Shown here: in pieces, positions 1-64,000 of the stretch | How the letters are laid out: each line of letters starts with the position of its first letter | How positions within the stretch are numbered: position 1 is the stretch's first letter | Source of the DNA: a virus | Taxonomy: Duplodnaviria > Caudoviricetes | Length of the DNA: 64,000 bases | Virus record (IMG/VR): IMGVR_UViG_3300012952_003952 | Location: 1 to 64,000 of that record | Strand: one strand, 5' to 3' | Made by a program: the position numbers and the translations under genes | Notes under the pieces: model-generated | Databases searched by the model: none | The model's input: only the letters and a program-made list of their open reading frames with translations | Told to the model about the DNA's origin: nothing

Positions 1-36
1 CCAGAAGAACCAGAAGAACCAGAAGAACCAGAACCG
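1..36 (+). repeat. CCAGAAGAA x3 plus CCAGAACCG, an in-frame Pro-Glu linker
   Basis: Read directly; truncated by the window edge. Confidence 0.9.
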
Positions 37-771
37 CAGTCTCCAGTTGCTGTTTGTGGAGTAGACCCTAACCCGGTTTCTCCACCGTTTGAATCAGCCA
101 CTTGGATAGGAAATAGCTCTTACGACCCCGATGGTTTGGCTATCGTCGACTATTCTTGGGAACTTGTATCTGCTCCAGAAGGATCTACAGCAGAAATGCC
201 ATTTGGTACTGCTAATCGATATCCGTTTACACCCGTATTAGCAGGAACCTACATTGCAGAATTAGTTGTGACCAACGAAGAAGGTTTATCATCAGATCCT
301 TGCGAAACGACTCTTGAAGCAGTGCCAACAGAAAGTTTTTGGGTTGAAATGTTTTGGGAGCAATCTCAAGATGATATGGACTTACATCTTTTAGCTGCTG
401 GTGGGTCTCTTGAAACAAGAAATGATTGCTATTATTCTAACTGCACTCCAGCTGCACAGATATTTTTTCCAATGGATTGGGGTAGCACAGGATACACAGG
501 CGATAACCCAACTCTAGATTTAGATGACATTCCAGGCACTGGTCCGGAAAACATAAACATAGATACCCCACAACCCGGAGCAGTGTACACGGTAGTTGTA
601 CACGATTATACGGGTTCAACACCAGACGTGTATGAAGAGAATAATGTAACAGTAAACATCTATCTAGATGGAAGCTTGTCTTGGACTGACACTCGCCCTA
701 TAGCAGGAGATGGCTCTTACACTTATTTCGCTCAGGTTGATTGGACGGCAGGTACAATAACAGATTTATAG
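1..771 (+). CDS. 5'-truncated secreted/lipoprotein-like protein: PEE repeats, PKD-like domain and YfaP/DUF2135-like domain
   Basis: Frame is open from base 1 (PEEPEEPEEPEPQSPVAVCG...SYDPDGLAIVDYSWELVSAP). C-terminal motifs DMDLHL, DCYYSNC and DLDDIPGTGPENINI. Confidence 0.6.
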   Translation, partial: PEEPEEPEEPEPQSPVAVCGVDPNPVSPPFESATWIGNSSYDPDGLAIVDYSWELVSAPEGSTAEMPFGTANRYPFTPVLAGTYIAELVVTNEEGLSSDPCETTLEAVPTESFWVEMFWEQSQDDMDLHLLAAGGSLETRNDCYYSNCTPAAQIFFPMDWGSTGYTGDNPTLDLDDIPGTGPENINIDTPQPGAVYTVVVHDYTGSTPDVYEENNVTVNIYLDGSLSWTDTRPIAGDGSYTYFAQVDWTAGTITDL

Positions 772-784
772 AATTGGAGCAACA

Positions 785-1021
785 ATGGTTTTTATTTTCA
801 CGTTCTTTTTAGTTGCAGCTCTTGAACCAGCTGCTAGAAACGATAATCCAGAACCACCTCCGGCCGAAGAAATCGAAACTCCTAAAGAACCTGAAGTTTG
901 TGTTGGTTGTGACGACGAAGAAAAAAAAGAAGAGCCGCCTCCACCAATTACCGTTGAAATAAGGATAGACCCTGTTACTGGAAAAACTCAGTACATAATC
1001 AAGGGCATAGTACTAGAATAA
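785..1021 (+). CDS. Small secreted Pro/Glu-rich hypothetical protein
   Basis: 78-aa ORF with hydrophobic N-terminus; GGAG upstream. Confidence 0.6.
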   Translation: MVFIFTFFLVAALEPAARNDNPEPPPAEEIETPKEPEVCVGCDDEEKKEEPPPPITVEIRIDPVTGKTQYIIKGIVLE

Positions 1022-1022
1022 T

Positions 1023-1100
1023 ATGAAAACTATAGACTACATAGAGATATTCTCTTTAATCGCAGCTGGAATGCTGATAGGCAAAGTATTTATTGGGTGA
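1023..1100 (+). CDS. Putative 25-aa membrane peptide (MKTIDYIEIFSLIAAGMLIGKVFIG)
   Basis: ATG 2 nt after the previous stop; hydrophobic. Confidence 0.35.
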   Translation: MKTIDYIEIFSLIAAGMLIGKVFIG

Positions 1101-1719
1101 CCGGAGATATTTGAATAATATCATCTTCGACTTTAACTCTAATATTGTCTTTTCTTTCTCGTGCTGCGGACGTAATCTCCGCTATGGTGGGATACCCTCG
1201 AGTTCCCATCGTTCTTGCATCGTCTATAAGAATAACATGGAGTAACTCACGCGGGTCTTCGTTGTAGCTGGAAGGATGATCCAATATCATAATCAACTCT
1301 TCCATTGCAGTACAGTCTTGTTCTTCTAGTTTTGAAGTTATTCCGCCAGAATAATGAGCATCCAACCAGAAAACGGCTGGACGTTTAGGTTCTAAGAGAA
1401 AATCTAAAAAAGAAGGAAGAACATCCACGCTGTTACCGTGAACTAAGTTTGTTTTTGCCGGCGGAACACCTCTTATTCTCTTAAACCTATCTTGTCTTTC
1501 TACCCTTGTTTTAGCTATAGCCAAACACTCTTCGGAAAGCTCAACGCTCATGATTTCTTCAAAGCAGCGAATCAGTTTTTCGACCATAGCTCCGTGGTAA
1601 GTTCCGGTCTCTACCATGACTTTAGCATCGATTAAATCTCGATAGTATATCATTATTCCCTTAACTACGTTTCCTCTTGAGCGCATAGTCTCTGGTCTAG
1701 AAAATTTATCAGCAGTCAT
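1090..1719 (-). CDS. Class I SAM-dependent methyltransferase-like protein
   Basis: Motifs VETGTYHG, SVELSE, GNSVDVL, FWLDAHYSGG and ILIDDAR. Confidence 0.7.
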   Translation of the reverse strand: MTADKFSRPETMRSRGNVVKGIMIYYRDLIDAKVMVETGTYHGAMVEKLIRCFEEIMSVELSEECLAIAKTRVERQDRFKRIRGVPPAKTNLVHGNSVDVLPSFLDFLLEPKRPAVFWLDAHYSGGITSKLEEQDCTAMEELIMILDHPSSYNEDPRELLHVILIDDARTMGTRGYPTIAEITSAARERKDNIRVKVEDDIIQISPVTQ

Positions 1720-1839
1720 CTTAGTCTCCAGTAACTAAGTATTCACCTGAACCCAGATCTTGAACGAAATTCAAGCCACATTCGAGTGCAACACAAACTA
1801 GAAACTATAGGAGTAACACGCACATCCACAACACTCGCA

Positions 1840-2144
1840 TACAGTACAGCGTATAAGCCTACAGCTAAGACACGCGTTGACCCTGATCACCCTGTCTCTG
1901 TGTACTCAGTATGTCTACCTTTCCCAGTCCTTCAAAATACCCTCAGCTCCGTCGATTGAGGTCAAAATGTATATGGCTGACAGAATAATTGGTGCCCTTA
2001 GCCCAGCGGTCGCAAGAGTGGAAACGGATTTTCTTGTATCGTCGGGGCAAAACCGTGTGAAATCTAGAAGTGCTCTGCCTTAGCTCCCCTACGCGTATGG
2101 GATGCCTCACTACGCCTCTATCGTTACCCTGCTGTATTACTGTA
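1840..2144 (-). ncRNA. Candidate ~305-nt structured non-coding RNA
   Basis: Terminal inverted repeat 1840-1850/2131-2144, inner pairings 1863-1869/2079-2085 and 1877-1882/1960-1965, an upstream minus-strand promoter, and no ORF with an RBS. Confidence 0.35.
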
Positions 2145-2178
2145 ACCAATTAATGTATCATTATAATATTATTATTTA

Positions 2179-2208
2179 ATTATAACAAATAGCCCAAGAT
2201 TGTATCAA
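2179..2208 (-). promoter_or_regulatory. Sigma70-type promoter (TTGATA, 18 bp, TATAAT with extended TG)
   Basis: Minus strand reads TTGATA caatcttgggctatttgt TATAAT. Confidence 0.6.
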
Positions 2209-2229
2209 GTAAAAAGTATCATCAGCTTC

Positions 2230-2528
2230 GCTGAGATTTAGTTTCACGTGATCTACTCGCGTTTTTTTATTGTACATTCTCCCCGAGCATTTTAGATTTT
2301 AATAGGAGGAAAATTTATTTGATGTCCACTCAAAAATATATCTTAACGGCTCAAGAGACTATCGAGGGCAAAATTAACGACGCTCAAAGCCAACTCGCTC
2401 AGGCGATCAGGAGTGACGACTCCAGCATGATTCGCCATTGGGAAGCTTACATTCGTATGGCAGAGCTGCACTTGAAAGATTTAGCCGGTGTCCCTGGCCA
2501 GAGCTGAGATTAAATTTAGCGTGATCTA
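2230..2528 (+). repeat. Two copies of a 26-bp motif (2230-2255 and 2503-2528) upstream of consecutive genes
   Basis: gctgagatttagtttcacgtgatcta vs gctgagattaaatttagcgtgatcta: 22/26 identical, with an AGAT...ATCT dyad. Confidence 0.7.
2322..2507 (+). CDS. Small helical hypothetical protein
   Basis: AGGAGG upstream; 61 aa. Confidence 0.7.
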   Translation: MSTQKYILTAQETIEGKINDAQSQLAQAIRSDDSSMIRHWEAYIRMAELHLKDLAGVPGQS

Positions 2529-2624
2529 AAGAAAAAAAAGCATGAACACCTGGGCCTCGGGTTATATTATTCTAACAGGTTGCAGGGAATGCAGCCAATT
2601 GCTTTCAAATACAGGAGAAAAAGC

Positions 2625-2852
2625 ATGTCTTACACTAACTCAAAGTCCACCAAGCGTTTCAGCTTTGGTATCAGCCGTAACCAGACCGCCAAGCAGGCCG
2701 GTTCCAATATCGTCACTATCGCTACTCTTCCAGCCGAAGACAGCCAGTACAGCGTTGGCCAGACCGCTCTCACCATGACGGTTCGCGAAGCACGCGCTCT
2801 TCAGAGCTTCCTTAACTCGGAGCTTGTAGACGAGTCCGACGTTTCTGTCTGA
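2625..2852 (+). CDS. Small hypothetical protein (MSYTNSKSTKRF...)
   Basis: AGGAG RBS before the ATG at 2625; followed by a terminator. Confidence 0.75.
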   Translation: MSYTNSKSTKRFSFGISRNQTAKQAGSNIVTIATLPAEDSQYSVGQTALTMTVREARALQSFLNSELVDESDVSV

Positions 2853-2871
2853 TTTGACTTGAGAATAGATT

Positions 2872-2915
2872 GGGCGGGTCTTGAACGGGAATGTCAGGAT
2901 CCGCCCTTTTATTTT
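2872..2915 (+). terminator. Intrinsic terminator
   Basis: GGGCGGGTCTTGA pairs with TCAGGATCCGCCC, followed by TTTTATTTT. Confidence 0.75.
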
Positions 2916-2931
2916 GAAAAAAACATTTTGA

Positions 2932-2977
2932 TTCTGTAAAAAAGTGTGCTACTTGTGGTATAATACTACTATAAGGT
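2932..2977 (+). promoter_or_regulatory. Conserved 46-bp promoter element, copy 1
   Basis: TTCTGTAAAA-N7-CTAYTTRTGGTATAATANTACTATAAGGT, containing the extended -10 TGnTATAAT. Confidence 0.8.
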
Positions 2978-3008
2978 AAAGGAACAACACACTAACTTGG
3001 AGTCTTAA

Positions 3009-3734
3009 ATGGCCCGTCGCCCGAAGCGAATTAATCTGGAAGCGATCTCCGACACCACTCACAAAGATCACAAGAAGCACGTCATGTCTCTTGTTGAAGA
3101 CTTGCTCCGGAAGCATCCACGCGGACCTGAGTGCAAGCTAACTGCAGAAGATTATCTTCACTGCTGGTCTGGTCATCCCCGGTTGACGGTCGATGATAAT
3201 AATTTGTCGGTGTCTTGCGGCTATGATGACTTGACCCTCTTCCGATTCTGCACTTCTCTTAATATCGACGGAAGTGAATGGGATTTCAAATATAAGATCA
3301 TGGAATGGTATCCAGGTCTTGGAAAGAACGGTGTTACTCGTCGTTCACGGCGTCTTGCAAGCCGGATTGAAAGATCCTATAGGCGAATTATGCGGGCTGG
3401 TCGACCTGGAATCTATCGGGTTGCCTGGGAGGGTCGAAATTCTTACGGTACCGCTGGTAACAAGACTTTCGTCTACGCAGAAAATGCAGACATGGCGAAG
3501 ATGATTGCAAAGACTTCGGTCGGTTCATCTTATCCAAACCTCGAACCTGAAGCTTACTTTGAGGGTGAGGGATGTCCTTCAACTCTAATGGGTAAGAACA
3601 ACTCTACAGTCGCTGAAATCAAGCGAAAGAAAGAGCAGCTGGAAATGAATATTAAAGAAGCTCAAAAAGAGATTGAGCTCCTTGAACTCCGAGCTGCAAT
3701 GATCCAAACTTACTCTATCACAGCGGTGGGATAA
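3009..3734 (+). CDS. Hypothetical protein with C-terminal coiled coil
   Basis: 241-aa ORF with GGAG RBS, downstream of promoter copy 1. Confidence 0.8.
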   Translation: MARRPKRINLEAISDTTHKDHKKHVMSLVEDLLRKHPRGPECKLTAEDYLHCWSGHPRLTVDDNNLSVSCGYDDLTLFRFCTSLNIDGSEWDFKYKIMEWYPGLGKNGVTRRSRRLASRIERSYRRIMRAGRPGIYRVAWEGRNSYGTAGNKTFVYAENADMAKMIAKTSVGSSYPNLEPEAYFEGEGCPSTLMGKNNSTVAEIKRKKEQLEMNIKEAQKEIELLELRAAMIQTYSITAVG

Positions 3735-4030
3735 TGAGTGTAGAACTCTGTAAAACCTTAGCGGCTACTATGTCTGACAGCGAACTCGCTCGTGGATGGC
3801 GCATCTTGTATGAAGAGCACCAGAAGCGCGGTGAAAGGATTGCTGTACAAAATAAAAGTACTTTGCGAGTCGGCGATCATGTCGAGTGGCTGAGTCAAAG
3901 TAAAGTCATGACCGGTCGAATTGACCGAGTCAAGCGGAAGAAGGCATTGGTCTGGGAAGACCTTAATGGCAAGCCAGATAAATCTAGCCGGTGGGATATT
4001 CCGCTTGGTATGTTGACTAAGATTTCCTGA
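3734..4030 (+). CDS. Hypothetical protein with possible SH3/KOW-like barrel
   Basis: TAATG overlap; pattern LRVGDHVEW...MTGRIDRVKRKKALV. Confidence 0.7.
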   Translation: MSVELCKTLAATMSDSELARGWRILYEEHQKRGERIAVQNKSTLRVGDHVEWLSQSKVMTGRIDRVKRKKALVWEDLNGKPDKSSRWDIPLGMLTKIS

Positions 4031-4040
4031 GGAGGAAAAA

Positions 4041-4184
4041 ATGAGTAAGAGCTCTAATATTCACTACAACGACCAAATTCGAGACATGACTATCGCCATG
4101 TTTATGGAAGGCAAGAATCATGAAGAGATCGAAAGGGCTATTTTTCGAAAGGTTCGCAACTACCGCAGAAAGGGAGACAAGTAA
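4041..4184 (+). CDS. 47-aa hypothetical protein (MSKSSNIHYNDQ...)
   Basis: GAGGAGG RBS; its TAA overlaps the next ATG. Not in the supplied track. Confidence 0.65.
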   Translation: MSKSSNIHYNDQIRDMTIAMFMEGKNHEEIERAIFRKVRNYRRKGDK

Positions 4185-4369
4185 TGTATATTTGGAAACT
4201 TAAGATCGAATATGCTGATGGCAATATTAAAACCGATTGGATTTGTATGAACGACGGAGAAACAATTAAGGAAGCCCAGTCCCGTGTCGACTCGATGGTC
4301 GACAATCTTGAAGCTAACACGAAGGTCTCTTCACTTTACGTCCAAAGGCGCACAGTACCAACAATTTAA
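4184..4369 (+). CDS. Small hypothetical protein
   Basis: TAATG coupling; 61 aa. Confidence 0.65.
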   Translation: MYIWKLKIEYADGNIKTDWICMNDGETIKEAQSRVDSMVDNLEANTKVSSLYVQRRTVPTI

Positions 4370-4397
4370 TTGCATTTTATTCAAAATACTTTGTTAG

Positions 4398-4443
4398 TTC
4401 TGTAAAAAAGACACCTATTTATGGTATAATATTACTATAAGGT
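4398..4443 (+). promoter_or_regulatory. Conserved 46-bp promoter element, copy 2
   Basis: Same consensus and length as copy 1. Confidence 0.8.
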
Positions 4444-4499
4444 GGAAGGAATAAGGACAACCCACCAATCGTTAACCCCAACTCCCCGGAGTCTCTCAC

Positions 4500-5582
4500 A
4501 TGGATATCAAAACTTTCAACACTATCGCTCCCTCTCTCCCGGCTCACATCGCCATCCTGATGCGCGGACCGACCGGTGTTGGTAAGTCTCACGTTGCTCG
4601 AGCTCTGGCAAAGAACCTAGACCTTCCTTACTTGGATGTCCGCGGTTCTACAATGGATGAATCGGATATGGGTATTCCCGATATGGTAAAGTCTGCTGAG
4701 ATCGGCGCTTATACCAAGATGGTACCTACCTGGTACCTCCGAGCTTGCCGGGAACCGGTTGTCCTGATGCTCGACGAACTTAACCGTTCGATGCCACAAG
4801 TTATGCAGAGCTTCTTCCAGATCGTCCTGGACCGTGAGCTTGGTAACCTGGAAGATGGTGCTGCACTTCGACTTCACCCAGAAACCCGCGTTATCGCGGC
4901 TGTCAACTGGGGTGCAGAGTATGATGTAAATGATATGGACCCGGCACTCCTTCGTCGGTTCTTCGTTGCTGACATTGCACCTACCTCTGAAGACTGGATT
5001 GAGTGGGCTAACACTGAAGGATTGGACGAGGTCCTGGTTGACTTCATCCGTCAGAACTCTGCACACTGGCGAGTTGATCCCTCTGCTGTAGAGCCTGGAA
5101 CAGTTACTCCGACTCCTGCATCTTGGCACCGGTTGGATTCCTCTCTGTCTCACATGGATTGGGCTCCTTCGAAGTTCGCCGGTAAGGATACCCCTAACGG
5201 ATTCTACGCAACGGTCCTCGGATTCGTTGGAGTTGAGGCTGCAATCGCCTTTAAGTCCTTCGTCAAGGATTACGAACGACAGATCTCTGCAGAAGATATC
5301 GTTGAAGGTCGTATCGACAGTGCGGAGTTCATGGATCTCCCAGCCGGTACTAAGAACTCGGTGATTGATAAGGTTTCTGACCACTGTAAGAATAACGAAT
5401 GGTCCATGGACCAGGCTAAGAACGTTGCTAAGTTCGGCCTCAACATCGGTGGAGAGAACATGGTTCAACTCTGGAACAAGATCTCCGGTACTTCTTCTCT
5501 CCCTAACATCCAGAAGCTCCACAAGCTGATGGGTGCAGAGGTAGTCAAGGTGGTTCAAGCATCTCGTAACCTCGACAAGTAA
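4500..5582 (+). CDS. MoxR-like AAA+ ATPase (AAA_5)
   Basis: Walker A GPTGVGKS, Walker B LMLDELNR, sensor AAVN, and arginine finger DPALLRRF. Confidence 0.9.
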   Translation: MDIKTFNTIAPSLPAHIAILMRGPTGVGKSHVARALAKNLDLPYLDVRGSTMDESDMGIPDMVKSAEIGAYTKMVPTWYLRACREPVVLMLDELNRSMPQVMQSFFQIVLDRELGNLEDGAALRLHPETRVIAAVNWGAEYDVNDMDPALLRRFFVADIAPTSEDWIEWANTEGLDEVLVDFIRQNSAHWRVDPSAVEPGTVTPTPASWHRLDSSLSHMDWAPSKFAGKDTPNGFYATVLGFVGVEAAIAFKSFVKDYERQISAEDIVEGRIDSAEFMDLPAGTKNSVIDKVSDHCKNNEWSMDQAKNVAKFGLNIGGENMVQLWNKISGTSSLPNIQKLHKLMGAEVVKVVQASRNLDK

Positions 5583-5690
5583 ATAGCTGCCCTGGGTAGA
5601 ACACTGTTCGCACTGATTAATCAGTCGTCTGGAGCCGAAAGGCTAGGTTCCCCACTGGCTACCTTGTAAAACCAATCAACGGAGTCCCAC

Positions 5691-5858
5691 ATGGTTTGGA
5701 CAGCACTCTTTAAAAATAACACAGCTTTAACATTTAGTACTCGTTATAACGATCTAAACGAAGCTAAGGAAACTGCAGAGCGCGAAGCAGTTATCAAGGG
5801 CACGTGGGTGATTGCAGTTATCAAGGGTAATTGCGAACAAAATGCGTACTTTATTTAA
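5691..5858 (+). CDS. 55-aa hypothetical protein (MVWTALFKNN...)
   Basis: GGAG RBS; open frame. Not in the supplied track. Confidence 0.55.
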   Translation: MVWTALFKNNTALTFSTRYNDLNEAKETAEREAVIKGTWVIAVIKGNCEQNAYFI

Positions 5859-5899
5859 ACAATCAACCCTGCAGAGTTAATATTTTATTATCAAGGTTC

Positions 5900-6028
5900 G
5901 CCTGGAGGGTTAGGAAGAATCGGCTCAAGCGCCTTCAATCGAGAGACAAGAGACGGGGTAAGCGCTGCCAAGAGCCAATCGCTCGCTGGGACCAAGTATA
6001 TAACGATTTTCTTCCTAACCTTTCAGGC
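5900..6028 (+). ncRNA. Candidate 129-nt structured RNA closed by a ~23-bp stem
   Basis: 5900-5922 pairs with 6004-6028 (two G-U pairs, 2-nt bulge); inner stems GCTC/GAGC and AGCGC/GCGCT. Confidence 0.45.
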
Positions 6029-6051
6029 ATTAACCAAAAAATATATGTTGA

Positions 6052-6097
6052 TTCTGTAAAATTCTCCACTATTTATGGTATAATAGTACTATAAGGT
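6052..6097 (+). promoter_or_regulatory. Conserved 46-bp promoter element, copy 3
   Basis: Same consensus and length as copies 1 and 2. Confidence 0.8.
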
Positions 6098-6110
6098 AAG
6101 GAGCTAATCA

Positions 6111-7487
6111 ATGGCAGTCAAAGCAAATACGGCAGAAACACCAACCGAAGAACGCTATTCCGCAACTGAAGCGGAAGCTGCTGCATTCGATATGGACCGA
6201 TACATGGTCCGCCTCATGTGGGATGAGCCGTTCTACGCCAAGGTTCTTCGCGGCATTAATAAAAAGCGCACCGAACAGATCCCTACGGCTGGTGTTGCAG
6301 TCGTCGATGGTCAAGTAACTTACTACTGGAACCCACGGTTCGTAGCCAGCCTGGAAAAGGATGAGGGTTCAGATAAGATTATTGGCCTCACGATTCATGA
6401 GTGCCTCCACCTCGCATACGATCACTGTACTGACCGTGCGCACAAAGACCACGCAAGGGTTTGGAACTACGCAACGGACCTGGCAATCAACTGTCAGATT
6501 CCGCTTGATAAGCTTCCTAGCTGTGGTATCTGGCCTGGCAAGGAGTTCGAGCCGGTTAAAGAAGAAATCCGTGAGAAGATCGGTGAAGAGCGCGCTGCTA
6601 AGTTTGACGCACTATCCCGTCTGATCGCTGACCTTGACCAACATCTCTCGGCTGAAGAGTACTTTACAATTCTAATGTCCGACAAGGATGCCCAAGAAGC
6701 TATCGAAGGAAATGAAGCTGGTCAACCTGGTGAAGGAATGGGAGAGGATGGATTCGGTTCAGGTATGCCGGGTTCCATGGATGACCACGGTGCTTGGGGT
6801 GATATGTCTGAAGAAGATCAGGCAGTTGCTAAGGCGCAGATTAAGCAAGCCATGGCTGAAGCAGCTAAGGACTGTGATCAAAAGGGTTCCTGGGGATCGG
6901 TCCCTGCAGAGACACGTGCAGAAATCCGTCGGATGATTGCCAATGATATCCCATGGCAGGCAGTACTGAAGAAGTTCGTTGGAATGAGCCGCCGTTCGGT
7001 TCGTCGGACTTCCTGGGGCAAGATTAATAAAAAGAATCCTATGCTGGTACCAGGCAGTAAGCGTTCAATGACCGCCTCAATCGCAGTCTACATTGACCAA
7101 TCAGGTTCGGTAGGTAACGATGAGTTGGAGATGCTGTTCGCTGAATTGGGTAGTCTGGCTAAGAAGACTGAGTTTACCACCTTCCACTTTGATACTTCTA
7201 TCGATGAGAAAAGCGAGACGGTATGGAAGAAGGGTCGCACTCCTCAAGCCCACCGTACCCGGTGCGGCGGAACCTGCTTCAACGCAGTAGTTAATCACGC
7301 CAACAAGAACAAGCATCGCTTCGATGGAATCCTCATCCTCACCGATGGTTACGCTCCTAAGCCAGACCCATGCAGAATGAAGGTGGGTTGGGTAATCACT
7401 CCGAGCGGTACTACCGAATCCTGGATGCAGGGTACCCGGAACTTCATTATCAAGATGAAGGAAGAGCGCAAATCAAGGGCGGCATAA
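6111..7487 (+). CDS. DUF2201-type putative metallopeptidase with C-terminal vWA-like domain
   Basis: HEXXH (IHECLH), WNYATDLAIN, MIDAS-like YIDQSGSV, GGGT-like GGTCF, and LTDGY. Confidence 0.85.
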   Translation: MAVKANTAETPTEERYSATEAEAAAFDMDRYMVRLMWDEPFYAKVLRGINKKRTEQIPTAGVAVVDGQVTYYWNPRFVASLEKDEGSDKIIGLTIHECLHLAYDHCTDRAHKDHARVWNYATDLAINCQIPLDKLPSCGIWPGKEFEPVKEEIREKIGEERAAKFDALSRLIADLDQHLSAEEYFTILMSDKDAQEAIEGNEAGQPGEGMGEDGFGSGMPGSMDDHGAWGDMSEEDQAVAKAQIKQAMAEAAKDCDQKGSWGSVPAETRAEIRRMIANDIPWQAVLKKFVGMSRRSVRRTSWGKINKKNPMLVPGSKRSMTASIAVYIDQSGSVGNDELEMLFAELGSLAKKTEFTTFHFDTSIDEKSETVWKKGRTPQAHRTRCGGTCFNAVVNHANKNKHRFDGILILTDGYAPKPDPCRMKVGWVITPSGTTESWMQGTRNFIIKMKEERKSRAA

Positions 7488-7564
7488 AATAGAAACTACT
7501 CCGTTAGCAGCATACTTATAACTGTCTATAATAGACGATACATCGCAGCTTTCGGAGGTATACC

Positions 7565-7741
7565 ATGCATATATATCAGGTAGGTCAGGTCTGGAGAAAC
7601 ACGTTGAGACCAGAACAGTGGTTCCTAGTAACAGATACGGAGGGTGAGCTCGTTCAGATAAGCGAAGCCAATAAGCAGTCCAAGTGGCTACACCATTCTC
7701 TGCTAGGAAACTGCTATGAACTCCTTAAGGAAGCGGAATAA
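7565..7741 (+). CDS. 58-aa hypothetical protein (MHIYQVGQVWRN...)
   Basis: GGAGG RBS; ATACTTA motif upstream. Confidence 0.6.
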   Translation: MHIYQVGQVWRNTLRPEQWFLVTDTEGELVQISEANKQSKWLHHSLLGNCYELLKEAE

Positions 7742-7759
7742 TATTCTGCTATCTGTATA

Positions 7760-8030
7760 GGGGCCAGTATGGGGGCCCACTGATGGGGCCTATTTTCACC
7801 CCCTATTGGGGCCCCCGAGAAGGCCCCCATTTTTGCCTTTTTAGGCCCCATCTGAGGCCCCTCTGCGGCTCAATCGGGCTTTCTGTCGGGGTGGTTGCCT
7901 AAGGTCGTGTATTTTTTTTCCAGAAAATTTTTTGAAACCAAAAGGCCTTTTTTCTCAGCGCGGTTAAAAATAGAAAATGCTTAGAAACCAAAAATTTTTC
8001 CCGAGAAAATCTGAGGCTAAATGGGTATAG
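7760..8030. other. Non-coding element: phased GGCC boxes followed by A/T tracts
   Basis: GGCC cores at 7762, 7774, 7787, 7810, 7822, 7844 and 7856; poly-A/T tracts 7910-8010. Confidence 0.6.
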
Positions 8031-8079
8031 TACGCAGATAGTGTACAGATTGCTAGAAAATCTTATAATTAAAAGTGTT

Positions 8080-8337
8080 ATGAAAGCAAAAAACAAAAAG
8101 ATAGTCAAGGCTAAACTCGAAGAGGCAGTCCGTATGCTAGAAAATGAAGGGTGTCCTTCCAGCTATCTCGAAGAGTACATAACAGAAATGATGGGCGGTG
8201 AATACGAGCTTTTAAAAGATGAACAGTTACCAGAGGTGCTGGTCTTTATCGAGTACGCCTTGGCCATAAGGCTTCCTGATTATGGAGACTTCAGCGAAGA
8301 GCTTCTACAGAAAAAAGAAATCTTAGGCCTAAAATGA
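8080..8337 (+). CDS. Hypothetical protein
   Basis: ATG at 8080 (the track starts at GTG 8041); stop overlaps the next start. Confidence 0.65.
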   Translation: MKAKNKKIVKAKLEEAVRMLENEGCPSSYLEEYITEMMGGEYELLKDEQLPEVLVFIEYALAIRLPDYGDFSEELLQKKEILGLK

Positions 8338-8669
8338 GGGTCACGATTAAGCAGTTACAGGACCTGGTGGCCGAGGCACGGGGTGAACTTTCAGAGGCGC
8401 AAGCACAACCCCTCAATCCGGTAGGAGATCCTATCTCCGACGAGTATATCGAGGAATTCATATCGGACCTTAAGATGGAGCTCCTCGCTGCGTACATGGA
8501 TGACATTGAGTGGACGGAAGATAAACTGGGTCCCATGGATGCCTTCGAAGACCAGGTTGACGAGATGCTCTCGCAAGTTGAGTTTTACGTGCGTAATCGT
8601 CTCTTAGACCTGTGGGCCGGGCAGTTTGTGGGTGTGGTCTCGTTTAATGAGGCGGACTATGCGGATTAA
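8334..8669 (+). CDS. Acidic protein with degenerate leader (MRVTIKQLQDLVAE)
   Basis: N-terminus resembles the MKITKRQL family. Confidence 0.75.
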   Translation: MRVTIKQLQDLVAEARGELSEAQAQPLNPVGDPISDEYIEEFISDLKMELLAAYMDDIEWTEDKLGPMDAFEDQVDEMLSQVEFYVRNRLLDLWAGQFVGVVSFNEADYAD

Positions 8670-8856
8670 GGAGTATTCTCGTTATAACCCGTATCGTGTC
8701 CAACCCATCCAAAAGTCGGAGGACTATTCCGATCGACATGGATCTGAGCCGCGGGTTCCACCGAAAAAAGAATATGCACCCGTTAAAAGGCTTTTTCGAG
8801 AGAGGGAGGTTATTCAGCCTGTCGGGGTTGGAGTCTTCTTAAGTCGGTGGGCTTAA
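8659..8856 (+). CDS. Small hypothetical protein
   Basis: GAGG before the ATG at 8659; overlaps the previous stop. Confidence 0.45.
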   Translation: MRIKEYSRYNPYRVQPIQKSEDYSDRHGSEPRVPPKKEYAPVKRLFREREVIQPVGVGVFLSRWA

Positions 8857-9137
8857 CGCAGTTTCCTCACTCCTCGTTTTAATTTATTATACGATCGAGT
8901 ATAGTTATTGGTACTAATGTTTCCGCACATGCATAGAAGCTAGTATTTGGAGTCGCTGTTGTTATCCTTATATAATAGAACATGTCACGCACGTAAGGGA
9001 GAATACTCTCCACTTTCGAAAGGTATATTCACTTATGCCGACTTTCACGGAGTGACTGATGACTATTCTGATAACGCTGTAAACGGATATAGGGCCTGTG
9101 ATCATTATGTAGTGGACCGGGATGATTGTCGCGATAC

Positions 9138-9164
9138 GCGACCGGAAGACCGGTCGCATTTTTT
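9138..9164 (+). terminator. Intrinsic terminator-like hairpin
   Basis: GCGACCGG-AAGA-CCGGTCGC followed by ATTTTTT. Confidence 0.7.
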
Positions 9165-9256
9165 AATTTTTAAGGGGCCTGTTTTTCCGAACGAGGCGGG
9201 CCGAAACTGCCATCCGGCAGTTTAGGTTATTGTAATAAAAAAGAATTGGGCTAAAA

Positions 9257-9862
9257 ATGAAGGTTACGAGAAAACAATTAAGGGGAATTATAAGCGAGCA
9301 TATTGAGCTTTTAAAAGAAGAAGAATATGACTGCATTAAAGATTATATGCTCATGGGTTTTTCTCGTAGCGAGGCCATAAAAAAATGTCGAGAGCCGGAC
9401 GACCGCTCTGGCGGTCAGTATAACCGAAGCCGTTACCAGCCAAAGCCTCGTAAAACTTCTTATGTTGGGGCCGGGGCTAATGTTGAAAAAATTGGAGCGG
9501 TCGAATCTGCCTTAGACGCGAAATCTGGAAGGCACGAATTCCTTCAATCAATATTAAAGCAATTAAAGGCAGGGAGAGGTTTATCCGCGAAACAAAATGC
9601 GGTGGTAAAAAAGATCCTTGTAAAGATCGACCCTGAATCAGCTAGCCTTTTTGAAACCAACAGAAAAGAAGCTTATGGAAAAATTCTTTCTGAAAATCTA
9701 TATAAGTTAGTTAAAAAACATGCAGTTGGTGGCGGTGGCCGTACAATGAATGACATGATAGACGATGCTATGGAAGACCCTATGTTTAAAGACTTAGGCG
9801 CAACTAAAGATGAGTTATTAGACGCATTCGACGATTACATGGATGACCTGGCAGGATACTAA
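9257..9862 (+). CDS. Leader-family protein 1 (MKVTRKQLRGIISE)
   Basis: Shared N-terminal leader. Confidence 0.85.
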   Translation: MKVTRKQLRGIISEHIELLKEEEYDCIKDYMLMGFSRSEAIKKCREPDDRSGGQYNRSRYQPKPRKTSYVGAGANVEKIGAVESALDAKSGRHEFLQSILKQLKAGRGLSAKQNAVVKKILVKIDPESASLFETNRKEAYGKILSENLYKLVKKHAVGGGGRTMNDMIDDAMEDPMFKDLGATKDELLDAFDDYMDDLAGY

Positions 9863-9863
9863 A

Positions 9864-10103
9864 ATGAAAATTACTAAAAGACAACTTAGACAGATTATTA
9901 AAGAAGAGAAAGCTCTGCTTGAGGAGCAGTACCGTTCTGGAACTATGAGGGCTGAACAGATCGTTGATATGCTACATGGTAAAGGCGAACCACACACTGA
10001 TATTCTTAGAGCTCTTTATAGCGAAATTCCCGAAGCAGTTATTCCTGTATTGGAAAAATACGCGATGGATAAAGGCATAAACGTTAAATCAGAGAGAGAC
10101 TAA
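9864..10103 (+). CDS. Leader-family protein 2 (MKITKRQLRQIIKEE)
   Basis: Leader begins at ATG 9864. Confidence 0.85.
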   Translation: MKITKRQLRQIIKEEKALLEEQYRSGTMRAEQIVDMLHGKGEPHTDILRALYSEIPEAVIPVLEKYAMDKGINVKSERD

Positions 10104-10104
10104 A

Positions 10105-10449
10105 GTGAAAATTACTAAAAAGCAGCTGCGTCAGATTATTAAAGAATCTTTTCTTACCGAGGGTTCTTCAGCCACTTATTACGGTTCGGGCGGTGATGAT
10201 GAAGTTGAAGTCCGGATTTCTGTACGGTATTCTGACGACGGTTCAGCGGCAATTGATTGGGATGTTAAAAAAGAAAAGTGGAATAGCGAATACAGAGAAA
10301 TGGAAACTGTGACGGTTCATGAAGGCGAGGATAATGATGATCTCAAGCTTTCTAATCTTGACGCGTTATACGAAAAGATCGATGATGATGCCATGGAGCA
10401 AGCTATTTACAGAGCTATGGATAGTTTTAAAGAGGGTGAGTACTACTAA
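10105..10449 (+). CDS. Leader-family protein 3 (MKITKKQLRQIIKES)
   Basis: GTG start; shared leader; acidic cargo. Confidence 0.85.
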   Translation: MKITKKQLRQIIKESFLTEGSSATYYGSGGDDEVEVRISVRYSDDGSAAIDWDVKKEKWNSEYREMETVTVHEGEDNDDLKLSNLDALYEKIDDDAMEQAIYRAMDSFKEGEYY

Positions 10450-11102
10450 TGAAAATCACACGTAGACAACTAAGAAGAATTATTAAAGAGTCCCTTCTTG
10501 TAGAGGGAGAGATGCAAGACATTATTGTTAACTCTTACGAAGACGTAGAACTATATAACATCCTTGCAAACTACGCTCTCAATAACGATATTCAGGGCGC
10601 ACTTGCTGATCCTGAAATAAAGCCTTACGTTGAAAAGAACGAAGTGGGGTGGATATCTGATGAAGCTGGTGGGTGGTTTGAAAACGTTGGAGAATACGAC
10701 GAGATGCCAGCACCAGAAGGTTGGGACAGCCAAAAGGCATACAAGTTCTTAAGAGATCTTGAGGATGCAGCTTGGAAAGTATACGATAAGCAGGCGAGTG
10801 CAGCCATAAAGAACGATCCTGACAAAGAGTTCTTAGAGTTCTTAGGCAATGAGTTCACAAGCATGATAGAGCCCAATGACCTGCCAGATATTAAGTGGAA
10901 AGAGTATAAAAAGTATATTCGAATTAAACCCCCTCGCTCTATATCACATGGCGTTGGAGAGATTAATGTTTCGAAAGAAAGTATCAAAGGTCTCTACCCA
11001 GGCGCCTACGAAGACTTTACAGACTTTTTAACTACACGTACAGGTGGTCAGCTTGGAAGACGCGCACCATACAAGAAATCACCACCACCGATTTACGACT
11101 AG
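10449..11102 (+). CDS. Leader-family protein 4 (MKITRRQLRRIIKES)
   Basis: TAATG coupling; shared leader. Confidence 0.85.
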   Translation: MKITRRQLRRIIKESLLVEGEMQDIIVNSYEDVELYNILANYALNNDIQGALADPEIKPYVEKNEVGWISDEAGGWFENVGEYDEMPAPEGWDSQKAYKFLRDLEDAAWKVYDKQASAAIKNDPDKEFLEFLGNEFTSMIEPNDLPDIKWKEYKKYIRIKPPRSISHGVGEINVSKESIKGLYPGAYEDFTDFLTTRTGGQLGRRAPYKKSPPPIYD

Positions 11103-11110
11103 AGATTATT

Positions 11111-11569
11111 ATGAAAATCACAAAAAGACAGCTTAGAAAACTTATTAGAGAAGCCGAAGGCACTACTAAAAAATATGATGACGATTCTGCTCTACGTGGA
11201 GACCAAGATGAATTACCCGACGTGTTGCAGAAAGGCATTATTGATAAAGCAGTAGAAGACCGTGAAGAGAGAGAAGAAGAAGAAAAGAATGAATCTTTTT
11301 CTATTACCAGGCGCCAGCTTAGGGGAATCATCGCCGAGCTTGGTATCGACCGCATGACAAGTGGTGATAGAGATCCTCGATTAGATGATCAGGACGACAT
11401 TTCCCTTGGCGAAGAAACTTTACAAAAAATGGTTATGCATCTTCAGGCGCTAAATGATTTAGTAACGAGTGAAGCCGGTCAACGGACTGTAGGTGGTAAG
11501 AAAGAAGCAGAACAGATTAAAGCTTTATTACCGTGGGCTCAAGACTATCTAGCATATTGGAGATCATAA
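11111..11569 (+). CDS. Leader-family protein 5, with an internal second leader copy
   Basis: MKITKRQLRKLIRE at the start and SITRRQLRGIIAE internally. Confidence 0.85.
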   Translation: MKITKRQLRKLIREAEGTTKKYDDDSALRGDQDELPDVLQKGIIDKAVEDREEREEEEKNESFSITRRQLRGIIAELGIDRMTSGDRDPRLDDQDDISLGEETLQKMVMHLQALNDLVTSEAGQRTVGGKKEAEQIKALLPWAQDYLAYWRS

Positions 11570-11570
11570 A

Positions 11571-11906
11571 ATGAAAATCACAAAAAGGCAACTTAGAGGA
11601 TTAATTAGAGAGATGTTTATCAAAGAGTACGGAGACGCTCAGGCAATAATACGTAGAGGTCGTTATCCCGACACTAAGCCTCAAACGACGTCCGCACATC
11701 GTCAATCTCTCACATCACAACTTTATGAGGCTGTTATAGAAGTACTTGAGGGAAGGCCTGGCATGTCCGGGGCAGAATTAGTTGATACGGTTAATCAAAT
11801 GCTTCCGTCCGTTGATGCTGAACTGATATACGACTTCCTTGACGAGCTTCTAGAAGACGGTGAAGTCTTCTTCGATGTTGAAGAAGATGCGTGGAGTTTG
11901 ACGTGA
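11571..11906 (+). CDS. Leader-family protein 6, possible C-terminal winged-helix-like fold
   Basis: MKITKRQLRGLIRE; ...MSGAELVDTV...LIYDFLDELLEDGEVFFDVEEDAWSL. Confidence 0.8.
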   Translation: MKITKRQLRGLIREMFIKEYGDAQAIIRRGRYPDTKPQTTSAHRQSLTSQLYEAVIEVLEGRPGMSGAELVDTVNQMLPSVDAELIYDFLDELLEDGEVFFDVEEDAWSLT

Positions 11907-12631
11907 AAATCACTAAGAGGCAGCTTAAAAGAATCGTGGAAAGTAGTTACGAAGAGATCAAAAGAATTCGTGACAGTGGTGACTACTCTTGGCGCGACAT
12001 GGAATACGAAGTAGTAGACCTAATGCAGTCTATGCAGACATTTCCAGCACAAGATGTTATTGATATAATGTATGATGCACTTGATGCCGAAGATAGAGAA
12101 GATGCGAGCTTCTGGCATATGATGTTAGGCAACGGCGGCCATCTTTATCAAGCGCTAGACGGATTAAAGGCTACTGCCGATGAAGAGTATGATCCAGATA
12201 TCCCAATGCAAGAAGCCATGACGCAGACTGCTCATCCCAGATACGGACTTGGTAAGAATATTGCTGATGCTGAATTTCCTATTGCTGTTGGATATGAAGG
12301 CCGATCTGAGACCGTATATGACCAAGATGCTTTAGATGAGCTATTAGATTATCTAACAGTCGATAATAACATTGCTTATTCTCTAGAGTCTCTCCGCGAG
12401 TTAGAGCCTGATAGTGATCCTGTTGGCGCAGGAATCGAAACCTACAGCGAAAGTTTGGTTTTAGAAAAAGTTAACCCTGCGCTTGCAGAGATTGAAAATC
12501 AACTAAGACACACAATGGCAGAGTACATCGACACTTACATGATGTCTATGAGTATGAACCCTGGCGACGTGGCCGACAGGCGGAGAGTCTACCAAAGACT
12601 TGAAGCTCTTGCATCTACACTTATGGAATAA
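11903..12631 (+). CDS. Leader-family protein 7 (MKITKRQLKRIVE)
   Basis: GTG at 11903 overlaps the previous TGA. Confidence 0.85.
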   Translation: MKITKRQLKRIVESSYEEIKRIRDSGDYSWRDMEYEVVDLMQSMQTFPAQDVIDIMYDALDAEDREDASFWHMMLGNGGHLYQALDGLKATADEEYDPDIPMQEAMTQTAHPRYGLGKNIADAEFPIAVGYEGRSETVYDQDALDELLDYLTVDNNIAYSLESLRELEPDSDPVGAGIETYSESLVLEKVNPALAEIENQLRHTMAEYIDTYMMSMSMNPGDVADRRRVYQRLEALASTLME

Positions 12632-12633
12632 AA

Positions 12634-13290
12634 ATGAAAATTACTAAGAGACAATTATTATTACTCGTACGCGAAGCACGTGGTGAAAGTGTTGATGAGG
12701 TCGGTGCAGGTGACGCTGGAGAACTAGAAGTAAACTTATATTCAAACGATGAAGTCAAAGAAGACCAAGAGCTAGTAAATGAGCAATACGTAGTCATGGC
12801 TAATCCAGGTTTTTCTAAGATGAAATCTAGAGCTTCAGATGATCTATTGAGAATATTGGGTAAGACTCAAAAGATGGATGAACAAAAAATAGAAGAAAAT
12901 ATCAACCACATCGTAGGCTCTCTTTTGCAAGAAGGTACAATTTATGTATCTCGCGGATATATGGGCACTCCCATGGTAGAGGATGAAAACGAAGATGCGA
13001 TACTGGCTGGAGAAATGATCAGAGCACTTCTGGACGCTGGAGATGATGATATATTCCAAGCTCCACAAGGTGTGTCATCAGAGGCGCTGCAGAAACTTTT
13101 AAAACAAGACAAAGAAAACCCGCAAGGGTCAATTGAAAACTGGGATAACGACGTATTTTCTGATTATTACAGTGTAGACTTAGATCGAGTTATTCGTCTT
13201 TACGCTAGATTGAAAAATCTCACTGTTGAAGAAATATCAGAAGATGATGAAGATGATGGTACATACGATTTCGAGAGTACTTATTCATGA
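12634..13290 (+). CDS. Leader-family protein 8 (MKITKRQLLLLVRE)
   Basis: Shared leader; very acidic. Confidence 0.85.
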   Translation: MKITKRQLLLLVREARGESVDEVGAGDAGELEVNLYSNDEVKEDQELVNEQYVVMANPGFSKMKSRASDDLLRILGKTQKMDEQKIEENINHIVGSLLQEGTIYVSRGYMGTPMVEDENEDAILAGEMIRALLDAGDDDIFQAPQGVSSEALQKLLKQDKENPQGSIENWDNDVFSDYYSVDLDRVIRLYARLKNLTVEEISEDDEDDGTYDFESTYS

Positions 13291-13406
13291 AGAGATGGCT
13301 TAAACGTAAGGGGATAACTGGTAAAGATATATTCTATATGCTTGCCGGTCTTGTTCCTTTGACTCTATTCGTTGGCCTTGGAATATACGCAGTGGTGGTA
13401 GCTTAA
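13287..13406 (+). CDS. 39-aa membrane peptide (MKRWLKRKGITGKDIFYMLAGLVPLTLFVGLGIYAVVVA)
   Basis: ATGA overlap with the previous stop; fills the gap exactly; one transmembrane segment. Confidence 0.6.
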   Translation: MKRWLKRKGITGKDIFYMLAGLVPLTLFVGLGIYAVVVA

Positions 13407-13407
13407 C

Positions 13408-13617
13408 ATGAAAATTACAAGAAAGCAGCTTAGACAGATTATTAACGAAGCTATAATTTTTGAACAAGGGTGCGCCGATCGAGAAGATGGCTGCATCAGA
13501 CAAGATAAAGATGGCACGTGGTATATACTTAACAATAAGAAAGGTGGAGTCTGGAAAAGAGGTTATAAATCTAAACAGTCCGCGAAAGATTCATTAGCAG
13601 CAATGCACGCAAGGTAG
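13408..13617 (+). CDS. Leader-family protein 9
   Basis: MKITRKQLRQIINE. Confidence 0.85.
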   Translation: MKITRKQLRQIINEAIIFEQGCADREDGCIRQDKDGTWYILNNKKGGVWKRGYKSKQSAKDSLAAMHAR

Positions 13618-13623
13618 AATAAA

Positions 13624-13878
13624 ATGAAAATCACAAAAAAGCAATTAAAGAAAGTTATCAATGAAGTCACCATGGGTGGGGTTGGTCCTGGCTTCCGGGG
13701 ATTTCACGCAGGCGATCAGCACAATAATATTAATGAAGCCATTCCTGGCCCCTTGGGAGATCTAGAAGGTTTGGTTAAACAAGTTTTGGCTATATTTGCT
13801 AGCATGGAACCTGGCCCGGACAGAAATGGGGAAATTTATATGCTGATTGATGAGCTTGAAGATATAGCTAGTAGGTAA
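13624..13878 (+). CDS. Leader-family protein 10
   Basis: MKITKKQLKKVINE. Confidence 0.85.
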   Translation: MKITKKQLKKVINEVTMGGVGPGFRGFHAGDQHNNINEAIPGPLGDLEGLVKQVLAIFASMEPGPDRNGEIYMLIDELEDIASR

Positions 13879-13882
13879 TAAC

Positions 13883-14113
13883 ATGAAAATCACAAAACGA
13901 CGATTAAGAAGAATTATTGCAGAAGAGAAACAGAAGCTTCATGAAGAGCGTCCTGGAAGGGCACAGAGAATGAAAGCTTTCGTTAAGTTGTTGGGAGCAG
14001 CTGAAGAGTATGCTGATTTACATGGGGTAGAAGACGCTATTGACCAGCTACAGATAATCATAGACGACCTCAAAGACGAACTTGAGGGCAACCCCATGGA
14101 TGAAGAGTTTTAA
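13883..14113 (+). CDS. Leader-family protein 11
   Basis: MKITKRRLRRIIAEE. Confidence 0.85.
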   Translation: MKITKRRLRRIIAEEKQKLHEERPGRAQRMKAFVKLLGAAEEYADLHGVEDAIDQLQIIIDDLKDELEGNPMDEEF

Positions 14114-14114
14114 G

Positions 14115-14342
14115 ATGAAAATCACAAAAAGACAACTGCGAAGAATTATCAAAGAAGAGAAGCAGAAACTTGCTGAAGAGATTAGCTACACAATTCCTGG
14201 CATGGACTCCACACCTTACGTAAGGAAAATGGGAGTTGTTCTACAGGATCTTGCCGATCAGAACGCTAGCCAAGAAGAACTAGTTCTAGTACTTCAGGGA
14301 CTTATCGACAACGTTAATGACGGTTGGTATCACGAGGATTAA
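14115..14342 (+). CDS. Leader-family protein 12
   Basis: MKITKRQLRRIIKEE from ATG 14115. Confidence 0.85.
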   Translation: MKITKRQLRRIIKEEKQKLAEEISYTIPGMDSTPYVRKMGVVLQDLADQNASQEELVLVLQGLIDNVNDGWYHED

Positions 14343-14343
14343 A

Positions 14344-14640
14344 ATGAAAATTACAAAGAGACAACTTAAGAGAATTGTTGCAGAAGCTATTCGCGGAAGT
14401 AGCGTAAGAACTCAAGCACCATTTATCGATACTGTAATAGCAGCACTTGAAGCTGGAGACCCAGTAACCGCTGCAAATGCGGTGATGGACAGCTATATGA
14501 TTGATGACACTTTTGTTGAAGAAGAAGACGCTCTAATAGATATATTAGGCGGTCTCCCGTATGGAGCTTCTGTTGACCAAATAGAAATGGCTGCTGAAGC
14601 TTGGTTAAAAAATTATCGCGCTGGTAATCTGCGCCCTTAG
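14344..14640 (+). CDS. Leader-family protein 13
   Basis: MKITKRQLKRIVAE from ATG 14344. Confidence 0.85.
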   Translation: MKITKRQLKRIVAEAIRGSSVRTQAPFIDTVIAALEAGDPVTAANAVMDSYMIDDTFVEEEDALIDILGGLPYGASVDQIEMAAEAWLKNYRAGNLRP

Positions 14641-14655
14641 AAATCAGAGAATAGA

Positions 14656-14955
14656 GTGAAAATCACGAAAAGAAAACTGCTGAAGATTATTAGAGAGCAA
14701 CTTGAGCTTGAAGTAATTCCTTTACAAGTTGACGTAGAATCTCCAAAAAAGATGGGTGATGGCGGACCAGCGAAAATGGTTAAAGCGCAACTGTTTCAAG
14801 TTGCAAAAGACGCCCAATCTTTAAATGATAAACTAAGTGAAGAAGATGAGCTTCCAGAGTGGGTGCAAAGTAAAGTTGCAGTAATGTCTGACAACATGAG
14901 CGCTGTGGCAGATTATCTTCAATATAAAATACACAAGCACGATAATAATGGTTAA
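14656..14955 (+). CDS. Leader-family protein 14 (LPEWVQSKV cargo)
   Basis: GTG start; MKITKRKLLKIIRE. Confidence 0.85.
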   Translation: MKITKRKLLKIIREQLELEVIPLQVDVESPKKMGDGGPAKMVKAQLFQVAKDAQSLNDKLSEEDELPEWVQSKVAVMSDNMSAVADYLQYKIHKHDNNG

Positions 14956-15017
14956 AATATTTAATATATAGAGATATCAGGAGTATTCTCCGTGATTAAC
15001 ATCAACAAGGATTCAAA

Positions 15018-15488
15018 ATGAAGATTACAAGAAGACAGCTTAGGAGACTTATTAGAGAGTCTTGCGGAGATGCTCCAGCAGTTGCCGAACCTGTTGCAGT
15101 TGAACTTGCACCAGCTGCACCTGTTTTAGAAAGCGCAACCCCAGAAGCAGATTTAATGATAGAAATGGAAGTGGCCAGTCGGGCACTTGAACAAGTAGTA
15201 GAGTCAGTTCAAAATGCTGCTCACTTATGCCAAGACTGTGTACCAGAAGTAGCAGCCCAAGCTCCACTCATGGAAGCAATGGTGTCTCAAGCGGTAGCAC
15301 TTCAGGAAAGCTTAGAAGCCCAAGCAATGGTAGTTGCAGAGTCTGCTGAAGAAGATCTTCCAGTATTAGACGCAATAGCAGATGCTGCGGAAATGGTGGC
15401 GGATGTTGTAGATCCTATTGCTGAGAGAAGACAGTCTCGTAAGGGAGTAACAATGGGCTTTAGCGGTCCTGGTTTTGGTGGAAAATAA
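15018..15488 (+). CDS. Leader-family protein 15, Ala/Glu-rich helical
   Basis: MKITRRQLRRLIRE. Confidence 0.85.
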   Translation: MKITRRQLRRLIRESCGDAPAVAEPVAVELAPAAPVLESATPEADLMIEMEVASRALEQVVESVQNAAHLCQDCVPEVAAQAPLMEAMVSQAVALQESLEAQAMVVAESAEEDLPVLDAIADAAEMVADVVDPIAERRQSRKGVTMGFSGPGFGGK

Positions 15489-15490
15489 TT

Positions 15491-16117
15491 ATGAAAATTA
15501 CTAAAAGACAACTTAGAAGAATTATTCGTGAAGAATCCCACGAATATGGTGGCGGTGCTCATGAGTATAAAAGAGATGACGGCCACAGAGCTGGCGACGT
15601 AGGTGGCCACTATAAAGACTATGAAGGGCACTGGGGCGGTGATGAGGGAGATGATTCCGAAACGCATCCAGGTCATAAAGATTATGAGGGTGACGATGTA
15701 CACCACAAAGCTAAAGCAGCTGTTGCAGCAATCCAAGATCTTGCCAGTGCTGCCGGTGCAGATATAGAAATGGAAGTTGGAGATGATGATCTCGAACCCG
15801 GTGGGCAAGATCTAGGAGTAACAATGGAAAATAGACGTAGAAGAAGAGTCGCTAGACTTTCAGAAAGACAGCTTAGAAGAATCATTCGCGAAGAAAAGAG
15901 AAGACTTCGCGAAGACAGTATCGATGATGAGTTAGATAATCTTCACAAAAACATCGGAGATGATATAGACCACATCAAAGATCTTAAAGATGATATTCAC
16001 GACGAAAGAGAAGAAGAGCACCGAGCTGAATTAGAAAAAGAACGCCATGAGGAATCTCTGCGAAGAGAAATCAGAAAAATGGTTAGAGAAGCTAGGCGCA
16101 GTAGAAGAAGAAGATAA
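15491..16117 (+). CDS. Leader-family protein 16, His/Asp/Gly-rich with an internal leader copy
   Basis: MKITKRQLRRIIREE; internal LSERQLRRIIREE; Arg-rich C-terminus. Confidence 0.85.
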   Translation: MKITKRQLRRIIREESHEYGGGAHEYKRDDGHRAGDVGGHYKDYEGHWGGDEGDDSETHPGHKDYEGDDVHHKAKAAVAAIQDLASAAGADIEMEVGDDDLEPGGQDLGVTMENRRRRRVARLSERQLRRIIREEKRRLREDSIDDELDNLHKNIGDDIDHIKDLKDDIHDEREEEHRAELEKERHEESLRREIRKMVREARRSRRRR

Positions 16118-16136
16118 TTCTGTTGTAGGAAATTAA

Positions 16137-16481
16137 ATGCTTAGTGAAAAAAAACTAATTCAAATTATTCGTGAAGAACTTGAAGCTGATAGTAAAAAGA
16201 TCCCTACCGGCGATGTAGACGTTGCGAAAGGCCCTGAGTCTATCGAAGACGTAGAAGCTAGAGAAGGCGCTTGGGCTGGTGGAGATAATTTAGTTTTAGA
16301 CGTAGACCAACCTAAAGCCTCCGGCGCGGAGAGTAATACTAAAGGGCAAGAAATAATGAAAATTACTGAAAGCTTAAACAAGGTTGTCTACGAACTAGAA
16401 AACGCTCAAAAAAGAGGGATCCCGCCGCAAGCTTTTACTTTACTTGAGTTATACAAGCTGCAAGATAAATTTAAGAAATAA
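16137..16481 (+). CDS. Protein with degenerate leader (MLSEKKLIQIIREE)
   Basis: Leader-like N-terminus; AGGA RBS. Confidence 0.75.
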   Translation: MLSEKKLIQIIREELEADSKKIPTGDVDVAKGPESIEDVEAREGAWAGGDNLVLDVDQPKASGAESNTKGQEIMKITESLNKVVYELENAQKRGIPPQAFTLLELYKLQDKFKK

Positions 16482-16485
16482 TTAG

Positions 16486-16710
16486 ATGCCATTTAAGTCT
16501 GAAAAGCAGAGACGTTGGATGTGGGCTAATGATCCGGAGATGGCACGTAAGTGGACGGATGAAGAAAAAAAAGAAGCTCACCATGAAGAATCTGACTTGG
16601 AAGAAAAAGCATCAGAAGATTTTAAAAAATTATTTGATGTCGACAAACACTCAGTAAAAGAATCTCAACTTAGAAAAATTATTAGAGAAGCCATTGCATA
16701 TTTAGCGTAA
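16486..16710 (+). CDS. Small protein (MPFKSEKQRRWMWAN...) with the leader motif at the C-terminus
   Basis: C-terminal VKESQLRKIIREA. Confidence 0.8.
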   Translation: MPFKSEKQRRWMWANDPEMARKWTDEEKKEAHHEESDLEEKASEDFKKLFDVDKHSVKESQLRKIIREAIAYLA

Positions 16711-16726
16711 GGCCTTAGGAAAAACA

Positions 16727-17095
16727 ATGAAAATTACTAAAAGACAACTTAAGAGAATTATACGTGAAGAAAGAGCTCGAGTTATACGAGAGCAAGATGT
16801 CAACCAGGGAGACAACCACGACCACCACTGGCCAAGAGTTGACTGGGATAATTCCGTTGGAGAACTAGTAGATTCTTGGGCTGACATGGAAATTAATTCT
16901 TTTGACTCTGGAGATCCATCAATGAATCCCACCGATGGAGATGCAACAGTTGCCGACAATAAAGCGTACTGGGCTGAGCAAGTCGAGTCTGCAATGCTTG
17001 ATTTAGAGAATGAAGTTACTGTAGCTATTAGACAAGTAGTGCTAGCTAAAATGAAAGAAACTAGCGAAGCACTAATGAATGGTGATTACGCATAA
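16727..17095 (+). CDS. Leader-family protein 17
   Basis: MKITKRQLKRIIREE. Confidence 0.85.
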   Translation: MKITKRQLKRIIREERARVIREQDVNQGDNHDHHWPRVDWDNSVGELVDSWADMEINSFDSGDPSMNPTDGDATVADNKAYWAEQVESAMLDLENEVTVAIRQVVLAKMKETSEALMNGDYA

Positions 17096-17143
17096 AATAT
17101 TCTAGATATTTTCTCTAAATAAACTATTTGTTATAATAGAGTT

Positions 17144-17680
17144 ATGTTTAAAGAAGCAGTATCTAGAAATAAATTCTATTTAGGCCCTTTAGAGATTAGG
17201 GAATCGACTATTAAGGGAGCTGGATATGGTGTTTTTGCGACTGAAGATATTGGCAAAAATACTCTTATTGAAAGATGTAATATAATAAAGTTTGACAGGT
17301 GGCTCTTAAAGCTTTACAGAGATGAACGTCTAAGTAGACACCTCTTGGCAGATTATATTTTTAAGTGGCCAGGTGGTCATGAAGTAGCTTTAGCCCTCGG
17401 TTACGGAAGCATGTATAATCACGGTAATGAACCGAATGTGTTGTGGAGATATTGCACTCCAGATACTAGCTTGCATGATGATGGTCTTCATGTTTACGAT
17501 AGCAAACTAGAAGCGCTGGAATTTTGGACTAAAAAAGCAGTCAAATCTGGAGAAGAACTAGTGACTAACTATGGTAGAACTAGCGAATTTGGAGGATCAG
17601 ACGATTTTATTGGGGACTCGGATGTGATCGATAGAGTCGGCCGTGGAGATGGGGGTCTTGGAGACCTTTTCAAACGATAA
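17144..17680 (+). CDS. SET-domain protein-lysine methyltransferase
   Basis: GAGYGVFATEDI, GSMYNHGNEPN (the RFINH/NH-x-C-x-PN equivalent), and GEELVTNYG. Confidence 0.9.
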   Translation: MFKEAVSRNKFYLGPLEIRESTIKGAGYGVFATEDIGKNTLIERCNIIKFDRWLLKLYRDERLSRHLLADYIFKWPGGHEVALALGYGSMYNHGNEPNVLWRYCTPDTSLHDDGLHVYDSKLEALEFWTKKAVKSGEELVTNYGRTSEFGGSDDFIGDSDVIDRVGRGDGGLGDLFKR

Positions 17681-17878
17681 ACGCTCTACGTCTGTTAGAG
17701 TTTCTGTATGCACGGTTAATATTTCTCCAGTCTCTAAAAGATAAATAGCCCAGCCTTCTTCTGTTTCGTTGTCTTCATTAGATTCACCAATTGCTATAGA
17801 ATCAGCTTCTACTTTGCATTTTTCTAACAATAGTACTATGCCTTGGTCTAGCCAAGTTTTAATTTCTCCTGCTTTCAT
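17597..17878 (-). CDS. Hypothetical protein (MKAGEIKTW...)
   Basis: ATG at 17878 coupled (ATGA) to the upstream peptide; its 3' end overlaps the SET gene. Confidence 0.5.
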   Translation of the reverse strand: MKAGEIKTWLDQGIVLLLEKCKVEADSIAIGESNEDNETEEGWAIYLLETGEILTVHTETLTDVERLSFEKVSKTPISTADSIDHIRVPNKIV

Positions 17879-18000
17879 TTTTTTCTTTTGTTTTTCCAAT
17901 TGATGAATGCCCAGTACCCTTTTTCTGAAACTATGCTAGCTAAATAGCCCAGCCCGATAAAAAAAGCTACAGCTCCAACTATTTGTAGCATATCACTCAT
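17875..18000 (-). CDS. 41-aa membrane peptide (MSDMLQIVGAVAFFIGLGYLASIV...)
   Basis: AAGGAG RBS; one transmembrane segment plus a basic tail. Confidence 0.55.
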   Translation of the reverse strand: MSDMLQIVGAVAFFIGLGYLASIVSEKGYWAFINWKNKRKK

Positions 18001-18099
18001 TTCAACTCCTTTATTTTATTATAACAAACCAAGTTTGATTTTTCATATTTTGCGTTACTCTGCGAGTATCTTATATTTATTAGAGGTACCGCGTGAAAT

Positions 18100-18336
18100 A
18101 TGTCTCTTGTCGAAGCTTTTAAAGAGGGCGACCTCGTGTTTATTGATAAACCAGATGCTGGTTCTCTTGGCCCTCTGTGTCCAATAAAAAACAGCGGAGT
18201 TGGTCTTATAGTTAAAATTAAACCAACTAGAGTATTCCCAGGCCCTAGGGAAGAAAATCTCTATACGATATTATTCGGTGGAGAAGTGCAAGATATTTTA
18301 AAAGAGAATATAAACAAAATCAGCGTTGATATTTAA
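18100..18336 (+). CDS. Hypothetical protein, SH3-like pattern
   Basis: FKEGDLVFI...GVGLIVKI...YTILFG. Confidence 0.65.
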   Translation: MSLVEAFKEGDLVFIDKPDAGSLGPLCPIKNSGVGLIVKIKPTRVFPGPREENLYTILFGGEVQDILKENINKISVDI

Positions 18337-18358
18337 TCTATACAAAGGAGATTCTAAT

Positions 18359-18619
18359 ATGCTCATCAAGAAAAAAGAGCTGAGAACTATAATAAAGGAA
18401 GCTGCTAGTCTCATAAACGAAGGCCACGGTGCTCCTTGCCCCATATCTACAGCAAATCAACTGCACGCAGCCGGAGCTACAGAAGTAGATTTACAAAATT
18501 TTATCAATAGTTTAGTAGATCAATTTGCAAGAAGTAGAGAAGTTACCAGATCCGCTCCAGGATCATCACACGTCACCACGCCACAGCGCGGTGGCTTAAT
18601 AAGAGGCTTTGGATTTTGA
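18359..18619 (+). CDS. Protein with degenerate leader (MLIKKKELRTIIKEA)
   Basis: AAGGAG RBS before ATG 18359. Confidence 0.75.
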   Translation: MLIKKKELRTIIKEAASLINEGHGAPCPISTANQLHAAGATEVDLQNFINSLVDQFARSREVTRSAPGSSHVTTPQRGGLIRGFGF

Positions 18620-18786
18620 TAGCTAAACAAAAAGAAGAAAAATTATCTCAACTTTATTCCTCATATAAAAAACTTCAGATGCTTTATGTCTCTAAAGACC
18701 TTCATCTAGAAGAAAAGAAACAGATTGGAATGGCTATTAAATCTATAAGAAAAGCAATACTTTCAATAAACAAATCGGATCGTTAA
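18616..18786 (+). CDS. 56-aa basic hypothetical protein
   Basis: TTG start overlaps the previous TGA; ends immediately before the next ATG. Confidence 0.45.
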   Translation: MIAKQKEEKLSQLYSSYKKLQMLYVSKDLHLEEKKQIGMAIKSIRKAILSINKSDR

Positions 18787-19011
18787 ATGTCAAACAAATT
18801 ATTTTTTCAATCAGAGCTTATACCAAAAGAATATAGAGATTGGTTTGAGACTCAATTTTTCAAAGCTTTACACGGCGGCAAGAATATTAGTATGGGCGGA
18901 AGTCCAATCGCAGCAGTAGAAAAAGTGGTCGATGAATTTAAAGATGAGAATGAAAAAATTAAAGAATCTCAAGTTGAAACTGAAGAAGACCCCAAAATAA
19001 CTAAAGAGTAA
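18787..19011 (+). CDS. Hypothetical protein
   Basis: 74-aa ORF in the operon. Confidence 0.7.
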   Translation: MSNKLFFQSELIPKEYRDWFETQFFKALHGGKNISMGGSPIAAVEKVVDEFKDENEKIKESQVETEEDPKITKE

Positions 19012-19018
19012 TTTTAGA

Positions 19019-19339
19019 ATGAAGCTTCAAGAAAAAATATTAAGAGAATATGTCTCTTTTCTACTTGAGGCTCCCCTTGGTGTCGAACAACAAATTGGCT
19101 ATGGAAAAAATTATCATACCGTGGACCCGCAGCCTATTACGTGGGAAGACTATCCGGGGTTGGAGTATAATATAGCAGTCGATCCGGATGGATCTGTATG
19201 GGCATCTGTGGAGGTCTTAGACTATCCAGAGATGTCAACGCCGGAAAGAAAATGGGCGGACGAAGCTACTGCCATGGCCTGGATAAGAAATGAGTATGAT
19301 GCTCTTCATCGAAGATTAATGAACTCTAAATCCGAATAA
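19019..19339 (+). CDS. Hypothetical protein (N-terminal ILREYV..LLE)
   Basis: 106-aa ORF. Confidence 0.75.
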   Translation: MKLQEKILREYVSFLLEAPLGVEQQIGYGKNYHTVDPQPITWEDYPGLEYNIAVDPDGSVWASVEVLDYPEMSTPERKWADEATAMAWIRNEYDALHRRLMNSKSE

Positions 19340-20071
19340 GACTTCCCAGCTATATAAAAATTCAGATAATTCTTCGTGCGTAGAAGCTATTCCTATGTTA
19401 TCATTATCCATGAGAGCAGAGTGGATTACTCCAATGATTTCAAATTCTTTGTTTAACACTGCGGCACCTGAACTTCCGCTCTGCGTTGGGATAGTGTATA
19501 TATCATCTTTGCCGTAAAAAGTGTTTGCGATACCGGAATACAAACCTTCAAACACCGGTACAGCTCCAGGATACAAAAACCCTCCTGGCGCTGCGATAGC
19601 GTAAGCTTTTTCTCCAATAAGTGGAGGTTCAATAGATAGGTTTACTGGTTCTGTCCAAATTTCAGGAATTCTTAAAATGCACAGATCTTTATCTATGTCG
19701 TTAAAAACAACAATTGCTTCTCTTGAATACCCATTAAAGTCAACTATTCCATTTTCTATTATTACTTCATCATCATGATATGCTTCTAATATTTGTCTGT
19801 AGAATGGCGGAGTGCAAACATGATTTGCTGTTAAAACGTAGCTATTAGAATCGTCAACATAAAAAACTATTCCAGATCCCACTGCGCTAACGCTATTTAA
19901 TTCGCCGTCGGAATTCAAAATTATGTCAGTTTCTATTTGGGCAAATGCGTCAACTGGTAAGTAGACTGGGTCGTGTTTTTTCAACCCTCTGATTTCTTGT
20001 CCATGAATCCATATTATTCCTGTCATCATGCAGAGCATGGTAAAAAATAGGAAACGGTATAGAGACTTCAT
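19316..20071 (-). CDS. Trypsin-like serine protease with N-terminal signal/anchor
   Basis: Catalytic triad contexts LTANHVC, DKDLCIL and GSSGAAV; GSGIV. Confidence 0.9.
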   Translation of the reverse strand: MKSLYRFLFFTMLCMMTGIIWIHGQEIRGLKKHDPVYLPVDAFAQIETDIILNSDGELNSVSAVGSGIVFYVDDSNSYVLTANHVCTPPFYRQILEAYHDDEVIIENGIVDFNGYSREAIVVFNDIDKDLCILRIPEIWTEPVNLSIEPPLIGEKAYAIAAPGGFLYPGAVPVFEGLYSGIANTFYGKDDIYTIPTQSGSSGAAVLNKEFEIIGVIHSALMDNDNIGIASTHEELSEFLYSWEVLFGFRVH

Positions 20072-20101
20072 AAAATTAAGTATCTGTTTTAAAATAAAAA
20101 T

Positions 20102-22102
20102 TTAAGTATTCGTAATATCATATTCCCAGACGCAAGTCACGTTGACATTTCCGTGCGCGTTTGTTGGGTCTATGCTTACGCCGATTACGTCTCCTGGTCC
20201 AAAGTGAGTGACATTGGAAAAGGAAAAGGTATAAGTCGTATTCTGCTGAGTCATATTAACTGTCTCTGTTTCTTCTGCGGTAGAATTTATAACAGTGTTG
20301 CCATCTACATTTGCATGAATACCAACTGTGGTAGATCCCAGGCCTCCAGACTTACTTGATCTTAGTAATACTTTCGATAGCTTACCCTCGTAAGGCGCAA
20401 TGCCCTGCGTAATCCAACTAGGGCTTGGTTGCTCAGATGTCCCGGCCCAAGGGATATACTCTTTTCCCGTTCCTGATCCATCATTGTATCGGTGATGAGT
20501 CATATGCAGCATTCTACCATAGATGTTTCCGTTAACTGTCATGCTTTGGTTTTCATCTATTGTGACCGCTGTAGATGGTGAGGTAGCACTTGTTTGAGTG
20601 GTCCTTATTACTACTTTTGTCGGATGAGAGGTTGTACTAATAGCTCCAGCTGCTTGTGCATAAATGTCAGCAAAGTTATCGTAGCTGTTTCCATCATAAC
20701 CCAACATTCTAATCTGACCAACGAAGTCGCTGTTTTGAACTGCCGTCGGACTCGCACCTGAACCTCTTGATTTTGAGAGATCTAATTGAGATGCATCAGA
20801 AGAATCATCTGACTGGCTGATAGTCACCGCACCGTCGTTAATAGAGTCAGCATGAACGTGTAGCGTGACTTGGGGTGTTGAGGTTCCAATACCAACTTTC
20901 CCAGACCCAGTAACATACAACATGTGCGTGTTATTATCGCTTTCAACGCGAAAGTTGATCAACGATTCTGAACCTTCGTTTACCACAACTTCTGGAACGG
21001 TTCCACCTAACCTGAGCCCTTCCCGGACGACTCCTGCATCGTTTGATTTGAACACGATAAACTTATTTGTAGATTGATTTGTTATGACCAAGTTGTCAGA
21101 GTCATTAATTCCGATCTCAGCACGATCAGCATCGCTTTCACGAAAAGTAAGTTTAGGCTCAGTCCCGTTAATTGTTAGATCTGAACTAGGTGATTCTGTT
21201 CCAATTCCCACTCTACTAGTATCTGCATCTGTCATTAGAAGAGTGGCGCCACTGTTATCTTCGACGACAAAATCTATATTGTTACCGCCATCGTTAATAG
21301 TAACTTCATGCGGGGCAGATGCTTTTTCCTCCATTGTAACCATTGCAATGTTACCTGCCTTGAGGACTATCTTATCTTCAGTAAAGTTGATGTGCGTGTT
21401 AGTATCGCCCATGTGTCTAATGTACTGGCTAACTTCTATTTCTCCGTCTACTGATAGATTGGTACCGTTTAATAACTGAAGTTCTTCTGATTTAAGCCTT
21501 GCAGTTATAGTTTGTGATCCGGCTTTGACATTGGCAAATTCTAGAATACCATCTTCAGTTCCGTCAGAAGCATCGTCAATTTTTCCAGTTATCTTCACGT
21601 ACACAACTTCTTGATCAGCATCATTTTCCCCGAGAAACTTAATCTGGCCAAGGTAGTCTGCGTCTGCTGGAGAAGAGCTGTTTCTTTTGAGTGTAAATAC
21701 TGGGTTAGCAGTATCTCCCGCATCGGTTGCTTCTAATGTAAAAACAGGATTAGCGCTTGTGGCTGTAACCTTAAAAGTAGTATCATCCCACGTCAGGTTC
21801 GAACTAGCTCCAAAGTTTGAGCCGCCATCATTAAATTGAATCTCTGTATCCGACCCAGCCGGAGAACCACCGCCACCACCGCCGACTCCTAAGTTTCCAG
21901 GAGAGACTTGTTTTAAAGCAGAATCAGTAGCATCCCATATTAGAAGCCTGTCGTTAGTGGTATCAGTTGATGTTATCAAAGTTTGCCCAGAGATAGCTTC
22001 AGCGTTTAACTCGCCGGCCTTGATTGATCCAGAAGCTAAATCTGCAGAAGCAACTGTTTCGTCTCGGATTCCTTCGCCTGTTATAGTAGTTTTTCTTGAC
22101 AT
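20102..22102 (-). CDS. Tail-fibre/adhesin-like virion protein (666 aa)
   Basis: GSDTEIQFNDG and repeated GKVGIGTSTP/RVGIGTESP beta-repeats; poly-Gly linker; Ser/Thr-rich. Confidence 0.7.
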   Translation of the reverse strand: MSRKTTITGEGIRDETVASADLASGSIKAGELNAEAISGQTLITSTDTTNDRLLIWDATDSALKQVSPGNLGVGGGGGGSPAGSDTEIQFNDGGSNFGASSNLTWDDTTFKVTATSANPVFTLEATDAGDTANPVFTLKRNSSSPADADYLGQIKFLGENDADQEVVYVKITGKIDDASDGTEDGILEFANVKAGSQTITARLKSEELQLLNGTNLSVDGEIEVSQYIRHMGDTNTHINFTEDKIVLKAGNIAMVTMEEKASAPHEVTINDGGNNIDFVVEDNSGATLLMTDADTSRVGIGTESPSSDLTINGTEPKLTFRESDADRAEIGINDSDNLVITNQSTNKFIVFKSNDAGVVREGLRLGGTVPEVVVNEGSESLINFRVESDNNTHMLYVTGSGKVGIGTSTPQVTLHVHADSINDGAVTISQSDDSSDASQLDLSKSRGSGASPTAVQNSDFVGQIRMLGYDGNSYDNFADIYAQAAGAISTTSHPTKVVIRTTQTSATSPSTAVTIDENQSMTVNGNIYGRMLHMTHHRYNDGSGTGKEYIPWAGTSEQPSPSWITQGIAPYEGKLSKVLLRSSKSGGLGSTTVGIHANVDGNTVINSTAEETETVNMTQQNTTYTFSFSNVTHFGPGDVIGVSIDPTNAHGNVNVTCVWEYDITNT

Positions 22103-22165
22103 TTGTACTCCAATTCTCTATTAAGTATTTGTGAAAAACTGTTATACTTTGGATAAAATATATGC

Positions 22166-23785
22166 ATGGATACTTTACAATTTGAAAAATACTTTCCACA
22201 CCCTCAAATTAGAGACGCTCAAGAAGAAGCAATAAATTTTGTTATAAACGCATTTTCTTCTGGTAAAAAGTACGTAATACTAGAAGCAGGTACAGGCGTC
22301 GGCAAGAGCGCTATTGGAATCGCTGTTTCTAGATACCTTTCAAACGAAGTAGATGTAGAAGACTCTTATAAGTGCGGAGGGTTATTTTTAACAACCCAAA
22401 AAATTCTTCAAGATCAATACATAAAAGATTATGCCGGGTCCAGTGGCTTAATGGAGACTATTAAATCGTCTTCAAATTATTCTTGCAAATATATGAGAAA
22501 CAGTACATGTGCAGAAGGTTTAAGAGCGCTTAAAGCCGCAGATAAAAAGTCTCAATTTTTTAAGACATGTGCGTTTAGGTGTACCTATAAAAAAGCAAAA
22601 GAGAAATTCGTTGGGAGTAGTTATGGAATCACTAATTTTTCTTACTTTCTTGCAGAGACTCAATATGTTGGTAAAATCAAACCTCATCAACTTCTTGTAG
22701 TAGACGAAGCGCATAATTCAGAATTAGAGCTAAGCAAGTTTATTGAAATTGGAATTTCGAAACGATTCTGCGAGCGCGTGTTAAAAATCAATATGGCAGA
22801 TTTTTCTAACCAAAAACAAGCTATTAACTGGGTAGAACAAGTTTATGAACCGCGGTTGTCTAATCACTTAAAGCATGTAGAAAAAATGCTAGAAAAATAT
22901 GTAGGCTTAAAAGAAAAAATTAAAGAATTCGCTAATATTGCTAATAAGTTTGAAATGTTAGATAAGCATGCATGTAAACTTCGCAGATTTTTATCTCATT
23001 ACTCTGAAGAAAATTGGGTTTTCAATTACGAAAAAGAAGGAGATAGGGCACGTTTAGAGTTTAAACCAGTAGACATTTCAGAATTTGCGCAAGAATATCT
23101 TTTAAAATATGGAAAGCAGGTTCTCATGATGTCTGCAACAATATTAAATAAAGACGCTTTTTGTGAATTACTGGGTATCAAAAAAGAAGAAGCTGCTTTT
23201 ATTTCTATTCCTTCACCTTTCTCAAAAGACAATCGGCCGATTATTGTAAGCCCTATCGGAAAGATGAGCTCTAGCTCTATCGATCAAACTTTACCAAAAT
23301 TAGCAAAAGCTATAGAACAAATAATAGACAATCACAGTGATGAAAAAGGAATAATTCATTGTCATTCTTATAAAATAGCTCGCTATCTAAAAAATAATAT
23401 TAATTCTAAAAGATTTTTAATTCACGATTCTTCAAATAGGGATATGATTCTTGAGAAGCACATAAAATCTAAAAAGCCGACAATACTATTAAGTCCTTCT
23501 ATGACAGAAGGAGTAGACCTTAAAGGCGAGATGAGCAGATTTCAAGTCTTGTGTAAGGTTCCATACCCATATTTGGGAGATAAGCTAGTAAAAAAGAAAA
23601 TGAATAAATGGCGATGGTGGTATCCAATGCAGACCGCAAAAACAATAGTTCAATCTGTTGGCAGAAGTATTAGGAATCAAGATGATTTTGCTGTTACTTA
23701 TATTTTAGACGCTGACTGGAATAATTTTTATAAAAGAAACTCTGCATATATGCCTGCAGATTTCACATCTTGCATTCTACAATAG
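22166..23785 (+). CDS. DinG/Rad3-like SF2 helicase
   Basis: EAGTGVGKS, VVDEAHN, MMSAT, SMTEGVDL, QSVGRSIR; Cys cluster consistent with an Fe-S site. Confidence 0.9.
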   Translation: MDTLQFEKYFPHPQIRDAQEEAINFVINAFSSGKKYVILEAGTGVGKSAIGIAVSRYLSNEVDVEDSYKCGGLFLTTQKILQDQYIKDYAGSSGLMETIKSSSNYSCKYMRNSTCAEGLRALKAADKKSQFFKTCAFRCTYKKAKEKFVGSSYGITNFSYFLAETQYVGKIKPHQLLVVDEAHNSELELSKFIEIGISKRFCERVLKINMADFSNQKQAINWVEQVYEPRLSNHLKHVEKMLEKYVGLKEKIKEFANIANKFEMLDKHACKLRRFLSHYSEENWVFNYEKEGDRARLEFKPVDISEFAQEYLLKYGKQVLMMSATILNKDAFCELLGIKKEEAAFISIPSPFSKDNRPIIVSPIGKMSSSSIDQTLPKLAKAIEQIIDNHSDEKGIIHCHSYKIARYLKNNINSKRFLIHDSSNRDMILEKHIKSKKPTILLSPSMTEGVDLKGEMSRFQVLCKVPYPYLGDKLVKKKMNKWRWWYPMQTAKTIVQSVGRSIRNQDDFAVTYILDADWNNFYKRNSAYMPADFTSCILQ

Positions 23786-23793
23786 GAAAAATA

Positions 23794-24324
23794 ATGCCTG
23801 GATTAATCTACAAAAACATACATGAATTAAAAAAAGAGCTAGATAACTGGGGATATTCTAGCTTTACTATATCAGGTGGATTTGATCCCATTCATATCGG
23901 TCACATAAGATATATAACCGCTGCTGCTGAAAAAGCGCAAGTAGGAGAACCGTCTTCAAGTTTTTGGAACCCAGGTGTTTTAGTAGTTATAGTTAATAGT
24001 GACGGCTTTTTAAAAAGAAAAAAAGGATATTCCTTTATGCCAATAGAAGAACGAATGGAGATCATAGCTTCTGTAGAGGGCGTAGACTTTGTCACGACTT
24101 GGGATGATGGCACTCAAACAGTCTGTGGAGCTTTAGAAATATTAAAACCTAATTTTTTCCTAAAGGGCGGAGATAGATGTGATCCTGAAAGTGTACCTGA
24201 GTACGAAACTTGCGATAAAATAGGTTGTGAAGTGATGTTCGATATTGGCGGCAAAGAAAAAGCGCAGAGCTCTTCTGAGCTAGTAAGACAATATGAAAAC
24301 ATCAGAATCAAAAATCAAAAATAA
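23794..24324 (+). CDS. HIGH-family cytidylyl/adenylyltransferase (TagD/RibL/RfaE2-like)
   Basis: SGGFDPIHIGH, KGGDR and SSSELV. Confidence 0.85.
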   Translation: MPGLIYKNIHELKKELDNWGYSSFTISGGFDPIHIGHIRYITAAAEKAQVGEPSSSFWNPGVLVVIVNSDGFLKRKKGYSFMPIEERMEIIASVEGVDFVTTWDDGTQTVCGALEILKPNFFLKGGDRCDPESVPEYETCDKIGCEVMFDIGGKEKAQSSSELVRQYENIRIKNQK

Positions 24325-24892
24325 GAAAACTTTAATTTTATTAAGAGAATTTATAAGGCTTCTAGAAAAAGAAGGGCAAGATATAGATTCAGTTAATATA
24401 TTATCTCAATATGCTCACAAGGATCAAAAAAGAAGAACTGGTGAGCCATATTTTTTACACCCTCAAGAAGTTTCTCTTATTGTAAAGAAGTACTATCCCT
24501 CTAATCAAATTGCTTACTATTCAGCATTACTTCATGACGCGCTGGAAGATTCTATTGACCAAGGGAACTTTGAAGATGAAGATGAGCTGTTAGCCTTTAT
24601 AATGGATTCTGTAGACGATGATGAAACAGGATCTAGAATTATAGAAGTAGTTAGCGTTTTAACTAAAACTAAAAATACACCATACGAATCTTATATGTCT
24701 GGTGTAATTATGGACCAAGACGCTCTTATCGTGAAGCTAGCAGATATGCTGCATAACCTCTCAGATAATCCTTCTGACAGACAAATGGTTAAATATGGAA
24801 AAGCTGTTCGAAGTATCTCAGATCAATTTCAGGGAAAACCAAGTTTCATAAATGGCGGTCACTGGAATGAGTTACTGGCAGCTATAAAATAA
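24293..24892 (+). CDS. HD-domain protein, RelA/SpoT hydrolase-like (small alarmone hydrolase/Mesh1-like)
   Basis: AHKDQKRRTGEPYFLHP, ALLHDALED and VKLADMLHNL. Confidence 0.85.
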   Translation: MKTSESKIKNKKTLILLREFIRLLEKEGQDIDSVNILSQYAHKDQKRRTGEPYFLHPQEVSLIVKKYYPSNQIAYYSALLHDALEDSIDQGNFEDEDELLAFIMDSVDDDETGSRIIEVVSVLTKTKNTPYESYMSGVIMDQDALIVKLADMLHNLSDNPSDRQMVKYGKAVRSISDQFQGKPSFINGGHWNELLAAIK

Positions 24893-24952
24893 AAAGTGTC
24901 CCTGAAGATAAATTAAGTTTATTTCTAACGAAAAATTGACATAATTAAAGGT

Positions 24953-26140
24953 ATGTCGGTATTCAAACATCATAAGTCTTCTGGAGATCGATCTGCTTCT
25001 GATAGATCTAGACATAAGAAGAAAATAGAAAAAGCTATCAAAGAAGGCATTCATAATATTGTTGCCGAAGAATCTATAATTGGGCAAGACGGCAAAAAGA
25101 AGTTTAAAATACCTGTTAGAGGAATCAAAGAGTACAGGTTTGTCTACGGAAATAACTCAAACAAAAAAGTTGGATCTGCACCTGGTAAAAATGTTAGAAA
25201 GGGACAGACCATTGGAGAAAATCAAAAAAAGAAGCAAGGGAAAGGTAATGGAAAGCCTGGCAATGAAAAAGGCGAAGAATACTATGAAGTAGAAATTTCT
25301 CTTGAAGAGTTAGCATCTTATCTTTTCGACAGCTTGCAGCTACCAGAACTAGAAAAGAAGCAGATGCAAAAACTGTTTTTTGAAAAACCCAAGAGGCACG
25401 GTTATAGAAACAAAGGCATTAGACCTCGTTTAGATAAAAAAGAAACTGTAAAGAGAAAGCTCCGTAGAAAAAATATGTCCAAGAGACATAAAGATCCAGA
25501 AGTTATCGAAGAAAATGACGAATTTGCTTTTAATGAAAGAGACTTAAGATATAAACATATTAAACAAAAGCTTAAGCAACACTCTAATGCGGTTATATTT
25601 TTCCTTATGGATATATCAGGATCGATGACTGATAATAAAAAATATCTCGCTAGAAGTTTTTTCTTCTTGTTATATCACTTTGTGAGATCTAAATATGAAA
25701 ATACAGAATTGGTTTTCGTAGCTCACGACGTACAAGCTTATGAGTGCGGAGAAGACCAATTTTTTAAACGTGGGTCTGGTGGTGGAACCATGGTATCTTC
25801 AGGCACTGAAATGATACTAGAGATTATAAATAAAAGATTCCACCCCGACGCTTGGAATATCTATTTGTTTCAGTGCTCCGATGGCGACAACTGGCCGAGC
25901 GATAATGAAAAGCTGTCTGACCACATCATAAAACTTATATCTTTAGTTCAACTATATGGCTATTGCGAAATAGTGCCGAGCGACGATAGACTTCGCTGGG
26001 CTGATGATAGTAAGGGGCTTGGAGCAATGGTGTTTAGACCACTAAGCGGCTGGAATCTAAAAGTTGCCGATATAGGAAACCCAGAAGATATTTGGCCAGC
26101 GTTTAAAGCATTTTTCGGTGGGAGAGGTACAGATGTCTGA
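24953..26140 (+). CDS. yeaH: YeaH/YhbH (DUF444) family protein
   Basis: DRSRHKKKIEKAIK, FNERDLRYK, FFLMDISGSM, SGGGTMVSSG and SDGDNW. Confidence 0.9.
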   Translation: MSVFKHHKSSGDRSASDRSRHKKKIEKAIKEGIHNIVAEESIIGQDGKKKFKIPVRGIKEYRFVYGNNSNKKVGSAPGKNVRKGQTIGENQKKKQGKGNGKPGNEKGEEYYEVEISLEELASYLFDSLQLPELEKKQMQKLFFEKPKRHGYRNKGIRPRLDKKETVKRKLRRKNMSKRHKDPEVIEENDEFAFNERDLRYKHIKQKLKQHSNAVIFFLMDISGSMTDNKKYLARSFFFLLYHFVRSKYENTELVFVAHDVQAYECGEDQFFKRGSGGGTMVSSGTEMILEIINKRFHPDAWNIYLFQCSDGDNWPSDNEKLSDHIIKLISLVQLYGYCEIVPSDDRLRWADDSKGLGAMVFRPLSGWNLKVADIGNPEDIWPAFKAFFGGRGTDV

Positions 26141-27446
26141 TTGGTCTCTTAAAGATTTAGAAAAATGGGATGAGAAAATATGCGAGATTGCAAGATCGCA
26201 TGGTCTAGATTGGTTTCCAATAGTTTACGAAACATGCGACTATTATGAAATGATCGGCCACATGTCATATCATGGTATGCCTTCTCACTACAATCATTGG
26301 TCTTATGGAAAGAGTTTTGAAAGAACTCACCAGATGTATAACCTTGGAATGGAAGGATTGCCGTACGAACTTATTATTAATTCTAATCCTTCTATTTCTT
26401 ACTTGATGAGAGAAAATCCATTTTATCTGCAGATTCTTATTATGGCCCACTGTGTCGGCCATTCCGACTTTTTTAAAAATAACCGGACGTTCGAACTAAC
26501 CAATCCAGAAAACATAGTTTCATCTTTAAGAAATGCTAAGAAGAGAATTCAATCTTACATAGAAGATCCAAGTATTGGAATAGAAGATGTTGAAAGGGTT
26601 ATTGACGCTGCTCACACACTACAATTTCAAACCTATCGCTATCCGAAAAAATATGTTTCTAACAAAAAGAAAAAAGAAGAGCTTAAGATATTCTTGAAGT
26701 CACAAAGTGAAGCCGGCAAGAAGGTCGACTTTTCAGTGCTAGATAATACCCCACTTAAACCAGAATATGATATACTTGGTTTTTTACTAGAGCACGCAGA
26801 AAATTTAGAAGAATGGGAAAGAGATATATTAGAAATAGTAAAATTAGAATCTAACTATTTTTTGCCCCAGATCAAGACTAAGATAATGAATGAGGGTTGG
26901 GCTAGCTACTGGCATTACACGATACTGCATGAATTAGACTTACCACAAAAATTTCATATACCATTTTTAAAAAGTCACAACCAAGTAATTAGGCCGCATA
27001 TTGGAGCAATCAATCCGTATCACTTAGGGTTTGAAATGTTTCAGAAAATAAAAGAGAGACAAGGAATAGAAGAATGTTTTCTTGCGAGAGAAGTTCATCA
27101 TGATGAATCTTTCATAAGACAATATTTAACAGAAGAAGACTGTCGTGATTTAAATTTATTTTCTTATGCTCAGTTTAATGATAAAATTAAAATAACTGAA
27201 GTGTCTGATGTAGAGGGCTGGAAAATAGTTAGAAAAGATTTAATAAAAAGAACAGGAACTAACAGCATACCAGTAGTGTATGTAGACTCAGTAGACATAG
27301 GCAACGTATTAGTCTTGCATCATGAGCATGATGGAAGAGATTTAGAAATCGATCATGCAGAAAAAGTAGTAGATCATATTAGTGTTTTATGGAAAAATCC
27401 AGTAAAACTGTTAACAATAATAGAAGATGAACCGTTTGAGATTTAA
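26133..27446 (+). CDS. spoVR: SpoVR/YcgB family protein
   Basis: GMPSHYNHWSYGK, LPYELIINSNP, MAHCVGHSDFFKNN, YFLPQIKTKIMNEGWASYWH and NPYHLG. Confidence 0.93.
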   Translation: MSDWSLKDLEKWDEKICEIARSHGLDWFPIVYETCDYYEMIGHMSYHGMPSHYNHWSYGKSFERTHQMYNLGMEGLPYELIINSNPSISYLMRENPFYLQILIMAHCVGHSDFFKNNRTFELTNPENIVSSLRNAKKRIQSYIEDPSIGIEDVERVIDAAHTLQFQTYRYPKKYVSNKKKKEELKIFLKSQSEAGKKVDFSVLDNTPLKPEYDILGFLLEHAENLEEWERDILEIVKLESNYFLPQIKTKIMNEGWASYWHYTILHELDLPQKFHIPFLKSHNQVIRPHIGAINPYHLGFEMFQKIKERQGIEECFLAREVHHDESFIRQYLTEEDCRDLNLFSYAQFNDKIKITEVSDVEGWKIVRKDLIKRTGTNSIPVVYVDSVDIGNVLVLHHEHDGRDLEIDHAEKVVDHISVLWKNPVKLLTIIEDEPFEI

Positions 27447-27460
27447 AGTAAGAGGGTACC

Positions 27461-29401
27461 ATGGCGAAAAATAAAGATAAAGATTTTCTTAAGTTAATCG
27501 AAACTCAGAGAAGTGCTAAAAAAGAAGAACGTTTTAATGGAACTTTTTTAGAGTATCTAGAATTAGTAGAAAAGAATCCCAATATTGTAGACCACGCACA
27601 CAAAAAGCTGTGCGATACAATAGAGAGCTTTGGTGTTCATGTTCTTTCTGATGAAGATCCTAGAAAGAGAAAGATTTTCGACGGTGAAAATATAAAAATT
27701 TATGATTACTTTGCCAGTGAATTTTTTGGAATGGAAAAAGTTCTTTCGAAGTTGATGCGTTTCTTAAAATCAGCCGCGTTGAAAGGCGAAGAAAGTAGAC
27801 AAGTGCTGCTTTTAATGGGTCCGGTTGGAGCTGGTAAATCTGCACTAACTGAACACATAAAAAGCGCTATGGAACATGCTCCAGATTTTTATCATCTTGC
27901 TAGTGACCCTCAAAGAGGAGAGCCCTTACAGTTGGTGCCAAGATCTTTACGCTCTAAATTTGAAGAGCTTTTAGACGTTAAGATTGATGGTGATATCAGC
28001 CCAGTTGCAAGATACAAGCTTCTAGAAGAACATGGGGGTAAATATGAACAGTTCCCCGTAGTTCAATCTTCTTACTCACAAAGAGGTCGGAGGGGAATTG
28101 CTTCTGTTCCACCAATGGATGCGAACTCACAAGATGTATCAGTGCTTATCGGCTCAGAAGATATTTCTAAACTAGACAAATACTCTGAAGATGATCCAAG
28201 AATATTATCACTTAATGGTGCATTCAATGTTGGGAACAGAGGAATTGTAGAGTTAGTAGAGGTCTTCAAGAATGAAATTGAATTCTTACATACGATTATT
28301 ACTGCAACGCAAGAAAAGAGAGTTCCAGCGCCAGGTAAACACGACATGCTCCATTTCGATGGAGTTATTCTTGCACACTGCAACGAAGCCGAGTGGAATA
28401 GATTTAGATCCGAACATACAAACGAAGCTATCTTAGATAGAATTGTTAAGATTAATGTTCCATACGTCTTAGAGCTCAATAAAGAAATTAAGATTTACGA
28501 GAAGATTCTCGGAAGATCAGACTTTAAAGCACACTTAGCGCCACATACAATTAGAATTGCTTCAATGTTTTCTATTATGTCTCGCCTTAAACCATCTCAA
28601 AAATGTGACTTGATTACAAAGATGAAAATATACAATGGTGAAGAAGTTATTGAGAAGGGCAGAGTTAAAAAAATAGATATCAGAGATCTAAGAGAAGAAT
28701 CTAGAAACGAAGGAATGAAAGGAATTTCTACTCGATTCATAATGAAGTGCATCGATGCTGCTCTTACTGACTCAGATTCAGATTATATTACACCTATATC
28801 AGTTATAGAGTCTATCAAAAAGCAAGTTAACGAGCAGCTTATAGATGAAGACTTTAGAGAAAGATGCCAAGAAATAATCAGCGGAATAGTAAGAGAAGAG
28901 TATCTTAAGATTTTAGAAAACGAAATAGCAAAAGCTTTTGTCAATGCTTACGAAGAACAAGCTCAGGCTTTATTTGACACTTATCTAGATAATGCAGAAG
29001 CACATACGACTAGAGCAAAAATAAAAGATCGTATAACAAAAGAAGAAAGAGAGCCAGACGAACAATTTATGAGAGCTATAGAAGAGCAAATTGGAATTAC
29101 TGGATCTTCTCGTGATGGGTTTAGATCAGACGTAACGGCATACATGTTTGCGAAAATGAGGAGAGGGGAAAAAGTAAACTACACCTCTTACGAACCTCTA
29201 AAAGAAGCCATTGAAAGCTATCTCATAGCTTCAGTAAAAGACATGGCCAGGATTGTTACTAAGTCTAAAACAAGAGATGACGAACAGCAGAAAAAATACG
29301 GCGATATGATTAACACAATGGTAGAAGAATATGGATATACTCCTGATTCTGCAGAAGAAGTTTTAACTTACGCTAGTAACAATCTGTGGCGAGATAGCTG
29401 A
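27461..29401 (+). CDS. prkA: PrkA/YeaG family serine kinase / AAA+ ATPase
   Basis: FFGMEKV, LLLMGPVGAGKS, GAFNVGNRGIVELVEVFK, AHCNEAEW and GISTRF. Confidence 0.93.
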   Translation: MAKNKDKDFLKLIETQRSAKKEERFNGTFLEYLELVEKNPNIVDHAHKKLCDTIESFGVHVLSDEDPRKRKIFDGENIKIYDYFASEFFGMEKVLSKLMRFLKSAALKGEESRQVLLLMGPVGAGKSALTEHIKSAMEHAPDFYHLASDPQRGEPLQLVPRSLRSKFEELLDVKIDGDISPVARYKLLEEHGGKYEQFPVVQSSYSQRGRRGIASVPPMDANSQDVSVLIGSEDISKLDKYSEDDPRILSLNGAFNVGNRGIVELVEVFKNEIEFLHTIITATQEKRVPAPGKHDMLHFDGVILAHCNEAEWNRFRSEHTNEAILDRIVKINVPYVLELNKEIKIYEKILGRSDFKAHLAPHTIRIASMFSIMSRLKPSQKCDLITKMKIYNGEEVIEKGRVKKIDIRDLREESRNEGMKGISTRFIMKCIDAALTDSDSDYITPISVIESIKKQVNEQLIDEDFRERCQEIISGIVREEYLKILENEIAKAFVNAYEEQAQALFDTYLDNAEAHTTRAKIKDRITKEEREPDEQFMRAIEEQIGITGSSRDGFRSDVTAYMFAKMRRGEKVNYTSYEPLKEAIESYLIASVKDMARIVTKSKTRDDEQQKKYGDMINTMVEEYGYTPDSAEEVLTYASNNLWRDS

Positions 29402-29445
29402 TGTACATCTGATATCTCTTGATTATCTTTAAAAGAGAGGTGTTT

Positions 29446-29712
29446 ATGAACAACAAAATAACATTCGGCATGCCTGAAATATTTGTTTGCGGCAGTTTCT
29501 TTATGTTGGTTAGTGGATTAGTTTGGCAAGGATGGGCATTTTTAGCCTTAGGCTTATTTGGTTCATTTCTAAGATTCAGTCTAGAATTTCAAAAAGCCAA
29601 AGCTATTCAAGATAAGCAAAAAGAAGTCATTGACAATGTTGAAGATCTTGGTCGTCAATTTATAGATATGGCAACTATGTTCGGAAATAAAAATAATGGA
29701 AAAATGCACTGA
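29446..29712 (+). CDS. Small membrane protein
   Basis: GAGGTG RBS; hydrophobic N-terminal half. Confidence 0.7.
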   Translation: MNNKITFGMPEIFVCGSFFMLVSGLVWQGWAFLALGLFGSFLRFSLEFQKAKAIQDKQKEVIDNVEDLGRQFIDMATMFGNKNNGKMH

Positions 29713-31039
29713 TCCTTATCTGGTAAGATCAATAAGCAATATCCTTTCTGTTTCTAAAAAAGACATTAAAGACTTAGCAGTAAAGACTAAAAACTTATCT
29801 AAGGGTAAGGTGGAATTTTTTTTAGAAGATATTCCTGCTAAAAGTTTGTGGATAGATGGTCTAAGGCTACTAGTTGAAAGCGATCTTGAAAAAGATGGAA
29901 AGATATTAAAAGACTGTATTCTAGAGGGGTTTTGCTCTGTAGAGCACGCGTATTCAGGATCAGGATACTTTTATTTACTCGCAGTGTTGCAAGGTCTTTT
30001 ATATGATACAGATGAATTAGAGTCTTTAAAACAACTTGGCAGAATTACAGCAAGAGCCAACACCGAGCAGCTTCAAGAAAGCTTAAACATAGAAGGCCCC
30101 TTCATTAATAAGTTCGTAGATTTCTGTATAAATAAAGCAGGGTTTTCTTCTTCATTTTCAGTAAAAGAAACCAGCGCTTTCAATTCTAAGTTTTTAATTT
30201 CTTCTTCTTATAATTTTCCAATTGTTGCACTACCAGAATTTTTATACAGCGTAAACCTTCAGTCTATATCTTCTTTTGACTCAAGAGTAGTTGTTTATGA
30301 CGGTGTAATTGAAACCGTCGGTGAAATTCATCATATGCTAACTTATTTTTCTGAAAATAATATAGAATTATTTTTAGTAGCTAGAGGCTTTAGCAATGAT
30401 GTAATCAATACTTTAGCAGTAAACTATAAAAGAAAAAGCTTGAGAATAGTCCCTGCGAAATTAAATTTTTCTATAGAGAGCATAAACACTTTAAAAGATT
30501 TTTCTGTTGCTTGTGGGTCTCCATTAATAAATGGCTTATCAGGCGAAACTTTATCAAGCTATGATTTTTCTAAATTAGAAACAGTTCATCATATAGAGTT
30601 TAATAGAAACAACTGTAACGTAAGAAATCCAAAGACACATAAAAATGTTTCTGTGCTCTTGAAACATATCAATAAAAAAATTTACGAAACTAACGTAGAA
30701 GAGAAAAAAGACATACTTCAAACCAGAAGTAATTGTCTAAGAGGAAGAAAAACAACCATTTATTTAGGCTCACATTTGCGTAGTTCTAGAGGCATTACTA
30801 AAGATAGGCTATTGACCCTAATTGGAATAATGAATACGATAAGCAGGCATGGAATAATTAATTTAAAAGATGTTGGAGACACAAATTTGAAAAATACTAA
30901 GATGATTGTAAATTTTTTGCAGAGTATTGATTTTAGTTCTGTGCCTGCTTCGTCGTTTATACATGGCGTTTTAAATGGTTTTAAAACTGCAAGTCAAATA
31001 AAAAATGGAAGTTACGCGCTTTTATTGGATGATAAATGA
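29696..31039 (+). CDS. Divergent GroEL/Cpn60-like protein
   Basis: Apical-domain-like segment LFLVARGFSNDVINTLAVNYKRKSLRIVPAK, plus LKDFSVACG; GDGTTT is not conserved. Confidence 0.65.
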   Translation: MEKCTDPYLVRSISNILSVSKKDIKDLAVKTKNLSKGKVEFFLEDIPAKSLWIDGLRLLVESDLEKDGKILKDCILEGFCSVEHAYSGSGYFYLLAVLQGLLYDTDELESLKQLGRITARANTEQLQESLNIEGPFINKFVDFCINKAGFSSSFSVKETSAFNSKFLISSSYNFPIVALPEFLYSVNLQSISSFDSRVVVYDGVIETVGEIHHMLTYFSENNIELFLVARGFSNDVINTLAVNYKRKSLRIVPAKLNFSIESINTLKDFSVACGSPLINGLSGETLSSYDFSKLETVHHIEFNRNNCNVRNPKTHKNVSVLLKHINKKIYETNVEEKKDILQTRSNCLRGRKTTIYLGSHLRSSRGITKDRLLTLIGIMNTISRHGIINLKDVGDTNLKNTKMIVNFLQSIDFSSVPASSFIHGVLNGFKTASQIKNGSYALLLDDK

Positions 31040-31515
31040 TAATTCCAAAACAGGCTAACTGGTTTTCTGGTAGCGGAAACCCATACACACTATCTCAAGT
31101 ATACGATGAAGTTATCAACTCAGGACCAGATACAGAAATTCATGTAGGTACTGACTCTGATCCTGGAGCTCATAGAATAGCTTTTGTTACTGGAATAGTA
31201 ATAAGAACACCTGGCAACGGTGCAAATTATTTTTGGTGCCGTAGATATGTAGACTCAAAAGTATTTTTTAATTTAGGCCATCGGCTAGAAGTAGAAATCG
31301 GAGATTCTATAATAGTGGCAGACCTCTTAAGAAAGAATACTGGAAGAGAAGAAATAACAATACACGCAGATTGCAGCAGCGATCCTAAAAATGCTAGTTT
31401 TGAATTTTTAAGTAGAATAACTAGCTATGCAAAAGGAATGGGGTTTAAAACAATTGCTAAGCCAGATAGTTGGGCTGCAAGTTCTGTTGCCGACAAACAC
31501 GCGAAGGCTATATAG
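31036..31515 (+). CDS. RNase H-like YkuK (DUF458) family protein
   Basis: IHVGTDS, EIGDSI, ITIHAD and KPDSWAASSVADK. Confidence 0.8.
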   Translation: MIIPKQANWFSGSGNPYTLSQVYDEVINSGPDTEIHVGTDSDPGAHRIAFVTGIVIRTPGNGANYFWCRRYVDSKVFFNLGHRLEVEIGDSIIVADLLRKNTGREEITIHADCSSDPKNASFEFLSRITSYAKGMGFKTIAKPDSWAASSVADKHAKAI

Positions 31516-31557
31516 TTTACCTCTTTGACTGTATGAATACATTAGATCTAGGAGGGT

Positions 31558-31824
31558 ATGAACATGCCAAGAGCAAGAAAATCTACCACTGTTACAGTCC
31601 AAGAAGATACTTCGCCTAAGATTACAGAAGGTCAAATCGGAAGGTTAGCTAGAGACATATTAGATCTACACGGGCAACAATTAAAAGAAGAATTAGTTTC
31701 AAATTCTTCTCACTATAGCTTGAATAATGATCAAGTCAAAGAAGTTTGTAAAGCCATAGATGCAATGACCACTAAGTCTAAAGATGCTGCTTTAAGACAA
31801 GTAATTTCTACTTTTAAATCTTAA
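31558..31824 (+). CDS. Hypothetical protein
   Basis: AGGAGG RBS. Confidence 0.75.
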   Translation: MNMPRARKSTTVTVQEDTSPKITEGQIGRLARDILDLHGQQLKEELVSNSSHYSLNNDQVKEVCKAIDAMTTKSKDAALRQVISTFKS

Positions 31825-31825
31825 A

Positions 31826-32281
31826 ATGTACGGGATTAGGCACTTAATAAGCTGTAGGTGTATATTGCCTCAGTTTAAAAAAATCAGTAATCCCGTATTT
31901 CATAAATTTGTTGTATTTTCTGTTGTAGATGATGAAGATAAAGTCAAAGAATCTTATGCACAGTGTAATAATTGTGGAATTATCCATAAAGTTACAGACA
32001 TGTGCAAGTCGACTATTGTGAAAGGAAAAGAGCAGCTAGCTAGTATACCGAATCTTTCAGATATTAAGTTAGAAATTCCTGAATCGTTATCAGATTTACT
32101 TACATCTTACAACGCGGACATAACCGTTTGGCAGCATGCGCAATTTATTTTGCGGCATCAAAAATGGGGGACTAAGATTATAATTCAGAGAGAAGAAAAT
32201 GAAGAAGATGTTAGCGGTAAAATACTAATATTCGTGGGTCCTCGCCAGTTTAGAATGGAAAGTTTTCAAGAGAGCAGATAA
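31826..32281 (+). CDS. Hypothetical protein, possible Zn-binding
   Basis: Motifs HLISCRC and QCNNCGIIH...C. Confidence 0.75.
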   Translation: MYGIRHLISCRCILPQFKKISNPVFHKFVVFSVVDDEDKVKESYAQCNNCGIIHKVTDMCKSTIVKGKEQLASIPNLSDIKLEIPESLSDLLTSYNADITVWQHAQFILRHQKWGTKIIIQREENEEDVSGKILIFVGPRQFRMESFQESR

Positions 32282-32520
32282 TGAAAAATAAAATATATGG
32301 ATCAACACCAGAAGAACAGAAGCTAGAATCAGCAATAGAAGCTAGAGAGATCTCTCAAACCATTATGCAGCACGGAGTTACCCAATATCAAATTGCAAAA
32401 ATAATATATTTACTATCTCTCGAGCTAGAGGATAGAAATGTTCTTTCTGATGTATCTAAGGCAATAATGCCTTTACTAAACGAAGAAAATAATAAAGATT
32501 CTAATATCATCATTTCTTAA
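32281..32520 (+). CDS. Hypothetical protein
   Basis: TAATG coupling. Confidence 0.7.
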   Translation: MKNKIYGSTPEEQKLESAIEAREISQTIMQHGVTQYQIAKIIYLLSLELEDRNVLSDVSKAIMPLLNEENNKDSNIIIS

Positions 32521-32531
32521 AGGAGAAGAAG

Positions 32532-32729
32532 ATGGCTAATAACGAAATTTTAGAAAAGTGGAGAGAGCTTAAAGTCTTAGTGGAAAGTCTAGAATTAGAT
32601 GTACACAAACACGCTAACGGTAATTCTTCTGCTGGTGTAAGAGCTAGAAGAGGGTTAAGACTACTAAAAGGCGAGACGGCAAGTTTGGTTAAACTTTCTT
32701 TATCACACGAGAAAGAAAAGAAATCTTGA
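32532..32729 (+). CDS. Histone H1-like Hc1-family nucleoid protein
   Basis: GNSSAGVRARRGL matches the Hc1 core GNKAAGxRARK; AAGGAG RBS. Confidence 0.75.
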   Translation: MANNEILEKWRELKVLVESLELDVHKHANGNSSAGVRARRGLRLLKGETASLVKLSLSHEKEKKS

Positions 32730-32739
32730 CTTATTCTTA

Positions 32740-33108
32740 GGGCCCGAAACGGCTTCGACGGGGTAGGAGAGAACGAGAGTGCAGGTGGTCACACGAAATA
32801 GCGGACCTTAAACGCGGTTTCAAAACTTTAATTGCCAATAACAATTATCACTTCGAATCTGCCCGCTTAGCGGCTTAATCGGTGGGGTTGCTTAAGACCT
32901 TATTACCCAATTTAAGATAGCAGGTAGAGATCCTGCGAAATAAAAAAATCAGAACGGTTTCCTGGAAACAGGCGGGGCGCAACAGGTTGATAAGCGCAGG
33001 GTTAATCAACTACCTTTTCTAATTTGTGATAGTAAATTAGACAAACCTGTGAATGACTTGACTTTGAAGCTATTGCGGACGCGGGTTCGACTCCCGCCGG
33101 GTCCACCA
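32740..33108 (+). ncRNA. ssrA: tmRNA (369 nt)
   Basis: Acceptor stem GGGCCCG/CGGGTCC with G3-U pair and ACCA end; GCTTCGAC at the 5' end; T-arm GCGGGTTCGACTCCCGC; tag ORF 32834-32878 encodes ANNNYHFESARLAA. Confidence 0.96.
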
Positions 33109-33142
33109 TTTATAAAATGTGAAAATATGCTACAATAGAATT

Positions 33143-33865
33143 ATGATTCCAAACCTTCCTAGAAAACAAGTGCAGCTTTTAAGCTTTTTGTTATTTGCAG
33201 CTGGAGCGCTTGTTATTATTGCCGGCGGGTGGCAGAACGAAGCTGCCCGGTCTGTAGGGATAACGCTGATGGCGGGATCTATATGGTTTATCATGATGGC
33301 TGAGTCTGTTCTTCTTGGGAAGGTCCAGACAGAAATGACTCGTGCGCTAGAATCATTTAGAAAGAAGCAAGAAGTTGAAATTCAAGACCTCCTCTATTTT
33401 CTTAGGCAATCTCGAATAGCAGCGTCACCACTCGAATCTATAGACGGAGCCAAAAAACTGTGTAGCACTATCCATTATCCGGCGATGGTTTTAACAATAA
33501 GCCATCAAATCATTAAAGCTAATGAAAAAATGCACAATCTCGTCGGGTGGGGTGAGGGCGAATTAAATGGAAAACCAGCCCATTTCATTAACGATCTAGT
33601 TGTAATGTCGAAGATTGGTGAGCGTTGCGCAATGCCTGAGCATGTAGACAAAAAAGCTATGATAACTCAATATGTTTACGTACACAGATCTGGAAAAAAA
33701 ATATTCGGCCAGATGGATGCAGCAAAAATTGGTGATGACGGATACTTTGTCGTGTTCCACCCTTCGAAAGACTGTGTTATTTCTTATGATGAAATTAGAA
33801 AAATGTCAATGCAAAAAGAAAACGACACTTATGATTCTGCCATAGCGGAATTTAAAAAATTATGA
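33143..33865 (+). CDS. Membrane-anchored PAS-domain protein
   Basis: Two transmembrane helices, then IIKANEKMHNLVGWGEGELNGK...YVHRSGKKIF. Confidence 0.75.
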   Translation: MIPNLPRKQVQLLSFLLFAAGALVIIAGGWQNEAARSVGITLMAGSIWFIMMAESVLLGKVQTEMTRALESFRKKQEVEIQDLLYFLRQSRIAASPLESIDGAKKLCSTIHYPAMVLTISHQIIKANEKMHNLVGWGEGELNGKPAHFINDLVVMSKIGERCAMPEHVDKKAMITQYVYVHRSGKKIFGQMDAAKIGDDGYFVVFHPSKDCVISYDEIRKMSMQKENDTYDSAIAEFKKL

Positions 33866-33868
33866 TAG

Positions 33869-34120
33869 ATGGAAGACTATAATAAAGAAGACCGAATTAT
33901 GATAGCCGCTGTAGCTTCTGCAGTGGCTAGGGCTATACTCTATATTGGTTTATGTATTACTTTAGGCATATTACTTTCTAAGTGTTCAGTTAACTCTGAG
34001 ACCATTGTTCAGTGTGAAGAATCATGTGGGACAGATGGTATAAAAGAAGTTACTTCTTGGAGTTGTAAGTGTGGAGACAAAGAAGCAATGTCTGAGTCTC
34101 CTTGGGTATTGCCCAGGTAG
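33869..34120 (+). CDS. Small membrane protein with Cys-rich tail
   Basis: Transmembrane segment, then CEESCG...SCKC. Confidence 0.7.
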   Translation: MEDYNKEDRIMIAAVASAVARAILYIGLCITLGILLSKCSVNSETIVQCEESCGTDGIKEVTSWSCKCGDKEAMSESPWVLPR

Positions 34121-34250
34121 CCAATAATTTATCTTTCTTATATTTAAACATAGAAAAGTGCATAATTAAGGGTGGAATGTGGCCTCTCGAACAAATAATC
34201 TCTTCGGAAGAGAGACTAAAAAAGAAAAAAAGAAAAAGAAGGATGTGACT

Positions 34251-35354
34251 ATGCCAATAGATCCAAAAGAAGAAAACCAAGAAGAACAAGTAGACGACAC
34301 CTATATCAATGCTCCAGATGCTGGAGATGATTTTGATTTTGTCATGGCTTATGATGATGATCCAGCTGAAGCTGATGAAAGACTGCTTCCTGATAACTCT
34401 GTTAGATCTGCTATATCTTGCGGGTTTATTGGAGTAGGCGGTGGCGGTGGAAAGCTAGCAAAAGCTTTCTTAGATCTTGGGTTCAATAAAACTATTTTAG
34501 TTAACACTACTCAGAAAGATCAACCTGGCGGATTAGACCCTTCTCATTTTGTCTTGGTTCCAGGCGCAGACGGAGTAGGAAAAGATATTACTCTTGGTAA
34601 AAAAGTCCTTCAAGAAAATAGTGCTTTTGTTGAAGACGCAGTTCGAACTAGACTTGGACAAGTAGACTGGCTTTTTGTCTGCGCTGGAGGAGGGGGAGGT
34701 ACCGGAAGTGCTAGCCATGAGCTGCACGGATCTCTTAGCCGTTATCTGTCTTCTATAGAGTCTAGCGGAAAGGTTGTCTACATAGTAACAAAGCCCACTG
34801 CACAAGAGATGCTAAATCCAACTATATCTAAAAATTACAAGTCTCTTATCGAAGATGTTAAAACCGTTCCCCACATTATTATTGATAATGAAAAACAGCT
34901 ACAGTTGTTAAGAGGAAAGGTCGGAATGATGAACATGTTCCCTGCAGCTAATAAGAATTTTGCCAAACTATTGTCGCAAGTTTTAAAATTAGCTGATGAA
35001 CACACTGACATCCAAACTTTTGACACTAAAGATCTAGAAAAATGTCTAAGTACCGATGGTAGAATAGTAGTCGGCAGTACTGTAGTAAGAGACGTTACTA
35101 GAAATGATCTTGGATCTCTAGTATATCAAGGTTGCTTAAGATCATCTCCATGTCCAAAACCTACAGGAAACGCAGCTACCGGAACGCTACTGCTAGTTGT
35201 AGATGGTCACATGGCTTCTGATCCGGATGTAAGTAGAAGACTAGAGTCTGCTTTTTCTTATGTTGGAGGAAGAGCTAGCACGTTGTTCTCTGGGGTCTAT
35301 GTGAAAGAGGGAATTCCAGGCCTCATTGCAATAACAATACTTGGTGGACTATAA
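34251..35354 (+). CDS. Tubulin/FtsZ-superfamily GTPase
   Basis: IGVGGGGGK, GADGVGKD, signature GGGGGTGS and T7-like TFDTKD. Start at ATG 34251; GTG 34179 is an alternative. Confidence 0.88.
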   Translation: MPIDPKEENQEEQVDDTYINAPDAGDDFDFVMAYDDDPAEADERLLPDNSVRSAISCGFIGVGGGGGKLAKAFLDLGFNKTILVNTTQKDQPGGLDPSHFVLVPGADGVGKDITLGKKVLQENSAFVEDAVRTRLGQVDWLFVCAGGGGGTGSASHELHGSLSRYLSSIESSGKVVYIVTKPTAQEMLNPTISKNYKSLIEDVKTVPHIIIDNEKQLQLLRGKVGMMNMFPAANKNFAKLLSQVLKLADEHTDIQTFDTKDLEKCLSTDGRIVVGSTVVRDVTRNDLGSLVYQGCLRSSPCPKPTGNAATGTLLLVVDGHMASDPDVSRRLESAFSYVGGRASTLFSGVYVKEGIPGLIAITILGGL

Positions 35355-35355
35355 A

Positions 35356-35547
35356 ATGAAGATAAGATTTATAGAAGCTTTAAAAGCTAAAATGTCTACT
35401 AATGTTATAGAAGTCGAGTTAGAAGAAGAAGAGGAAATCACTGACGAAATCATAAAATCTTTGTATGAATTAAAAAATGCTTATGATTTGCCTACTGAAG
35501 AAGTAGAATATGCGGTGGCTTCTAGAAATATAAAGACTCACAATTGA
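35356..35547 (+). CDS. Small acidic hypothetical protein
   Basis: ATG 2 nt after the tubulin-like stop. Confidence 0.6.
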   Translation: MKIRFIEALKAKMSTNVIEVELEEEEEITDEIIKSLYELKNAYDLPTEEVEYAVASRNIKTHN

Positions 35548-35789
35548 TTTAAAATAGAAAGATTTTTTAGTTTTTGAAATATAGATTTTTCTATTTGGCA
35601 GATTCTCATTCTTGTCACGCTAAAAATATCTCCAATCTCTTGGAGAGTATGCGGACCTTTTTTAGACGCTATTATGGTACAATTTTGATTCTCTTTAGAC
35701 GCTATCCAGTATTTGCAGGATGACTTCTTACAATTAAAAATGTGTCTTTCACATTCTTCAAAGCATATTTTATTTTTATTTTCTGGCAT
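35538..35789 (-). CDS. Sigma70 region-4 HTH protein with Cys-rich N-terminus
   Basis: HTLQEIGDIFSVTRMRICQIEKSIFQKL. Confidence 0.8.
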   Translation of the reverse strand: MPENKNKICFEECERHIFNCKKSSCKYWIASKENQNCTIIASKKGPHTLQEIGDIFSVTRMRICQIEKSIFQKLKNLSILNQL

Positions 35790-35865
35790 TCATGAATTCC
35801 CTAGTGTCATATTTATATTAACAAACATAATAACGGGTTTGAAATATGTACAGAGGAAATATTAT

Positions 35866-37161
35866 ATGAGTACTAGAAAAATGTTAGTGATCGACACCAG
35901 CGTTTTGCTTTATGACATGAAATCCATTCATTCTTTTCCTGGAAATGATGTTGTAATACCGTTAATAGTTTTAGATGAACTAGATAGGTTTAAAGAAAAA
36001 CCTGGTCTTTTAGGTGAATCTGCCAGATATGTTAATAGATTCTTAGATAACCTCAGAGAACACGGAAAGCTTGACCAAGGTATTACCATACCAGAATCGG
36101 ACCAAACAATCAGAGTGGCGCTGAAGACTCCCAGATATGACATGCTGAATGATTGGGATCAAGACAAAGGTGATAATAGAATAATTTCTATAGCCCTTGG
36201 TTTAAAAGACGAAAATAACAACGAAGATGTGGTGGTCAAAGTAGTCACTAAAGACATTAACCTTAGGGTTAAATGTGACGCTTTAGGAATCCACGCAGAA
36301 GATTATTTTGCTGACCATATCGATATCGAAACAGAAGGAGAATATAAAGGCTGGAGAGAAATAGCTTTAATGCCTGAACAAATAGACGATTTTTATTCTT
36401 CTAGTTTTGATGTTCCAAAAGATTTAAGTTTAATAGAAAATGAATTTATAGTAGCAAAAGCTGGAAGCAGTTCTTTCATAGCTTTACATAAAGACGGAAA
36501 ATTTAATAAACTAAATTCTAAAATAGAGTCAATATCTAAAATAGAACCAAAAAACAAAGAACAAAAGTTCGCCATTGAATCTTTATTACGAGAAGATATC
36601 CCGCTTGTGACCCTTACAGGGCTGGCTGGATCTGGAAAAACATTCTTAACTTTAATGGCCGCGCTTGAAGCTAGAAATAGAGGAGATTATTCTAGAATAG
36701 TTTTTACTCGCTCTCTACAAAGCGTTGGAAAAGATATGGGATACTTACCTGGAGACTTAAAAGAAAAAATGGCTCCTTGGCTAGCCCCTATAGTAGATAA
36801 CTTTAGACACGTTTTTAAAGATGTCACATATTTCGATATGATGATAGAGCGAGGCGAAATAGAGATCGCTCCTTTATCTTACATACGGGGACGGACTTTT
36901 AATGATAGTTTTGTTATTGTAGATGAAGCTCAAAATGCAACAATTCATGAGCTTAAAACTATTATAACAAGAATAGGAACAAATTCTAAAGTGGTTCTTT
37001 TAGGAGATACAGACCAAATAGATACTCCATACATTGGAAAAAATTCTAACGGTCTTAGCATTGTAATTAATAAATTTAAAAAGAGCCCGCTTCATGCTCA
37101 CGTTCATCTTGCAAGAGGTCAGAGATCAGAACTTGCATCTGCAGCCTCTAAAATTCTATAA
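35866..37161 (+). CDS. phoH: PIN-domain PhoH-family ATPase
   Basis: PIN: VIDTSVLL, LDELDRFK and VTKDINLRVK. ATPase: GLAGSGKT, RGRTF, IVDEAQN and GDTDQID. Confidence 0.92.
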   Translation: MSTRKMLVIDTSVLLYDMKSIHSFPGNDVVIPLIVLDELDRFKEKPGLLGESARYVNRFLDNLREHGKLDQGITIPESDQTIRVALKTPRYDMLNDWDQDKGDNRIISIALGLKDENNNEDVVVKVVTKDINLRVKCDALGIHAEDYFADHIDIETEGEYKGWREIALMPEQIDDFYSSSFDVPKDLSLIENEFIVAKAGSSSFIALHKDGKFNKLNSKIESISKIEPKNKEQKFAIESLLREDIPLVTLTGLAGSGKTFLTLMAALEARNRGDYSRIVFTRSLQSVGKDMGYLPGDLKEKMAPWLAPIVDNFRHVFKDVTYFDMMIERGEIEIAPLSYIRGRTFNDSFVIVDEAQNATIHELKTIITRIGTNSKVVLLGDTDQIDTPYIGKNSNGLSIVINKFKKSPLHAHVHLARGQRSELASAASKIL

Positions 37162-37192
37162 ATGTAATAGTTATTAACTGGGAAATAAATAA

Positions 37193-37510
37193 ATGGCCAG
37201 AATCATAAATAAAAATCAACGTCGCAAAGTCTATCCTAGAGTTAGAAAAAGGCCGGTGTATGAAGATTGTGGTGGTGGTGGTGTTGATGTAGAAACTGCT
37301 ATTTTAACTTTTGCTGGAGAGAGTTCTGTAACTTATAGTTTCGTAAAAAGCTACCCCACATATTATCCAGCCGTTACGGTTGTTGCGGCAGGCAGTGACA
37401 ACAACATCAATTTATTTATTTCAAGTATCGATACAACTACAGTCACAATAAGTGCTAGCCAGCCATTTCATGGTACTGCACACTTGGTCGCTGTAGAGAG
37501 GTCAATATGA
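37193..37510 (+). CDS. Small beta-rich probable virion protein
   Basis: Paralogous to the next ORF (FAGESS, PxVxxxA, NLxxSS, VTIxAS..FxG..HL). Confidence 0.65.
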   Translation: MARIINKNQRRKVYPRVRKRPVYEDCGGGGVDVETAILTFAGESSVTYSFVKSYPTYYPAVTVVAAGSDNNINLFISSIDTTTVTISASQPFHGTAHLVAVERSI

Positions 37511-37725
37511 TAGTTGAGGGTTCGGTAATTTCTTTTGCTGGAGAATCAAGCAAAATTCATGTCTTTGCAAAAACCCACAGCTCCTCACCGGTTGTGAGTT
37601 TAACGGCTGAAGGTTCTATAGCTGATGTGAATCTTTATGTTTCGAGTGTTAGTGTAGACCAAGTTACTATTGAAGCTAGTGAAGACTTCACAGGAAATGT
37701 TCATCTTCATGCTTGGTCTTCATAA
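37507..37725 (+). CDS. Small beta-rich probable virion protein, paralogue of 37193
   Basis: Shared motifs; ATGA overlap. Confidence 0.65.
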   Translation: MIVEGSVISFAGESSKIHVFAKTHSSSPVVSLTAEGSIADVNLYVSSVSVDQVTIEASEDFTGNVHLHAWSS

Positions 37726-37774
37726 TTTTAAAGACATGTATCATATTTACTTAACAGATTAGTAAGGTAATAAA

Positions 37775-40700
37775 ATGGCATCCGATTTTAGAGCAGAAAG
37801 AACAAGAACAAACAGTATTATTTCTAGCGGCAGTTCACCAACGACTAAGCCGTTATTTTCGCTTTATCACTCCACTTCTGCGACTAACTTTACTGGTGGC
37901 ACAGCCACTGGACTTTTTGATGGTGTTGGTACTGATGTATACTCATTCTTTTCAGGATCTAAAGACCATAAAAATGTTTTAGGTTCTCGCGGGGTGACGC
38001 TATTTGGTGGAGATGTTGTAATATCTGGTACTCTTTACGCAGATAAACAAGTAATAGAAATAGACGAAACAGTAACTGGAAGCCTTACCGTTTCTGGCTC
38101 TCTTGTAGTTTCTCAAAGTATAGAAGCCGGCCAACACTTACACATAAATTCTTCTGGTGGCCCTTTTGGATACGCAAACTTTGGATCGGTAGCTTTGGCT
38201 TCTGGTTATGGTTTTAGAGCTGCTGGTGGTACGATGCAGTTCAAGAATACTGGCGGCGCATGGACCGCTATAGGAACTGGTACCGGAGGAAGCTCACTTT
38301 GGATGACAGGATCTGCCGGAGCAGTGACCGGTGGTGGAACATTACTCAACTGGGTATCTACTACTGGATCGATAGCAGTATCAGGATCTTATTTAGACCT
38401 TCACGGCTATATTCGAGAAATCGGTTACCAGACTACTAACTATCATAGGTTTAATAATAACGGGCAGAGCTTTAACGCTGAGGGTGTGAGTATGATGGAA
38501 CTATCATCACTCAGCGGTCAGAAGTTGATTCTGATAAATGCAGCTAACGCGAATGTTGATTTTCGTGTAGATTCTGCAAATAGAGACAAAGCCTTTTATG
38601 TCGATGCTGATTTAGACAGAGTTTCTATACTTTCTGGAGCTTTGAATACTGATGGAGAAGGCATTGATATTGCGTTCTTCGTATCTGGATCTAAGGGTGG
38701 AAAAGACGGAAAAGATCGAGGAGTCTCTCTCTTCGGCGGCGACTTAGTAACTTCAGGAACAGTTATTTCTAGAGGTGCTAACGGCGGCGCAATTACTGGT
38801 TCTATAACCAGAACTTCCGATGGTAAATCTTATATTGCCGCCGGCGCAAATATTACTATTACTTCTGGATCAGATGGACAGATATTAATTGCAGGCGCAG
38901 CAGGTGCAGCTCCTGAATGGACAGATGGCGGTGGCTTGACCGGTCCTCTTTACCCAGCCGGAAACAGTGGTGTACAAAATGTCGTTATTGGCGGTACAGG
39001 TTTAGCTAGCGCAGACATATTGCTTGGTAGCGCTGGGTCTGCAGAGTTTAACAAACAAGCTGGCGCCGGACAAGAATTTGTAGTTAGTACAGTTGGTAGA
39101 GGTTCTGCCATTCACGTTAAATCTTCGGATAATACCGTAGATATTCTATCCGGATCTGGGGTCACTGGTGGAGATGGCGCAGATGTTGCATTCTTCGTAT
39201 CTGGCTCTGTTTCAGGTAAAGACGGAAAAGATCGAGGAGTAGCAGTATTTGCAGGAGATCTATTAACTTCAGGAGTGCTCTACATAGAGGGAAGCAGAGA
39301 CTACCAAGGCGCGACATCAGCTGCCATAGTTTTAAATGACACACTTCACAGTCGAATAGTCTGGAACTCAGAATCTGATTCTAATACTCCAGATGCACAA
39401 ATCTGGGAGCAGAACGGAGATCTATATTTAAGCGCTTCAGATGAAATTGAATTGCAAAGCAACACTGCAACTTCCATCACCGGTTATGGTGATGTAAGGT
39501 ATGTAGCATTTTCCAGAACAGGCGGCACTCAAAGAAAAGCTATGTTCAATCCTTCGCGAAACGACGTTGACTTTGAGATTGCAAATTCTACAAACTATTA
39601 CGCCTTTAAGGTGGACGCTGCGGAAAACTGGATAAGCATTGATAAATTATCTTCTGAACCAATACCAGGTGTAGATGTTAATTTCTTCGTCTCTGGCTCT
39701 ACAACTGGAAAAGACGGAGCTGAACGTTCAGTATCTGTATTTGGCGGAGATTTAGTAACATCTGGTGTACTCTACGTAGAAGGAAATAGAGATTATCAAG
39801 GTGCAACATCTGCAGCTATTGTTTTAAACAGTGCTTTGCACAGTCGAATAGTCTGGAATTCAGAATCTGACTCCAACACTCCAGATGCACAAATTTGGGA
39901 ACAGGGCGGAAGTTTATACTTAAGCTCTTCAGATAATCTTTGGCTAGAGGCTAAAGATGCAATTCTGTTTGATGGCAATGGCGACAAGCGTTTCTTATCA
40001 ATGGACTCAGTCGGCAGTCAGTGGGGAAGTTATTTCAACATACAAAACAATGATCTAGATTTTAGAATTGGCAATACGACGCACGACAGAGCCTTTACTG
40101 TAGACGCTGCAGAAGGAACTGTAAATATTGATAGGAAAATTTCTGACGCGATCCCAGGCTCTGACGTTAACTTCTTCGTATCTGGATCGACCAAGGCAAG
40201 AGGTACTTCGACTAGGGGGGTTTCAGTATTCGGCGGAGACCTAATAATATCAGGTACTCTTTATGCTGATCGTCAAGTAATTGAGGTAGATGAAGCAGTA
40301 ACAGGAAGCCTCAGTGTATCTGGCTCTCTAGTAGTTTCTCAAAGCGCAACAGTCAACGATACAGTCACAGCATTGCTTGGTTTCTCTGGTTCACTTACTA
40401 GATTAACAGATGCAAGATCTTATATTGCCGCTGGAAGCAACATTACAGTTGCTTCTTCTTCAAATGGCCAAATTGTTATCAGCTCTACAGCTGGTGGAAC
40501 AATGTCTAGCTTCGGCCTTGTTGGAGACACTGGTAGTGCTCAATCCATTACAAATGGAAACAATTTAACGATTGCCGGTGGCACCGGTCTAATAACCACT
40601 GCTAGCGCCACGGACACCCTAACTATAGACTTAGATTACAATGGTACAGACAACTTTATAGATGCAGCTCCGAACTTAGAGGGCACCTCAATTAACGCTT

Positions 40701-43165
40701 CTGATAGTATAGTCTATCACGACCATACCGATGATAACGTTAAGAAAGGCCGGGTATCAGACTTACCATTCGCTTCTTCAGATACTACTTACACAGCTGG
40801 AGACGGCCTAGACCTTTCAGGAACTACATTTAGTACTGACTTAAAGAATGATGGCGGTCTTAAGATTGACTCTACTGAATTAGCGATAGACAATAACATT
40901 GTCGCCACCGTTTCTGGAACTTCATTCACCGGTGGAGTTAGAATAAGTTCTACTAATAATATTGCACCTCCAGTGCTTGGACTATTTGTTCAAGGAACAA
41001 TATCTGGATCTATTCACGAAACGCATGAAGGAAAATCTTACTTAGTTGCCGGTACCAACGTAACAATAGCTTCGTCCTCCAACGGTCAAGTAACAATTAG
41101 CTCTACCGCTGGTGGAACGGTTGATGGATCGGGAGTAGCAAATAGGGTCGCATATTGGTCTGACTCAGATACATTGACATCAGATGCTGACTTAACATTC
41201 GACGGAACCGACTTAGGTGTCGGTAACAAGATATTCCACGTAGGCGACGACAACACATTCATTTATTTTAACGATGATGACATAAATATCTCAGTCGGTG
41301 GCGTCAACATGGTTGACTTTACTGAGAACGCTGGATCGCAAGACGAAATAACTTTTAATGAAGCTGGTGCAGATCTTGACTTTAGAGTTGAATCAGATGA
41401 TAATCCCCACATGTTCTTTATCAATGCAAACGATAATAGAATCAGCATCGGTACTCAAGGAAATACTCCTGAAACTGTCGTTCATATTAAAGACACCTCT
41501 CCTGAAGTTAGAATACAGAGAGCCTTAAACGGACAGGACTCTACAATTAGTTTTGCTGGAGCAGCTGGAGTTCGTGGAAGCATGACCGGCCTCCAAGGCG
41601 GAACCAACGATATAGTTTTTGACACTTTTAACAGCACTACGCTGGAAGAAATAGCTAGATTTGGTGGCTTATATACCGGTGGTCCTTCCGGAAGACAAGT
41701 TATATTATTGTCCGGATCTACTATGCATGCTGGAGCAATGCAGCCTAGAGAAGCTTCTGATATCGCGTTCTTCGTGTCCGGTGCAATTAGCTCTAGAGGT
41801 TCTTCTACTTTAGGGGCCTCAGTATTTGGTGGCGATAATGTAATATCAGGAAGCTTAACAGTTCTTAACTCCGGAGTTGGTGGTGGTACTATATCTGGTT
41901 CTATTCACGAGACCGAAGATGGAATATCATATCTAATCGCAGGCACCAACGTCAGTATAGTATCTGCCTCAAATGGCCAGGTAACAATTTCTAGCACTGC
42001 CGGTGGTAGCGAATGGACGGATGGTGGATCATTCTTATACCCAACCGACAACTCTGGTGTAGAACATGTAGTTATCGGTGGAAACTCTTTAGTCAATGCT
42101 GATATCTTACTTGGAAGTGCAGGCGGCGCTGAATTTAACAAACAGCGCGCTGCAGCTTCTGATTTTACTGTTTCTACTCAAGATGACCAATACGCTCTCG
42201 TAGTTGATGGCGGCACTAATCAAGTCTGCATACACGATCCTGGGAATGCTACCCCTGGCAACTATGCAGGAGGGGAAGCTTCGTTCTATGTCTCAGGCGC
42301 AATAGGACTTTCTGGAGCTGGAGCTGGAAAAGCTATTTTTGGCGGTGACGCAGTCATAAGTGGTACTCTCCACATAAAAGGAAATTATAACTCAAGTGGA
42401 CCAAGCTCCGACGAAACCAGCTTAAGGCTTGATCATGGAATTGCTTTTGACGACGGAGACTCTTGGATATATGAGAACGGAGATGACTTATGGCTAGTAG
42501 GAAAAGTCGATACTAACTTAAGCGCTTCAGATGATATATTCATTGGATCTGGCGATACAACTTGTCTTACTACTGGTGGAAGCTTCTTAGCTAAGTCTGG
42601 TGGTGAATTAACAAATGGGTTCTTTATAACTGGTACCGACACTTGGATGCACGTTTCAGGAGCAATAGGAGGTCATTGTACATCTGGCTCAGCTGGAATT
42701 GTAAAGAGCACCGTTGCTTTCGGTGGCGATGTTGTAATATCTGGATCAATGAGAGCTAAGCAAATAGAAAATTATCGTGGCTCCTATAATAATGGTTCTA
42801 ATGCAGATCCAGATTACATCCCTCTTGGGCCCAGTGCCTCAGAGTCTTCAGTTGCTGGATATCTTCAGCATTCAGTTATGCCTTTTGCAGGAAGATTGGT
42901 GAAACTGAGTTGGAGACCAGAAAATGCACAACAAAATGCAGTTACTGCAACTGTTTTCAAGGGCGTGGACGGAAATGCCACCCCTGGTATCGGTGGAGAA
43001 TCTGTAACAGTAGCTGGTAAAGCTGGATTCAATACACACTCTTTCCACTTCCAGCAAGCTGTACATTTTAATGAAGGTGATATTTTTGCGATTGAAGTTA
43101 ATCCAGGATCTACGCCTGGAACAGTTACCTTTACAGCTACGTTTGAAATGGACATGTTCATCTAA
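37775..43165 (+). CDS. Giant repetitive tail-fibre/adhesin-like protein (1796 aa)
   Basis: Eight F(F/Y)VSG...FGGD.V.SG-type repeats; Gly/Ser/Thr-rich; internal duplications. Confidence 0.75.
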   Translation: MASDFRAERTRTNSIISSGSSPTTKPLFSLYHSTSATNFTGGTATGLFDGVGTDVYSFFSGSKDHKNVLGSRGVTLFGGDVVISGTLYADKQVIEIDETVTGSLTVSGSLVVSQSIEAGQHLHINSSGGPFGYANFGSVALASGYGFRAAGGTMQFKNTGGAWTAIGTGTGGSSLWMTGSAGAVTGGGTLLNWVSTTGSIAVSGSYLDLHGYIREIGYQTTNYHRFNNNGQSFNAEGVSMMELSSLSGQKLILINAANANVDFRVDSANRDKAFYVDADLDRVSILSGALNTDGEGIDIAFFVSGSKGGKDGKDRGVSLFGGDLVTSGTVISRGANGGAITGSITRTSDGKSYIAAGANITITSGSDGQILIAGAAGAAPEWTDGGGLTGPLYPAGNSGVQNVVIGGTGLASADILLGSAGSAEFNKQAGAGQEFVVSTVGRGSAIHVKSSDNTVDILSGSGVTGGDGADVAFFVSGSVSGKDGKDRGVAVFAGDLLTSGVLYIEGSRDYQGATSAAIVLNDTLHSRIVWNSESDSNTPDAQIWEQNGDLYLSASDEIELQSNTATSITGYGDVRYVAFSRTGGTQRKAMFNPSRNDVDFEIANSTNYYAFKVDAAENWISIDKLSSEPIPGVDVNFFVSGSTTGKDGAERSVSVFGGDLVTSGVLYVEGNRDYQGATSAAIVLNSALHSRIVWNSESDSNTPDAQIWEQGGSLYLSSSDNLWLEAKDAILFDGNGDKRFLSMDSVGSQWGSYFNIQNNDLDFRIGNTTHDRAFTVDAAEGTVNIDRKISDAIPGSDVNFFVSGSTKARGTSTRGVSVFGGDLIISGTLYADRQVIEVDEAVTGSLSVSGSLVVSQSATVNDTVTALLGFSGSLTRLTDARSYIAAGSNITVASSSNGQIVISSTAGGTMSSFGLVGDTGSAQSITNGNNLTIAGGTGLITTASATDTLTIDLDYNGTDNFIDAAPNLEGTSINASDSIVYHDHTDDNVKKGRVSDLPFASSDTTYTAGDGLDLSGTTFSTDLKNDGGLKIDSTELAIDNNIVATVSGTSFTGGVRISSTNNIAPPVLGLFVQGTISGSIHETHEGKSYLVAGTNVTIASSSNGQVTISSTAGGTVDGSGVANRVAYWSDSDTLTSDADLTFDGTDLGVGNKIFHVGDDNTFIYFNDDDINISVGGVNMVDFTENAGSQDEITFNEAGADLDFRVESDDNPHMFFINANDNRISIGTQGNTPETVVHIKDTSPEVRIQRALNGQDSTISFAGAAGVRGSMTGLQGGTNDIVFDTFNSTTLEEIARFGGLYTGGPSGRQVILLSGSTMHAGAMQPREASDIAFFVSGAISSRGSSTLGASVFGGDNVISGSLTVLNSGVGGGTISGSIHETEDGISYLIAGTNVSIVSASNGQVTISSTAGGSEWTDGGSFLYPTDNSGVEHVVIGGNSLVNADILLGSAGGAEFNKQRAAASDFTVSTQDDQYALVVDGGTNQVCIHDPGNATPGNYAGGEASFYVSGAIGLSGAGAGKAIFGGDAVISGTLHIKGNYNSSGPSSDETSLRLDHGIAFDDGDSWIYENGDDLWLVGKVDTNLSASDDIFIGSGDTTCLTTGGSFLAKSGGELTNGFFITGTDTWMHVSGAIGGHCTSGSAGIVKSTVAFGGDVVISGSMRAKQIENYRGSYNNGSNADPDYIPLGPSASESSVAGYLQHSVMPFAGRLVKLSWRPENAQQNAVTATVFKGVDGNATPGIGGESVTVAGKAGFNTHSFHFQQAVHFNEGDIFAIEVNPGSTPGTVTFTATFEMDMFI

Positions 43166-43240
43166 TACAGAACAGATAATCTGTAATCTACAGTCTATAA
43201 TATAAAGAATAAAGAATATATTCTACAGTTATAGATTAAT

Positions 43241-43282
43241 CAGTATCAGTATCAGTCAGTATCAGTAATTCAGTAGAACAGT
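43241..43282 (+). repeat. CAGT/ATCAGT short repeat cluster in an AT-rich intergenic region
   Basis: CAGT at 43241, 43247, 43253, 43257, 43263, 43271 and 43279. Confidence 0.8.
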
Positions 43283-43396
43283 ATTATAGTACTACAAAAA
43301 AAGACTATTGTACATTATTTTTTTTCTAAATAGTTTTCTATTATCAGCACAGTTATCAGTAAGTGCTCAAGTAGAATAAATCTAGAAGGAAAATTA

Positions 43397-45343
43397 ATGT
43401 TTGGTAATTCATCGCCTTTTGAACAACCTCAAAAGCCAATTATTCAGATTCCAGCAGACGCTGATATAGTGTTTGTTTCAGACATGTTTGTTGAAGACTA
43501 TGTTGGAGGAGCTGAGTTAACTTCTGAGGCTTTAATAGAATCTTCTCCACTTAAAGTATTTAAGTTGCACAGTAAAGACGTAGATCTTAAATTATTAGAG
43601 CAGGGAGTTTCTAAATACTGGATATTTGGTAATTTTTCTGCTATGACTATGGAGTTAATACCTTCAATCGTAGCTAATATGAATTATTCTATTCTAGAAT
43701 ATGATTATAAATTTTGTAGGTACCGATCTCCTGAAAAACACGAATTCGAAACCGGTGAACCATGCGACTGCAAAGACGATATTCACGGTAAAGTAATTTC
43801 AGCTTTTTATTATGGCGCAAAGTCTTTATGGTGGATGTCAGAAAAGCAGCAAGAAATTTATACTTCAATGTATCCATTTCTAGATGAAAGAGAAAATGTA
43901 GTCCTCAGTAGCGTATTTAGTGATTCTTTCTTTTATGCTGTTAAGATACTGAAAGAAAAATATAAAGATAATGAAAGAAAGGGCTGGTTAGTTTTAGGAT
44001 CTAACAGTTGGATAAAGGGCGCTGACGATGCTGAGAAATGGTGCATCGATAATAACAAAGAGTACGAAGTAGTCTGGAACTTACCTTACGAAGAAATATT
44101 AGAAAAATTAGCTCAGTCTGAAGGTTTTGTTTATCTTCCAAAGGGCAATGATACATGCCCAAGAATGGTTATTGAAGCTAAGTTGCTTGGTTGCGATCTT
44201 GAATTGAATGAGTATGTCCAACATAAAGATGAAATTTGGTTTGACACACAAGATCCATTCGATACAGAAGCTTATCTTTACGCTGCTAGAGAAAGATTTT
44301 GGAATTCAATATTAGCAACAATGAATTATGTGCCAACTATATCAGGATATACCACTACTTTAAATTGCATCAAAAATGGATATCCATACGAAGCCTCAAT
44401 CAAGAGTATGCTTGGATTTTGTCAAGAAGTAATTGTAGTAGACGGTGGCAGTGACGATGGAACTTACGAACGGCTTAGAGAGCTAGAAAAAGAAGATAAT
44501 AGAATCAAGGTCAGTCTAGTTTTAAGAGATTGGAAAGATACAAGATTTGCAGTATATGACGGTTCTCAAAAAGCAGTTTCTAGAGATCAGTGTACCATGG
44601 ACTTTTGCTGGCAACAAGATGCAGACGAAATAGTGCATGAAGAAGACTATAAGAAAATTTTAGACATGGGAAGAAATTTCCCAAGACAATTCGACCTCTT
44701 ATCTTTACCAGTGATAGAATATTGGGGAAGCTCTGAAAAAGTTAGAGCTGACATCAATCCTTGGAAGTGGAGACTTTCTAAAAATAAAGATTACATAACT
44801 CACGGAATTCCAAAACAGCTTCGAAGAACCGATGAAGAAGGTAAGCTATATGCTCTTCCAGGCACTGATGGATGTGATTATATACACAAAGAAACATTTG
44901 AGCCAATACCGCACGCAGGATTTTATAACGAAGACATTCATAAAGTTAAGCTTATGGCTTTCGCTGGTGATGATAATGCATTTTTAGAGTATCAGGGTTG
45001 GTTTAATAGAGTTGTAGATCTTTTGCCAAGCGTACATCATTATTCTTGGATGGACATTGGAAGAAAAATTCGTACTTATAGAGACTACTGGTCTCAACAC
45101 TGGCAAAGTTTGTACGACATCCATCAAGAAGACACTCCAGAAAATAATATGTTTATGAATAAGTCGTGGAAAGACATATCAGAATCAGAAATAGACAAAT
45201 TAGCAGAAAAGCTTGCGCAAGAAATGGGCGGCTGGGTGTTTCATTCTAAAGTAGATTTCGATAATCCAACGCCTCATTTTTCTATAGAAAGAACTCAGCC
45301 AAAATTAGCTATAGAGCACTATATGAAGAAGGAAGAAAAGTGA
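43397..45343 (+). CDS. Two-domain glycosyltransferase (GT4-like plus GT2)
   Basis: CPRMVIEAKLLGC (GT4-like); VIVVDGGSDDGTY and WQQDADE (GT2 DxD). Confidence 0.8.
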   Translation: MFGNSSPFEQPQKPIIQIPADADIVFVSDMFVEDYVGGAELTSEALIESSPLKVFKLHSKDVDLKLLEQGVSKYWIFGNFSAMTMELIPSIVANMNYSILEYDYKFCRYRSPEKHEFETGEPCDCKDDIHGKVISAFYYGAKSLWWMSEKQQEIYTSMYPFLDERENVVLSSVFSDSFFYAVKILKEKYKDNERKGWLVLGSNSWIKGADDAEKWCIDNNKEYEVVWNLPYEEILEKLAQSEGFVYLPKGNDTCPRMVIEAKLLGCDLELNEYVQHKDEIWFDTQDPFDTEAYLYAARERFWNSILATMNYVPTISGYTTTLNCIKNGYPYEASIKSMLGFCQEVIVVDGGSDDGTYERLRELEKEDNRIKVSLVLRDWKDTRFAVYDGSQKAVSRDQCTMDFCWQQDADEIVHEEDYKKILDMGRNFPRQFDLLSLPVIEYWGSSEKVRADINPWKWRLSKNKDYITHGIPKQLRRTDEEGKLYALPGTDGCDYIHKETFEPIPHAGFYNEDIHKVKLMAFAGDDNAFLEYQGWFNRVVDLLPSVHHYSWMDIGRKIRTYRDYWSQHWQSLYDIHQEDTPENNMFMNKSWKDISESEIDKLAEKLAQEMGGWVFHSKVDFDNPTPHFSIERTQPKLAIEHYMKKEEK

Positions 45344-46074
45344 GCTTACAAAAAAGCAATAGATTTGTTTTTATTATGCCAGCATTTAATGCTATCGAAA
45401 CAATTAATAGAAGCATCTTATCAGTGTGGTTCCAAACACACCCCAACTGGAAAATCATTATAAGAGATGACCTTTCTACTGATGGTACCTTTGAAACCGT
45501 TCAAAATTTAAAAGCCCAACTTGGAATTTCAGATGAAAAAGTTAGTATTAAAAGAAACACAGAGAAAAAATGGGAAGTTGCCAACATTTTGGATATGCTC
45601 GACGATTGCGAGTCAGATGATATTATATGCCGACTTGATGCTGATGATTGGCTATGTGACTGTGATATTATTACTATATTGAACCACAGGTACAATGCAA
45701 TGGATGTCGACGCTGTTTGGACTAATCATCGATGGGGCTTCACAGGCAACAACATATCTTCTTTTCTTCCAAAAGAAGCAGATCCATATAAACACCCTTG
45801 GGTTTCTTCTCATTTAAAAACTTTTCGAAAGAAATTAATAGAAGAAGTAGATGATAAGAATTTTCGCGGTGAGGATGGAGAGTATTTTAAAAGAATAGGC
45901 GATCAAGCTATATATCTTCCAGTACTCAGAAATGCCGCAGGCCGATGGCACCACGAACCGATTTGCGCTTATCACTATACGATAGACATGAATCCTAAAA
46001 CCTTTCAGACTGAAGATGCAAAGTTTCAAAGAGATGAAGGGATATTCCTTCGCACACGTGGATACGTAGAATAA
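45340..46074 (+). CDS. GT2 glycosyltransferase
   Basis: FIMPAFN, IRDDLSTDGT and RLDADD. Confidence 0.9.
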   Translation: MSLQKSNRFVFIMPAFNAIETINRSILSVWFQTHPNWKIIIRDDLSTDGTFETVQNLKAQLGISDEKVSIKRNTEKKWEVANILDMLDDCESDDIICRLDADDWLCDCDIITILNHRYNAMDVDAVWTNHRWGFTGNNISSFLPKEADPYKHPWVSSHLKTFRKKLIEEVDDKNFRGEDGEYFKRIGDQAIYLPVLRNAAGRWHHEPICAYHYTIDMNPKTFQTEDAKFQRDEGIFLRTRGYVE

Positions 46075-46078
46075 TTAA

Positions 46079-46984
46079 ATGAAATTACTAGTCAATAGAA
46101 AACCGGTAACAGGACCATGGGGTGGTGGAAACCACTTCATCAAAACTCTGCATGATAAAGCTAAAGATTATGATATAGACATTGTTCATCAGCTCCAAGA
46201 AGATCTAGATGGAATATTTTTAATTGATCCAAGGTATGATGAACTCGGCATTTCTATCAACGAAGTCATTAAATATAAAAATATTTTTCCAGACACTAAG
46301 ATCATCTATAGAGCAAATGAGTGTGATCAAAGGAAAGGAGAAAAAAATCAAATGGACCCGTGCATTAAAGCAATGGGTCAGATTTCAGATGCTTGCTTTT
46401 TTATCTCAGAGTGGATTCACAAATACCACATTGACCTTGATTGGAGATGCAGAAGAAATATTATTATTCCAAACGGAACCGATAAAAGTATTTTTAAACC
46501 ATCTCAAAGCAAAAAAGACAATAAGAAAATTAATTTAGTTACTCATCATTGGTCAAACAATTTTATGAAAGGCCACGATGTGTATGAAAAAGTTGATAAT
46601 TGGGTCAAGGATAGAGATGATTTTACCTTTACTTATATTGGTAGGAGCCATGCCCCTCTACCAAATTCAGACTTAATCGAGCCACTTTCAGGTCCAGAGT
46701 TAGGTAAGCTATTATCTTCATTTGATGTGTACATCTCAGCCTCTAGATGGGACCCTGGTCCTAACCACATTATAGAAAGTTTGGCTTGTGAACTACCTAC
46801 TTATGCGCATATAGATGGCGGTGGCGCTACAGAGTTTGTTGGTAATTCTCATGCATACAAAGATGCTGACGAGTTAATTTCTATTTTAGAGAAAAAAGAA
46901 TACCCCAACAACAAAAGATTTACTCCTAATGATTGGAACGAAGTAATAAAAGTATATCTTGAAAATATTTCTAGTCTATTATAG
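46079..46984 (+). CDS. GT4 glycosyltransferase
   Basis: WGGGNHF, IPNGTD and DPGPNHIIESLACELP. Confidence 0.85.
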   Translation: MKLLVNRKPVTGPWGGGNHFIKTLHDKAKDYDIDIVHQLQEDLDGIFLIDPRYDELGISINEVIKYKNIFPDTKIIYRANECDQRKGEKNQMDPCIKAMGQISDACFFISEWIHKYHIDLDWRCRRNIIIPNGTDKSIFKPSQSKKDNKKINLVTHHWSNNFMKGHDVYEKVDNWVKDRDDFTFTYIGRSHAPLPNSDLIEPLSGPELGKLLSSFDVYISASRWDPGPNHIIESLACELPTYAHIDGGGATEFVGNSHAYKDADELISILEKKEYPNNKRFTPNDWNEVIKVYLENISSLL

Positions 46985-46992
46985 AATTTAAA

Positions 46993-47781
46993 ATGTACGC
47001 TATATGTGGTGTTGGAAAATGGGGAACAAAAATACTAAAAGAGTTCCACAACAGTATAGAGTTTAAATACTTCTGTTGCAAGTCCGAAAGCACAGCAAAC
47101 AAAATAACTCAAGAATTTAAATTCATAAAAAGAGCATCTTTAGAAGAAATTTGTAGAGACAAAGAAGTCACCGATGTTATAGTTTGCGTTCCTATCGAAA
47201 AATTGTCGTATTTTGCGCTTAAACTCTTAGAGCACAATAAGAATATATTCCTAGAAAAGCCAGGAGCTGAGTCTTTTGAAAAAATAGAATCTATGATGAA
47301 AAGTTGCCGATCTGAAGTTTATGTAAATTATAAGTTTTTAAATCATCCAAAAGTTCAAACACTTAAAAAAGAAATCGAAGAAGGAAAGAAAATATGTTCG
47401 TTTAATATTGACTGGCAGAAATATGGTAGCTTTAACAACGACATTAGATTAAATCTTCTCACTCATATAATTTCTATTTTAAAATTTACGATGCCTAAAG
47501 AAGATTTCTACATGGAATACGCTAGTTTAAAAGATGATTCTCTGGTAGTGAGATGCTACTCTCAGAGTTGTAGAGGAAAAATATCTATTCTTCGTACTTC
47601 TAAAAAGAGAAAATTTTTATTTTTTCTCGAAGAAAAAAATGGCGCAACTAAAAAGATCGATCTGAATAGTGAAAATTTATTAAAAAATAGTGTAGAAAAA
47701 TATTTGAACAAAACAAATTTGGAAATTGGGTTAGATTTTTCTAGTGATGTATTAAAAGCGCTGGAGAAAATAAGAGCATGA
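46993..47781 (+). CDS. Gfo/Idh/MocA-family oxidoreductase
   Basis: ICGVGKWG and IFLEKP. Confidence 0.8.
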   Translation: MYAICGVGKWGTKILKEFHNSIEFKYFCCKSESTANKITQEFKFIKRASLEEICRDKEVTDVIVCVPIEKLSYFALKLLEHNKNIFLEKPGAESFEKIESMMKSCRSEVYVNYKFLNHPKVQTLKKEIEEGKKICSFNIDWQKYGSFNNDIRLNLLTHIISILKFTMPKEDFYMEYASLKDDSLVVRCYSQSCRGKISILRTSKKRKFLFFLEEKNGATKKIDLNSENLLKNSVEKYLNKTNLEIGLDFSSDVLKALEKIRA

Positions 47782-48821
47782 AAATAGCTGTAATCGGTGC
47801 TGGGTTCTTTGGAGTTACTGTAGCTCTTAAGCTAGCTCAAGAAAATCATAAAGTTACTTTGTTCGACTTTCAAGACGATATTTTGACTTCTGCTTCTAGA
47901 ACTAATCAATTAAGATTACACAGGGGCTATCATTACCCTAGAAGCAAAGAAACTGTAAGATCTCTTTTAGACTCTCTTCCAAAATTTTTAGACTACTATG
48001 GTGCTGCTGCCATCAAAGATTATGAACATTACTATGCTATAGCAAAAGAAGGTTCTCGAGTAAACAAAGAAGATTACTTAAGTTTTCTAAATTCTTTCAA
48101 TCTAGAATATGAAGAAGTTACTAAAAATAATTTTGCTATAGACTCTTCTATGGAAGTGGTTATTAGGGCTAAAGAGTCTCTTTTAGATTATCACAAAATA
48201 TACGAAATTTGTAAAGAGAGAATTTTATCTTCAAGTCTAACGCTCGAGCTTAATACCGAGTTTAAAGAAGAGATGGTTCTTTCTTTTGATAAAGTCATCA
48301 ATTGTACTTATTCTTCTATTAATTCGCTGACTCCCTGGGAAAAAAGAAGAGAATATCAATTTGAAGTTTGTGAAAAAATATGCGTTCACCCACCTAAAAA
48401 TCTACAGGGTGTTAGCTTAGTCGTTATGGACGGACCATTTATGTGCATTGACCCCTATGGAAAGACTGGCAAGTCGCTTTTAGGAAATGTCGTCCATGCA
48501 ATTCACACTTCTAATATTGGACATAACCCTATTGTTCCTGAGCATTTAAAGCCTTATCTAAATAAGGGTATAGTAAACGTAAAAGAGATTTCTAATTTTG
48601 ATAAATTTATGCAATCTGGAAAAAATTATATTGCAAACTTTGACAGGTGCGAATATTTTGGATCGATGTTTACTGTAAGAGCTGTGTTGCCGTATAAAGA
48701 TGAAAGTGACGAACGCCCGACTATTGTGACTAAGATGGACAGTAATGTAATTAACATATTTTCAGGAAAAATTGACACTTGTGTGCAAGCAGCAGACGAT
48801 GTATTGGAGATAATAAAATGA
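47778..48821 (+). CDS. FAD-dependent oxidoreductase (DAO-like)
   Basis: IAVIGAGFFG, RLHRGYHYPRS and SGKID. Confidence 0.85.
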   Translation: MKIAVIGAGFFGVTVALKLAQENHKVTLFDFQDDILTSASRTNQLRLHRGYHYPRSKETVRSLLDSLPKFLDYYGAAAIKDYEHYYAIAKEGSRVNKEDYLSFLNSFNLEYEEVTKNNFAIDSSMEVVIRAKESLLDYHKIYEICKERILSSSLTLELNTEFKEEMVLSFDKVINCTYSSINSLTPWEKRREYQFEVCEKICVHPPKNLQGVSLVVMDGPFMCIDPYGKTGKSLLGNVVHAIHTSNIGHNPIVPEHLKPYLNKGIVNVKEISNFDKFMQSGKNYIANFDRCEYFGSMFTVRAVLPYKDESDERPTIVTKMDSNVINIFSGKIDTCVQAADDVLEIIK

Positions 48822-49744
48822 AAATTCATTTTTCAAATGTAAACTTTTCTTCTCGAACGGGCCCGAACTCATTCGCTAGCAGGCTAGCTGACCAATTCGA
48901 GAAAATGAATCATGACGTTATAGAAAGTGCCGATGATCAGTACGATATTTTCTTAGCATTTATAGAGCCAGCCTCACTTCCTAGAAAGGGTTCTAAATTT
49001 ATTCATAGGCTGGATGGAATATGGTTTAAACCAGAACAGTTTGAATCGCACAACAAACTTATAAAGTGGAGCTATCAAAGAGCTGATAGCGTTATCTGCA
49101 TTTCAGAGTTTAATAAAAATATGGCTGCTCACCACTGGGGATCTCGAGACAATGTCAAGGTTATAAATAACGGAATAGAGATAATTCCAGCCCCTGTTGT
49201 GAATAAGGAACTTCAGTCACGGCAACTAGAATATGATAATAGATTTATCTGTTCAGCAAATTGGCATAAACAAAAGCGCCTAAAGAGTAATATAGAATTT
49301 TTTAAAAAATTTAGAGAAGAGCATCCAGATCAAAATAGTTGTTTAGCAGTTTTAGGAAATTCACCTGATTATGTTATTGAAGACAGAGATATATGGTACG
49401 CTGGAAGCTTACCTCATGATCTATGTCTACAGCTATTCAGAGATTCTGATTGGATGCTTCACTTAGCATGGATCGATCATTGTCCAAATTCTGTTGTTGA
49501 AGCACTGTCACAAAACTGTGGAATTGTCTGCGCTGATTCAGGAGGAACAAAAGAAATTGTTGGTAATAACGGAGTGATTGTTCCGGAAATAGAACCGTAT
49601 GCGTATCAATTAGCAGATTATGATAGCCCACCAGATATCGATATATCAAAAATCGAACTCCCAGAAAATTTAGAAATAGATAACTCTATTTTAGATATTA
49701 GAAAAATAGCTGCAAGATATATCAAAGTCTTCAAGGACGCGTAA
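48818..49744 (+). CDS. GT4 glycosyltransferase
   Basis: INNGIE and DHCPNSVVEALSQ; start at ATG 48818. Confidence 0.85.
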   Translation: MKIHFSNVNFSSRTGPNSFASRLADQFEKMNHDVIESADDQYDIFLAFIEPASLPRKGSKFIHRLDGIWFKPEQFESHNKLIKWSYQRADSVICISEFNKNMAAHHWGSRDNVKVINNGIEIIPAPVVNKELQSRQLEYDNRFICSANWHKQKRLKSNIEFFKKFREEHPDQNSCLAVLGNSPDYVIEDRDIWYAGSLPHDLCLQLFRDSDWMLHLAWIDHCPNSVVEALSQNCGIVCADSGGTKEIVGNNGVIVPEIEPYAYQLADYDSPPDIDISKIELPENLEIDNSILDIRKIAARYIKVFKDA

Positions 49745-50595
49745 TGGGATTGGGAGGTTACTTATTTTGGACTGCTGTAGCTAGAGAAATAAGCGAAAAG
49801 TCGTTTGGAGGAAATTCTCAAATTAAGTTTCTTCCAATTGAAGCATGCAACAATGGAATAATTAAGTTAATAAAAAGCGAAATATTCGCTAATAATCCTA
49901 GATTTTTCCAAGAGTTTACCGATAGTGAGTTTGCTTTTCCTTTAGTTTTAAACAACCAGGAATTAAATTACTGTAAGAGAGATACTCCGGAAAGAGCTTA
50001 TCATCGATATGACAAGCATGTGGTTGCTCAAATTTGTGAATATTACGGAATACAAAATCCAAGAACTAACTGCGAAATATACTTTTCAGAGCAAGAAATT
50101 AATAAAACAGATAAACTGCTTGCTGGTCTAAAAGACTTTGTCGTCATTGAGCCTCAGTCTAATGATGAATATTCAAAAAATAAAGTTTACCCATTTGAAA
50201 AATGGCAAAATATAACAAACAAATTATTGGCCGAAGGAATCAGTGTAGTACAAGTGGGCAGAACGACGGGCGACAAAAATCTTTCTGGAGCTATTAATCT
50301 CACTGGCCAAACTAGTTTTAAAGAAGCTGCGCAAGTAATATCTCGTTCTAAAATGTTTATATCATCAGAAGGCGGCTTAATGCATGCAGCAAATGGCTGT
50401 GGAGTAAAATCTATAATAATTTACACCGGTTATATTCATCCAAGAATGACTGGATATTCTGAGAATATTAACATCTGGATAAACCACGGTCCTGAGCCGT
50501 GTGGAATGAAAATGAAGTGCATAGACTGCCAAACTGCAGTAGCAAACCACGACGAAAACGAAATTGTCGAACTTATTAAGGAACATTTAAAATGA
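49744..50595 (+). CDS. GT9 (heptosyltransferase-like) glycosyltransferase
   Basis: YPFEKWQ, NLTGQTSFKE and SSEGGLMHAA. Confidence 0.8.
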   Translation: MGLGGYLFWTAVAREISEKSFGGNSQIKFLPIEACNNGIIKLIKSEIFANNPRFFQEFTDSEFAFPLVLNNQELNYCKRDTPERAYHRYDKHVVAQICEYYGIQNPRTNCEIYFSEQEINKTDKLLAGLKDFVVIEPQSNDEYSKNKVYPFEKWQNITNKLLAEGISVVQVGRTTGDKNLSGAINLTGQTSFKEAAQVISRSKMFISSEGGLMHAANGCGVKSIIIYTGYIHPRMTGYSENINIWINHGPEPCGMKMKCIDCQTAVANHDENEIVELIKEHLK

Positions 50596-51554
50596 TTGTT
50601 GTTACCGGCGGATGCGGATTTATTGGATCTAGAATTTTAGAAGAGCTATTCAAGAGAGGCTATAATGAGAAAGTCGTAGTTGTAGATTATCTTAATGACG
50701 ACAATGTCAAGAAAATTTCTAAATTCTCAATCTATGATTGGATGGAGCCAGATTATTTTTTGTCTAACTCACGTAAACTAATAAAAGATGCAGATTGTAT
50801 TTTCCATCAAGGAGCAATTACTGATACTACACATCCTAATCCTAAAGAAGTTATGCGAATGAACTACAACTATACGAAAAGTTTAATTTCTTCTTGCATT
50901 GTCAATAAAACTAAAATAGTATATGCATCTTCAGCTGCAATTTATGGCCATGGCGAAAATGGATTTAAAGAAGAAGAAGATTGTGAGGCGCCTCTAAATG
51001 TTTATGGATTTTCAAAATCTCTTGTAGATAATTGGCTAAGACAAAGTAAGATTTTTTCTACAAACTATGAAATATATGGTTTGAGATATTTTAACGTTTA
51101 TGGAATGGGAGAAGAGCATAAATTAGGAATGAGTTCTCCTGTTTATAAATTTTTTAATGATGCTATATCTCTAGACAAAGACATAAAGATATTCAAGGGT
51201 TCCCATAAATTTTATAGAGATTTTGTAGCAGTAGAAGATGTAGTAAACGTAAATTTATCTTGCGCTTTTGGAGAAATAGATCCTGGAATTTATAATGTTG
51301 GATCTGGTAAAAAGATCTCTTTTAAAAAAGTAGCTAAGATAACTCAAGAACACTTCTCAGAAGAAGAAGTGGATATATCCACAATAGATTTTCCAGAAAA
51401 ATTAAAAGGTAGATATCAAGATAATACCCATGCTAATTTAGTGAAACTGAGATCAGCAGGCTATAAAGAAAAAATGATCGATCCAGAAGTTGGAATCAAG
51501 AAATATCTTTTAGATTTAGATTTGGCTAGAAAAAATGAAGACAGTATTTACTAA
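50592..51554 (+). CDS. hldD: ADP-L-glycero-D-manno-heptose 6-epimerase
   Basis: VTGGCGFIGS, FHQGAITDTT, YASSAAIYG, PLNVYGFSK, LRYFNVYG and RDFVAVEDV. Confidence 0.9.
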   Translation: MIVVTGGCGFIGSRILEELFKRGYNEKVVVVDYLNDDNVKKISKFSIYDWMEPDYFLSNSRKLIKDADCIFHQGAITDTTHPNPKEVMRMNYNYTKSLISSCIVNKTKIVYASSAAIYGHGENGFKEEEDCEAPLNVYGFSKSLVDNWLRQSKIFSTNYEIYGLRYFNVYGMGEEHKLGMSSPVYKFFNDAISLDKDIKIFKGSHKFYRDFVAVEDVVNVNLSCAFGEIDPGIYNVGSGKKISFKKVAKITQEHFSEEEVDISTIDFPEKLKGRYQDNTHANLVKLRSAGYKEKMIDPEVGIKKYLLDLDLARKNEDSIY

Positions 51555-51927
51555 TGGTTGTTTCGACATTGTCCACCGGGGGCATTTAGAGCTTTTAGAA
51601 TACTGTAAAACTATTGGAGAAAAAGTTATAGTAGGAATTAATTCTGACCAAAGTGTAAGAAGTTTAAAAGGTTCAAACCGGCCGATAAACGCACAGGAAG
51701 ATAGGAAATTTCTTTTAGAGTCTTTAGTATACGTTGACGAAGTTATAGTTTTTGACGAAGAAACTCCCTTAGAGCTTATAAAAAATATAAAACCAGATAT
51801 AATTGTCAAGGGTGGTGATTATTCTCCTGAAGAAGTAGTGGGCCACAAGTTAGCTAAAGTTGTAATTTTTGAGACAGTAGATGGATATTCAACAACTAAA
51901 ATCGTTAAAAGTATTAGTGATAGGTGA
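51535..51927 (+). CDS. rfaE2: Heptose-1-phosphate adenylyltransferase (HldE C-terminal half)
   Basis: VFTNGCFDIVHRGH, GINSDQSV, KGGDY and GYSTT. Confidence 0.9.
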   Translation: MKTVFTNGCFDIVHRGHLELLEYCKTIGEKVIVGINSDQSVRSLKGSNRPINAQEDRKFLLESLVYVDEVIVFDEETPLELIKNIKPDIIVKGGDYSPEEVVGHKLAKVVIFETVDGYSTTKIVKSISDR

Positions 51928-52666
51928 AGCCTGCACAGATCGATATCATGTCGGAACATGCGATAGACTAAGCCCTGAATTCCCTGTACCTGTGTTTAAA
52001 AATAAAAAAAGTTTTGATAATCCTGGGATGGCTTCTAACGTTTTTGCTGGATTTTTAAATTTAGGAATAAGCGCCGATCTTGTATCTCAGCAGAAACCAT
52101 GCTTAAAAGAAAGATATATTGACGAAAAAACTGGATACCACTTACTAAGAGTAGATAGTTTTGACGAAGTAGAAAAACTTTCTGATTCTGAAATTAGAAA
52201 CGTAGATCTAAATCAATATTCTTGTTTAGTAATTTCTGATTACGGAAAAGGATTTTTAAGCGAAGAAATAGCTTTTTATTTAAGAGAAAATTTTAAAGGG
52301 CCAATTTTTGTAGACACAAAAAAGAAAGATCTTTCTTGCTTTTCTAATTGTATAGTGAAAATAAACGAAATAGAAAGAGCTTCACTTATAAACCCAAACC
52401 CAAAAACAAAACTTGTCACTACTTTAGGTCCTCGAGGAGCAGAATATGAGGGTGAAATTTATAGCCCCAATTTTGAAAGAAGAGTATTTGATGTTTGCGG
52501 TGCCGGAGATACTTTCTTAACTGCGCTAGTAATAGGGTATATGATGTATGGAGATGTTAGGGCTTCTATTCCACTAGCAAATTATTGCGCAGGAATAGCT
52601 GTTGAGTCTCGTGGAACTTATAAAATAACTGCCCAAGATTTACTGGAGTATAAAAATGCCATTTGA
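51881..52666 (+). CDS. rfaE1: Heptose-7-phosphate kinase, PfkB family (HldE N-terminal half)
   Basis: RLSPEFPVPV, ISDYGKG and DVCGAGDTF. Confidence 0.88.
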   Translation: MDIQQLKSLKVLVIGEACTDRYHVGTCDRLSPEFPVPVFKNKKSFDNPGMASNVFAGFLNLGISADLVSQQKPCLKERYIDEKTGYHLLRVDSFDEVEKLSDSEIRNVDLNQYSCLVISDYGKGFLSEEIAFYLRENFKGPIFVDTKKKDLSCFSNCIVKINEIERASLINPNPKTKLVTTLGPRGAEYEGEIYSPNFERRVFDVCGAGDTFLTALVIGYMMYGDVRASIPLANYCAGIAVESRGTYKITAQDLLEYKNAI

Positions 52667-53537
52667 TACTGTAATTAGCGTGCTTACGTTTTGTGATTCA
52701 GAAAAAATGACTGAAAGATATGAAATGATGAAAAAAGCCCTTCCAACTCTTGAAGCGCTATCAAAAGACCCATCAGTATTTTTAATGCTTTGGGACAATG
52801 GTTCTAGCGATGATGTGAAAGACTATTTAAAAACTCTAGATTTTTTCAACTTTCAATATTTTTCTCAGCATAATCTCTATGATGTTCCAGTATTAAGAGC
52901 AATTTCTGAAACAGCAAAAATTTTAAATGCAAAATATGTTTGCCATGTTGAAGATGATTTAGAGTTAATGGAACCTGAGTGTATTCCTTCTTTGAAAAAG
53001 TTTCTACAAGATCACGAAGACGTAGGTGGAATAAGATTATTAAAATTTGATTACTACAACCAGAGAAAATATGATAAAAGAAATTCTTCGAAAGATGTAG
53101 ATCGCTCTAATTTCATGACGCTTAGAAATATTGTAGACGGCTCATCTTTAAGCTGGAGTGATCCTATCGAAGTGGGAAAATACAAGTTCTTTAAAGTTAA
53201 TTGGCACTGGTATAATTTTCCTATATTTGCTAAATCAGATGTATTCAGTAAAGTTGTAATTGACGGTGATGTAGAACCACTTCAAGCGCAAGAAGGCAGA
53301 ATGGCCGAGCAGTTTAACAACCTAAATCTAAAACTAGCAATTCTAAACGGTGGAGTATTTAATCACTTGGGGACTTTTAACCAAAAAGGCTCTGCAAGAT
53401 TGTTTGTAAGAGATAATATGGTAAACAGAAAAGAAACAACTGGCCAGTTTCCTTGTCTTAAAGATGAAGATATAACAAGTTCTGTTGAAAATTTTAAGCT
53501 TTCTCTTAATGAGTTTTTAAAAAATGAATATTCCTAA
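52656..53537 (+). CDS. GT2-like glycosyltransferase
   Basis: WDNGSSD and CHVEDD. Confidence 0.7.
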   Translation: MPFDTVISVLTFCDSEKMTERYEMMKKALPTLEALSKDPSVFLMLWDNGSSDDVKDYLKTLDFFNFQYFSQHNLYDVPVLRAISETAKILNAKYVCHVEDDLELMEPECIPSLKKFLQDHEDVGGIRLLKFDYYNQRKYDKRNSSKDVDRSNFMTLRNIVDGSSLSWSDPIEVGKYKFFKVNWHWYNFPIFAKSDVFSKVVIDGDVEPLQAQEGRMAEQFNNLNLKLAILNGGVFNHLGTFNQKGSARLFVRDNMVNRKETTGQFPCLKDEDITSSVENFKLSLNEFLKNEYS

Positions 53538-53949
53538 ACTACAAAAACTACAGACATTCACAACTGGCGAAGGAGAAATGGTTCCAATTTATAAAGATTG
53601 GGAAGATTGGCATTCGGGTTATATTCCAAAAATGGCTTATATAACCTCCATTGCGCCAAACACCTCAAAGGGGCCGATACTTCATCTTAAGCGAAGAGGC
53701 TTTATGATGGCCTTTCGAGGAGAAGTAGTGGTAGAGTGTTTAGTGGGTGGTGAAATAAGAAAGTACGAATTAAGAAACAGCGAAAATGAAAAGTATGTTC
53801 TTATGATTCCTGCTGGAACTCCTAATAAAATATGTAATTTAGCTAAAGAAGAAGCTATAATTTTGAACTTACCTGACAGGGCATGGCGCCCAGATGACGA
53901 AGATACAGAAAAATTTAATGACTGGGAAGATTACTATGGGAAGACTTGA
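53524..53949 (+). CDS. RmlC/FdtA-like cupin (sugar epimerase/isomerase)
   Basis: KGPILHLKR, LMIPAG and LNLP; sits in a nucleotide-sugar cluster. Confidence 0.65.
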   Translation: MNIPKLQKLQTFTTGEGEMVPIYKDWEDWHSGYIPKMAYITSIAPNTSKGPILHLKRRGFMMAFRGEVVVECLVGGEIRKYELRNSENEKYVLMIPAGTPNKICNLAKEEAIILNLPDRAWRPDDEDTEKFNDWEDYYGKT

Positions 53950-54901
53950 TAAAAAATTAACATTCGTTGTTACTGGCGGACTGGGATTTATAGGAAGCCA
54001 CTTTGTAGACAAGGTATTAGCGGCAGGACATAGAGTGATAAACTATGACAAAGAAACTTATGCTGCTCATACTGAGCTAGAATTTAAAGGTGAATATGAG
54101 TATATTAAAGCTGATATAGCAGAAATTAAATCAATACCTTACTGTGACATAATAGTAAATTTTGCTGCAGAGTCTCATGTAGATAATTCTATAGAAGATA
54201 GTTTTTGTTTTGTTAAGTCTAACATACTTGGAGTCTATAATATTCTAGAATTGCTGAAAAACAAAAAAATTGACAGTCTTGTCTCAGCGTGGGAGTATAA
54301 CTATCCGATATTCTTGCAAATTAGTACAGATGAAGTTTTTGGAGATATCGAAGAAGGGTTTTTTGAAGAAGAAGCCGTTCACACGCCAAGCAACCCCTAT
54401 TCTGCAACAAAATCTGCAGCAGAACAACTAGTAGTTTCTTGGGGTAGAACTTTTGATATTCCATTTCTTATCTCGAGAACCACTAACAACTATGGACCAA
54501 GACAAAATTCAGAAAAATTAATTCCTCGAGCTATTACAGACATATTAAAAGGGGCAAAAGTACCTATTCACGGTGGCGGATCATACGTCAGAAATTGGAT
54601 TCATGTAGAAGATAATGTCGATGCGATATTAAAAATAATTGATTCTGGAACTATTAACGAATATTACCACATAGCTTCTGACGAAGAGTATTCTGTAAAG
54701 CAAATAGTAGAAATGATTTGTGAAAAAATGAGCGTTGAATATGATGAAGTTACTGACCCTTCTATGGATAGATCAGGAGCCGATGTTCGGTATGCTTTAA
54801 ATTGCGATAAGCTTAAAGCTTTAGGGTGGAAGCAAAACAAGCACCTCAAAACTTCTATAGAAGAAACCATAAAATACTATAAAAATTCAAGAGAGAAATA
54901 A
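53936..54901 (+). CDS. rfbB: dTDP-glucose 4,6-dehydratase, copy 1
   Basis: GGLGFIGS, FAAESHVD, ISTDEVFG, PYSATK and RPG-equivalent RSGADVRY. Confidence 0.9.
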   Translation: MGRLDKKLTFVVTGGLGFIGSHFVDKVLAAGHRVINYDKETYAAHTELEFKGEYEYIKADIAEIKSIPYCDIIVNFAAESHVDNSIEDSFCFVKSNILGVYNILELLKNKKIDSLVSAWEYNYPIFLQISTDEVFGDIEEGFFEEEAVHTPSNPYSATKSAAEQLVVSWGRTFDIPFLISRTTNNYGPRQNSEKLIPRAITDILKGAKVPIHGGGSYVRNWIHVEDNVDAILKIIDSGTINEYYHIASDEEYSVKQIVEMICEKMSVEYDEVTDPSMDRSGADVRYALNCDKLKALGWKQNKHLKTSIEETIKYYKNSREK

Positions 54902-55626
54902 TGAGAAAAGGTGTTATACTAGCAGGTGGAACTGGCTCTAGACTATCCCCACTTACGGATGTTACAAACAAGCATCTGCTTCCAGTTGGTAAAAGACCGA
55001 TGATACTTCATCTTGTTTCAAAAATGACAGAAGTTGGAATCACTGAAATAATGGTCGTTACCGGCACTGAGCATATGGGTGATATGATTTCTTTGCTTGG
55101 AAGTGGAAAAAAATATGGGTGCTCTTTTACTTTTAAAGTCCAAGAACAAGCTCATGGAATAGCTGATGCTTTAAGACTTTCTAAAGAGTTTGTGAATGGA
55201 GAAAAATTTTTAGTTCTTTTAGGAGACAATATGTTTGAAGATAGTCTTTCTAGACATGTTGGCAACTTTGAAAATTCTGATTTTCCATGCTTTATGCTTT
55301 TGAAAAAAGTTCCTGATCCAGAAAGATACGGGGTTGCCGTTATAGAAGATGGGAATCTAAAATCTGCAATTGAAAAGCCAAAAAAGTTTATATCAGATTT
55401 ATGCATCACTGGAATCTATATGTACGACAGTTCTGTCTTTGAAAGAATAGAAAATTTAATTCCTTCTTCTAGAGGAGAATATGAAATTACAGAATTGAAC
55501 CACCAATACATTAAAGATGGACTTGCTGGTTATGATACTCTTGTTGGATGGTGGACAGATGCAGGAACATTTAGTTCTTATCAAAAAGCAAACACTTTAA
55601 TGTCATATGCATTGGAGAATGGCTAA
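54901..55626 (+). CDS. rfbA: Glucose-1-phosphate thymidylyltransferase
   Basis: GVILAGGTGSRL, KHLLPV, LGDN, RGEYEIT and WTDAGT. Confidence 0.9.
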   Translation: MRKGVILAGGTGSRLSPLTDVTNKHLLPVGKRPMILHLVSKMTEVGITEIMVVTGTEHMGDMISLLGSGKKYGCSFTFKVQEQAHGIADALRLSKEFVNGEKFLVLLGDNMFEDSLSRHVGNFENSDFPCFMLLKKVPDPERYGVAVIEDGNLKSAIEKPKKFISDLCITGIYMYDSSVFERIENLIPSSRGEYEITELNHQYIKDGLAGYDTLVGWWTDAGTFSSYQKANTLMSYALENG

Positions 55627-56444
55627 TGATTTCTGTGTATGGTTCTTCTGGGTTTATAGGTTCTAATTTCTGTAGTTTATATGCAGAAAAAATAATAAAA
55701 GTACCTAGAGATTCTAGAGAGCCATTTTCGAAAGATATTTTATATTTTATTAGTACTACCGACAACTATAGCGTATTTTCAGACCCAACCATTGATGTGA
55801 AAACTAATTTGCTAGTCCTTACAGAGACTTTGGCCTGTATCAAAGAGAAAGCTGAGACTTTTAATTTTATTAGTTCTTGGTTTGTATATGGTGAAACAGA
55901 GCTTCCAGCTAAAGAAAATTCTATTTGTTCTCCTAGAGGATTTTATTCTATTACCAAATTATGTGCTGAGCAATTAGTCGAATCATATTGTAAAACTCAT
56001 AAAATTCCTTATAGAATTATTAGACTTTGTAACGTTTATGGAAAGGGAGACCCAGGTGTTTCTAAAAAGAAAAATGCTCTGCAATTTTTAATTGAAAGAC
56101 TAAAGAAAGACGAATCAATTCAGCTTTATAACGGTGGAGACTTTGTAAGAGACTATATGCATGTTGACGATGTATCAAGAGCTATAAACTGTGTTATTGA
56201 AACAGGGCCTCTCGACTCAGTGATAAACGTTGGGTGTGGAGAGCCAATAAAATTTAAAGAGATAATAGATTTAGCAGTAAAAATTTTAGATTCAAAAAGT
56301 GAAATAACAAATATCGAGCCTCCAGACTTTCATAAACTAGTGCAAGTCAAAGACATGTATTTAGATATTGAAAAACTACGAAGCTTAAATTTTAATCCAA
56401 AAATAAAAATAGAAGAAGGTATAAAAGAGTTATGTCAAGCTTAA
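55626..56444 (+). CDS. NAD-dependent epimerase/dehydratase
   Basis: GSSGFIG, YSITK, RLCNVYG and RDYMHVDD. Confidence 0.85.
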   Translation: MISVYGSSGFIGSNFCSLYAEKIIKVPRDSREPFSKDILYFISTTDNYSVFSDPTIDVKTNLLVLTETLACIKEKAETFNFISSWFVYGETELPAKENSICSPRGFYSITKLCAEQLVESYCKTHKIPYRIIRLCNVYGKGDPGVSKKKNALQFLIERLKKDESIQLYNGGDFVRDYMHVDDVSRAINCVIETGPLDSVINVGCGEPIKFKEIIDLAVKILDSKSEITNIEPPDFHKLVQVKDMYLDIEKLRSLNFNPKIKIEEGIKELCQA

Positions 56445-57748
56445 AAGAAAAAATCCAAGAATTCTTAAAAAGCTTAGAAACTGACGGTGGTTTACCTCAG
56501 TACATCACTGGGCCGAAAAACAAAAAGAATACCAAAATGCCGAAAGTGCTGTATTCAGGTCCTGTGTGGGATAAAGAAGAGCTTTCAGCTGCGATAGAAA
56601 CTATTGTTAGCTCAAACTGGCTAGCTTCTGGAGAAAATGTTCGAAAGTTTGAAGTTCAGTTTTCTAGATACATTGACTCTAAATTTTCTGTAATGGTTAA
56701 CTCAGGATCTTCAGCTAACTTAGCGATGATTTGCGCTTTGAAAAAACACTATGGTTGGAAAGATGGAGATGAGATCATTGTATCGTGCGTAGGTTTTCCC
56801 ACGACTATTAATCCTATAATTCAGAATAATCTAAAGCCAGTTTTTGTAGACATATCTTGGGAAGACTTAAATTGGAATTTAGATGAAGTTGAAAACAAAA
56901 TTACTGATAGGACTGTTGCTGTTATTTCTTCTCCTGTTTTAGGTAACCCCTATGATTTAGACAGGCTTTCAGAAATTTGCGAAAAGAATTCTGTTAAAAT
57001 GATTGGAGATAACTGTGACACTCTAGGCACCAAGTGGAAGGGCAAGCATTTTTCTTCTTATTTTGTGGCTAGTAGCTGTTCATTTTATCCAGCTCACCAT
57101 ATCTCCACCGGCGAAGGCGGGATGGTTTCTTCAGATAATCCAGATATTATTAAAACCGCTAGAAGTTTTGCTTGGTGGGGAAGAGATTGTTATTGCGTAG
57201 GGTCAGCAAATCTTCTCTCATGCGGAAGTTGTGGAAATAGATTTGATAAATGGCTTGACGCATATGACGGAGTAGTAGATCACAAATATATTTTTGTAAA
57301 TCAAGGCTACAATTTAAAACCTTTAGATATGCAGGGTTCAGTAGGCTCAGTTCAACTTAAAAAGCTTCCTATGATTCATGAAAAAAGAAGATATTTTAAA
57401 GCTGAAATAGAAAAAATATTAAGCCGTATCGGTGGTTTAAGAATTCCTGGTGAATTAGAAAATTCCGAAACTAGTTGGTTTGGTGTTCCGATAATATGTG
57501 AATCTGGAGATTTAAAAAGAAGGCTAGTAGATCACTTAGAAAGCTCCGGAGTTCAAACTAGAAATTATTTTGCTGGAAATATATTAATGCATCCCGCATA
57601 TTCTCACATTGATGATTATAAGAAATATCCGATAGCTTCTAAAGTTTTAGATCAAGTGTTTTTTATGGGCTGTTCTCCAAATTATACAGAAGACACTTTA
57701 GAAAAAATTTCTAGTGTCATACAAAAATTTATAGAGAATGAAAAATGA
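56432..57748 (+). CDS. rfbH: RfbH/DdhC-like CDP-4-keto-6-deoxyglucose 3-dehydratase (DegT family)
   Basis: VNSGSSANL, SFYPAHH (His in place of the PLP Lys), WWGRDCYC, HKYIF..QGYNLK and NYFAGN. Confidence 0.85.
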   Translation: MSSLKEKIQEFLKSLETDGGLPQYITGPKNKKNTKMPKVLYSGPVWDKEELSAAIETIVSSNWLASGENVRKFEVQFSRYIDSKFSVMVNSGSSANLAMICALKKHYGWKDGDEIIVSCVGFPTTINPIIQNNLKPVFVDISWEDLNWNLDEVENKITDRTVAVISSPVLGNPYDLDRLSEICEKNSVKMIGDNCDTLGTKWKGKHFSSYFVASSCSFYPAHHISTGEGGMVSSDNPDIIKTARSFAWWGRDCYCVGSANLLSCGSCGNRFDKWLDAYDGVVDHKYIFVNQGYNLKPLDMQGSVGSVQLKKLPMIHEKRRYFKAEIEKILSRIGGLRIPGELENSETSWFGVPIICESGDLKRRLVDHLESSGVQTRNYFAGNILMHPAYSHIDDYKKYPIASKVLDQVFFMGCSPNYTEDTLEKISSVIQKFIENEK

Positions 57749-58668
57749 ACGTATTAATAACAGGTTGTGCAGGTTTTATCGGAAGCCACGCTGTAGAAGA
57801 ATTTTTATTGCATGGTCATAATGTAGTTGGAGTTGATTCTATGACTTATGCGGCCGATCGCAATAATATGTCTTCTTTTATAGATGATATAGAATTTTTC
57901 CATGCAGACATTTGTAATACTGATTTAATGAGAAAGCTAGTAGAAGAATATAAAATAGATTGGATAATAAATTTTGCTGCTGAATCTCATGTAGATAATT
58001 CCATAAAAGGATGTGAGCAGTTTATTAAATCTAATATCGTCGGAGTTAACTCTCTTTTAATGGTGTGCAAAGAATTTGAGTGCAATATACTTCATATATC
58101 GACAGATGAAGTTTATGGATCGATAAAATCAGGATCTTTTGTAGAAACTGATGTTTTAAATCCAAAAAATCCATATTCCGCCACAAAAGCTGCAGCAGAA
58201 CACTTAGTAAATTCTTATAGTAACACTTATGGAGTTCAACAGATTATCATTAGAATGAGCAACAACTTTGGCCCAAGACAGCATAGAGAAAAATTAGTGC
58301 CGACGATACTTTCTACTCTTTTATCTGGAAAAAAGATCCCAGTGTACGGCGATGGTAAAAATGTGAGAGACTGGTTTTATGTAAAAGACAGCGTAAAAAT
58401 GGTGTATAAAGTTTTTGATAATGGATCTCTTGGAGAAATATACAACTTGACTCACTGCAATGAGATGACTAATTTAGAAATTATAAACACAATATGCGAG
58501 CTTTGCGATAAAAATCCTGAAGCTAATATAGAATTTGTTAAAGACCGCCCTGGCCATGATTTCAGATATTCTATTTCTAATAAAAAAGTTAAACTGCTTG
58601 GAATCGATAAACCAACAGATTTTCGTGAAGCAGTAAAACAAACAATAGACGCTTGGAGAAAAAAATGA
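57745..58668 (+). CDS. rfbB: dTDP-glucose 4,6-dehydratase, copy 2
   Basis: GCAGFIGS, FAAESHVD, ISTDEVYG, PYSATK and DRPGHDFRY. Confidence 0.9.
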   Translation: MNVLITGCAGFIGSHAVEEFLLHGHNVVGVDSMTYAADRNNMSSFIDDIEFFHADICNTDLMRKLVEEYKIDWIINFAAESHVDNSIKGCEQFIKSNIVGVNSLLMVCKEFECNILHISTDEVYGSIKSGSFVETDVLNPKNPYSATKAAAEHLVNSYSNTYGVQQIIIRMSNNFGPRQHREKLVPTILSTLLSGKKIPVYGDGKNVRDWFYVKDSVKMVYKVFDNGSLGEIYNLTHCNEMTNLEIINTICELCDKNPEANIEFVKDRPGHDFRYSISNKKVKLLGIDKPTDFREAVKQTIDAWRKK

Positions 58669-59810
58669 AAAATTATCCTCTGTTTAAAGTCCATTTAGAT
58701 ACTGAAGATGTCTTATCTAGACTAAGAAAAGTGTTTGATTCAGGTATTATAAATGAAGGCGCACAAGTAACAGAGTTAACTGAAAAGCTTTGTAAAAATC
58801 TAGAAACAGAAAATTTAGTTTTGGTTAATTCTTGCACCAGCGCTATAGCTATGGCACTAAAACTATCAGGTGTAAATCCAGGTGATGAAGTAATCTCAAC
58901 TTCAATGACATGCGTAGCTACTAACTCAGTAATAAGCTGGCTAGGTGCAAAAGTAGTCTGGGCAGATATCGATAGTCAAACTGGAAACATAGACCCTTCA
59001 GAGATAGAAAGTAAGATAACAGAAAAAACTAAAGCTGTAATATGCGTCGATTGGTCAGGTATACCTTGCAAGTTTAAAGAATTGCAAGCTGTTTGTCGAA
59101 AAAATAAAATCAAGTTAATCCAAGATGCTGCCCATGCATTTGGTAGCCTGTATGAAGGTAAACCAGTTTGCCACTACTCGGATTATACTTGCTATAGCTT
59201 TCAAGCCATTAAGCACTTTACAACTGGCGATGGTGGTGCGATAGTTTGCTTGAATGATGATGACGTACCACGAGCTCGAGCAATGAAATGGTATGGTTTT
59301 GACAGAAAAACTTTGAAAGATAAAGATGGAAACTGGAAAGGTCGTCGCTGGAATGTCGACATTCAAGAGATTGGATCTAAGTTTAACATGAATAATATTT
59401 CTGCAGTAATGGGAATTTCTAATCTAGACCACGCAGATAAAATTGTGCGCCAGCATAAATCTAACGCAGCTGTTTATAATAAACTGCTAGAAAGCAATGA
59501 AGATGTCAAGCCGTTGTTGGTGGACAAAAATATGGATCCAGCTTATTGGATTTATACTATAGTATTATCTGGCGGAATAGATCGAGAAAAACTGATAGAA
59601 AATCTTAAGCTTAAAGGTGTTCACACAGATACTGTGCATGTCCCAAATCACCCCTACGATTGTTTTTCTGATAGTTTTTGTAAGTTACCTCAAACAGAAT
59701 ATTTCGGGGACAGACAGCTTTGTCTGCCTTGCGGCTGGTGGCTTAATGAACAAGACATAGAAGACATTTATAATATTTTAATAAGCACTATAGAAACAGC
59801 TAGGGTCTAA
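58665..59810 (+). CDS. DegT/DnrJ/EryC1/StrS sugar aminotransferase
   Basis: NSCTSA, QDAAHAFG and SFQAIKHFTTGDGG (PLP Lys). Confidence 0.9.
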   Translation: MKNYPLFKVHLDTEDVLSRLRKVFDSGIINEGAQVTELTEKLCKNLETENLVLVNSCTSAIAMALKLSGVNPGDEVISTSMTCVATNSVISWLGAKVVWADIDSQTGNIDPSEIESKITEKTKAVICVDWSGIPCKFKELQAVCRKNKIKLIQDAAHAFGSLYEGKPVCHYSDYTCYSFQAIKHFTTGDGGAIVCLNDDDVPRARAMKWYGFDRKTLKDKDGNWKGRRWNVDIQEIGSKFNMNNISAVMGISNLDHADKIVRQHKSNAAVYNKLLESNEDVKPLLVDKNMDPAYWIYTIVLSGGIDREKLIENLKLKGVHTDTVHVPNHPYDCFSDSFCKLPQTEYFGDRQLCLPCGWWLNEQDIEDIYNILISTIETARV

Positions 59811-59811
59811 T

Positions 59812-60603
59812 ATGTCGAAAGTTTCTAACAAGAAATGTTGCAAAGTAGCTCCCTTCTATTTTGGAAAAAATAGAAGAGCAGATCCAAGAACGTGGGAGCA
59901 AGGAAAGAGTCTTTTAGAATACAGGCTGGCAAATGAATCTAGCGTAGATCCTGGAGTAGAAGTAGATCTTATAATAGTCAACAATGTGCAAGATTCTAAA
60001 GAGGCTGTAGATTATTTAAATTCTATAGATGGAAAAAAGACAAAAACTGGAAAAATAAGAGTTTTGCACAGAGAGAATATTGGTATTTCTTTTGGAGCAT
60101 ATAATCACGCATTTGAAAATTTTAGAGATGATTACGACTATTGGCTATTTTTAGAAGATGACTTATTTACCAATTTAGAAAATTACTACGCACAATTTCT
60201 AGAACAACTAGAAGAAGATGATAATTTAGCTTATGTCGCTTTGGTCGGCGTAGGATCTCAAAATACTCCATCTGCTCATGCTCACAATGGAGCTGGTTGT
60301 ACTTCAAAAAAATATCTAGATTTAATTTATGATGAAAGAGGTAGTCTTCCCTACCATAATGCGCCTGGTCTTCCGTCTCCCGATACTACTAACACCGCAC
60401 AACGACAAGCTTTTTGGAAAAAGCACTGTATTGGTGGAGAAGTAGCTTTTACTAATGCGTACGTCCAAAAGGGTTATAGGATTGAAAAGTTTAGAGGTGA
60501 AAAACCTTATATTCGCTGGATCAAGGGAAATAGCGAAAGAGGCGATTTGAGAGATTGGGGAAGATGTGACTTTGTTCATGACAAGCCATACGACTTTATG
60601 TGA
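59812..60603 (+). CDS. Glycosyltransferase-like hypothetical protein
   Basis: RENIGISFGAY, LFLEDD and GGEVAFT; glycan-cluster context. Confidence 0.55.
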   Translation: MSKVSNKKCCKVAPFYFGKNRRADPRTWEQGKSLLEYRLANESSVDPGVEVDLIIVNNVQDSKEAVDYLNSIDGKKTKTGKIRVLHRENIGISFGAYNHAFENFRDDYDYWLFLEDDLFTNLENYYAQFLEQLEEDDNLAYVALVGVGSQNTPSAHAHNGAGCTSKKYLDLIYDERGSLPYHNAPGLPSPDTTNTAQRQAFWKKHCIGGEVAFTNAYVQKGYRIEKFRGEKPYIRWIKGNSERGDLRDWGRCDFVHDKPYDFM

Positions 60604-60607
60604 TGCT

Positions 60608-61357
60608 ATGAGTATAGAAGAAAATGCAAAATCTGCTGCTTCCTCCATTTTAAAAGATGGTTGTTTTTCTGAAGTCCAAAATTGGATATCTGCAAAAGAG
60701 TGCGACGATATTGCAAATAAAGTTCGAGAGATCATAAGCAAATATGATTTACTTAAAACCGCAGAATATGATGATTTGATTATTGCTAATCATACGAAGC
60801 AAAAAGAATTAACTGGAAAACTAGGAGACTACCCAAAACCTACAATAGTGACTAGAGGCAGCTCAGGTTATGATTTAAACGTTACAGAGATATTCAATTC
60901 ACAAAAGCTGATTCCAGTACCAGGAGAAATATCTAATTTCATTAAAAATGTAGTTAAAAATATGGGTCACCAAGATGCAAAAATAGAGTATTCAATTTAT
61001 GTTAATAAAGGATCCTCTCAAGCAAGAGGTTTCCATCGTGATTCTCCAATGTACGAAAAATCTTCTAAGAGACTTTATAAGCTTTTTGTCTATATGACAG
61101 ACGTGCCGACTATAGATTACGGCCCTCATGCCTATATTCCAGGTACCCACAGGCAAGAAGCATCTACACGATATGCGAATCAACTCATTGGAAACTATAC
61201 AGACCCCAATGAGTATGATTTAGATTTAAACCCTAAAATTTTCACCGGCCCCAAAGGTACAATGGTAATGACGACTCAAGCTGGAATGCATAGAGCAATG
61301 CCTCAAACTGGAGAAAACGAAAGGATTGTTTTGGTCTGTAAAATTCGTCCATTCTGA
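60608..61357 (+). CDS. Phytanoyl-CoA dioxygenase-like 2OG-Fe(II) oxygenase
   Basis: FHRD, GP..YIPGTH and distal HRA facial triad. Confidence 0.8.
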   Translation: MSIEENAKSAASSILKDGCFSEVQNWISAKECDDIANKVREIISKYDLLKTAEYDDLIIANHTKQKELTGKLGDYPKPTIVTRGSSGYDLNVTEIFNSQKLIPVPGEISNFIKNVVKNMGHQDAKIEYSIYVNKGSSQARGFHRDSPMYEKSSKRLYKLFVYMTDVPTIDYGPHAYIPGTHRQEASTRYANQLIGNYTDPNEYDLDLNPKIFTGPKGTMVMTTQAGMHRAMPQTGENERIVLVCKIRPF

Positions 61358-61364
61358 GGTTAAA

Positions 61365-61961
61365 ATGAGTGTTTGCGTAGTTGGTAATTCTGGAAATTTA
61401 CTAGATGAAGAGATGGGATCAAAAATAGATTCTTGCGATGTGGTAATAAGAATACAAAAGTTTAGAACAAAAGGTCTTGAAGTTCATGTAGGTTCGAAGA
61501 CTACTGTGGTTGCTTTTGCATGGTGTAGCCCTGATAAGATAAGAGATTGGACAAACTATGCCTCTATAAATCTAGAAGAAGTTACTCTTTGGAGCACGTT
61601 CCCCCTTCAAGGCAGGAGATATAATACGGCAATGGAAATCCTCGGTCACACGAATATTTTGCAGCCTAATCCAGAGTCTTATCAAAAAATTATAAATGAT
61701 CTCTATTCTGATTTTTGGATAAAAAAGCCAAGCTCTGGTATTTCTAGTTTGATGCTGGCTATGGAGCAATTTCCAGATCATGATATCTACATTTGCGGTT
61801 TTGATGACAAAATTGAAAAAGACCATTATTATGACGCTACCCATATAGACAAGCTTGATCCAGGAATGACGGTTTCTGGACACAATTGGGAAGCTGAATG
61901 GAAGTATATTGGTGGTCTTTTACGCTCTGGAAAAATATCACATATCAGGGAAAAGAAATGA
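61365..61961 (+). CDS. GT29 sialyltransferase-like protein
   Basis: Sialylmotif L-like VVGNSG...IDSCDVVIR...VGSKT; S-like PSSG; C-terminal H..E.E. Confidence 0.75.
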   Translation: MSVCVVGNSGNLLDEEMGSKIDSCDVVIRIQKFRTKGLEVHVGSKTTVVAFAWCSPDKIRDWTNYASINLEEVTLWSTFPLQGRRYNTAMEILGHTNILQPNPESYQKIINDLYSDFWIKKPSSGISSLMLAMEQFPDHDIYICGFDDKIEKDHYYDATHIDKLDPGMTVSGHNWEAEWKYIGGLLRSGKISHIREKK

Positions 61962-62932
61962 AGAAGATAGAAACAGTTCCTATAGACTTAATACGAATAG
62001 ACTTAAGAGACGATATTAATTTAAGAACTTACGTTCTTTTAAAAAGAGCAAGACAGCTTTATTTAGCTTTCTGCCAAGGCCTCAAAAATTACGGTTTAAA
62101 TCCAAAATCTTATGAAGCATTTCTAGATTTATATCAAGATATTAGAGTAAATGGAATTGATATTCCCATAAAAGCTCAAAAAATAAATGGACAATATTAT
62201 GTTGAAGACGGTGCGCATAGGCTGTCTATAGCTCGAGCACTTGGAATGTCAACAATAAAGGTTGAAATAGTAACAAATTGTGGAATACCTTCAGTGTTCA
62301 TAGCAGCTCCTAGAACCATTAGTACGCCATTCAATGTTGACACTAATAATCCAAGAATTTTAAAAATGTTCGAGACCATCAGCCACGGCGAAGTTGAAAA
62401 GTTTGTTAATTTAAACATACCTACCGACCAAGAAAAAATTCCAATGACAGGTGCTGCTGTCTTCTGGCCGACATGCTACAGCTTATGGCCAGAAATGTTA
62501 GAAGAAGTTAAAAGATTTCACAAAGTAAAAAAAGTTTTAGAAATAGATTGCAAAGACGAATCAACGCATCAGTCTATGATATTAGATTTTTATAAGTCTG
62601 ATGATGTTGCTCCTTGGAAAGTGGAAGCAAAATTCCCTTACTGTTCTCAAGCCCCAAGAAAATTTTTGTTGATAGAATTTAATATTGAAGATGCTAGACA
62701 TAGAATTAAAGGAAAAACAGGAAATGAAATCTCTATGGCTATAGAAGACTTAAAGGGGTATGTACGTTCAAATTATAGATCTAGAGTTCCAAACTACCCA
62801 ACAAATGGAACACCAGATCTATTGATTCATGCTGGAGATAATGAATATCAAACTGGAGAAATTTTAAAAACTCCAGAGAGATTTAAAGATAAAGACGGAG
62901 TGGAGATTAAACCCTATGGAAATGTTTCTTAA
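61958..62932 (+). CDS. Protein with N-terminal ParB/Srx-like domain
   Basis: IRVNGIDIPI...YYVEDGAHRLSIARALG. Confidence 0.6.
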   Translation: MKKIETVPIDLIRIDLRDDINLRTYVLLKRARQLYLAFCQGLKNYGLNPKSYEAFLDLYQDIRVNGIDIPIKAQKINGQYYVEDGAHRLSIARALGMSTIKVEIVTNCGIPSVFIAAPRTISTPFNVDTNNPRILKMFETISHGEVEKFVNLNIPTDQEKIPMTGAAVFWPTCYSLWPEMLEEVKRFHKVKKVLEIDCKDESTHQSMILDFYKSDDVAPWKVEAKFPYCSQAPRKFLLIEFNIEDARHRIKGKTGNEISMAIEDLKGYVRSNYRSRVPNYPTNGTPDLLIHAGDNEYQTGEILKTPERFKDKDGVEIKPYGNVS

Positions 62933-63530
62933 ACTAACGACATTGTTTTCTTCTATTGAAGACCTAAGATATTTTGTCACTAAAATAGATACCCCATTTT
63001 TTAATGACAAATTTCCAGAAGAATATCCTATCGGTAGAGATGTCGATATTATTTGCCACCCAGACGACTTAGCAAAAATTGTTCAGCTCTCAAATGAAAT
63101 AATACACGAAGAGCCTAATTTTTCTAAACACTTAATACAAGATAACGAAAATCACATAAGGTTTAGACTACACGCCCCAAGATATTTTATGAGATTAAAT
63201 CCTAGACCTTACGACAAATTAATAAATGGTTATCCAATGACTAAGCTACATTTTCAAGTAGACATATCTACAACAAAAGAAAAAGATTTCGAAGTGTTTA
63301 CAGCTGAATTTTTAGATTCTATTTTCGATAATTTTTCTATGAGAAATGGGGTGAAAATTTTAGACCCAGTGCGAGAGTCTACTTTAAGAATGGTTTATTG
63401 GAAAAATTCTCCTAAGTCTACTCACCACTTAGAGTATCTTCAAAAAAATGCTTCTTTGCAAATTCTCGAGAATATTAAAGATGGTGAATTTAAAGATTCA
63501 TGTGAAAGCATTTTGACGAGAATATTGTAG
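62916..63530 (+). CDS. Hypothetical protein, possible nucleotidyltransferase-like
   Basis: GRDVDIIC and QVDIS. Confidence 0.5.
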   Translation: MEMFLKLTTLFSSIEDLRYFVTKIDTPFFNDKFPEEYPIGRDVDIICHPDDLAKIVQLSNEIIHEEPNFSKHLIQDNENHIRFRLHAPRYFMRLNPRPYDKLINGYPMTKLHFQVDISTTKEKDFEVFTAEFLDSIFDNFSMRNGVKILDPVRESTLRMVYWKNSPKSTHHLEYLQKNASLQILENIKDGEFKDSCESILTRIL

Positions 63531-63532
63531 AA

Positions 63533-64000
63533 ATGTACTGGTTTGTTATTCCTGCTCGAAAAGGCTCTAAAGAATTCCCATTCAAGAATAGAAAGCTTTT
63601 CAAATATACTGCTGATATAATTCCAAAGCACTTGAAAAATCAAGTTGTAGTTTCTTCTGACGACGAAAAAATTTTAGAGCTCTCTGAAGATTATAATTTT
63701 AAAACTTTGAAAAGAGAAGAAAAGTTAGCTACGGATACAGCCAACACTAGAGATGTTCTTATAGACGTAGTAGAAAAACTTAAAATACCAAAAGAAGACT
63801 TTGTTGTCCTTCTATATCTTGTTTATCCAGATCGAAAGTGGGCTGATATTGCAAGAGGAATGTCTTTTATAGAAGAAAAAAATGCTTCTTCTCTTCTTTG
63901 CAGAAAAGAAATAGAACTTACTCCATATTTGATGATGTTTGAAGAAGAAGACAATAAAGCTACGAAAGTTATTAACCACGATCTTTCCAGAAGGCAAGAT
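63533..64000 (+). CDS. 3'-truncated acylneuraminate cytidylyltransferase (NeuA/PseF-like)
   Basis: VIPARKGSK..PFKN, VVSSDD and KREEKLATD; the frame runs off the window and is not in the supplied track. Confidence 0.85.
   Translation, partial: MYWFVIPARKGSKEFPFKNRKLFKYTADIIPKHLKNQVVVSSDDEKILELSEDYNFKTLKREEKLATDTANTRDVLIDVVEKLKIPKEDFVVLLYLVYPDRKWADIARGMSFIEEKNASSLLCRKEIELTPYLMMFEEEDNKATKVINHDLSRRQD

Follow-up and report, generated by a model that had tools for sequence, protein, structure and literature searches.

RNA II of the ColE1/pMB1 plasmids is an untranslated primer transcript of several hundred nucleotides, with hairpins towards its 5′ end and stretches rich in G that make a lasting hybrid likelier. 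To our knowledge, replication origins have been mapped for few large phages. In phage T4, oriF and oriG each combine a promoter with an unwinding element that forms a priming R-loop; oriE has an early promoter and direct repeats, the role of which is itself unproven; and strand switches are found close to three of the T4 origins (PMC3016281). In the literature we searched, we found no origin described for uncultured marine T4-like giant phages that encode DnaE. Our subject is a locus in just such a phage. Positions 1760-2255 form a real, conserved, protein-free unit, bigger than first stated. Its parts are an upstream motif, TGWWACA heptamers arranged in an array, minus-strand promoters of the sigma70 type and a ~385-nt body (Table 1). 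We read it, tentatively and at somewhat less than an even chance, as a transcription-primed (R-loop) replication origin in the manner of T4 oriE/oriF or ColE1. An RNA-primed origin would supply a 500-bp unit of defined extent, together with candidates for a repeat-binding site and for a helper protein; a free RNA would represent a phage ncRNA family new to Rfam.

The window, by which we mean the whole stretch of DNA analysed, covers the opening 64 kb of a virus contig (G000) that is 241,978 bp long and was found in marine metagenomes. It belongs to a marine giant phage that is T4-like, with a gp32-like SSB and 5′-3′ exonucleases. The element sits in a 603-nt gap between a methyltransferase-like gene and a 61-aa gene. 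No other gap in the contig is as large, and the site is among its few divergence points, ~96% of the genome lying on one strand. A gp32-like SSB, a DnaB-like helicase, RecA, DnaE and two 5′-3′ exonucleases are encoded elsewhere in the genome. A complete relative of 293 kb, G006, is collinear with G000 and has ~55 kb that G000 lacks, so position 1 of the window is not a genome end and we rejected a reading of the element as a genome terminus. Many contigs do terminate inside the element, ends for which shared mosaic blocks account equally well. Upstream of the element in G006 (20,001-39,000; L060) are ~19 kb of small genes, many beginning MKVGDLV, that are absent from G000.

Table 1. Features of the element and its neighbours (window coordinates)
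Feature	Position	Strand	Remarks
Methyltransferase-like gene, 209 aa	1090-1719	-	Downstream neighbour in clade 1 only; weak Methyltransf_25 match, E=0.08
Late-type promoter motif (ATACTTA) belonging to the downstream gene	1736-1742	-	Marks the element end; kept in relatives
Conserved non-coding body, ~385 nt, putative transcript	1760-2145	-	~410 nt if started from the upstream promoter at ~2172
Hairpin H7, 3′ boundary	1765-1784	-	1784-1780 pairs with 1769-1765
Purine/G-rich stretch, high predicted RNA:DNA hybrid advantage	1870-1960	-	Second stretch at 2140-2080
Candidate enclosing helix, tentative	1886-1989	-	1989-1979 with 1896-1886; in the MFE fold of the window segment, though z=-0.2
Hairpin H2	1941-1961	-	1961-1957 pairs with 1945-1941; 11-nt loop
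Hairpin H1	2046-2079	-	2079-2072 pairs with 2053-2046; loop of 18-21 nt, variable
TGWWACA heptamer array, iteron- or operator-like, AT-rich zone	2133-2221	.	Overlaps the promoter in all variants
Extended -10-like site TGATACATT	2152-2160	-	+1 predicted at ~2143-2145; doubles as a heptamer copy; putative function
Sigma70-type promoter: -35 TTGATA, 18 nt, TG, TATAAT (extended -10)	2179-2208	-	Promoter scan, 11/12 matches
Conserved upstream motif with small inverted repeat	2222-2253	.	Second copy at 2503-2528
61-aa gene, clade-1-specific, divergent	2322-2507	+	No function assigned
75-aa protein with a predicted Pur-alpha/PC4-like fold (four strands followed by a helix)	2625-2852	+	Constant divergent neighbour in both clades

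The unit is kept non-coding in 14 variants, which form two clades with different downstream genes. Clade 1 holds eight full and two partial variants gathered through their neighbouring proteins; clade 2 holds four distinct variants (L064, L111, L112/L114 and L119). Conservation in clade 1 runs from 2255 down to ~1760, 80 nt past the end at 1840 given in the preliminary description, whose ~305-nt length gives way to a body of ~385 nt. It is a mosaic of invariant blocks and swapped segments, and in two variants (L034 and L050) the 3′ half has been exchanged for a longer, unrelated sequence of similar composition. Against G006 the body is 69% identical in its 5′ half and 88% at its 3′ end; three flanking genes are 54-62% identical and the 75-aa gene 77%. 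In clade 2 a gap of 710-730 nt lies ahead of the same gene (75-80 aa), the motifs come in the same order, the downstream genes are convergent, and the AAA protein of L064 is 63% identical. The clades are only 28-44% identical to each other, yet short invariant words keep their spacing with almost no indels over 190 nt. Synteny, motif order and borderline profile matches (E 0.04-0.2) suggest that the two are homologous.

The element is single-copy in the complete G006, and a search of G000 for a paralogue returned none. G002, which is 87% complete, gave no match, and the structured covariance model R2 also came back empty in G002, G007 and G008. At 11 loci reached through the 75-aa gene the element is absent nearby; the PUR-like gene is present without it in many relatives. 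Pattern matches at L001-L005, L036-L040 and L042, and gapped-pattern matches at L085-L109, showed no homology beyond the pattern. Single pattern scans of genome contigs, of viral sequences and of metagenome sequences were each empty, and BLASTN against cultured phages gave short chance matches only. A cmscan-type search of Rfam, suggested by the preliminary description, yielded no relevant match for the window or five relatives, at gathering or at permissive E-value thresholds. Judged by sequence comparison, then, the element is a conserved non-coding unit in no RNA catalogue that we searched.

Does the body encode anything? It has stops in all six frames in every variant, with indels of 1-2 nt, and our search across the variants for a conserved open frame found none; the earlier statement that no good ORF is present stands. 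It is very improbable that the region is a small protein gene, or that it serves the methyltransferase-like gene as a riboswitch or other long 5′ leader. The window does carry 68-codon ORFs on both strands, and in clade 1 the body is co-oriented with 1090-1719, but the broken frames speak against a gene, and the methyltransferase-like gene has a late promoter of its own, of the ATAYTTA type that stands before many genes of G000. Moreover, an 84-aa gene stands between the two in L019 and L030, and in clade 2 the next gene is a convergent ligase or 92-aa gene. Since the downstream gene changes between clades we exclude a 5′ leader, and we regard the pair of proposals as largely refuted. Being non-coding, under selection, equipped with a minus-strand promoter and without an Rfam family, the region is likely to yield an untranslated RNA.

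The preliminary description had pointed to the extended promoter at 2179-2208; it is present, and in about six to seven of the ten clade-1 variants there is a degenerate equivalent at the same place, the exact site being only partly conserved and the match weak or absent in L019 and L030. The TGATACATT site is steadier, standing 67-69 nt ahead of the anchor motif in nine of the ten. Clade 2 has a conserved TTGTAM-17-TATAAT, its spacer varying in sequence and fixed in length, and a second, weaker promoter further down. As for RNA itself, run X14 contains two 151-nt contigs inside the body (1772-1922 and 1991-2141) and none on the flanking genes. They may derive from one fragment, or from DNA, and the run was chosen using this sequence, so we take them as a weak hint only; runs X2, X5 and X13 gave low-depth pieces only. 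Promoter conservation and the two read-length X14 contigs together indicate that the unit is probably transcribed from the minus strand.

The main rival to an origin is a trans-acting phage ncRNA of ~385-500 nt, one of modest local structure serving as sponge, scaffold or regulator, with the heptamers as operators for its own promoter and the divergent early promoters. We consider this possible, though on the doubtful side. In its favour are the clade-2 promoters, conserved around variable 17-nt spacers, the X14 contigs confined to the body, and a sharp 3′ boundary marked by H7 and, in clade 2, adjoining a convergent gene. No intrinsic terminator was called at that 3′ end, however; the X14 signal carries the doubts just described; and a free RNA sits awkwardly with the exchange of the whole 3′ half in L034 and L050.

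The window has two exact copies of TGWWACA and six with at most one mismatch, a degenerate set by comparison with relatives, which have four to eight exact copies. The array is nonetheless the densest such 100 nt in G000 and the sole cluster in the complete 293-kb G006; its members are unevenly spaced and run in both orientations. In the clade-2 array (L064:4050-4090 and equivalents) two heptamers read TGTA-N8-TACA, a spacing not kept in clade 1 and one that we take to resemble the cyanobacterial NtcA box. The two copies of the upstream motif bracket the 61-aa gene, each closely preceding a plus-strand promoter. Two distant phages, L065 and L066, retain the motif and repeats without the body, a related motif bracketing the repeat array in the first and preceding one in the second.

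The zone 2200-2140 lies within the weakest 0.1% of the genome's duplex windows, and the array zone is among the weakest 4.2% or less in nine of the ten clade-1 variants; in clade 2 the weakest duplex reaches merely the 9-27 percentile. This weak zone overlaps the promoter and start. The body downstream is GC-richer (~45% against 39% for the genome) but hybrid-prone: its two purine/G-rich stretches fall at the 0.2-1.1 percentile of the genome's 60-nt windows for RNA:DNA hybrid advantage, by nearest-neighbour estimates that largely reflect purine richness. In every variant, L034 and L050 included, the best hybrid window falls in one of these two stretches, at 0.9% or less. G-C skew is +0.2 to +0.4 in the third quarter in most variants.

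Might the DNA alone be what is selected? The blocks would then be protein sites in an origin, regulatory or packaging hub, hairpins would form in single-stranded DNA like primase-loading signals, and transcription would be incidental. Fixed spacing among short invariant blocks is what such a hub would show, as are the weak promoter match in L019 and L030, the coincidence of extended -10-like sites with heptamer copies, and the persistence of motif and array without the body in L065 and L066. A DNA-only element is, however, hard to square with clade-2 hexamers and spacer length that are kept while the spacer sequence varies, or with H1, which depends on several G.U pairs and is better suited to RNA. 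We think it distinctly unlikely.

The preliminary description proposed a large ncRNA of no known class with nested, pseudoknotted long-range pairing. Its motifs are all present where it placed them, and the non-coding, selected, promoter-borne and Rfam-less character of the region holds; most of the fold is not supported. The window sequence by itself gives eight Watson-Crick helices of at least 6 bp, against 6.9 ± 2.7 in shuffles (p=0.40), a number within chance. Homologues keep just 3-6 of the 7 pairs of the AGCTAAG/CTTAGCT helix and 2-4 of the 6 of the ACGCGT pseudoknot, uncompensated in each case. The TTGACC/GGTCAA pairing fares better, with five of six pairs in six relatives, but five of them have an A.A mismatch, there is no covariation, and the window's T is the odd variant. 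The complementary ends (ACAGT/ACTGT) give an invariant 5-6 bp in six variants and lose their register in L034 and L050. Folding energies point the same way: region 1830-2170 has an MFE z of +1.75, and the longer body, set against 25 shuffles, one of +5.6, which makes the sequence under-structured. Sliding RNAalifold z over the body was not significant in either clade after allowing for multiple windows, and a systematic helix scan of the homologues found no excess of compensated helices. On this evidence, within the limited power that 14 mosaic variants give to covariation, we rejected an ornate large RNA.

What remains is a handful of local hairpins. RNAalifold on six clade-1 sequences draws ~14 helices, among them three that are well-supported: H1, H2 and H7. 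Within clade 1, 97% of the H1 cells are paired, and changes in H1 and H2 are one-sided only, no better than a shuffle control; in H1, H2 and a small upstream hairpin alike we found no two-sided pair change, which counts against a trans-acting RNA, as does the want of a stable global fold. H2 is degenerate in L034 and L050, and the window taken alone prefers, by MFE, an alternative local hairpin to H7. Clade 2 was seen after the hairpins had been predicted. There H1 keeps six of six pairs through G.U/G-C swaps and loses one whole pair, H2 keeps five of five, an A-U pair having become U-A while the loop length stayed constant, and H7 keeps four of five by way of A-U, G.U and G-C. Altogether 15 of 16 pairs survive 8-9 substitutions; random placement keeps 15 with p 0.003-0.006 at 50% transitions (43-45% are observed) and at most 0.025 at 70%. 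Because we placed the registers by hand and selected the three helices from a larger number, we rate the hairpin evidence as moderate. The G.U pairs identify the minus strand as the one that folds, and survival of all three hairpins through G.U or compensatory changes workable on that strand only is a further point for a trans-acting RNA. A pairing like that of the enclosing helix can be drawn elsewhere with register shifts read by eye, and in clade 2 an 8-bp helix surrounds H2. In an out-of-sample test the syntenic L064 segment was the top match of model R2 (E=0.21) and was missed by a sequence-only model, but the match did not use the modelled helices and so carries no information on structure. 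The element's RNA is probably only loosely structured, with a few local hairpins absent from the preliminary description.

Nor is it the ornate RNase P-like RNA first suggested. Bacterial RNase P RNA is of similar length, and end-to-end pairing is possible in six variants. GGCTTAT does precede the 3′ closing strand, but in the window only; it varies among the relatives. The GAGGAAAGUCC element of CR-I and its CR-V partner, which form P4, are missing from the window along with the other catalytic-core motifs, and the Rfam RNase P models went unmatched even at permissive thresholds in the window and five relatives. A divergent RNase P RNA, or another catalogued class, is therefore scarcely credible and, so far as sequence alone can decide, refuted. 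With the GOLLD, ROOL and OLE RNAs the element shares being large, non-coding and phage-borne; they are densely structured, whereas the element does no better than shuffles and has few covarying pairs (10.1101/2024.12.08.627333). The window and five relatives were unmatched by the Rfam models for GOLLD, ROOL, OLE and raiA.

A heptamer array, an easily melted zone, hybrid-prone stretches and a PUR/PC4-like neighbour lead us to favour a cis-acting origin transcript over an ornate trans-acting RNA. We observe conservation, non-coding status, the array, promoter motifs, a hairpin pattern and a computed hybrid bias, and the origin that we infer would work as follows. A sigma70-type promoter within the AT-rich array would fire leftwards to give an untranslated RNA of ~385-410 nt that folds into a few local hairpins. 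Purine/G-rich stretches of this RNA would remain hybridised to the template as an R-loop; its trimmed 3′ end would prime the phage polymerase, and the displaced strand would admit the helicase. The heptamers would serve as sites for an initiator or a regulator, and the Pur-alpha/PC4-like protein encoded next to the unit might keep hold of the melted strand.

The model of that protein (pLDDT 72.7) has a strand/helix topology that fits a PC4/PUR-like fold, with Pur-alpha and PC4 proteins both among its top structural matches. The top Foldseek rows are Pur-alpha at a probability of ~0.9 but with E 0.06 or weaker, below a firm threshold, and the VIA score (Z 5.6-5.8, rmsd 3.0-3.7 over 57-66 residues) is middling and likewise below a firm threshold. 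Domains of the Pur-alpha/PC4 type are ssDNA binders that are also able to unwind duplex DNA (PMC7549692). The 75-aa protein occurs widely among related jumbo phages; it matches no PHROG, and Pfam only weakly. Possibly, though we hold it unlikely, it works with an undescribed class of phage RNA of ~400-500 nt, either as a primer RNA module dedicated to that task in jumbo phages that encode DnaE or as a ribonucleoprotein that acts in trans.

How far does the likeness to T4 go? As at oriF(uvsY), oriG and oriE, a promoter, recognised here at the level of motifs, fires into a region suited to hybrid formation; as at oriE, short repeats accompany a sigma70/early-type promoter. The setting, a T4-like phage with a gp32-like SSB and 5′-3′ exonucleases, is shared, and so is a position at a transcription divergence, although the element has no genome-scale skew flip. 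We found no sequence similarity to the T4 origins, however, and the element is ~500 nt against ~100 bp. The T4 unwinding element lies downstream, whereas the AT-rich zone here is at the promoter; the element's body has conserved hairpins; and the polymerase is DnaE rather than gp43. The element and ColE1 RNA II have in common an untranslated transcript, putative here, of several hundred nucleotides that bears hairpins towards its 5′ end and has G-rich stretches. The element differs in matching neither the RNA II nor the RNA I families in Rfam or by sequence, in having no identified equivalent of antisense RNA I and no single G-tract/C-tract pair, in folding far more weakly, and in carrying a heptamer array. 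Homology being absent and the defining activity putative, we do not file the unit as a member of the T4 origins or of ColE1.

Several observations weigh against an origin. Neither in the complete G006 nor in G000 does fourfold-site GC or AT skew flip at the element, which gives no sign of a single bidirectional origin. The melted zone is at or upstream of the start, a leftward primer would oppose most transcription, and more distant phages either have the motif and repeats but no body, or have no such unit. There is also a rival candidate in the window for an origin or a terminus signal, the conserved, palindrome-rich region at 7750-8010.

In region 7750-8010, palindromes of the GGGGCCCC type are clustered and long A/T tracts come after them; the region is 83% conserved in G006. 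It marks the step from a GC-richer early region to the rest of the genome and is a candidate terminus, packaging or origin signal. An early-promoter cassette ending GGTATAAT is repeated at 2940-2990, 4400-4450 and 6050-6100, with similar copies at several G006 sites. A tmRNA with the tag ANNNYHFESARLAA lies at 32740-33108, and G006 has a near-identical tag. Finally, an ORF-free stretch near tRNA genes at the contig end (L062:5590-5978; G000 241,590-241,978), which is outside the window, looks a stronger candidate for a large structured RNA than the element at 1760-2255. Its G000 part has no Rfam match. The stretch corresponds to at least 700 nt in G006 (~277,800-278,500), identity is 84% across the contig's final 839 nt, a small gene included, and compensatory changes are apparent by eye.

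Follow-up and report, generated by a model that had tools for sequence, protein, structure and literature searches.

The 242-kb contig of a giant, T4-related marine phage carries arrays of genes in which one 14-residue N-terminal leader is placed on about 30 small, mostly acidic and mutually unrelated proteins. On balance, the sequence features suggest that this leader system is a larger form, with a tag sequence of its own, of the capsid-targeting-sequence (CTS)/internal-protein system of T4. The principle of a conserved CTS joined to diverse cargos is already established for the T-even phages (PMC3012670, PMC9026906), and the present case expands it. According to this interpretation, the leader would work like the CTS of T4, as an N-terminal propeptide that can be moved between proteins and whose basic amphipathic helix would steer the attached protein into the core of the assembling prohead, presumably by binding to the core. 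The gp21-type protease would cut past the invariant Glu14 (P3 Ile, P1 Glu), and the mostly acidic cargo would be freed inside the head and retained in the virion, from which it may be ejected into the host to serve in anti-defence or takeover. The cargo genes would be exchangeable cassettes, arranged in tandem with translational coupling, and the arrays would acquire, drop and reorder them.

The leader arrays and their homologs

In the window, which is the whole 64,000-nt stretch of DNA that was analysed, 17 co-oriented and abutting genes at positions 9257-17095 start with MK[IV]T[KR][KR][QRK]L..[ILV][IV]xE (Table 1). These genes had been listed in a sequence-only reading of the window, and each of the 17 starts indeed encodes MK[IV]T[KR][KR][QRK]L followed by [ILV][IV]xE, with the glutamic acid at residue 13-14. 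The degenerate versions that it reported at 8334, 16137 and 18359 proved to be real on re-reading, and the described co-orientation and tight packing are borne out by gaps that are mostly 1-8 nt or overlaps, with junctions that often read TAA-A-ATG. The cargos were also correctly described as acidic, with a pI below 6.5 after the leader in 18 of the 21 window products and mostly 4.1-5.0, and as lacking mutual similarity, for which an all-versus-all BLASTP search revealed the single exception of g11571 and g230125 (E 2e-7).

The leader consensus is MKITKRQLRRII[KR]E, and the leader ends in II[KR]E. A leader HMM, proposed in the same reading, was built and run on the whole contig and gave 30 matches with per-hit E-values from 6e-11 to 0.17, all of which are on the plus strand, in frame and confined to the arrays. 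The six-frame search produced no further match at E ≤1 outside these 30, and since the next best match had an E-value above 1, chance is ruled out for the leader family. Beyond the features described earlier, there are two internal copies and one C-terminal copy of the leader (Table 1), and a second array of nine leader genes at 229618-232520 of the same contig; the genome contains 26 strict leader copies. Three leader genes have GTG start codons, and ORF calling moves four leader genes to upstream starts (9843, 11891, 14082 and 14317), for which the conserved MKIT is more likely to be the initiation site.

Table 1. Positions of leader genes and associated features in and next to the first array.
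Feature	Position	Strand	Remarks
Degenerate leader gene MRVTIKQLQDLVAE...	8334..8669	+	acidic, 111 aa; first of syntenic block; orthologue heads syntenic array in G001
Two intrinsic-terminator-like hairpins, 9138-9157 and 9204-9223	9138..9223	+	just upstream of first strict leader gene
Leader gene 1, MKVTRKQLRGIISE	9257..9862	+	201 aa
Leader gene 2	9864..10103	+	79 aa
Leader gene 3, GTG start	10105..10449	+	114 aa
Leader gene 4	10449..11102	+	217 aa; cargo family conserved (at least 150 clusters)
Leader gene 5	11111..11569	+	152 aa; second, internal leader copy at 11303-11338, ITRRQLRGIIAE
Leader gene 6	11571..11906	+	111 aa; cargo related to g230125 (second array)
Leader gene 7, GTG start	11903..12631	+	242 aa; Glu at residue 13
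Leader gene 8	12634..13290	+	218 aa
Leader gene 9	13408..13617	+	69 aa; cargo basic, among few such
Leader gene 10	13624..13878	+	84 aa
Leader gene 11	13883..14113	+	76 aa
Leader gene 12	14115..14342	+	75 aa; 93 metagenomic homologues; leader present in all those read back
Leader gene 13	14344..14640	+	98 aa
Leader gene 14, GTG start	14656..14955	+	99 aa
Candidate late-type promoter element AATATTTAA	14956..14964	+	motif match
Leader gene 15	15018..15488	+	156 aa
Leader gene 16	15491..16117	+	208 aa; internal leader copy at 15866-15898 (RQLRRIIREEK)
Degenerate leader gene MLSEKKLIQIIREE	16137..16481	+	114 aa
Gene without N-terminal leader	16486..16710	+	74 aa; C-terminal leader-like stretch at 16666-16695 (QLRKIIREAI)
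Leader gene 17, last gene of the array	16727..17095	+	122 aa
SET-domain methyltransferase gene	17144-17680		directly downstream of array
Outlying degenerate leader gene MLIKKKELRTIIKE	18359..18619	+	86 aa; position kept in G001

The homolog set consisted of 273 unique leader proteins from about 45 marine viral contigs, while the leader was absent from cultured phages in a search of 50,697 GenBank records. Complete relatives have 17-41 leader genes per genome, the present genome has 26-30 copies, and some members of the family hold 2-4 leader copies in a polyprotein-like manner. Residues 1-14 are near-invariant across the 273 homologs and conservation collapses thereafter, the information content being about 3.3 bits at position 14 and having dropped to about 0 by position 23. 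At positions 9-14, which the search pattern for homologs left unconstrained, the identities were 84% for Arg9, 74% for Arg10, 92% for Ile11, 97% for Ile12, 66% Lys and 23% Arg at position 13, and 99% for Glu14.

The 273 proteins were sorted into 159 mutually unrelated cargo clusters, with cargo lengths of 55-400 aa and 85% of the cargos acidic. A cargo homolog in the syntenic array of the genome G001 exists for only 12 of the 21 genes of the window, even though the two genomes encode proteases that are 95% identical. Together with the 159 clusters, this points to a fast turnover of cargos, which the sequence-only reading had put forward as a check. A hypervariable cargo with a conserved CTS is also the pattern reported for the internal proteins of T-even phages (PMC3012670). 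In the source metagenome, contigs are broken or joined at copies of the leader, and one relative fuses 11567 directly to 14114; cassette exchange is probably mediated by the leader DNA as a by-product.

In the AF2 models of two of the proteins, the leader helix is set apart from the cargo. The model of the 217-aa protein (leader gene 4) contains a leader helix at residues 5-16, a disordered linker at residues 15-19 and a folded α/β domain, for which no known structural relative was found, and the pLDDT is below 50 only at residues 15-19, directly past Glu14. The 75-aa protein (leader gene 12) is modelled with a leader helix at residues 5-22, a weak linker and a two-helix cargo. In roughly half of the family, the predicted leader helix continues through Glu14 to residue 16-22, with a semi-conserved EEKxKL.

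The prohead protease and the head module

The prohead protease gene at 134373-134984 encodes a Peptidase_S77 protein (Pfam E about 4e-25 to 2.8e-24) that matches the head maturation protease PHROG_207 (E 6e-50), and the genome contains two gp23 capsid genes. The protease is encoded by 14 of the 15 long leader-bearing contigs that were searched, including all four that are at least 90% complete, and by 15 of 16 when the present contig is counted. Inside the T4-like clade, the co-occurrence of gp21 with the leader is trivial.

The T4 protease gp21 cleaves after L/I-x-E, and processing of the CTS in T4 depends on P3 and P1 (PMC9026906). The terminus of the leader fits the gp21 consensus [IL]-x-E, with isoleucine at P3 in 97% and glutamic acid at P1 in 99% of the proteins. 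The motif [ILV][ILV][KR]E has a frequency of 0.46 per 1000 aa in the background proteome, and it is found exactly once in each of the capsid proteins of about 630 aa, as VLRE|A at residues 58-61. An alignment to solved structures places this site within about six residues of the start of T4 gp23*, and it corresponds to the predicted maturation point. The head module contains seven [ILV][ILV][KR]E sites, versus 1.4 expected.

A conserved gene located two places downstream of the protease has the N-terminus MAKITKRMLKGIVKE in the genome G005, which scored 14.4 bits, higher than any other of the roughly 640 N-termini of ORFs that lie outside the arrays, and had an E-value of 3.9e-4 in a six-frame genome search; the next head-module gene in G005 carries KITPNFLKRIVVEE. 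The ortholog in G001 begins with MAKISKSMLKGIVKE and ranks third. In the present genome the ortholog begins with MAKISRNALKGLVKE, with a leader HMM score that is not above noise, which counts against the capsid-targeting reading. The T4 analogy drawn in the sequence-only reading held on every point that can be tested by sequence, namely the protease, gp23, the cleavage consensus, the capsid site, the N-termini in the head module and the turnover of cargos. What it did not gain was a function for the cargos, which gave no Pfam match and of which none had a recognisable function.

Expression signals and alternative interpretations

The motif of which AATATTTAA is a copy is located 24-103 nt upstream of the portal, scaffold and tail-region genes, and the orthologous sites in G001 keep the motif. 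The copy at 14956 is the sole intergenic copy outside the structural region, and the motif also heads the array in G001. In two metatranscriptomes (contigs only, from one study), RNA was seen over 14917-17077 and over the scaffold and capsid genes, with contigs that begin at 14917 and 14987 and end at 17051 and 17077, while the early-type flanks were nearly empty. The promoter-like head-gene motif and the RNA contigs cover only the 15.0-17.1 kb part of the array, which they may tie to the late genes.

The genes that neighbour the arrays have sigma70-like early promoters, and the leader genes are small, densely packed and fast-evolving, as in the early regions of T4. The early promoters nearby and the small size and dense packing of the genes count against capsid targeting, and all of these features agree with a reading that we consider unlikely but deserving of attention, in which the leader is an uncleaved module on non-virion early or middle host-takeover proteins. 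It could serve, for example, as a basic amphipathic helix for docking to a single hub (the host RNA polymerase, nucleoid DNA, the ribosome or some protein of the phage), or as an N-terminal degron shared by these proteins that sets when they are destroyed. The contrast between the strongly basic leader and the acidic cargos is in line with such a module, and the helix that often runs past Glu14 also argues for it and, with the EEKxKL stretch, against the capsid-targeting reading. However, the arrays themselves have no early-type promoter in front, the first array is insulated by terminators, and a part of it is seen with late genes in RNA. An uncleaved module would also leave unexplained the near-invariant Ile12 and Glu14 at a sharp end of conservation, which match both the protease consensus and the predicted site in the capsid protein, and would not account for the leader-like N-termini of head-module genes.

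The internal proteins of T4 are basic, and acidic cargos are unexpected amid packed DNA, which is a further point against the capsid-targeting reading. It may be, although it seems improbable, that the leader brings proteins to the prohead core and is cleaved, but that the cargos are expendable core or scaffold accessories, comparable to the T4 gp22, gp67 and gp68 fragments. They would serve, for example, to tune head size or fill charge, would be degraded or expelled before DNA packaging, and would be no injected effectors. Like the cargos, the 549-aa scaffold protein is highly acidic, genes at core positions bear leader-like N-termini, and most core fragments in T4 exit the head (PMC9026906). 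Yet 159 unrelated cargo families with strain-level turnover are unlike structural helpers, and in at least one case the cargo is a globular domain, conserved and well folded, with no internal protease-type sites as far as examined.

We find it very improbable that the leader is recognised by a modifying enzyme, as in RiPP precursors, for instance by the SET methyltransferase, which would act on leader lysines, or by a radical-SAM enzyme. The SET gene abuts the array both here and in G001, and tandem arrays with a conserved leader and a hypervariable core recall such precursors, but among the 16 leader-bearing genomes only 4 encode SET (one of the four complete genomes) and 5 a radical-SAM enzyme, which is never next to the arrays, so that no dedicated modifying enzyme co-occurring with the leader genes was found among the 16 genomes checked for these two families. 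The cargos have 55-400 aa, and the two that were modelled came out as folded proteins rather than short Cys/Ser/Thr-rich cores. Hardly credible, and largely refuted already, is conservation at the nucleic-acid level, with the peptide incidental to an A-rich enhancer of translation initiation or to the boundary of a recombination cassette, since, although the leader codons are A-rich and contigs break and join at leader copies, the Ile, Thr, Arg and Leu codons differ synonymously among copies with fixed amino acids, which indicates selection at the protein level, and the amino-acid logo is near-invariant over about 45 contigs.

Extending the capsid-targeting reading, we tentatively suggest that in an uncultured, abundant marine T4-related lineage with genomes of about 240-290 kb, roughly 10% of the genes (17-41) carry one address label, by which rapidly exchanged acidic proteins with novel folds are loaded into the capsid and co-injected. 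Among all phages, this lineage might then have the largest set of injected proteins that can be predicted from sequence; recombination at the leader itself would shuffle the cassettes, and the freed basic leaders might be kept as DNA counter-ions. If the leader is a capsid-targeting propeptide, a single 14-residue string would predict from metagenomes the packaged or injected proteins of abundant ocean phages, that is, hundreds of uncharacterised, fast-evolving proteins that would be prime candidates for anti-defence and host takeover. The CTS principle of T4, which serves 3-4 proteins there, would then extend to dozens under another tag, leader-reporter fusions would be a ready tool for loading proteins into the capsids of non-model phages, and the coexistence of many acidic proteins with packed DNA would be a physical puzzle. 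If the leader instead docks proteins to another hub, it would represent a phage-wide signal for sorting or regulation that is new in kind.

Comparison with known systems

RiPP precursor families, such as the prochlorosins, have a conserved leader, a hypervariable core and multi-copy arrays. The present genes resemble them in the invariant N-terminal leader that is followed by highly diverse sequence, the many tandem genes and the defined boundary residue. They differ in that the leader has no more than 14 aa, that 55-400-aa proteins take the place of the “cores” (two were modelled, and both are folded), and that no dedicated maturase co-occurs (SET 4/16, radical SAM 5/16).

In the phiKZ-like giant phages (phiKZ, 201phi2-1 and SPN3US), head, inner-body and ejection proteins are cleaved after S/A-x-Glu by diverged gp21 homologs (PMC9026906, PMC5694885). 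These are also giant phages that load many proteins (at least 19 processed) into the head with gp21-like cleavage after Glu, and many of the proteins are ejected. In contrast to the leader described here, their propeptides are long rather than one short tag common to all, the proteins fall into paralogous families, and the cleavage motif and the lineage are different.

The CTS of T4 is found on the internal proteins IPI, IPII and IPIII and on Alt, and is removed by the prohead protease gp21 (PMC9026906, PMC3012670). The present leader is basic (net about +5) and unrelated in sequence to MKTYQEFIAE. Compared by eye, the two agree only in the MK at the start and the I-x-E at the end and differ in length, charge and all other residues, which is one more argument against the capsid-targeting reading. 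The two systems differ also in copy number, with 26-30 copies in the present genome and 17-41 in the complete genomes of relatives, versus 3-4 in T4, and in the long tandem, translationally coupled arrays, the mostly acidic cargos rather than basic internal proteins, and the 2-4 leader copies that make some of the proteins similar to polyproteins. What they have in common is that the present genome is T4-related with a gp21-family protease, that unrelated proteins are placed under one short N-terminal sequence, in the present case a putative propeptide, ending in [IL]-x-Glu (10-19 aa in T4, 14 aa here), and that the cargo genes are hypervariable among related phages and distant from the head gene cluster.

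Leader arrays and their cargos

All 17 starts that the sequence-only reading had picked out encode MK[IV]T[KR][KR][QRK]L followed by [ILV][IV]xE, with the glutamic acid at residue 13-14, as seen in the ORF list, a six-frame motif scan of the contig and the gene table. Three of them (10105, 11903 and 14656) use a GTG start codon. The three degenerate copies (8334, 16137 and 18359) are likewise real, and the array genes are co-oriented and closely packed as described, mostly with gaps or overlaps of 1-8 nt and typically with the junction TAA-A-ATG. A six-frame search of the 242-kb contig with a profile built on residues 1-16 gave 30 matches. These are all on the plus strand and in frame, and they occur in two places only: the window array together with 18359, and another array further downstream. 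The next best match anywhere in the contig had an E-value above 1. Separately, the N-terminus of an isolated 252-aa gene at position 168278 (+) of the contig, MNEKQIRNYIRKIIKEQ, partly resembles the leader; with 8.4 bits it ranks second outside the arrays.

The pool of all fetched loci contained 273 unique leader proteins of 41-418 aa (median 102). At positions 9-14, which were left free by the search pattern, the most conserved residues were Arg (84 %), Arg (74 %), Ile (92 %), Ile (97 %), Lys (66 %) or Arg (23 %), and Glu (99 %). The information content drops from 3.3 bits at position 14 to 1.8, 1.1 and less than 0.9 at the next positions, and is down to about 0 by position 23. The cargos, that is, the protein parts beyond the 14-residue leader, fall into 159 clusters, 114 of which are singletons, and 85 % of them have a pI below 5.5. 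The earlier impression that the cargos are mutually unrelated and mostly acidic held up: an all-against-all BLASTP search gave a single convincing pair (g11571 and g230125, the latter from the second array; E 2e-7), and past the leader 18 of the 21 products range from acidic to near-neutral, with a pI mostly of 4.1-5.0.

Six proteins contain two to four leader copies and could be either polyproteins or neighbouring genes that lack the intervening stop codon. In front of the internal copies, these ORFs often have G/N-E-S and a Val whose codon would serve as a GTG start.

For 17 of the 20 leader-family proteins from 8334-17095, no Pfam match exceeded the cut-off, and the 36 largest cargo representatives from other contigs matched no Pfam family either; a Med8 match on g14656 fell below the Pfam threshold. 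A protein atlas search with two cargos returned scores that were all below 0.8. A Sec or Tat signal was rejected as the identity of the leader from its sequence, since no hydrophobic h-region follows the basic stretch.

In the AF2 model of g14115 (75 aa; pLDDT 82), the leader forms a helix at residues 5-22, followed by a weak linker and a two-helix cargo. In the model of g10449 (217 aa; pLDDT 88.6, pTM 0.73), the leader helix spans residues 5-16 and is followed by a confident α/β domain, and the only segment with a pLDDT below 50 is residues 15-19, directly past Glu14. Because the models separate the leader helix from the cargo by a weak or disordered linker, the leader is predicted to be a detachable module on a flexible tether. 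The g10449 model had no fold match at E <= 0.001 in PDB, AFDB clusters or BFVD, and its best VIA Z of 7.5, on a helical sub-bundle, is within the stated background of the tool; as modeled, this cargo apparently adopts a new α/β fold. The leader is almost unchanged in the g10449 orthologues down to about 42 % identity. The C-terminus, ...PPxYD, is invariant in this cargo family (10449-11102; alignment A5).

Genomic setting, distribution and turnover

The source contig in IMG/VR is 241,978 bp long, and the window represents its first 64 kb. Its capsid protein is at most 44-47 % identical to that of any deposited phage, the nearest being from Flavobacterium phage immuto, two uncultured huge phages, Microcystis phage Mel-JY01 and Rhodothermus RM378. 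By this protein, the closest cultured relative is Flavobacterium phage immuto, at 44 %. Besides the features in the table, the window encodes PhoH and a helicase. The DUF444/SpoVR/PrkA trio is a bacterial stress-kinase module on a phage, and the Trypsin_2 peptidase gene lies on the strand opposite to nearly all other genes; its product is probably secreted or membrane-anchored, since the N-terminus is hydrophobic. The small genes adjoining the prohead protease matched no Pfam or PHROG family and are therefore not assignable as gp67/gp68 homologues. No Rfam match was obtained in 7400-19400, including the 587-nt non-coding stretch.

Features of the source contig and of one fetched leader locus (L053)
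Feature	Position	Strand	Remarks
MoxR-like AAA_5 ATPase and DUF2201 putative metallopeptidase/VWA protein	4500-7487	+	Upstream of array; each with conserved early-type promoter TTCTGTAAAA...TGGTATAAT before it
Stretch without convincing ORF, 587 nt	8670-9256		G+C relatively high; two terminator-like hairpins at its end
Internal leader copy	11303, inside gene 11111	+	Profile match
Sole intergenic AATATTTA[TCA] outside the structural region	14956		62 nt before leader gene 15018
Internal leader copy	15866, inside gene 15491	+	Profile match
C-terminal leader copy	16666, end of gene 16486	+	Profile match
SET-domain protein	17144-17680	+	Pfam E 7e-10; directly downstream of array; promoter-like site TGTTATAAT before gene
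Trypsin-like serine peptidase	19316-20071	-	Trypsin_2, E 4e-14
DUF444/SpoVR/PrkA trio, complete	24953-29401	+	E 1e-107 to 1e-134
tmRNA, phage-encoded	32740-33108	+	ARAGORN; tag peptide ANNNYHFESARLAA
T4-type prohead protease	134373-134984		Peptidase_S77 E 4e-25; PHROG head maturation protease E 6e-50
Acidic 549-aa protein in scaffold position and several small genes	Between portal and capsid		Small genes of unknown family
Two tandem gp23-type capsid genes	139110-142965		
Second array	229618-232520	+	Nine leader genes, profile search
Multi-leader ORF	L053:3696-4949	+	2-4 in-frame leader copies; five other loci likewise; up to 418 aa

The exact leader, back-translated, was found in 64 stretches from about 45 IMG/VR contigs, and many of the leader-bearing contigs are 170-293 kb long, often with arrays. 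The complete relatives G002, G003, G001 and G005 have 17, 28, 31 and 41 profile matches, respectively; the G001 genome is 293 kb with terminal repeats. One weak partial match to the leader profile was obtained in the cultured Flavobacterium phage. The leader was absent from 50,697 GenBank phage records, as searched by megablast of the region and by tblastn of a leader protein and a natural 4-leader polyprotein, and a literature search found no paper containing the leader string or its sub-strings.

The prohead protease is 95 % identical between the source contig and G001. Only 12 of the 21 family genes in the window have a cargo homologue in the syntenic array of G001, with identities of 35-90 % and a scrambled order, and three genes from the second array have homologues in the first array of G001. 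In two RNA runs, a relative joins 11567 straight to 14114, which links the end of gene 11111 with the start of gene 14115 and skips six leader genes, and the source DNA run contains a similar joint, 11597 to 14115. The joint in the relative suggests that cassettes are lost or gained where leaders begin or end; it could reflect either cassette differences among strains or an ambiguous assembly at the leader repeat. The contigs of the source run break at leader copies.

Cleavage consensus, head module and timing

In T4, the prohead protease gp21 cuts after L/I-x-Glu, and the capsid-targeting sequences (CTS) of the internal proteins are 10-19 residues long, with processing set by P3 and P1 (PMC9026906). 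The corresponding P3 and P1 residues of the leader are the two most conserved among the positions unconstrained by the search. The motif [ILV][ILV][KR]E has a background rate of 0.46 per 1000 aa of proteome, and the head module contains 7 sites versus 1.4 expected, including sites in the scaffold and at residue 12 of the 140-aa gene product after the protease. It occurs exactly once per capsid protein, as VLRE/A (residues 58-61) or, in G005, VLKE/A, and by alignment to the solved T4 gp23*, VLRE/A lies no more than about 6 residues from where the mature T4 protein begins. The gene with the residue-12 site, 140-153 aa in length, is conserved two places downstream of the protease. Its N-terminus in G005, MAKITKRMLKGIVKE, scored 14.4 bits, the highest among the N-termini of about 640 ORFs outside the arrays (E 3.9e-4 in a six-frame genome search), and is MAKISKSMLKGIVKE in G001 (rank 3) and MAKISRNALKGLVKE in the source contig (not ranked). 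The next gene in G005 carries KITPNFLKRIVVEE.

The prohead protease was identified in 14 of the 15 long leader-bearing contigs searched, including all four that are at least 90 % complete, and in 15/16 with the source contig included. It is a core gene of the clade, and its co-occurrence with the leader is a necessary, not a discriminating, condition. A co-fold of the gp21-like protease with g14115 scored 0.00, which weighs neither way.

Sigma70-like promoters, TTCTGTAAAA...TGGTATAAT, are located before the genes flanking the arrays, not before the arrays, and two terminators are located upstream of gene 9257. The T4 late promoter TATAAATA was ruled out as the late promoter of the contig by its lack of enrichment (7 copies on the plus and 6 on the minus strand). 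The motif AATATTTA[TCA] is strand-biased, with 17 copies on the plus and 3 on the minus strand. Intergenic copies are placed 24-103 nt upstream of portal, scaffold and tail-region genes (66-155 kb), and G001 contains copies at orthologous positions before portal and scaffold. Both genomes have a further copy within the terminal part of the protease gene, 34 nt ahead of a 151-aa gene, and the syntenic array of G001 has a copy at its head. AATATTTA[TCA] is a candidate late promoter of the lineage. RNA contigs that are 93-96 % identical to the window, from two seawater metatranscriptomes of one study, are near-continuous over 14917-17077 and nearly lacking at 7.4-9.0 kb and 17.4-19.4 kb; the same metatranscriptomes contain long contigs across the scaffold and both capsid genes. 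These contigs, which give no strand, ends or level, agree with a late timing for the distal third of the array at least.

Interpretation and comparison with T4

On balance, we favor the interpretation of the leader as a capsid-targeting propeptide in the style of T4. The leader, which is basic and amphipathic, would carry the protein into the prohead core, with its strongly acidic scaffold, and would be cut off after Glu14 by the gp21-type protease. We further infer that the acidic cargos may be kept in the DNA-filled head and injected; the full reading, a repertoire of injected effectors, is tentative and rather doubtful. It is unlikely, but deserves most weight among the alternatives, that the leader is an uncleaved docking or degron helix common to non-virion takeover proteins, which agrees with the genomic neighbourhood and the charge pattern but leaves the Ile-x-Glu boundary and the head-module copies unexplained. 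That the leader targets expendable core accessories to the prohead seems improbable. A recognition tag for a modifying enzyme is very improbable, weakened by the presence of a SET gene in only 4/16 and of a radical SAM gene in 5/16 leader-bearing genomes, counts on which these enzymes were rejected as obligate partners; the SET-domain gene keeps its position in G001. A signal at the nucleic-acid level is hardly credible and largely refuted by synonymous codon differences between leader copies at Ile, Thr, Arg and Leu, which argue that the leader is conserved as a protein and does not stem from recent DNA duplication.

The concept of a loading tag has a clear precedent in T4, but that a tag is so invariant and used on such a scale in an abundant lineage of ocean phages should surprise specialists. 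The analogy drawn in the sequence-only reading stands for the sequence-testable features, namely the protease, the short common propeptide, the cleavage consensus and the hypervariable cargos. It does not extend to the leader itself, which is basic and unrelated in sequence to the T4 CTS. Unlike the T4 system, with 3-4 copies, the leader family has 17-41 copies, its genes are organized in tandem, translationally coupled arrays, several leaders are present on some proteins, and the cargos are acidic.
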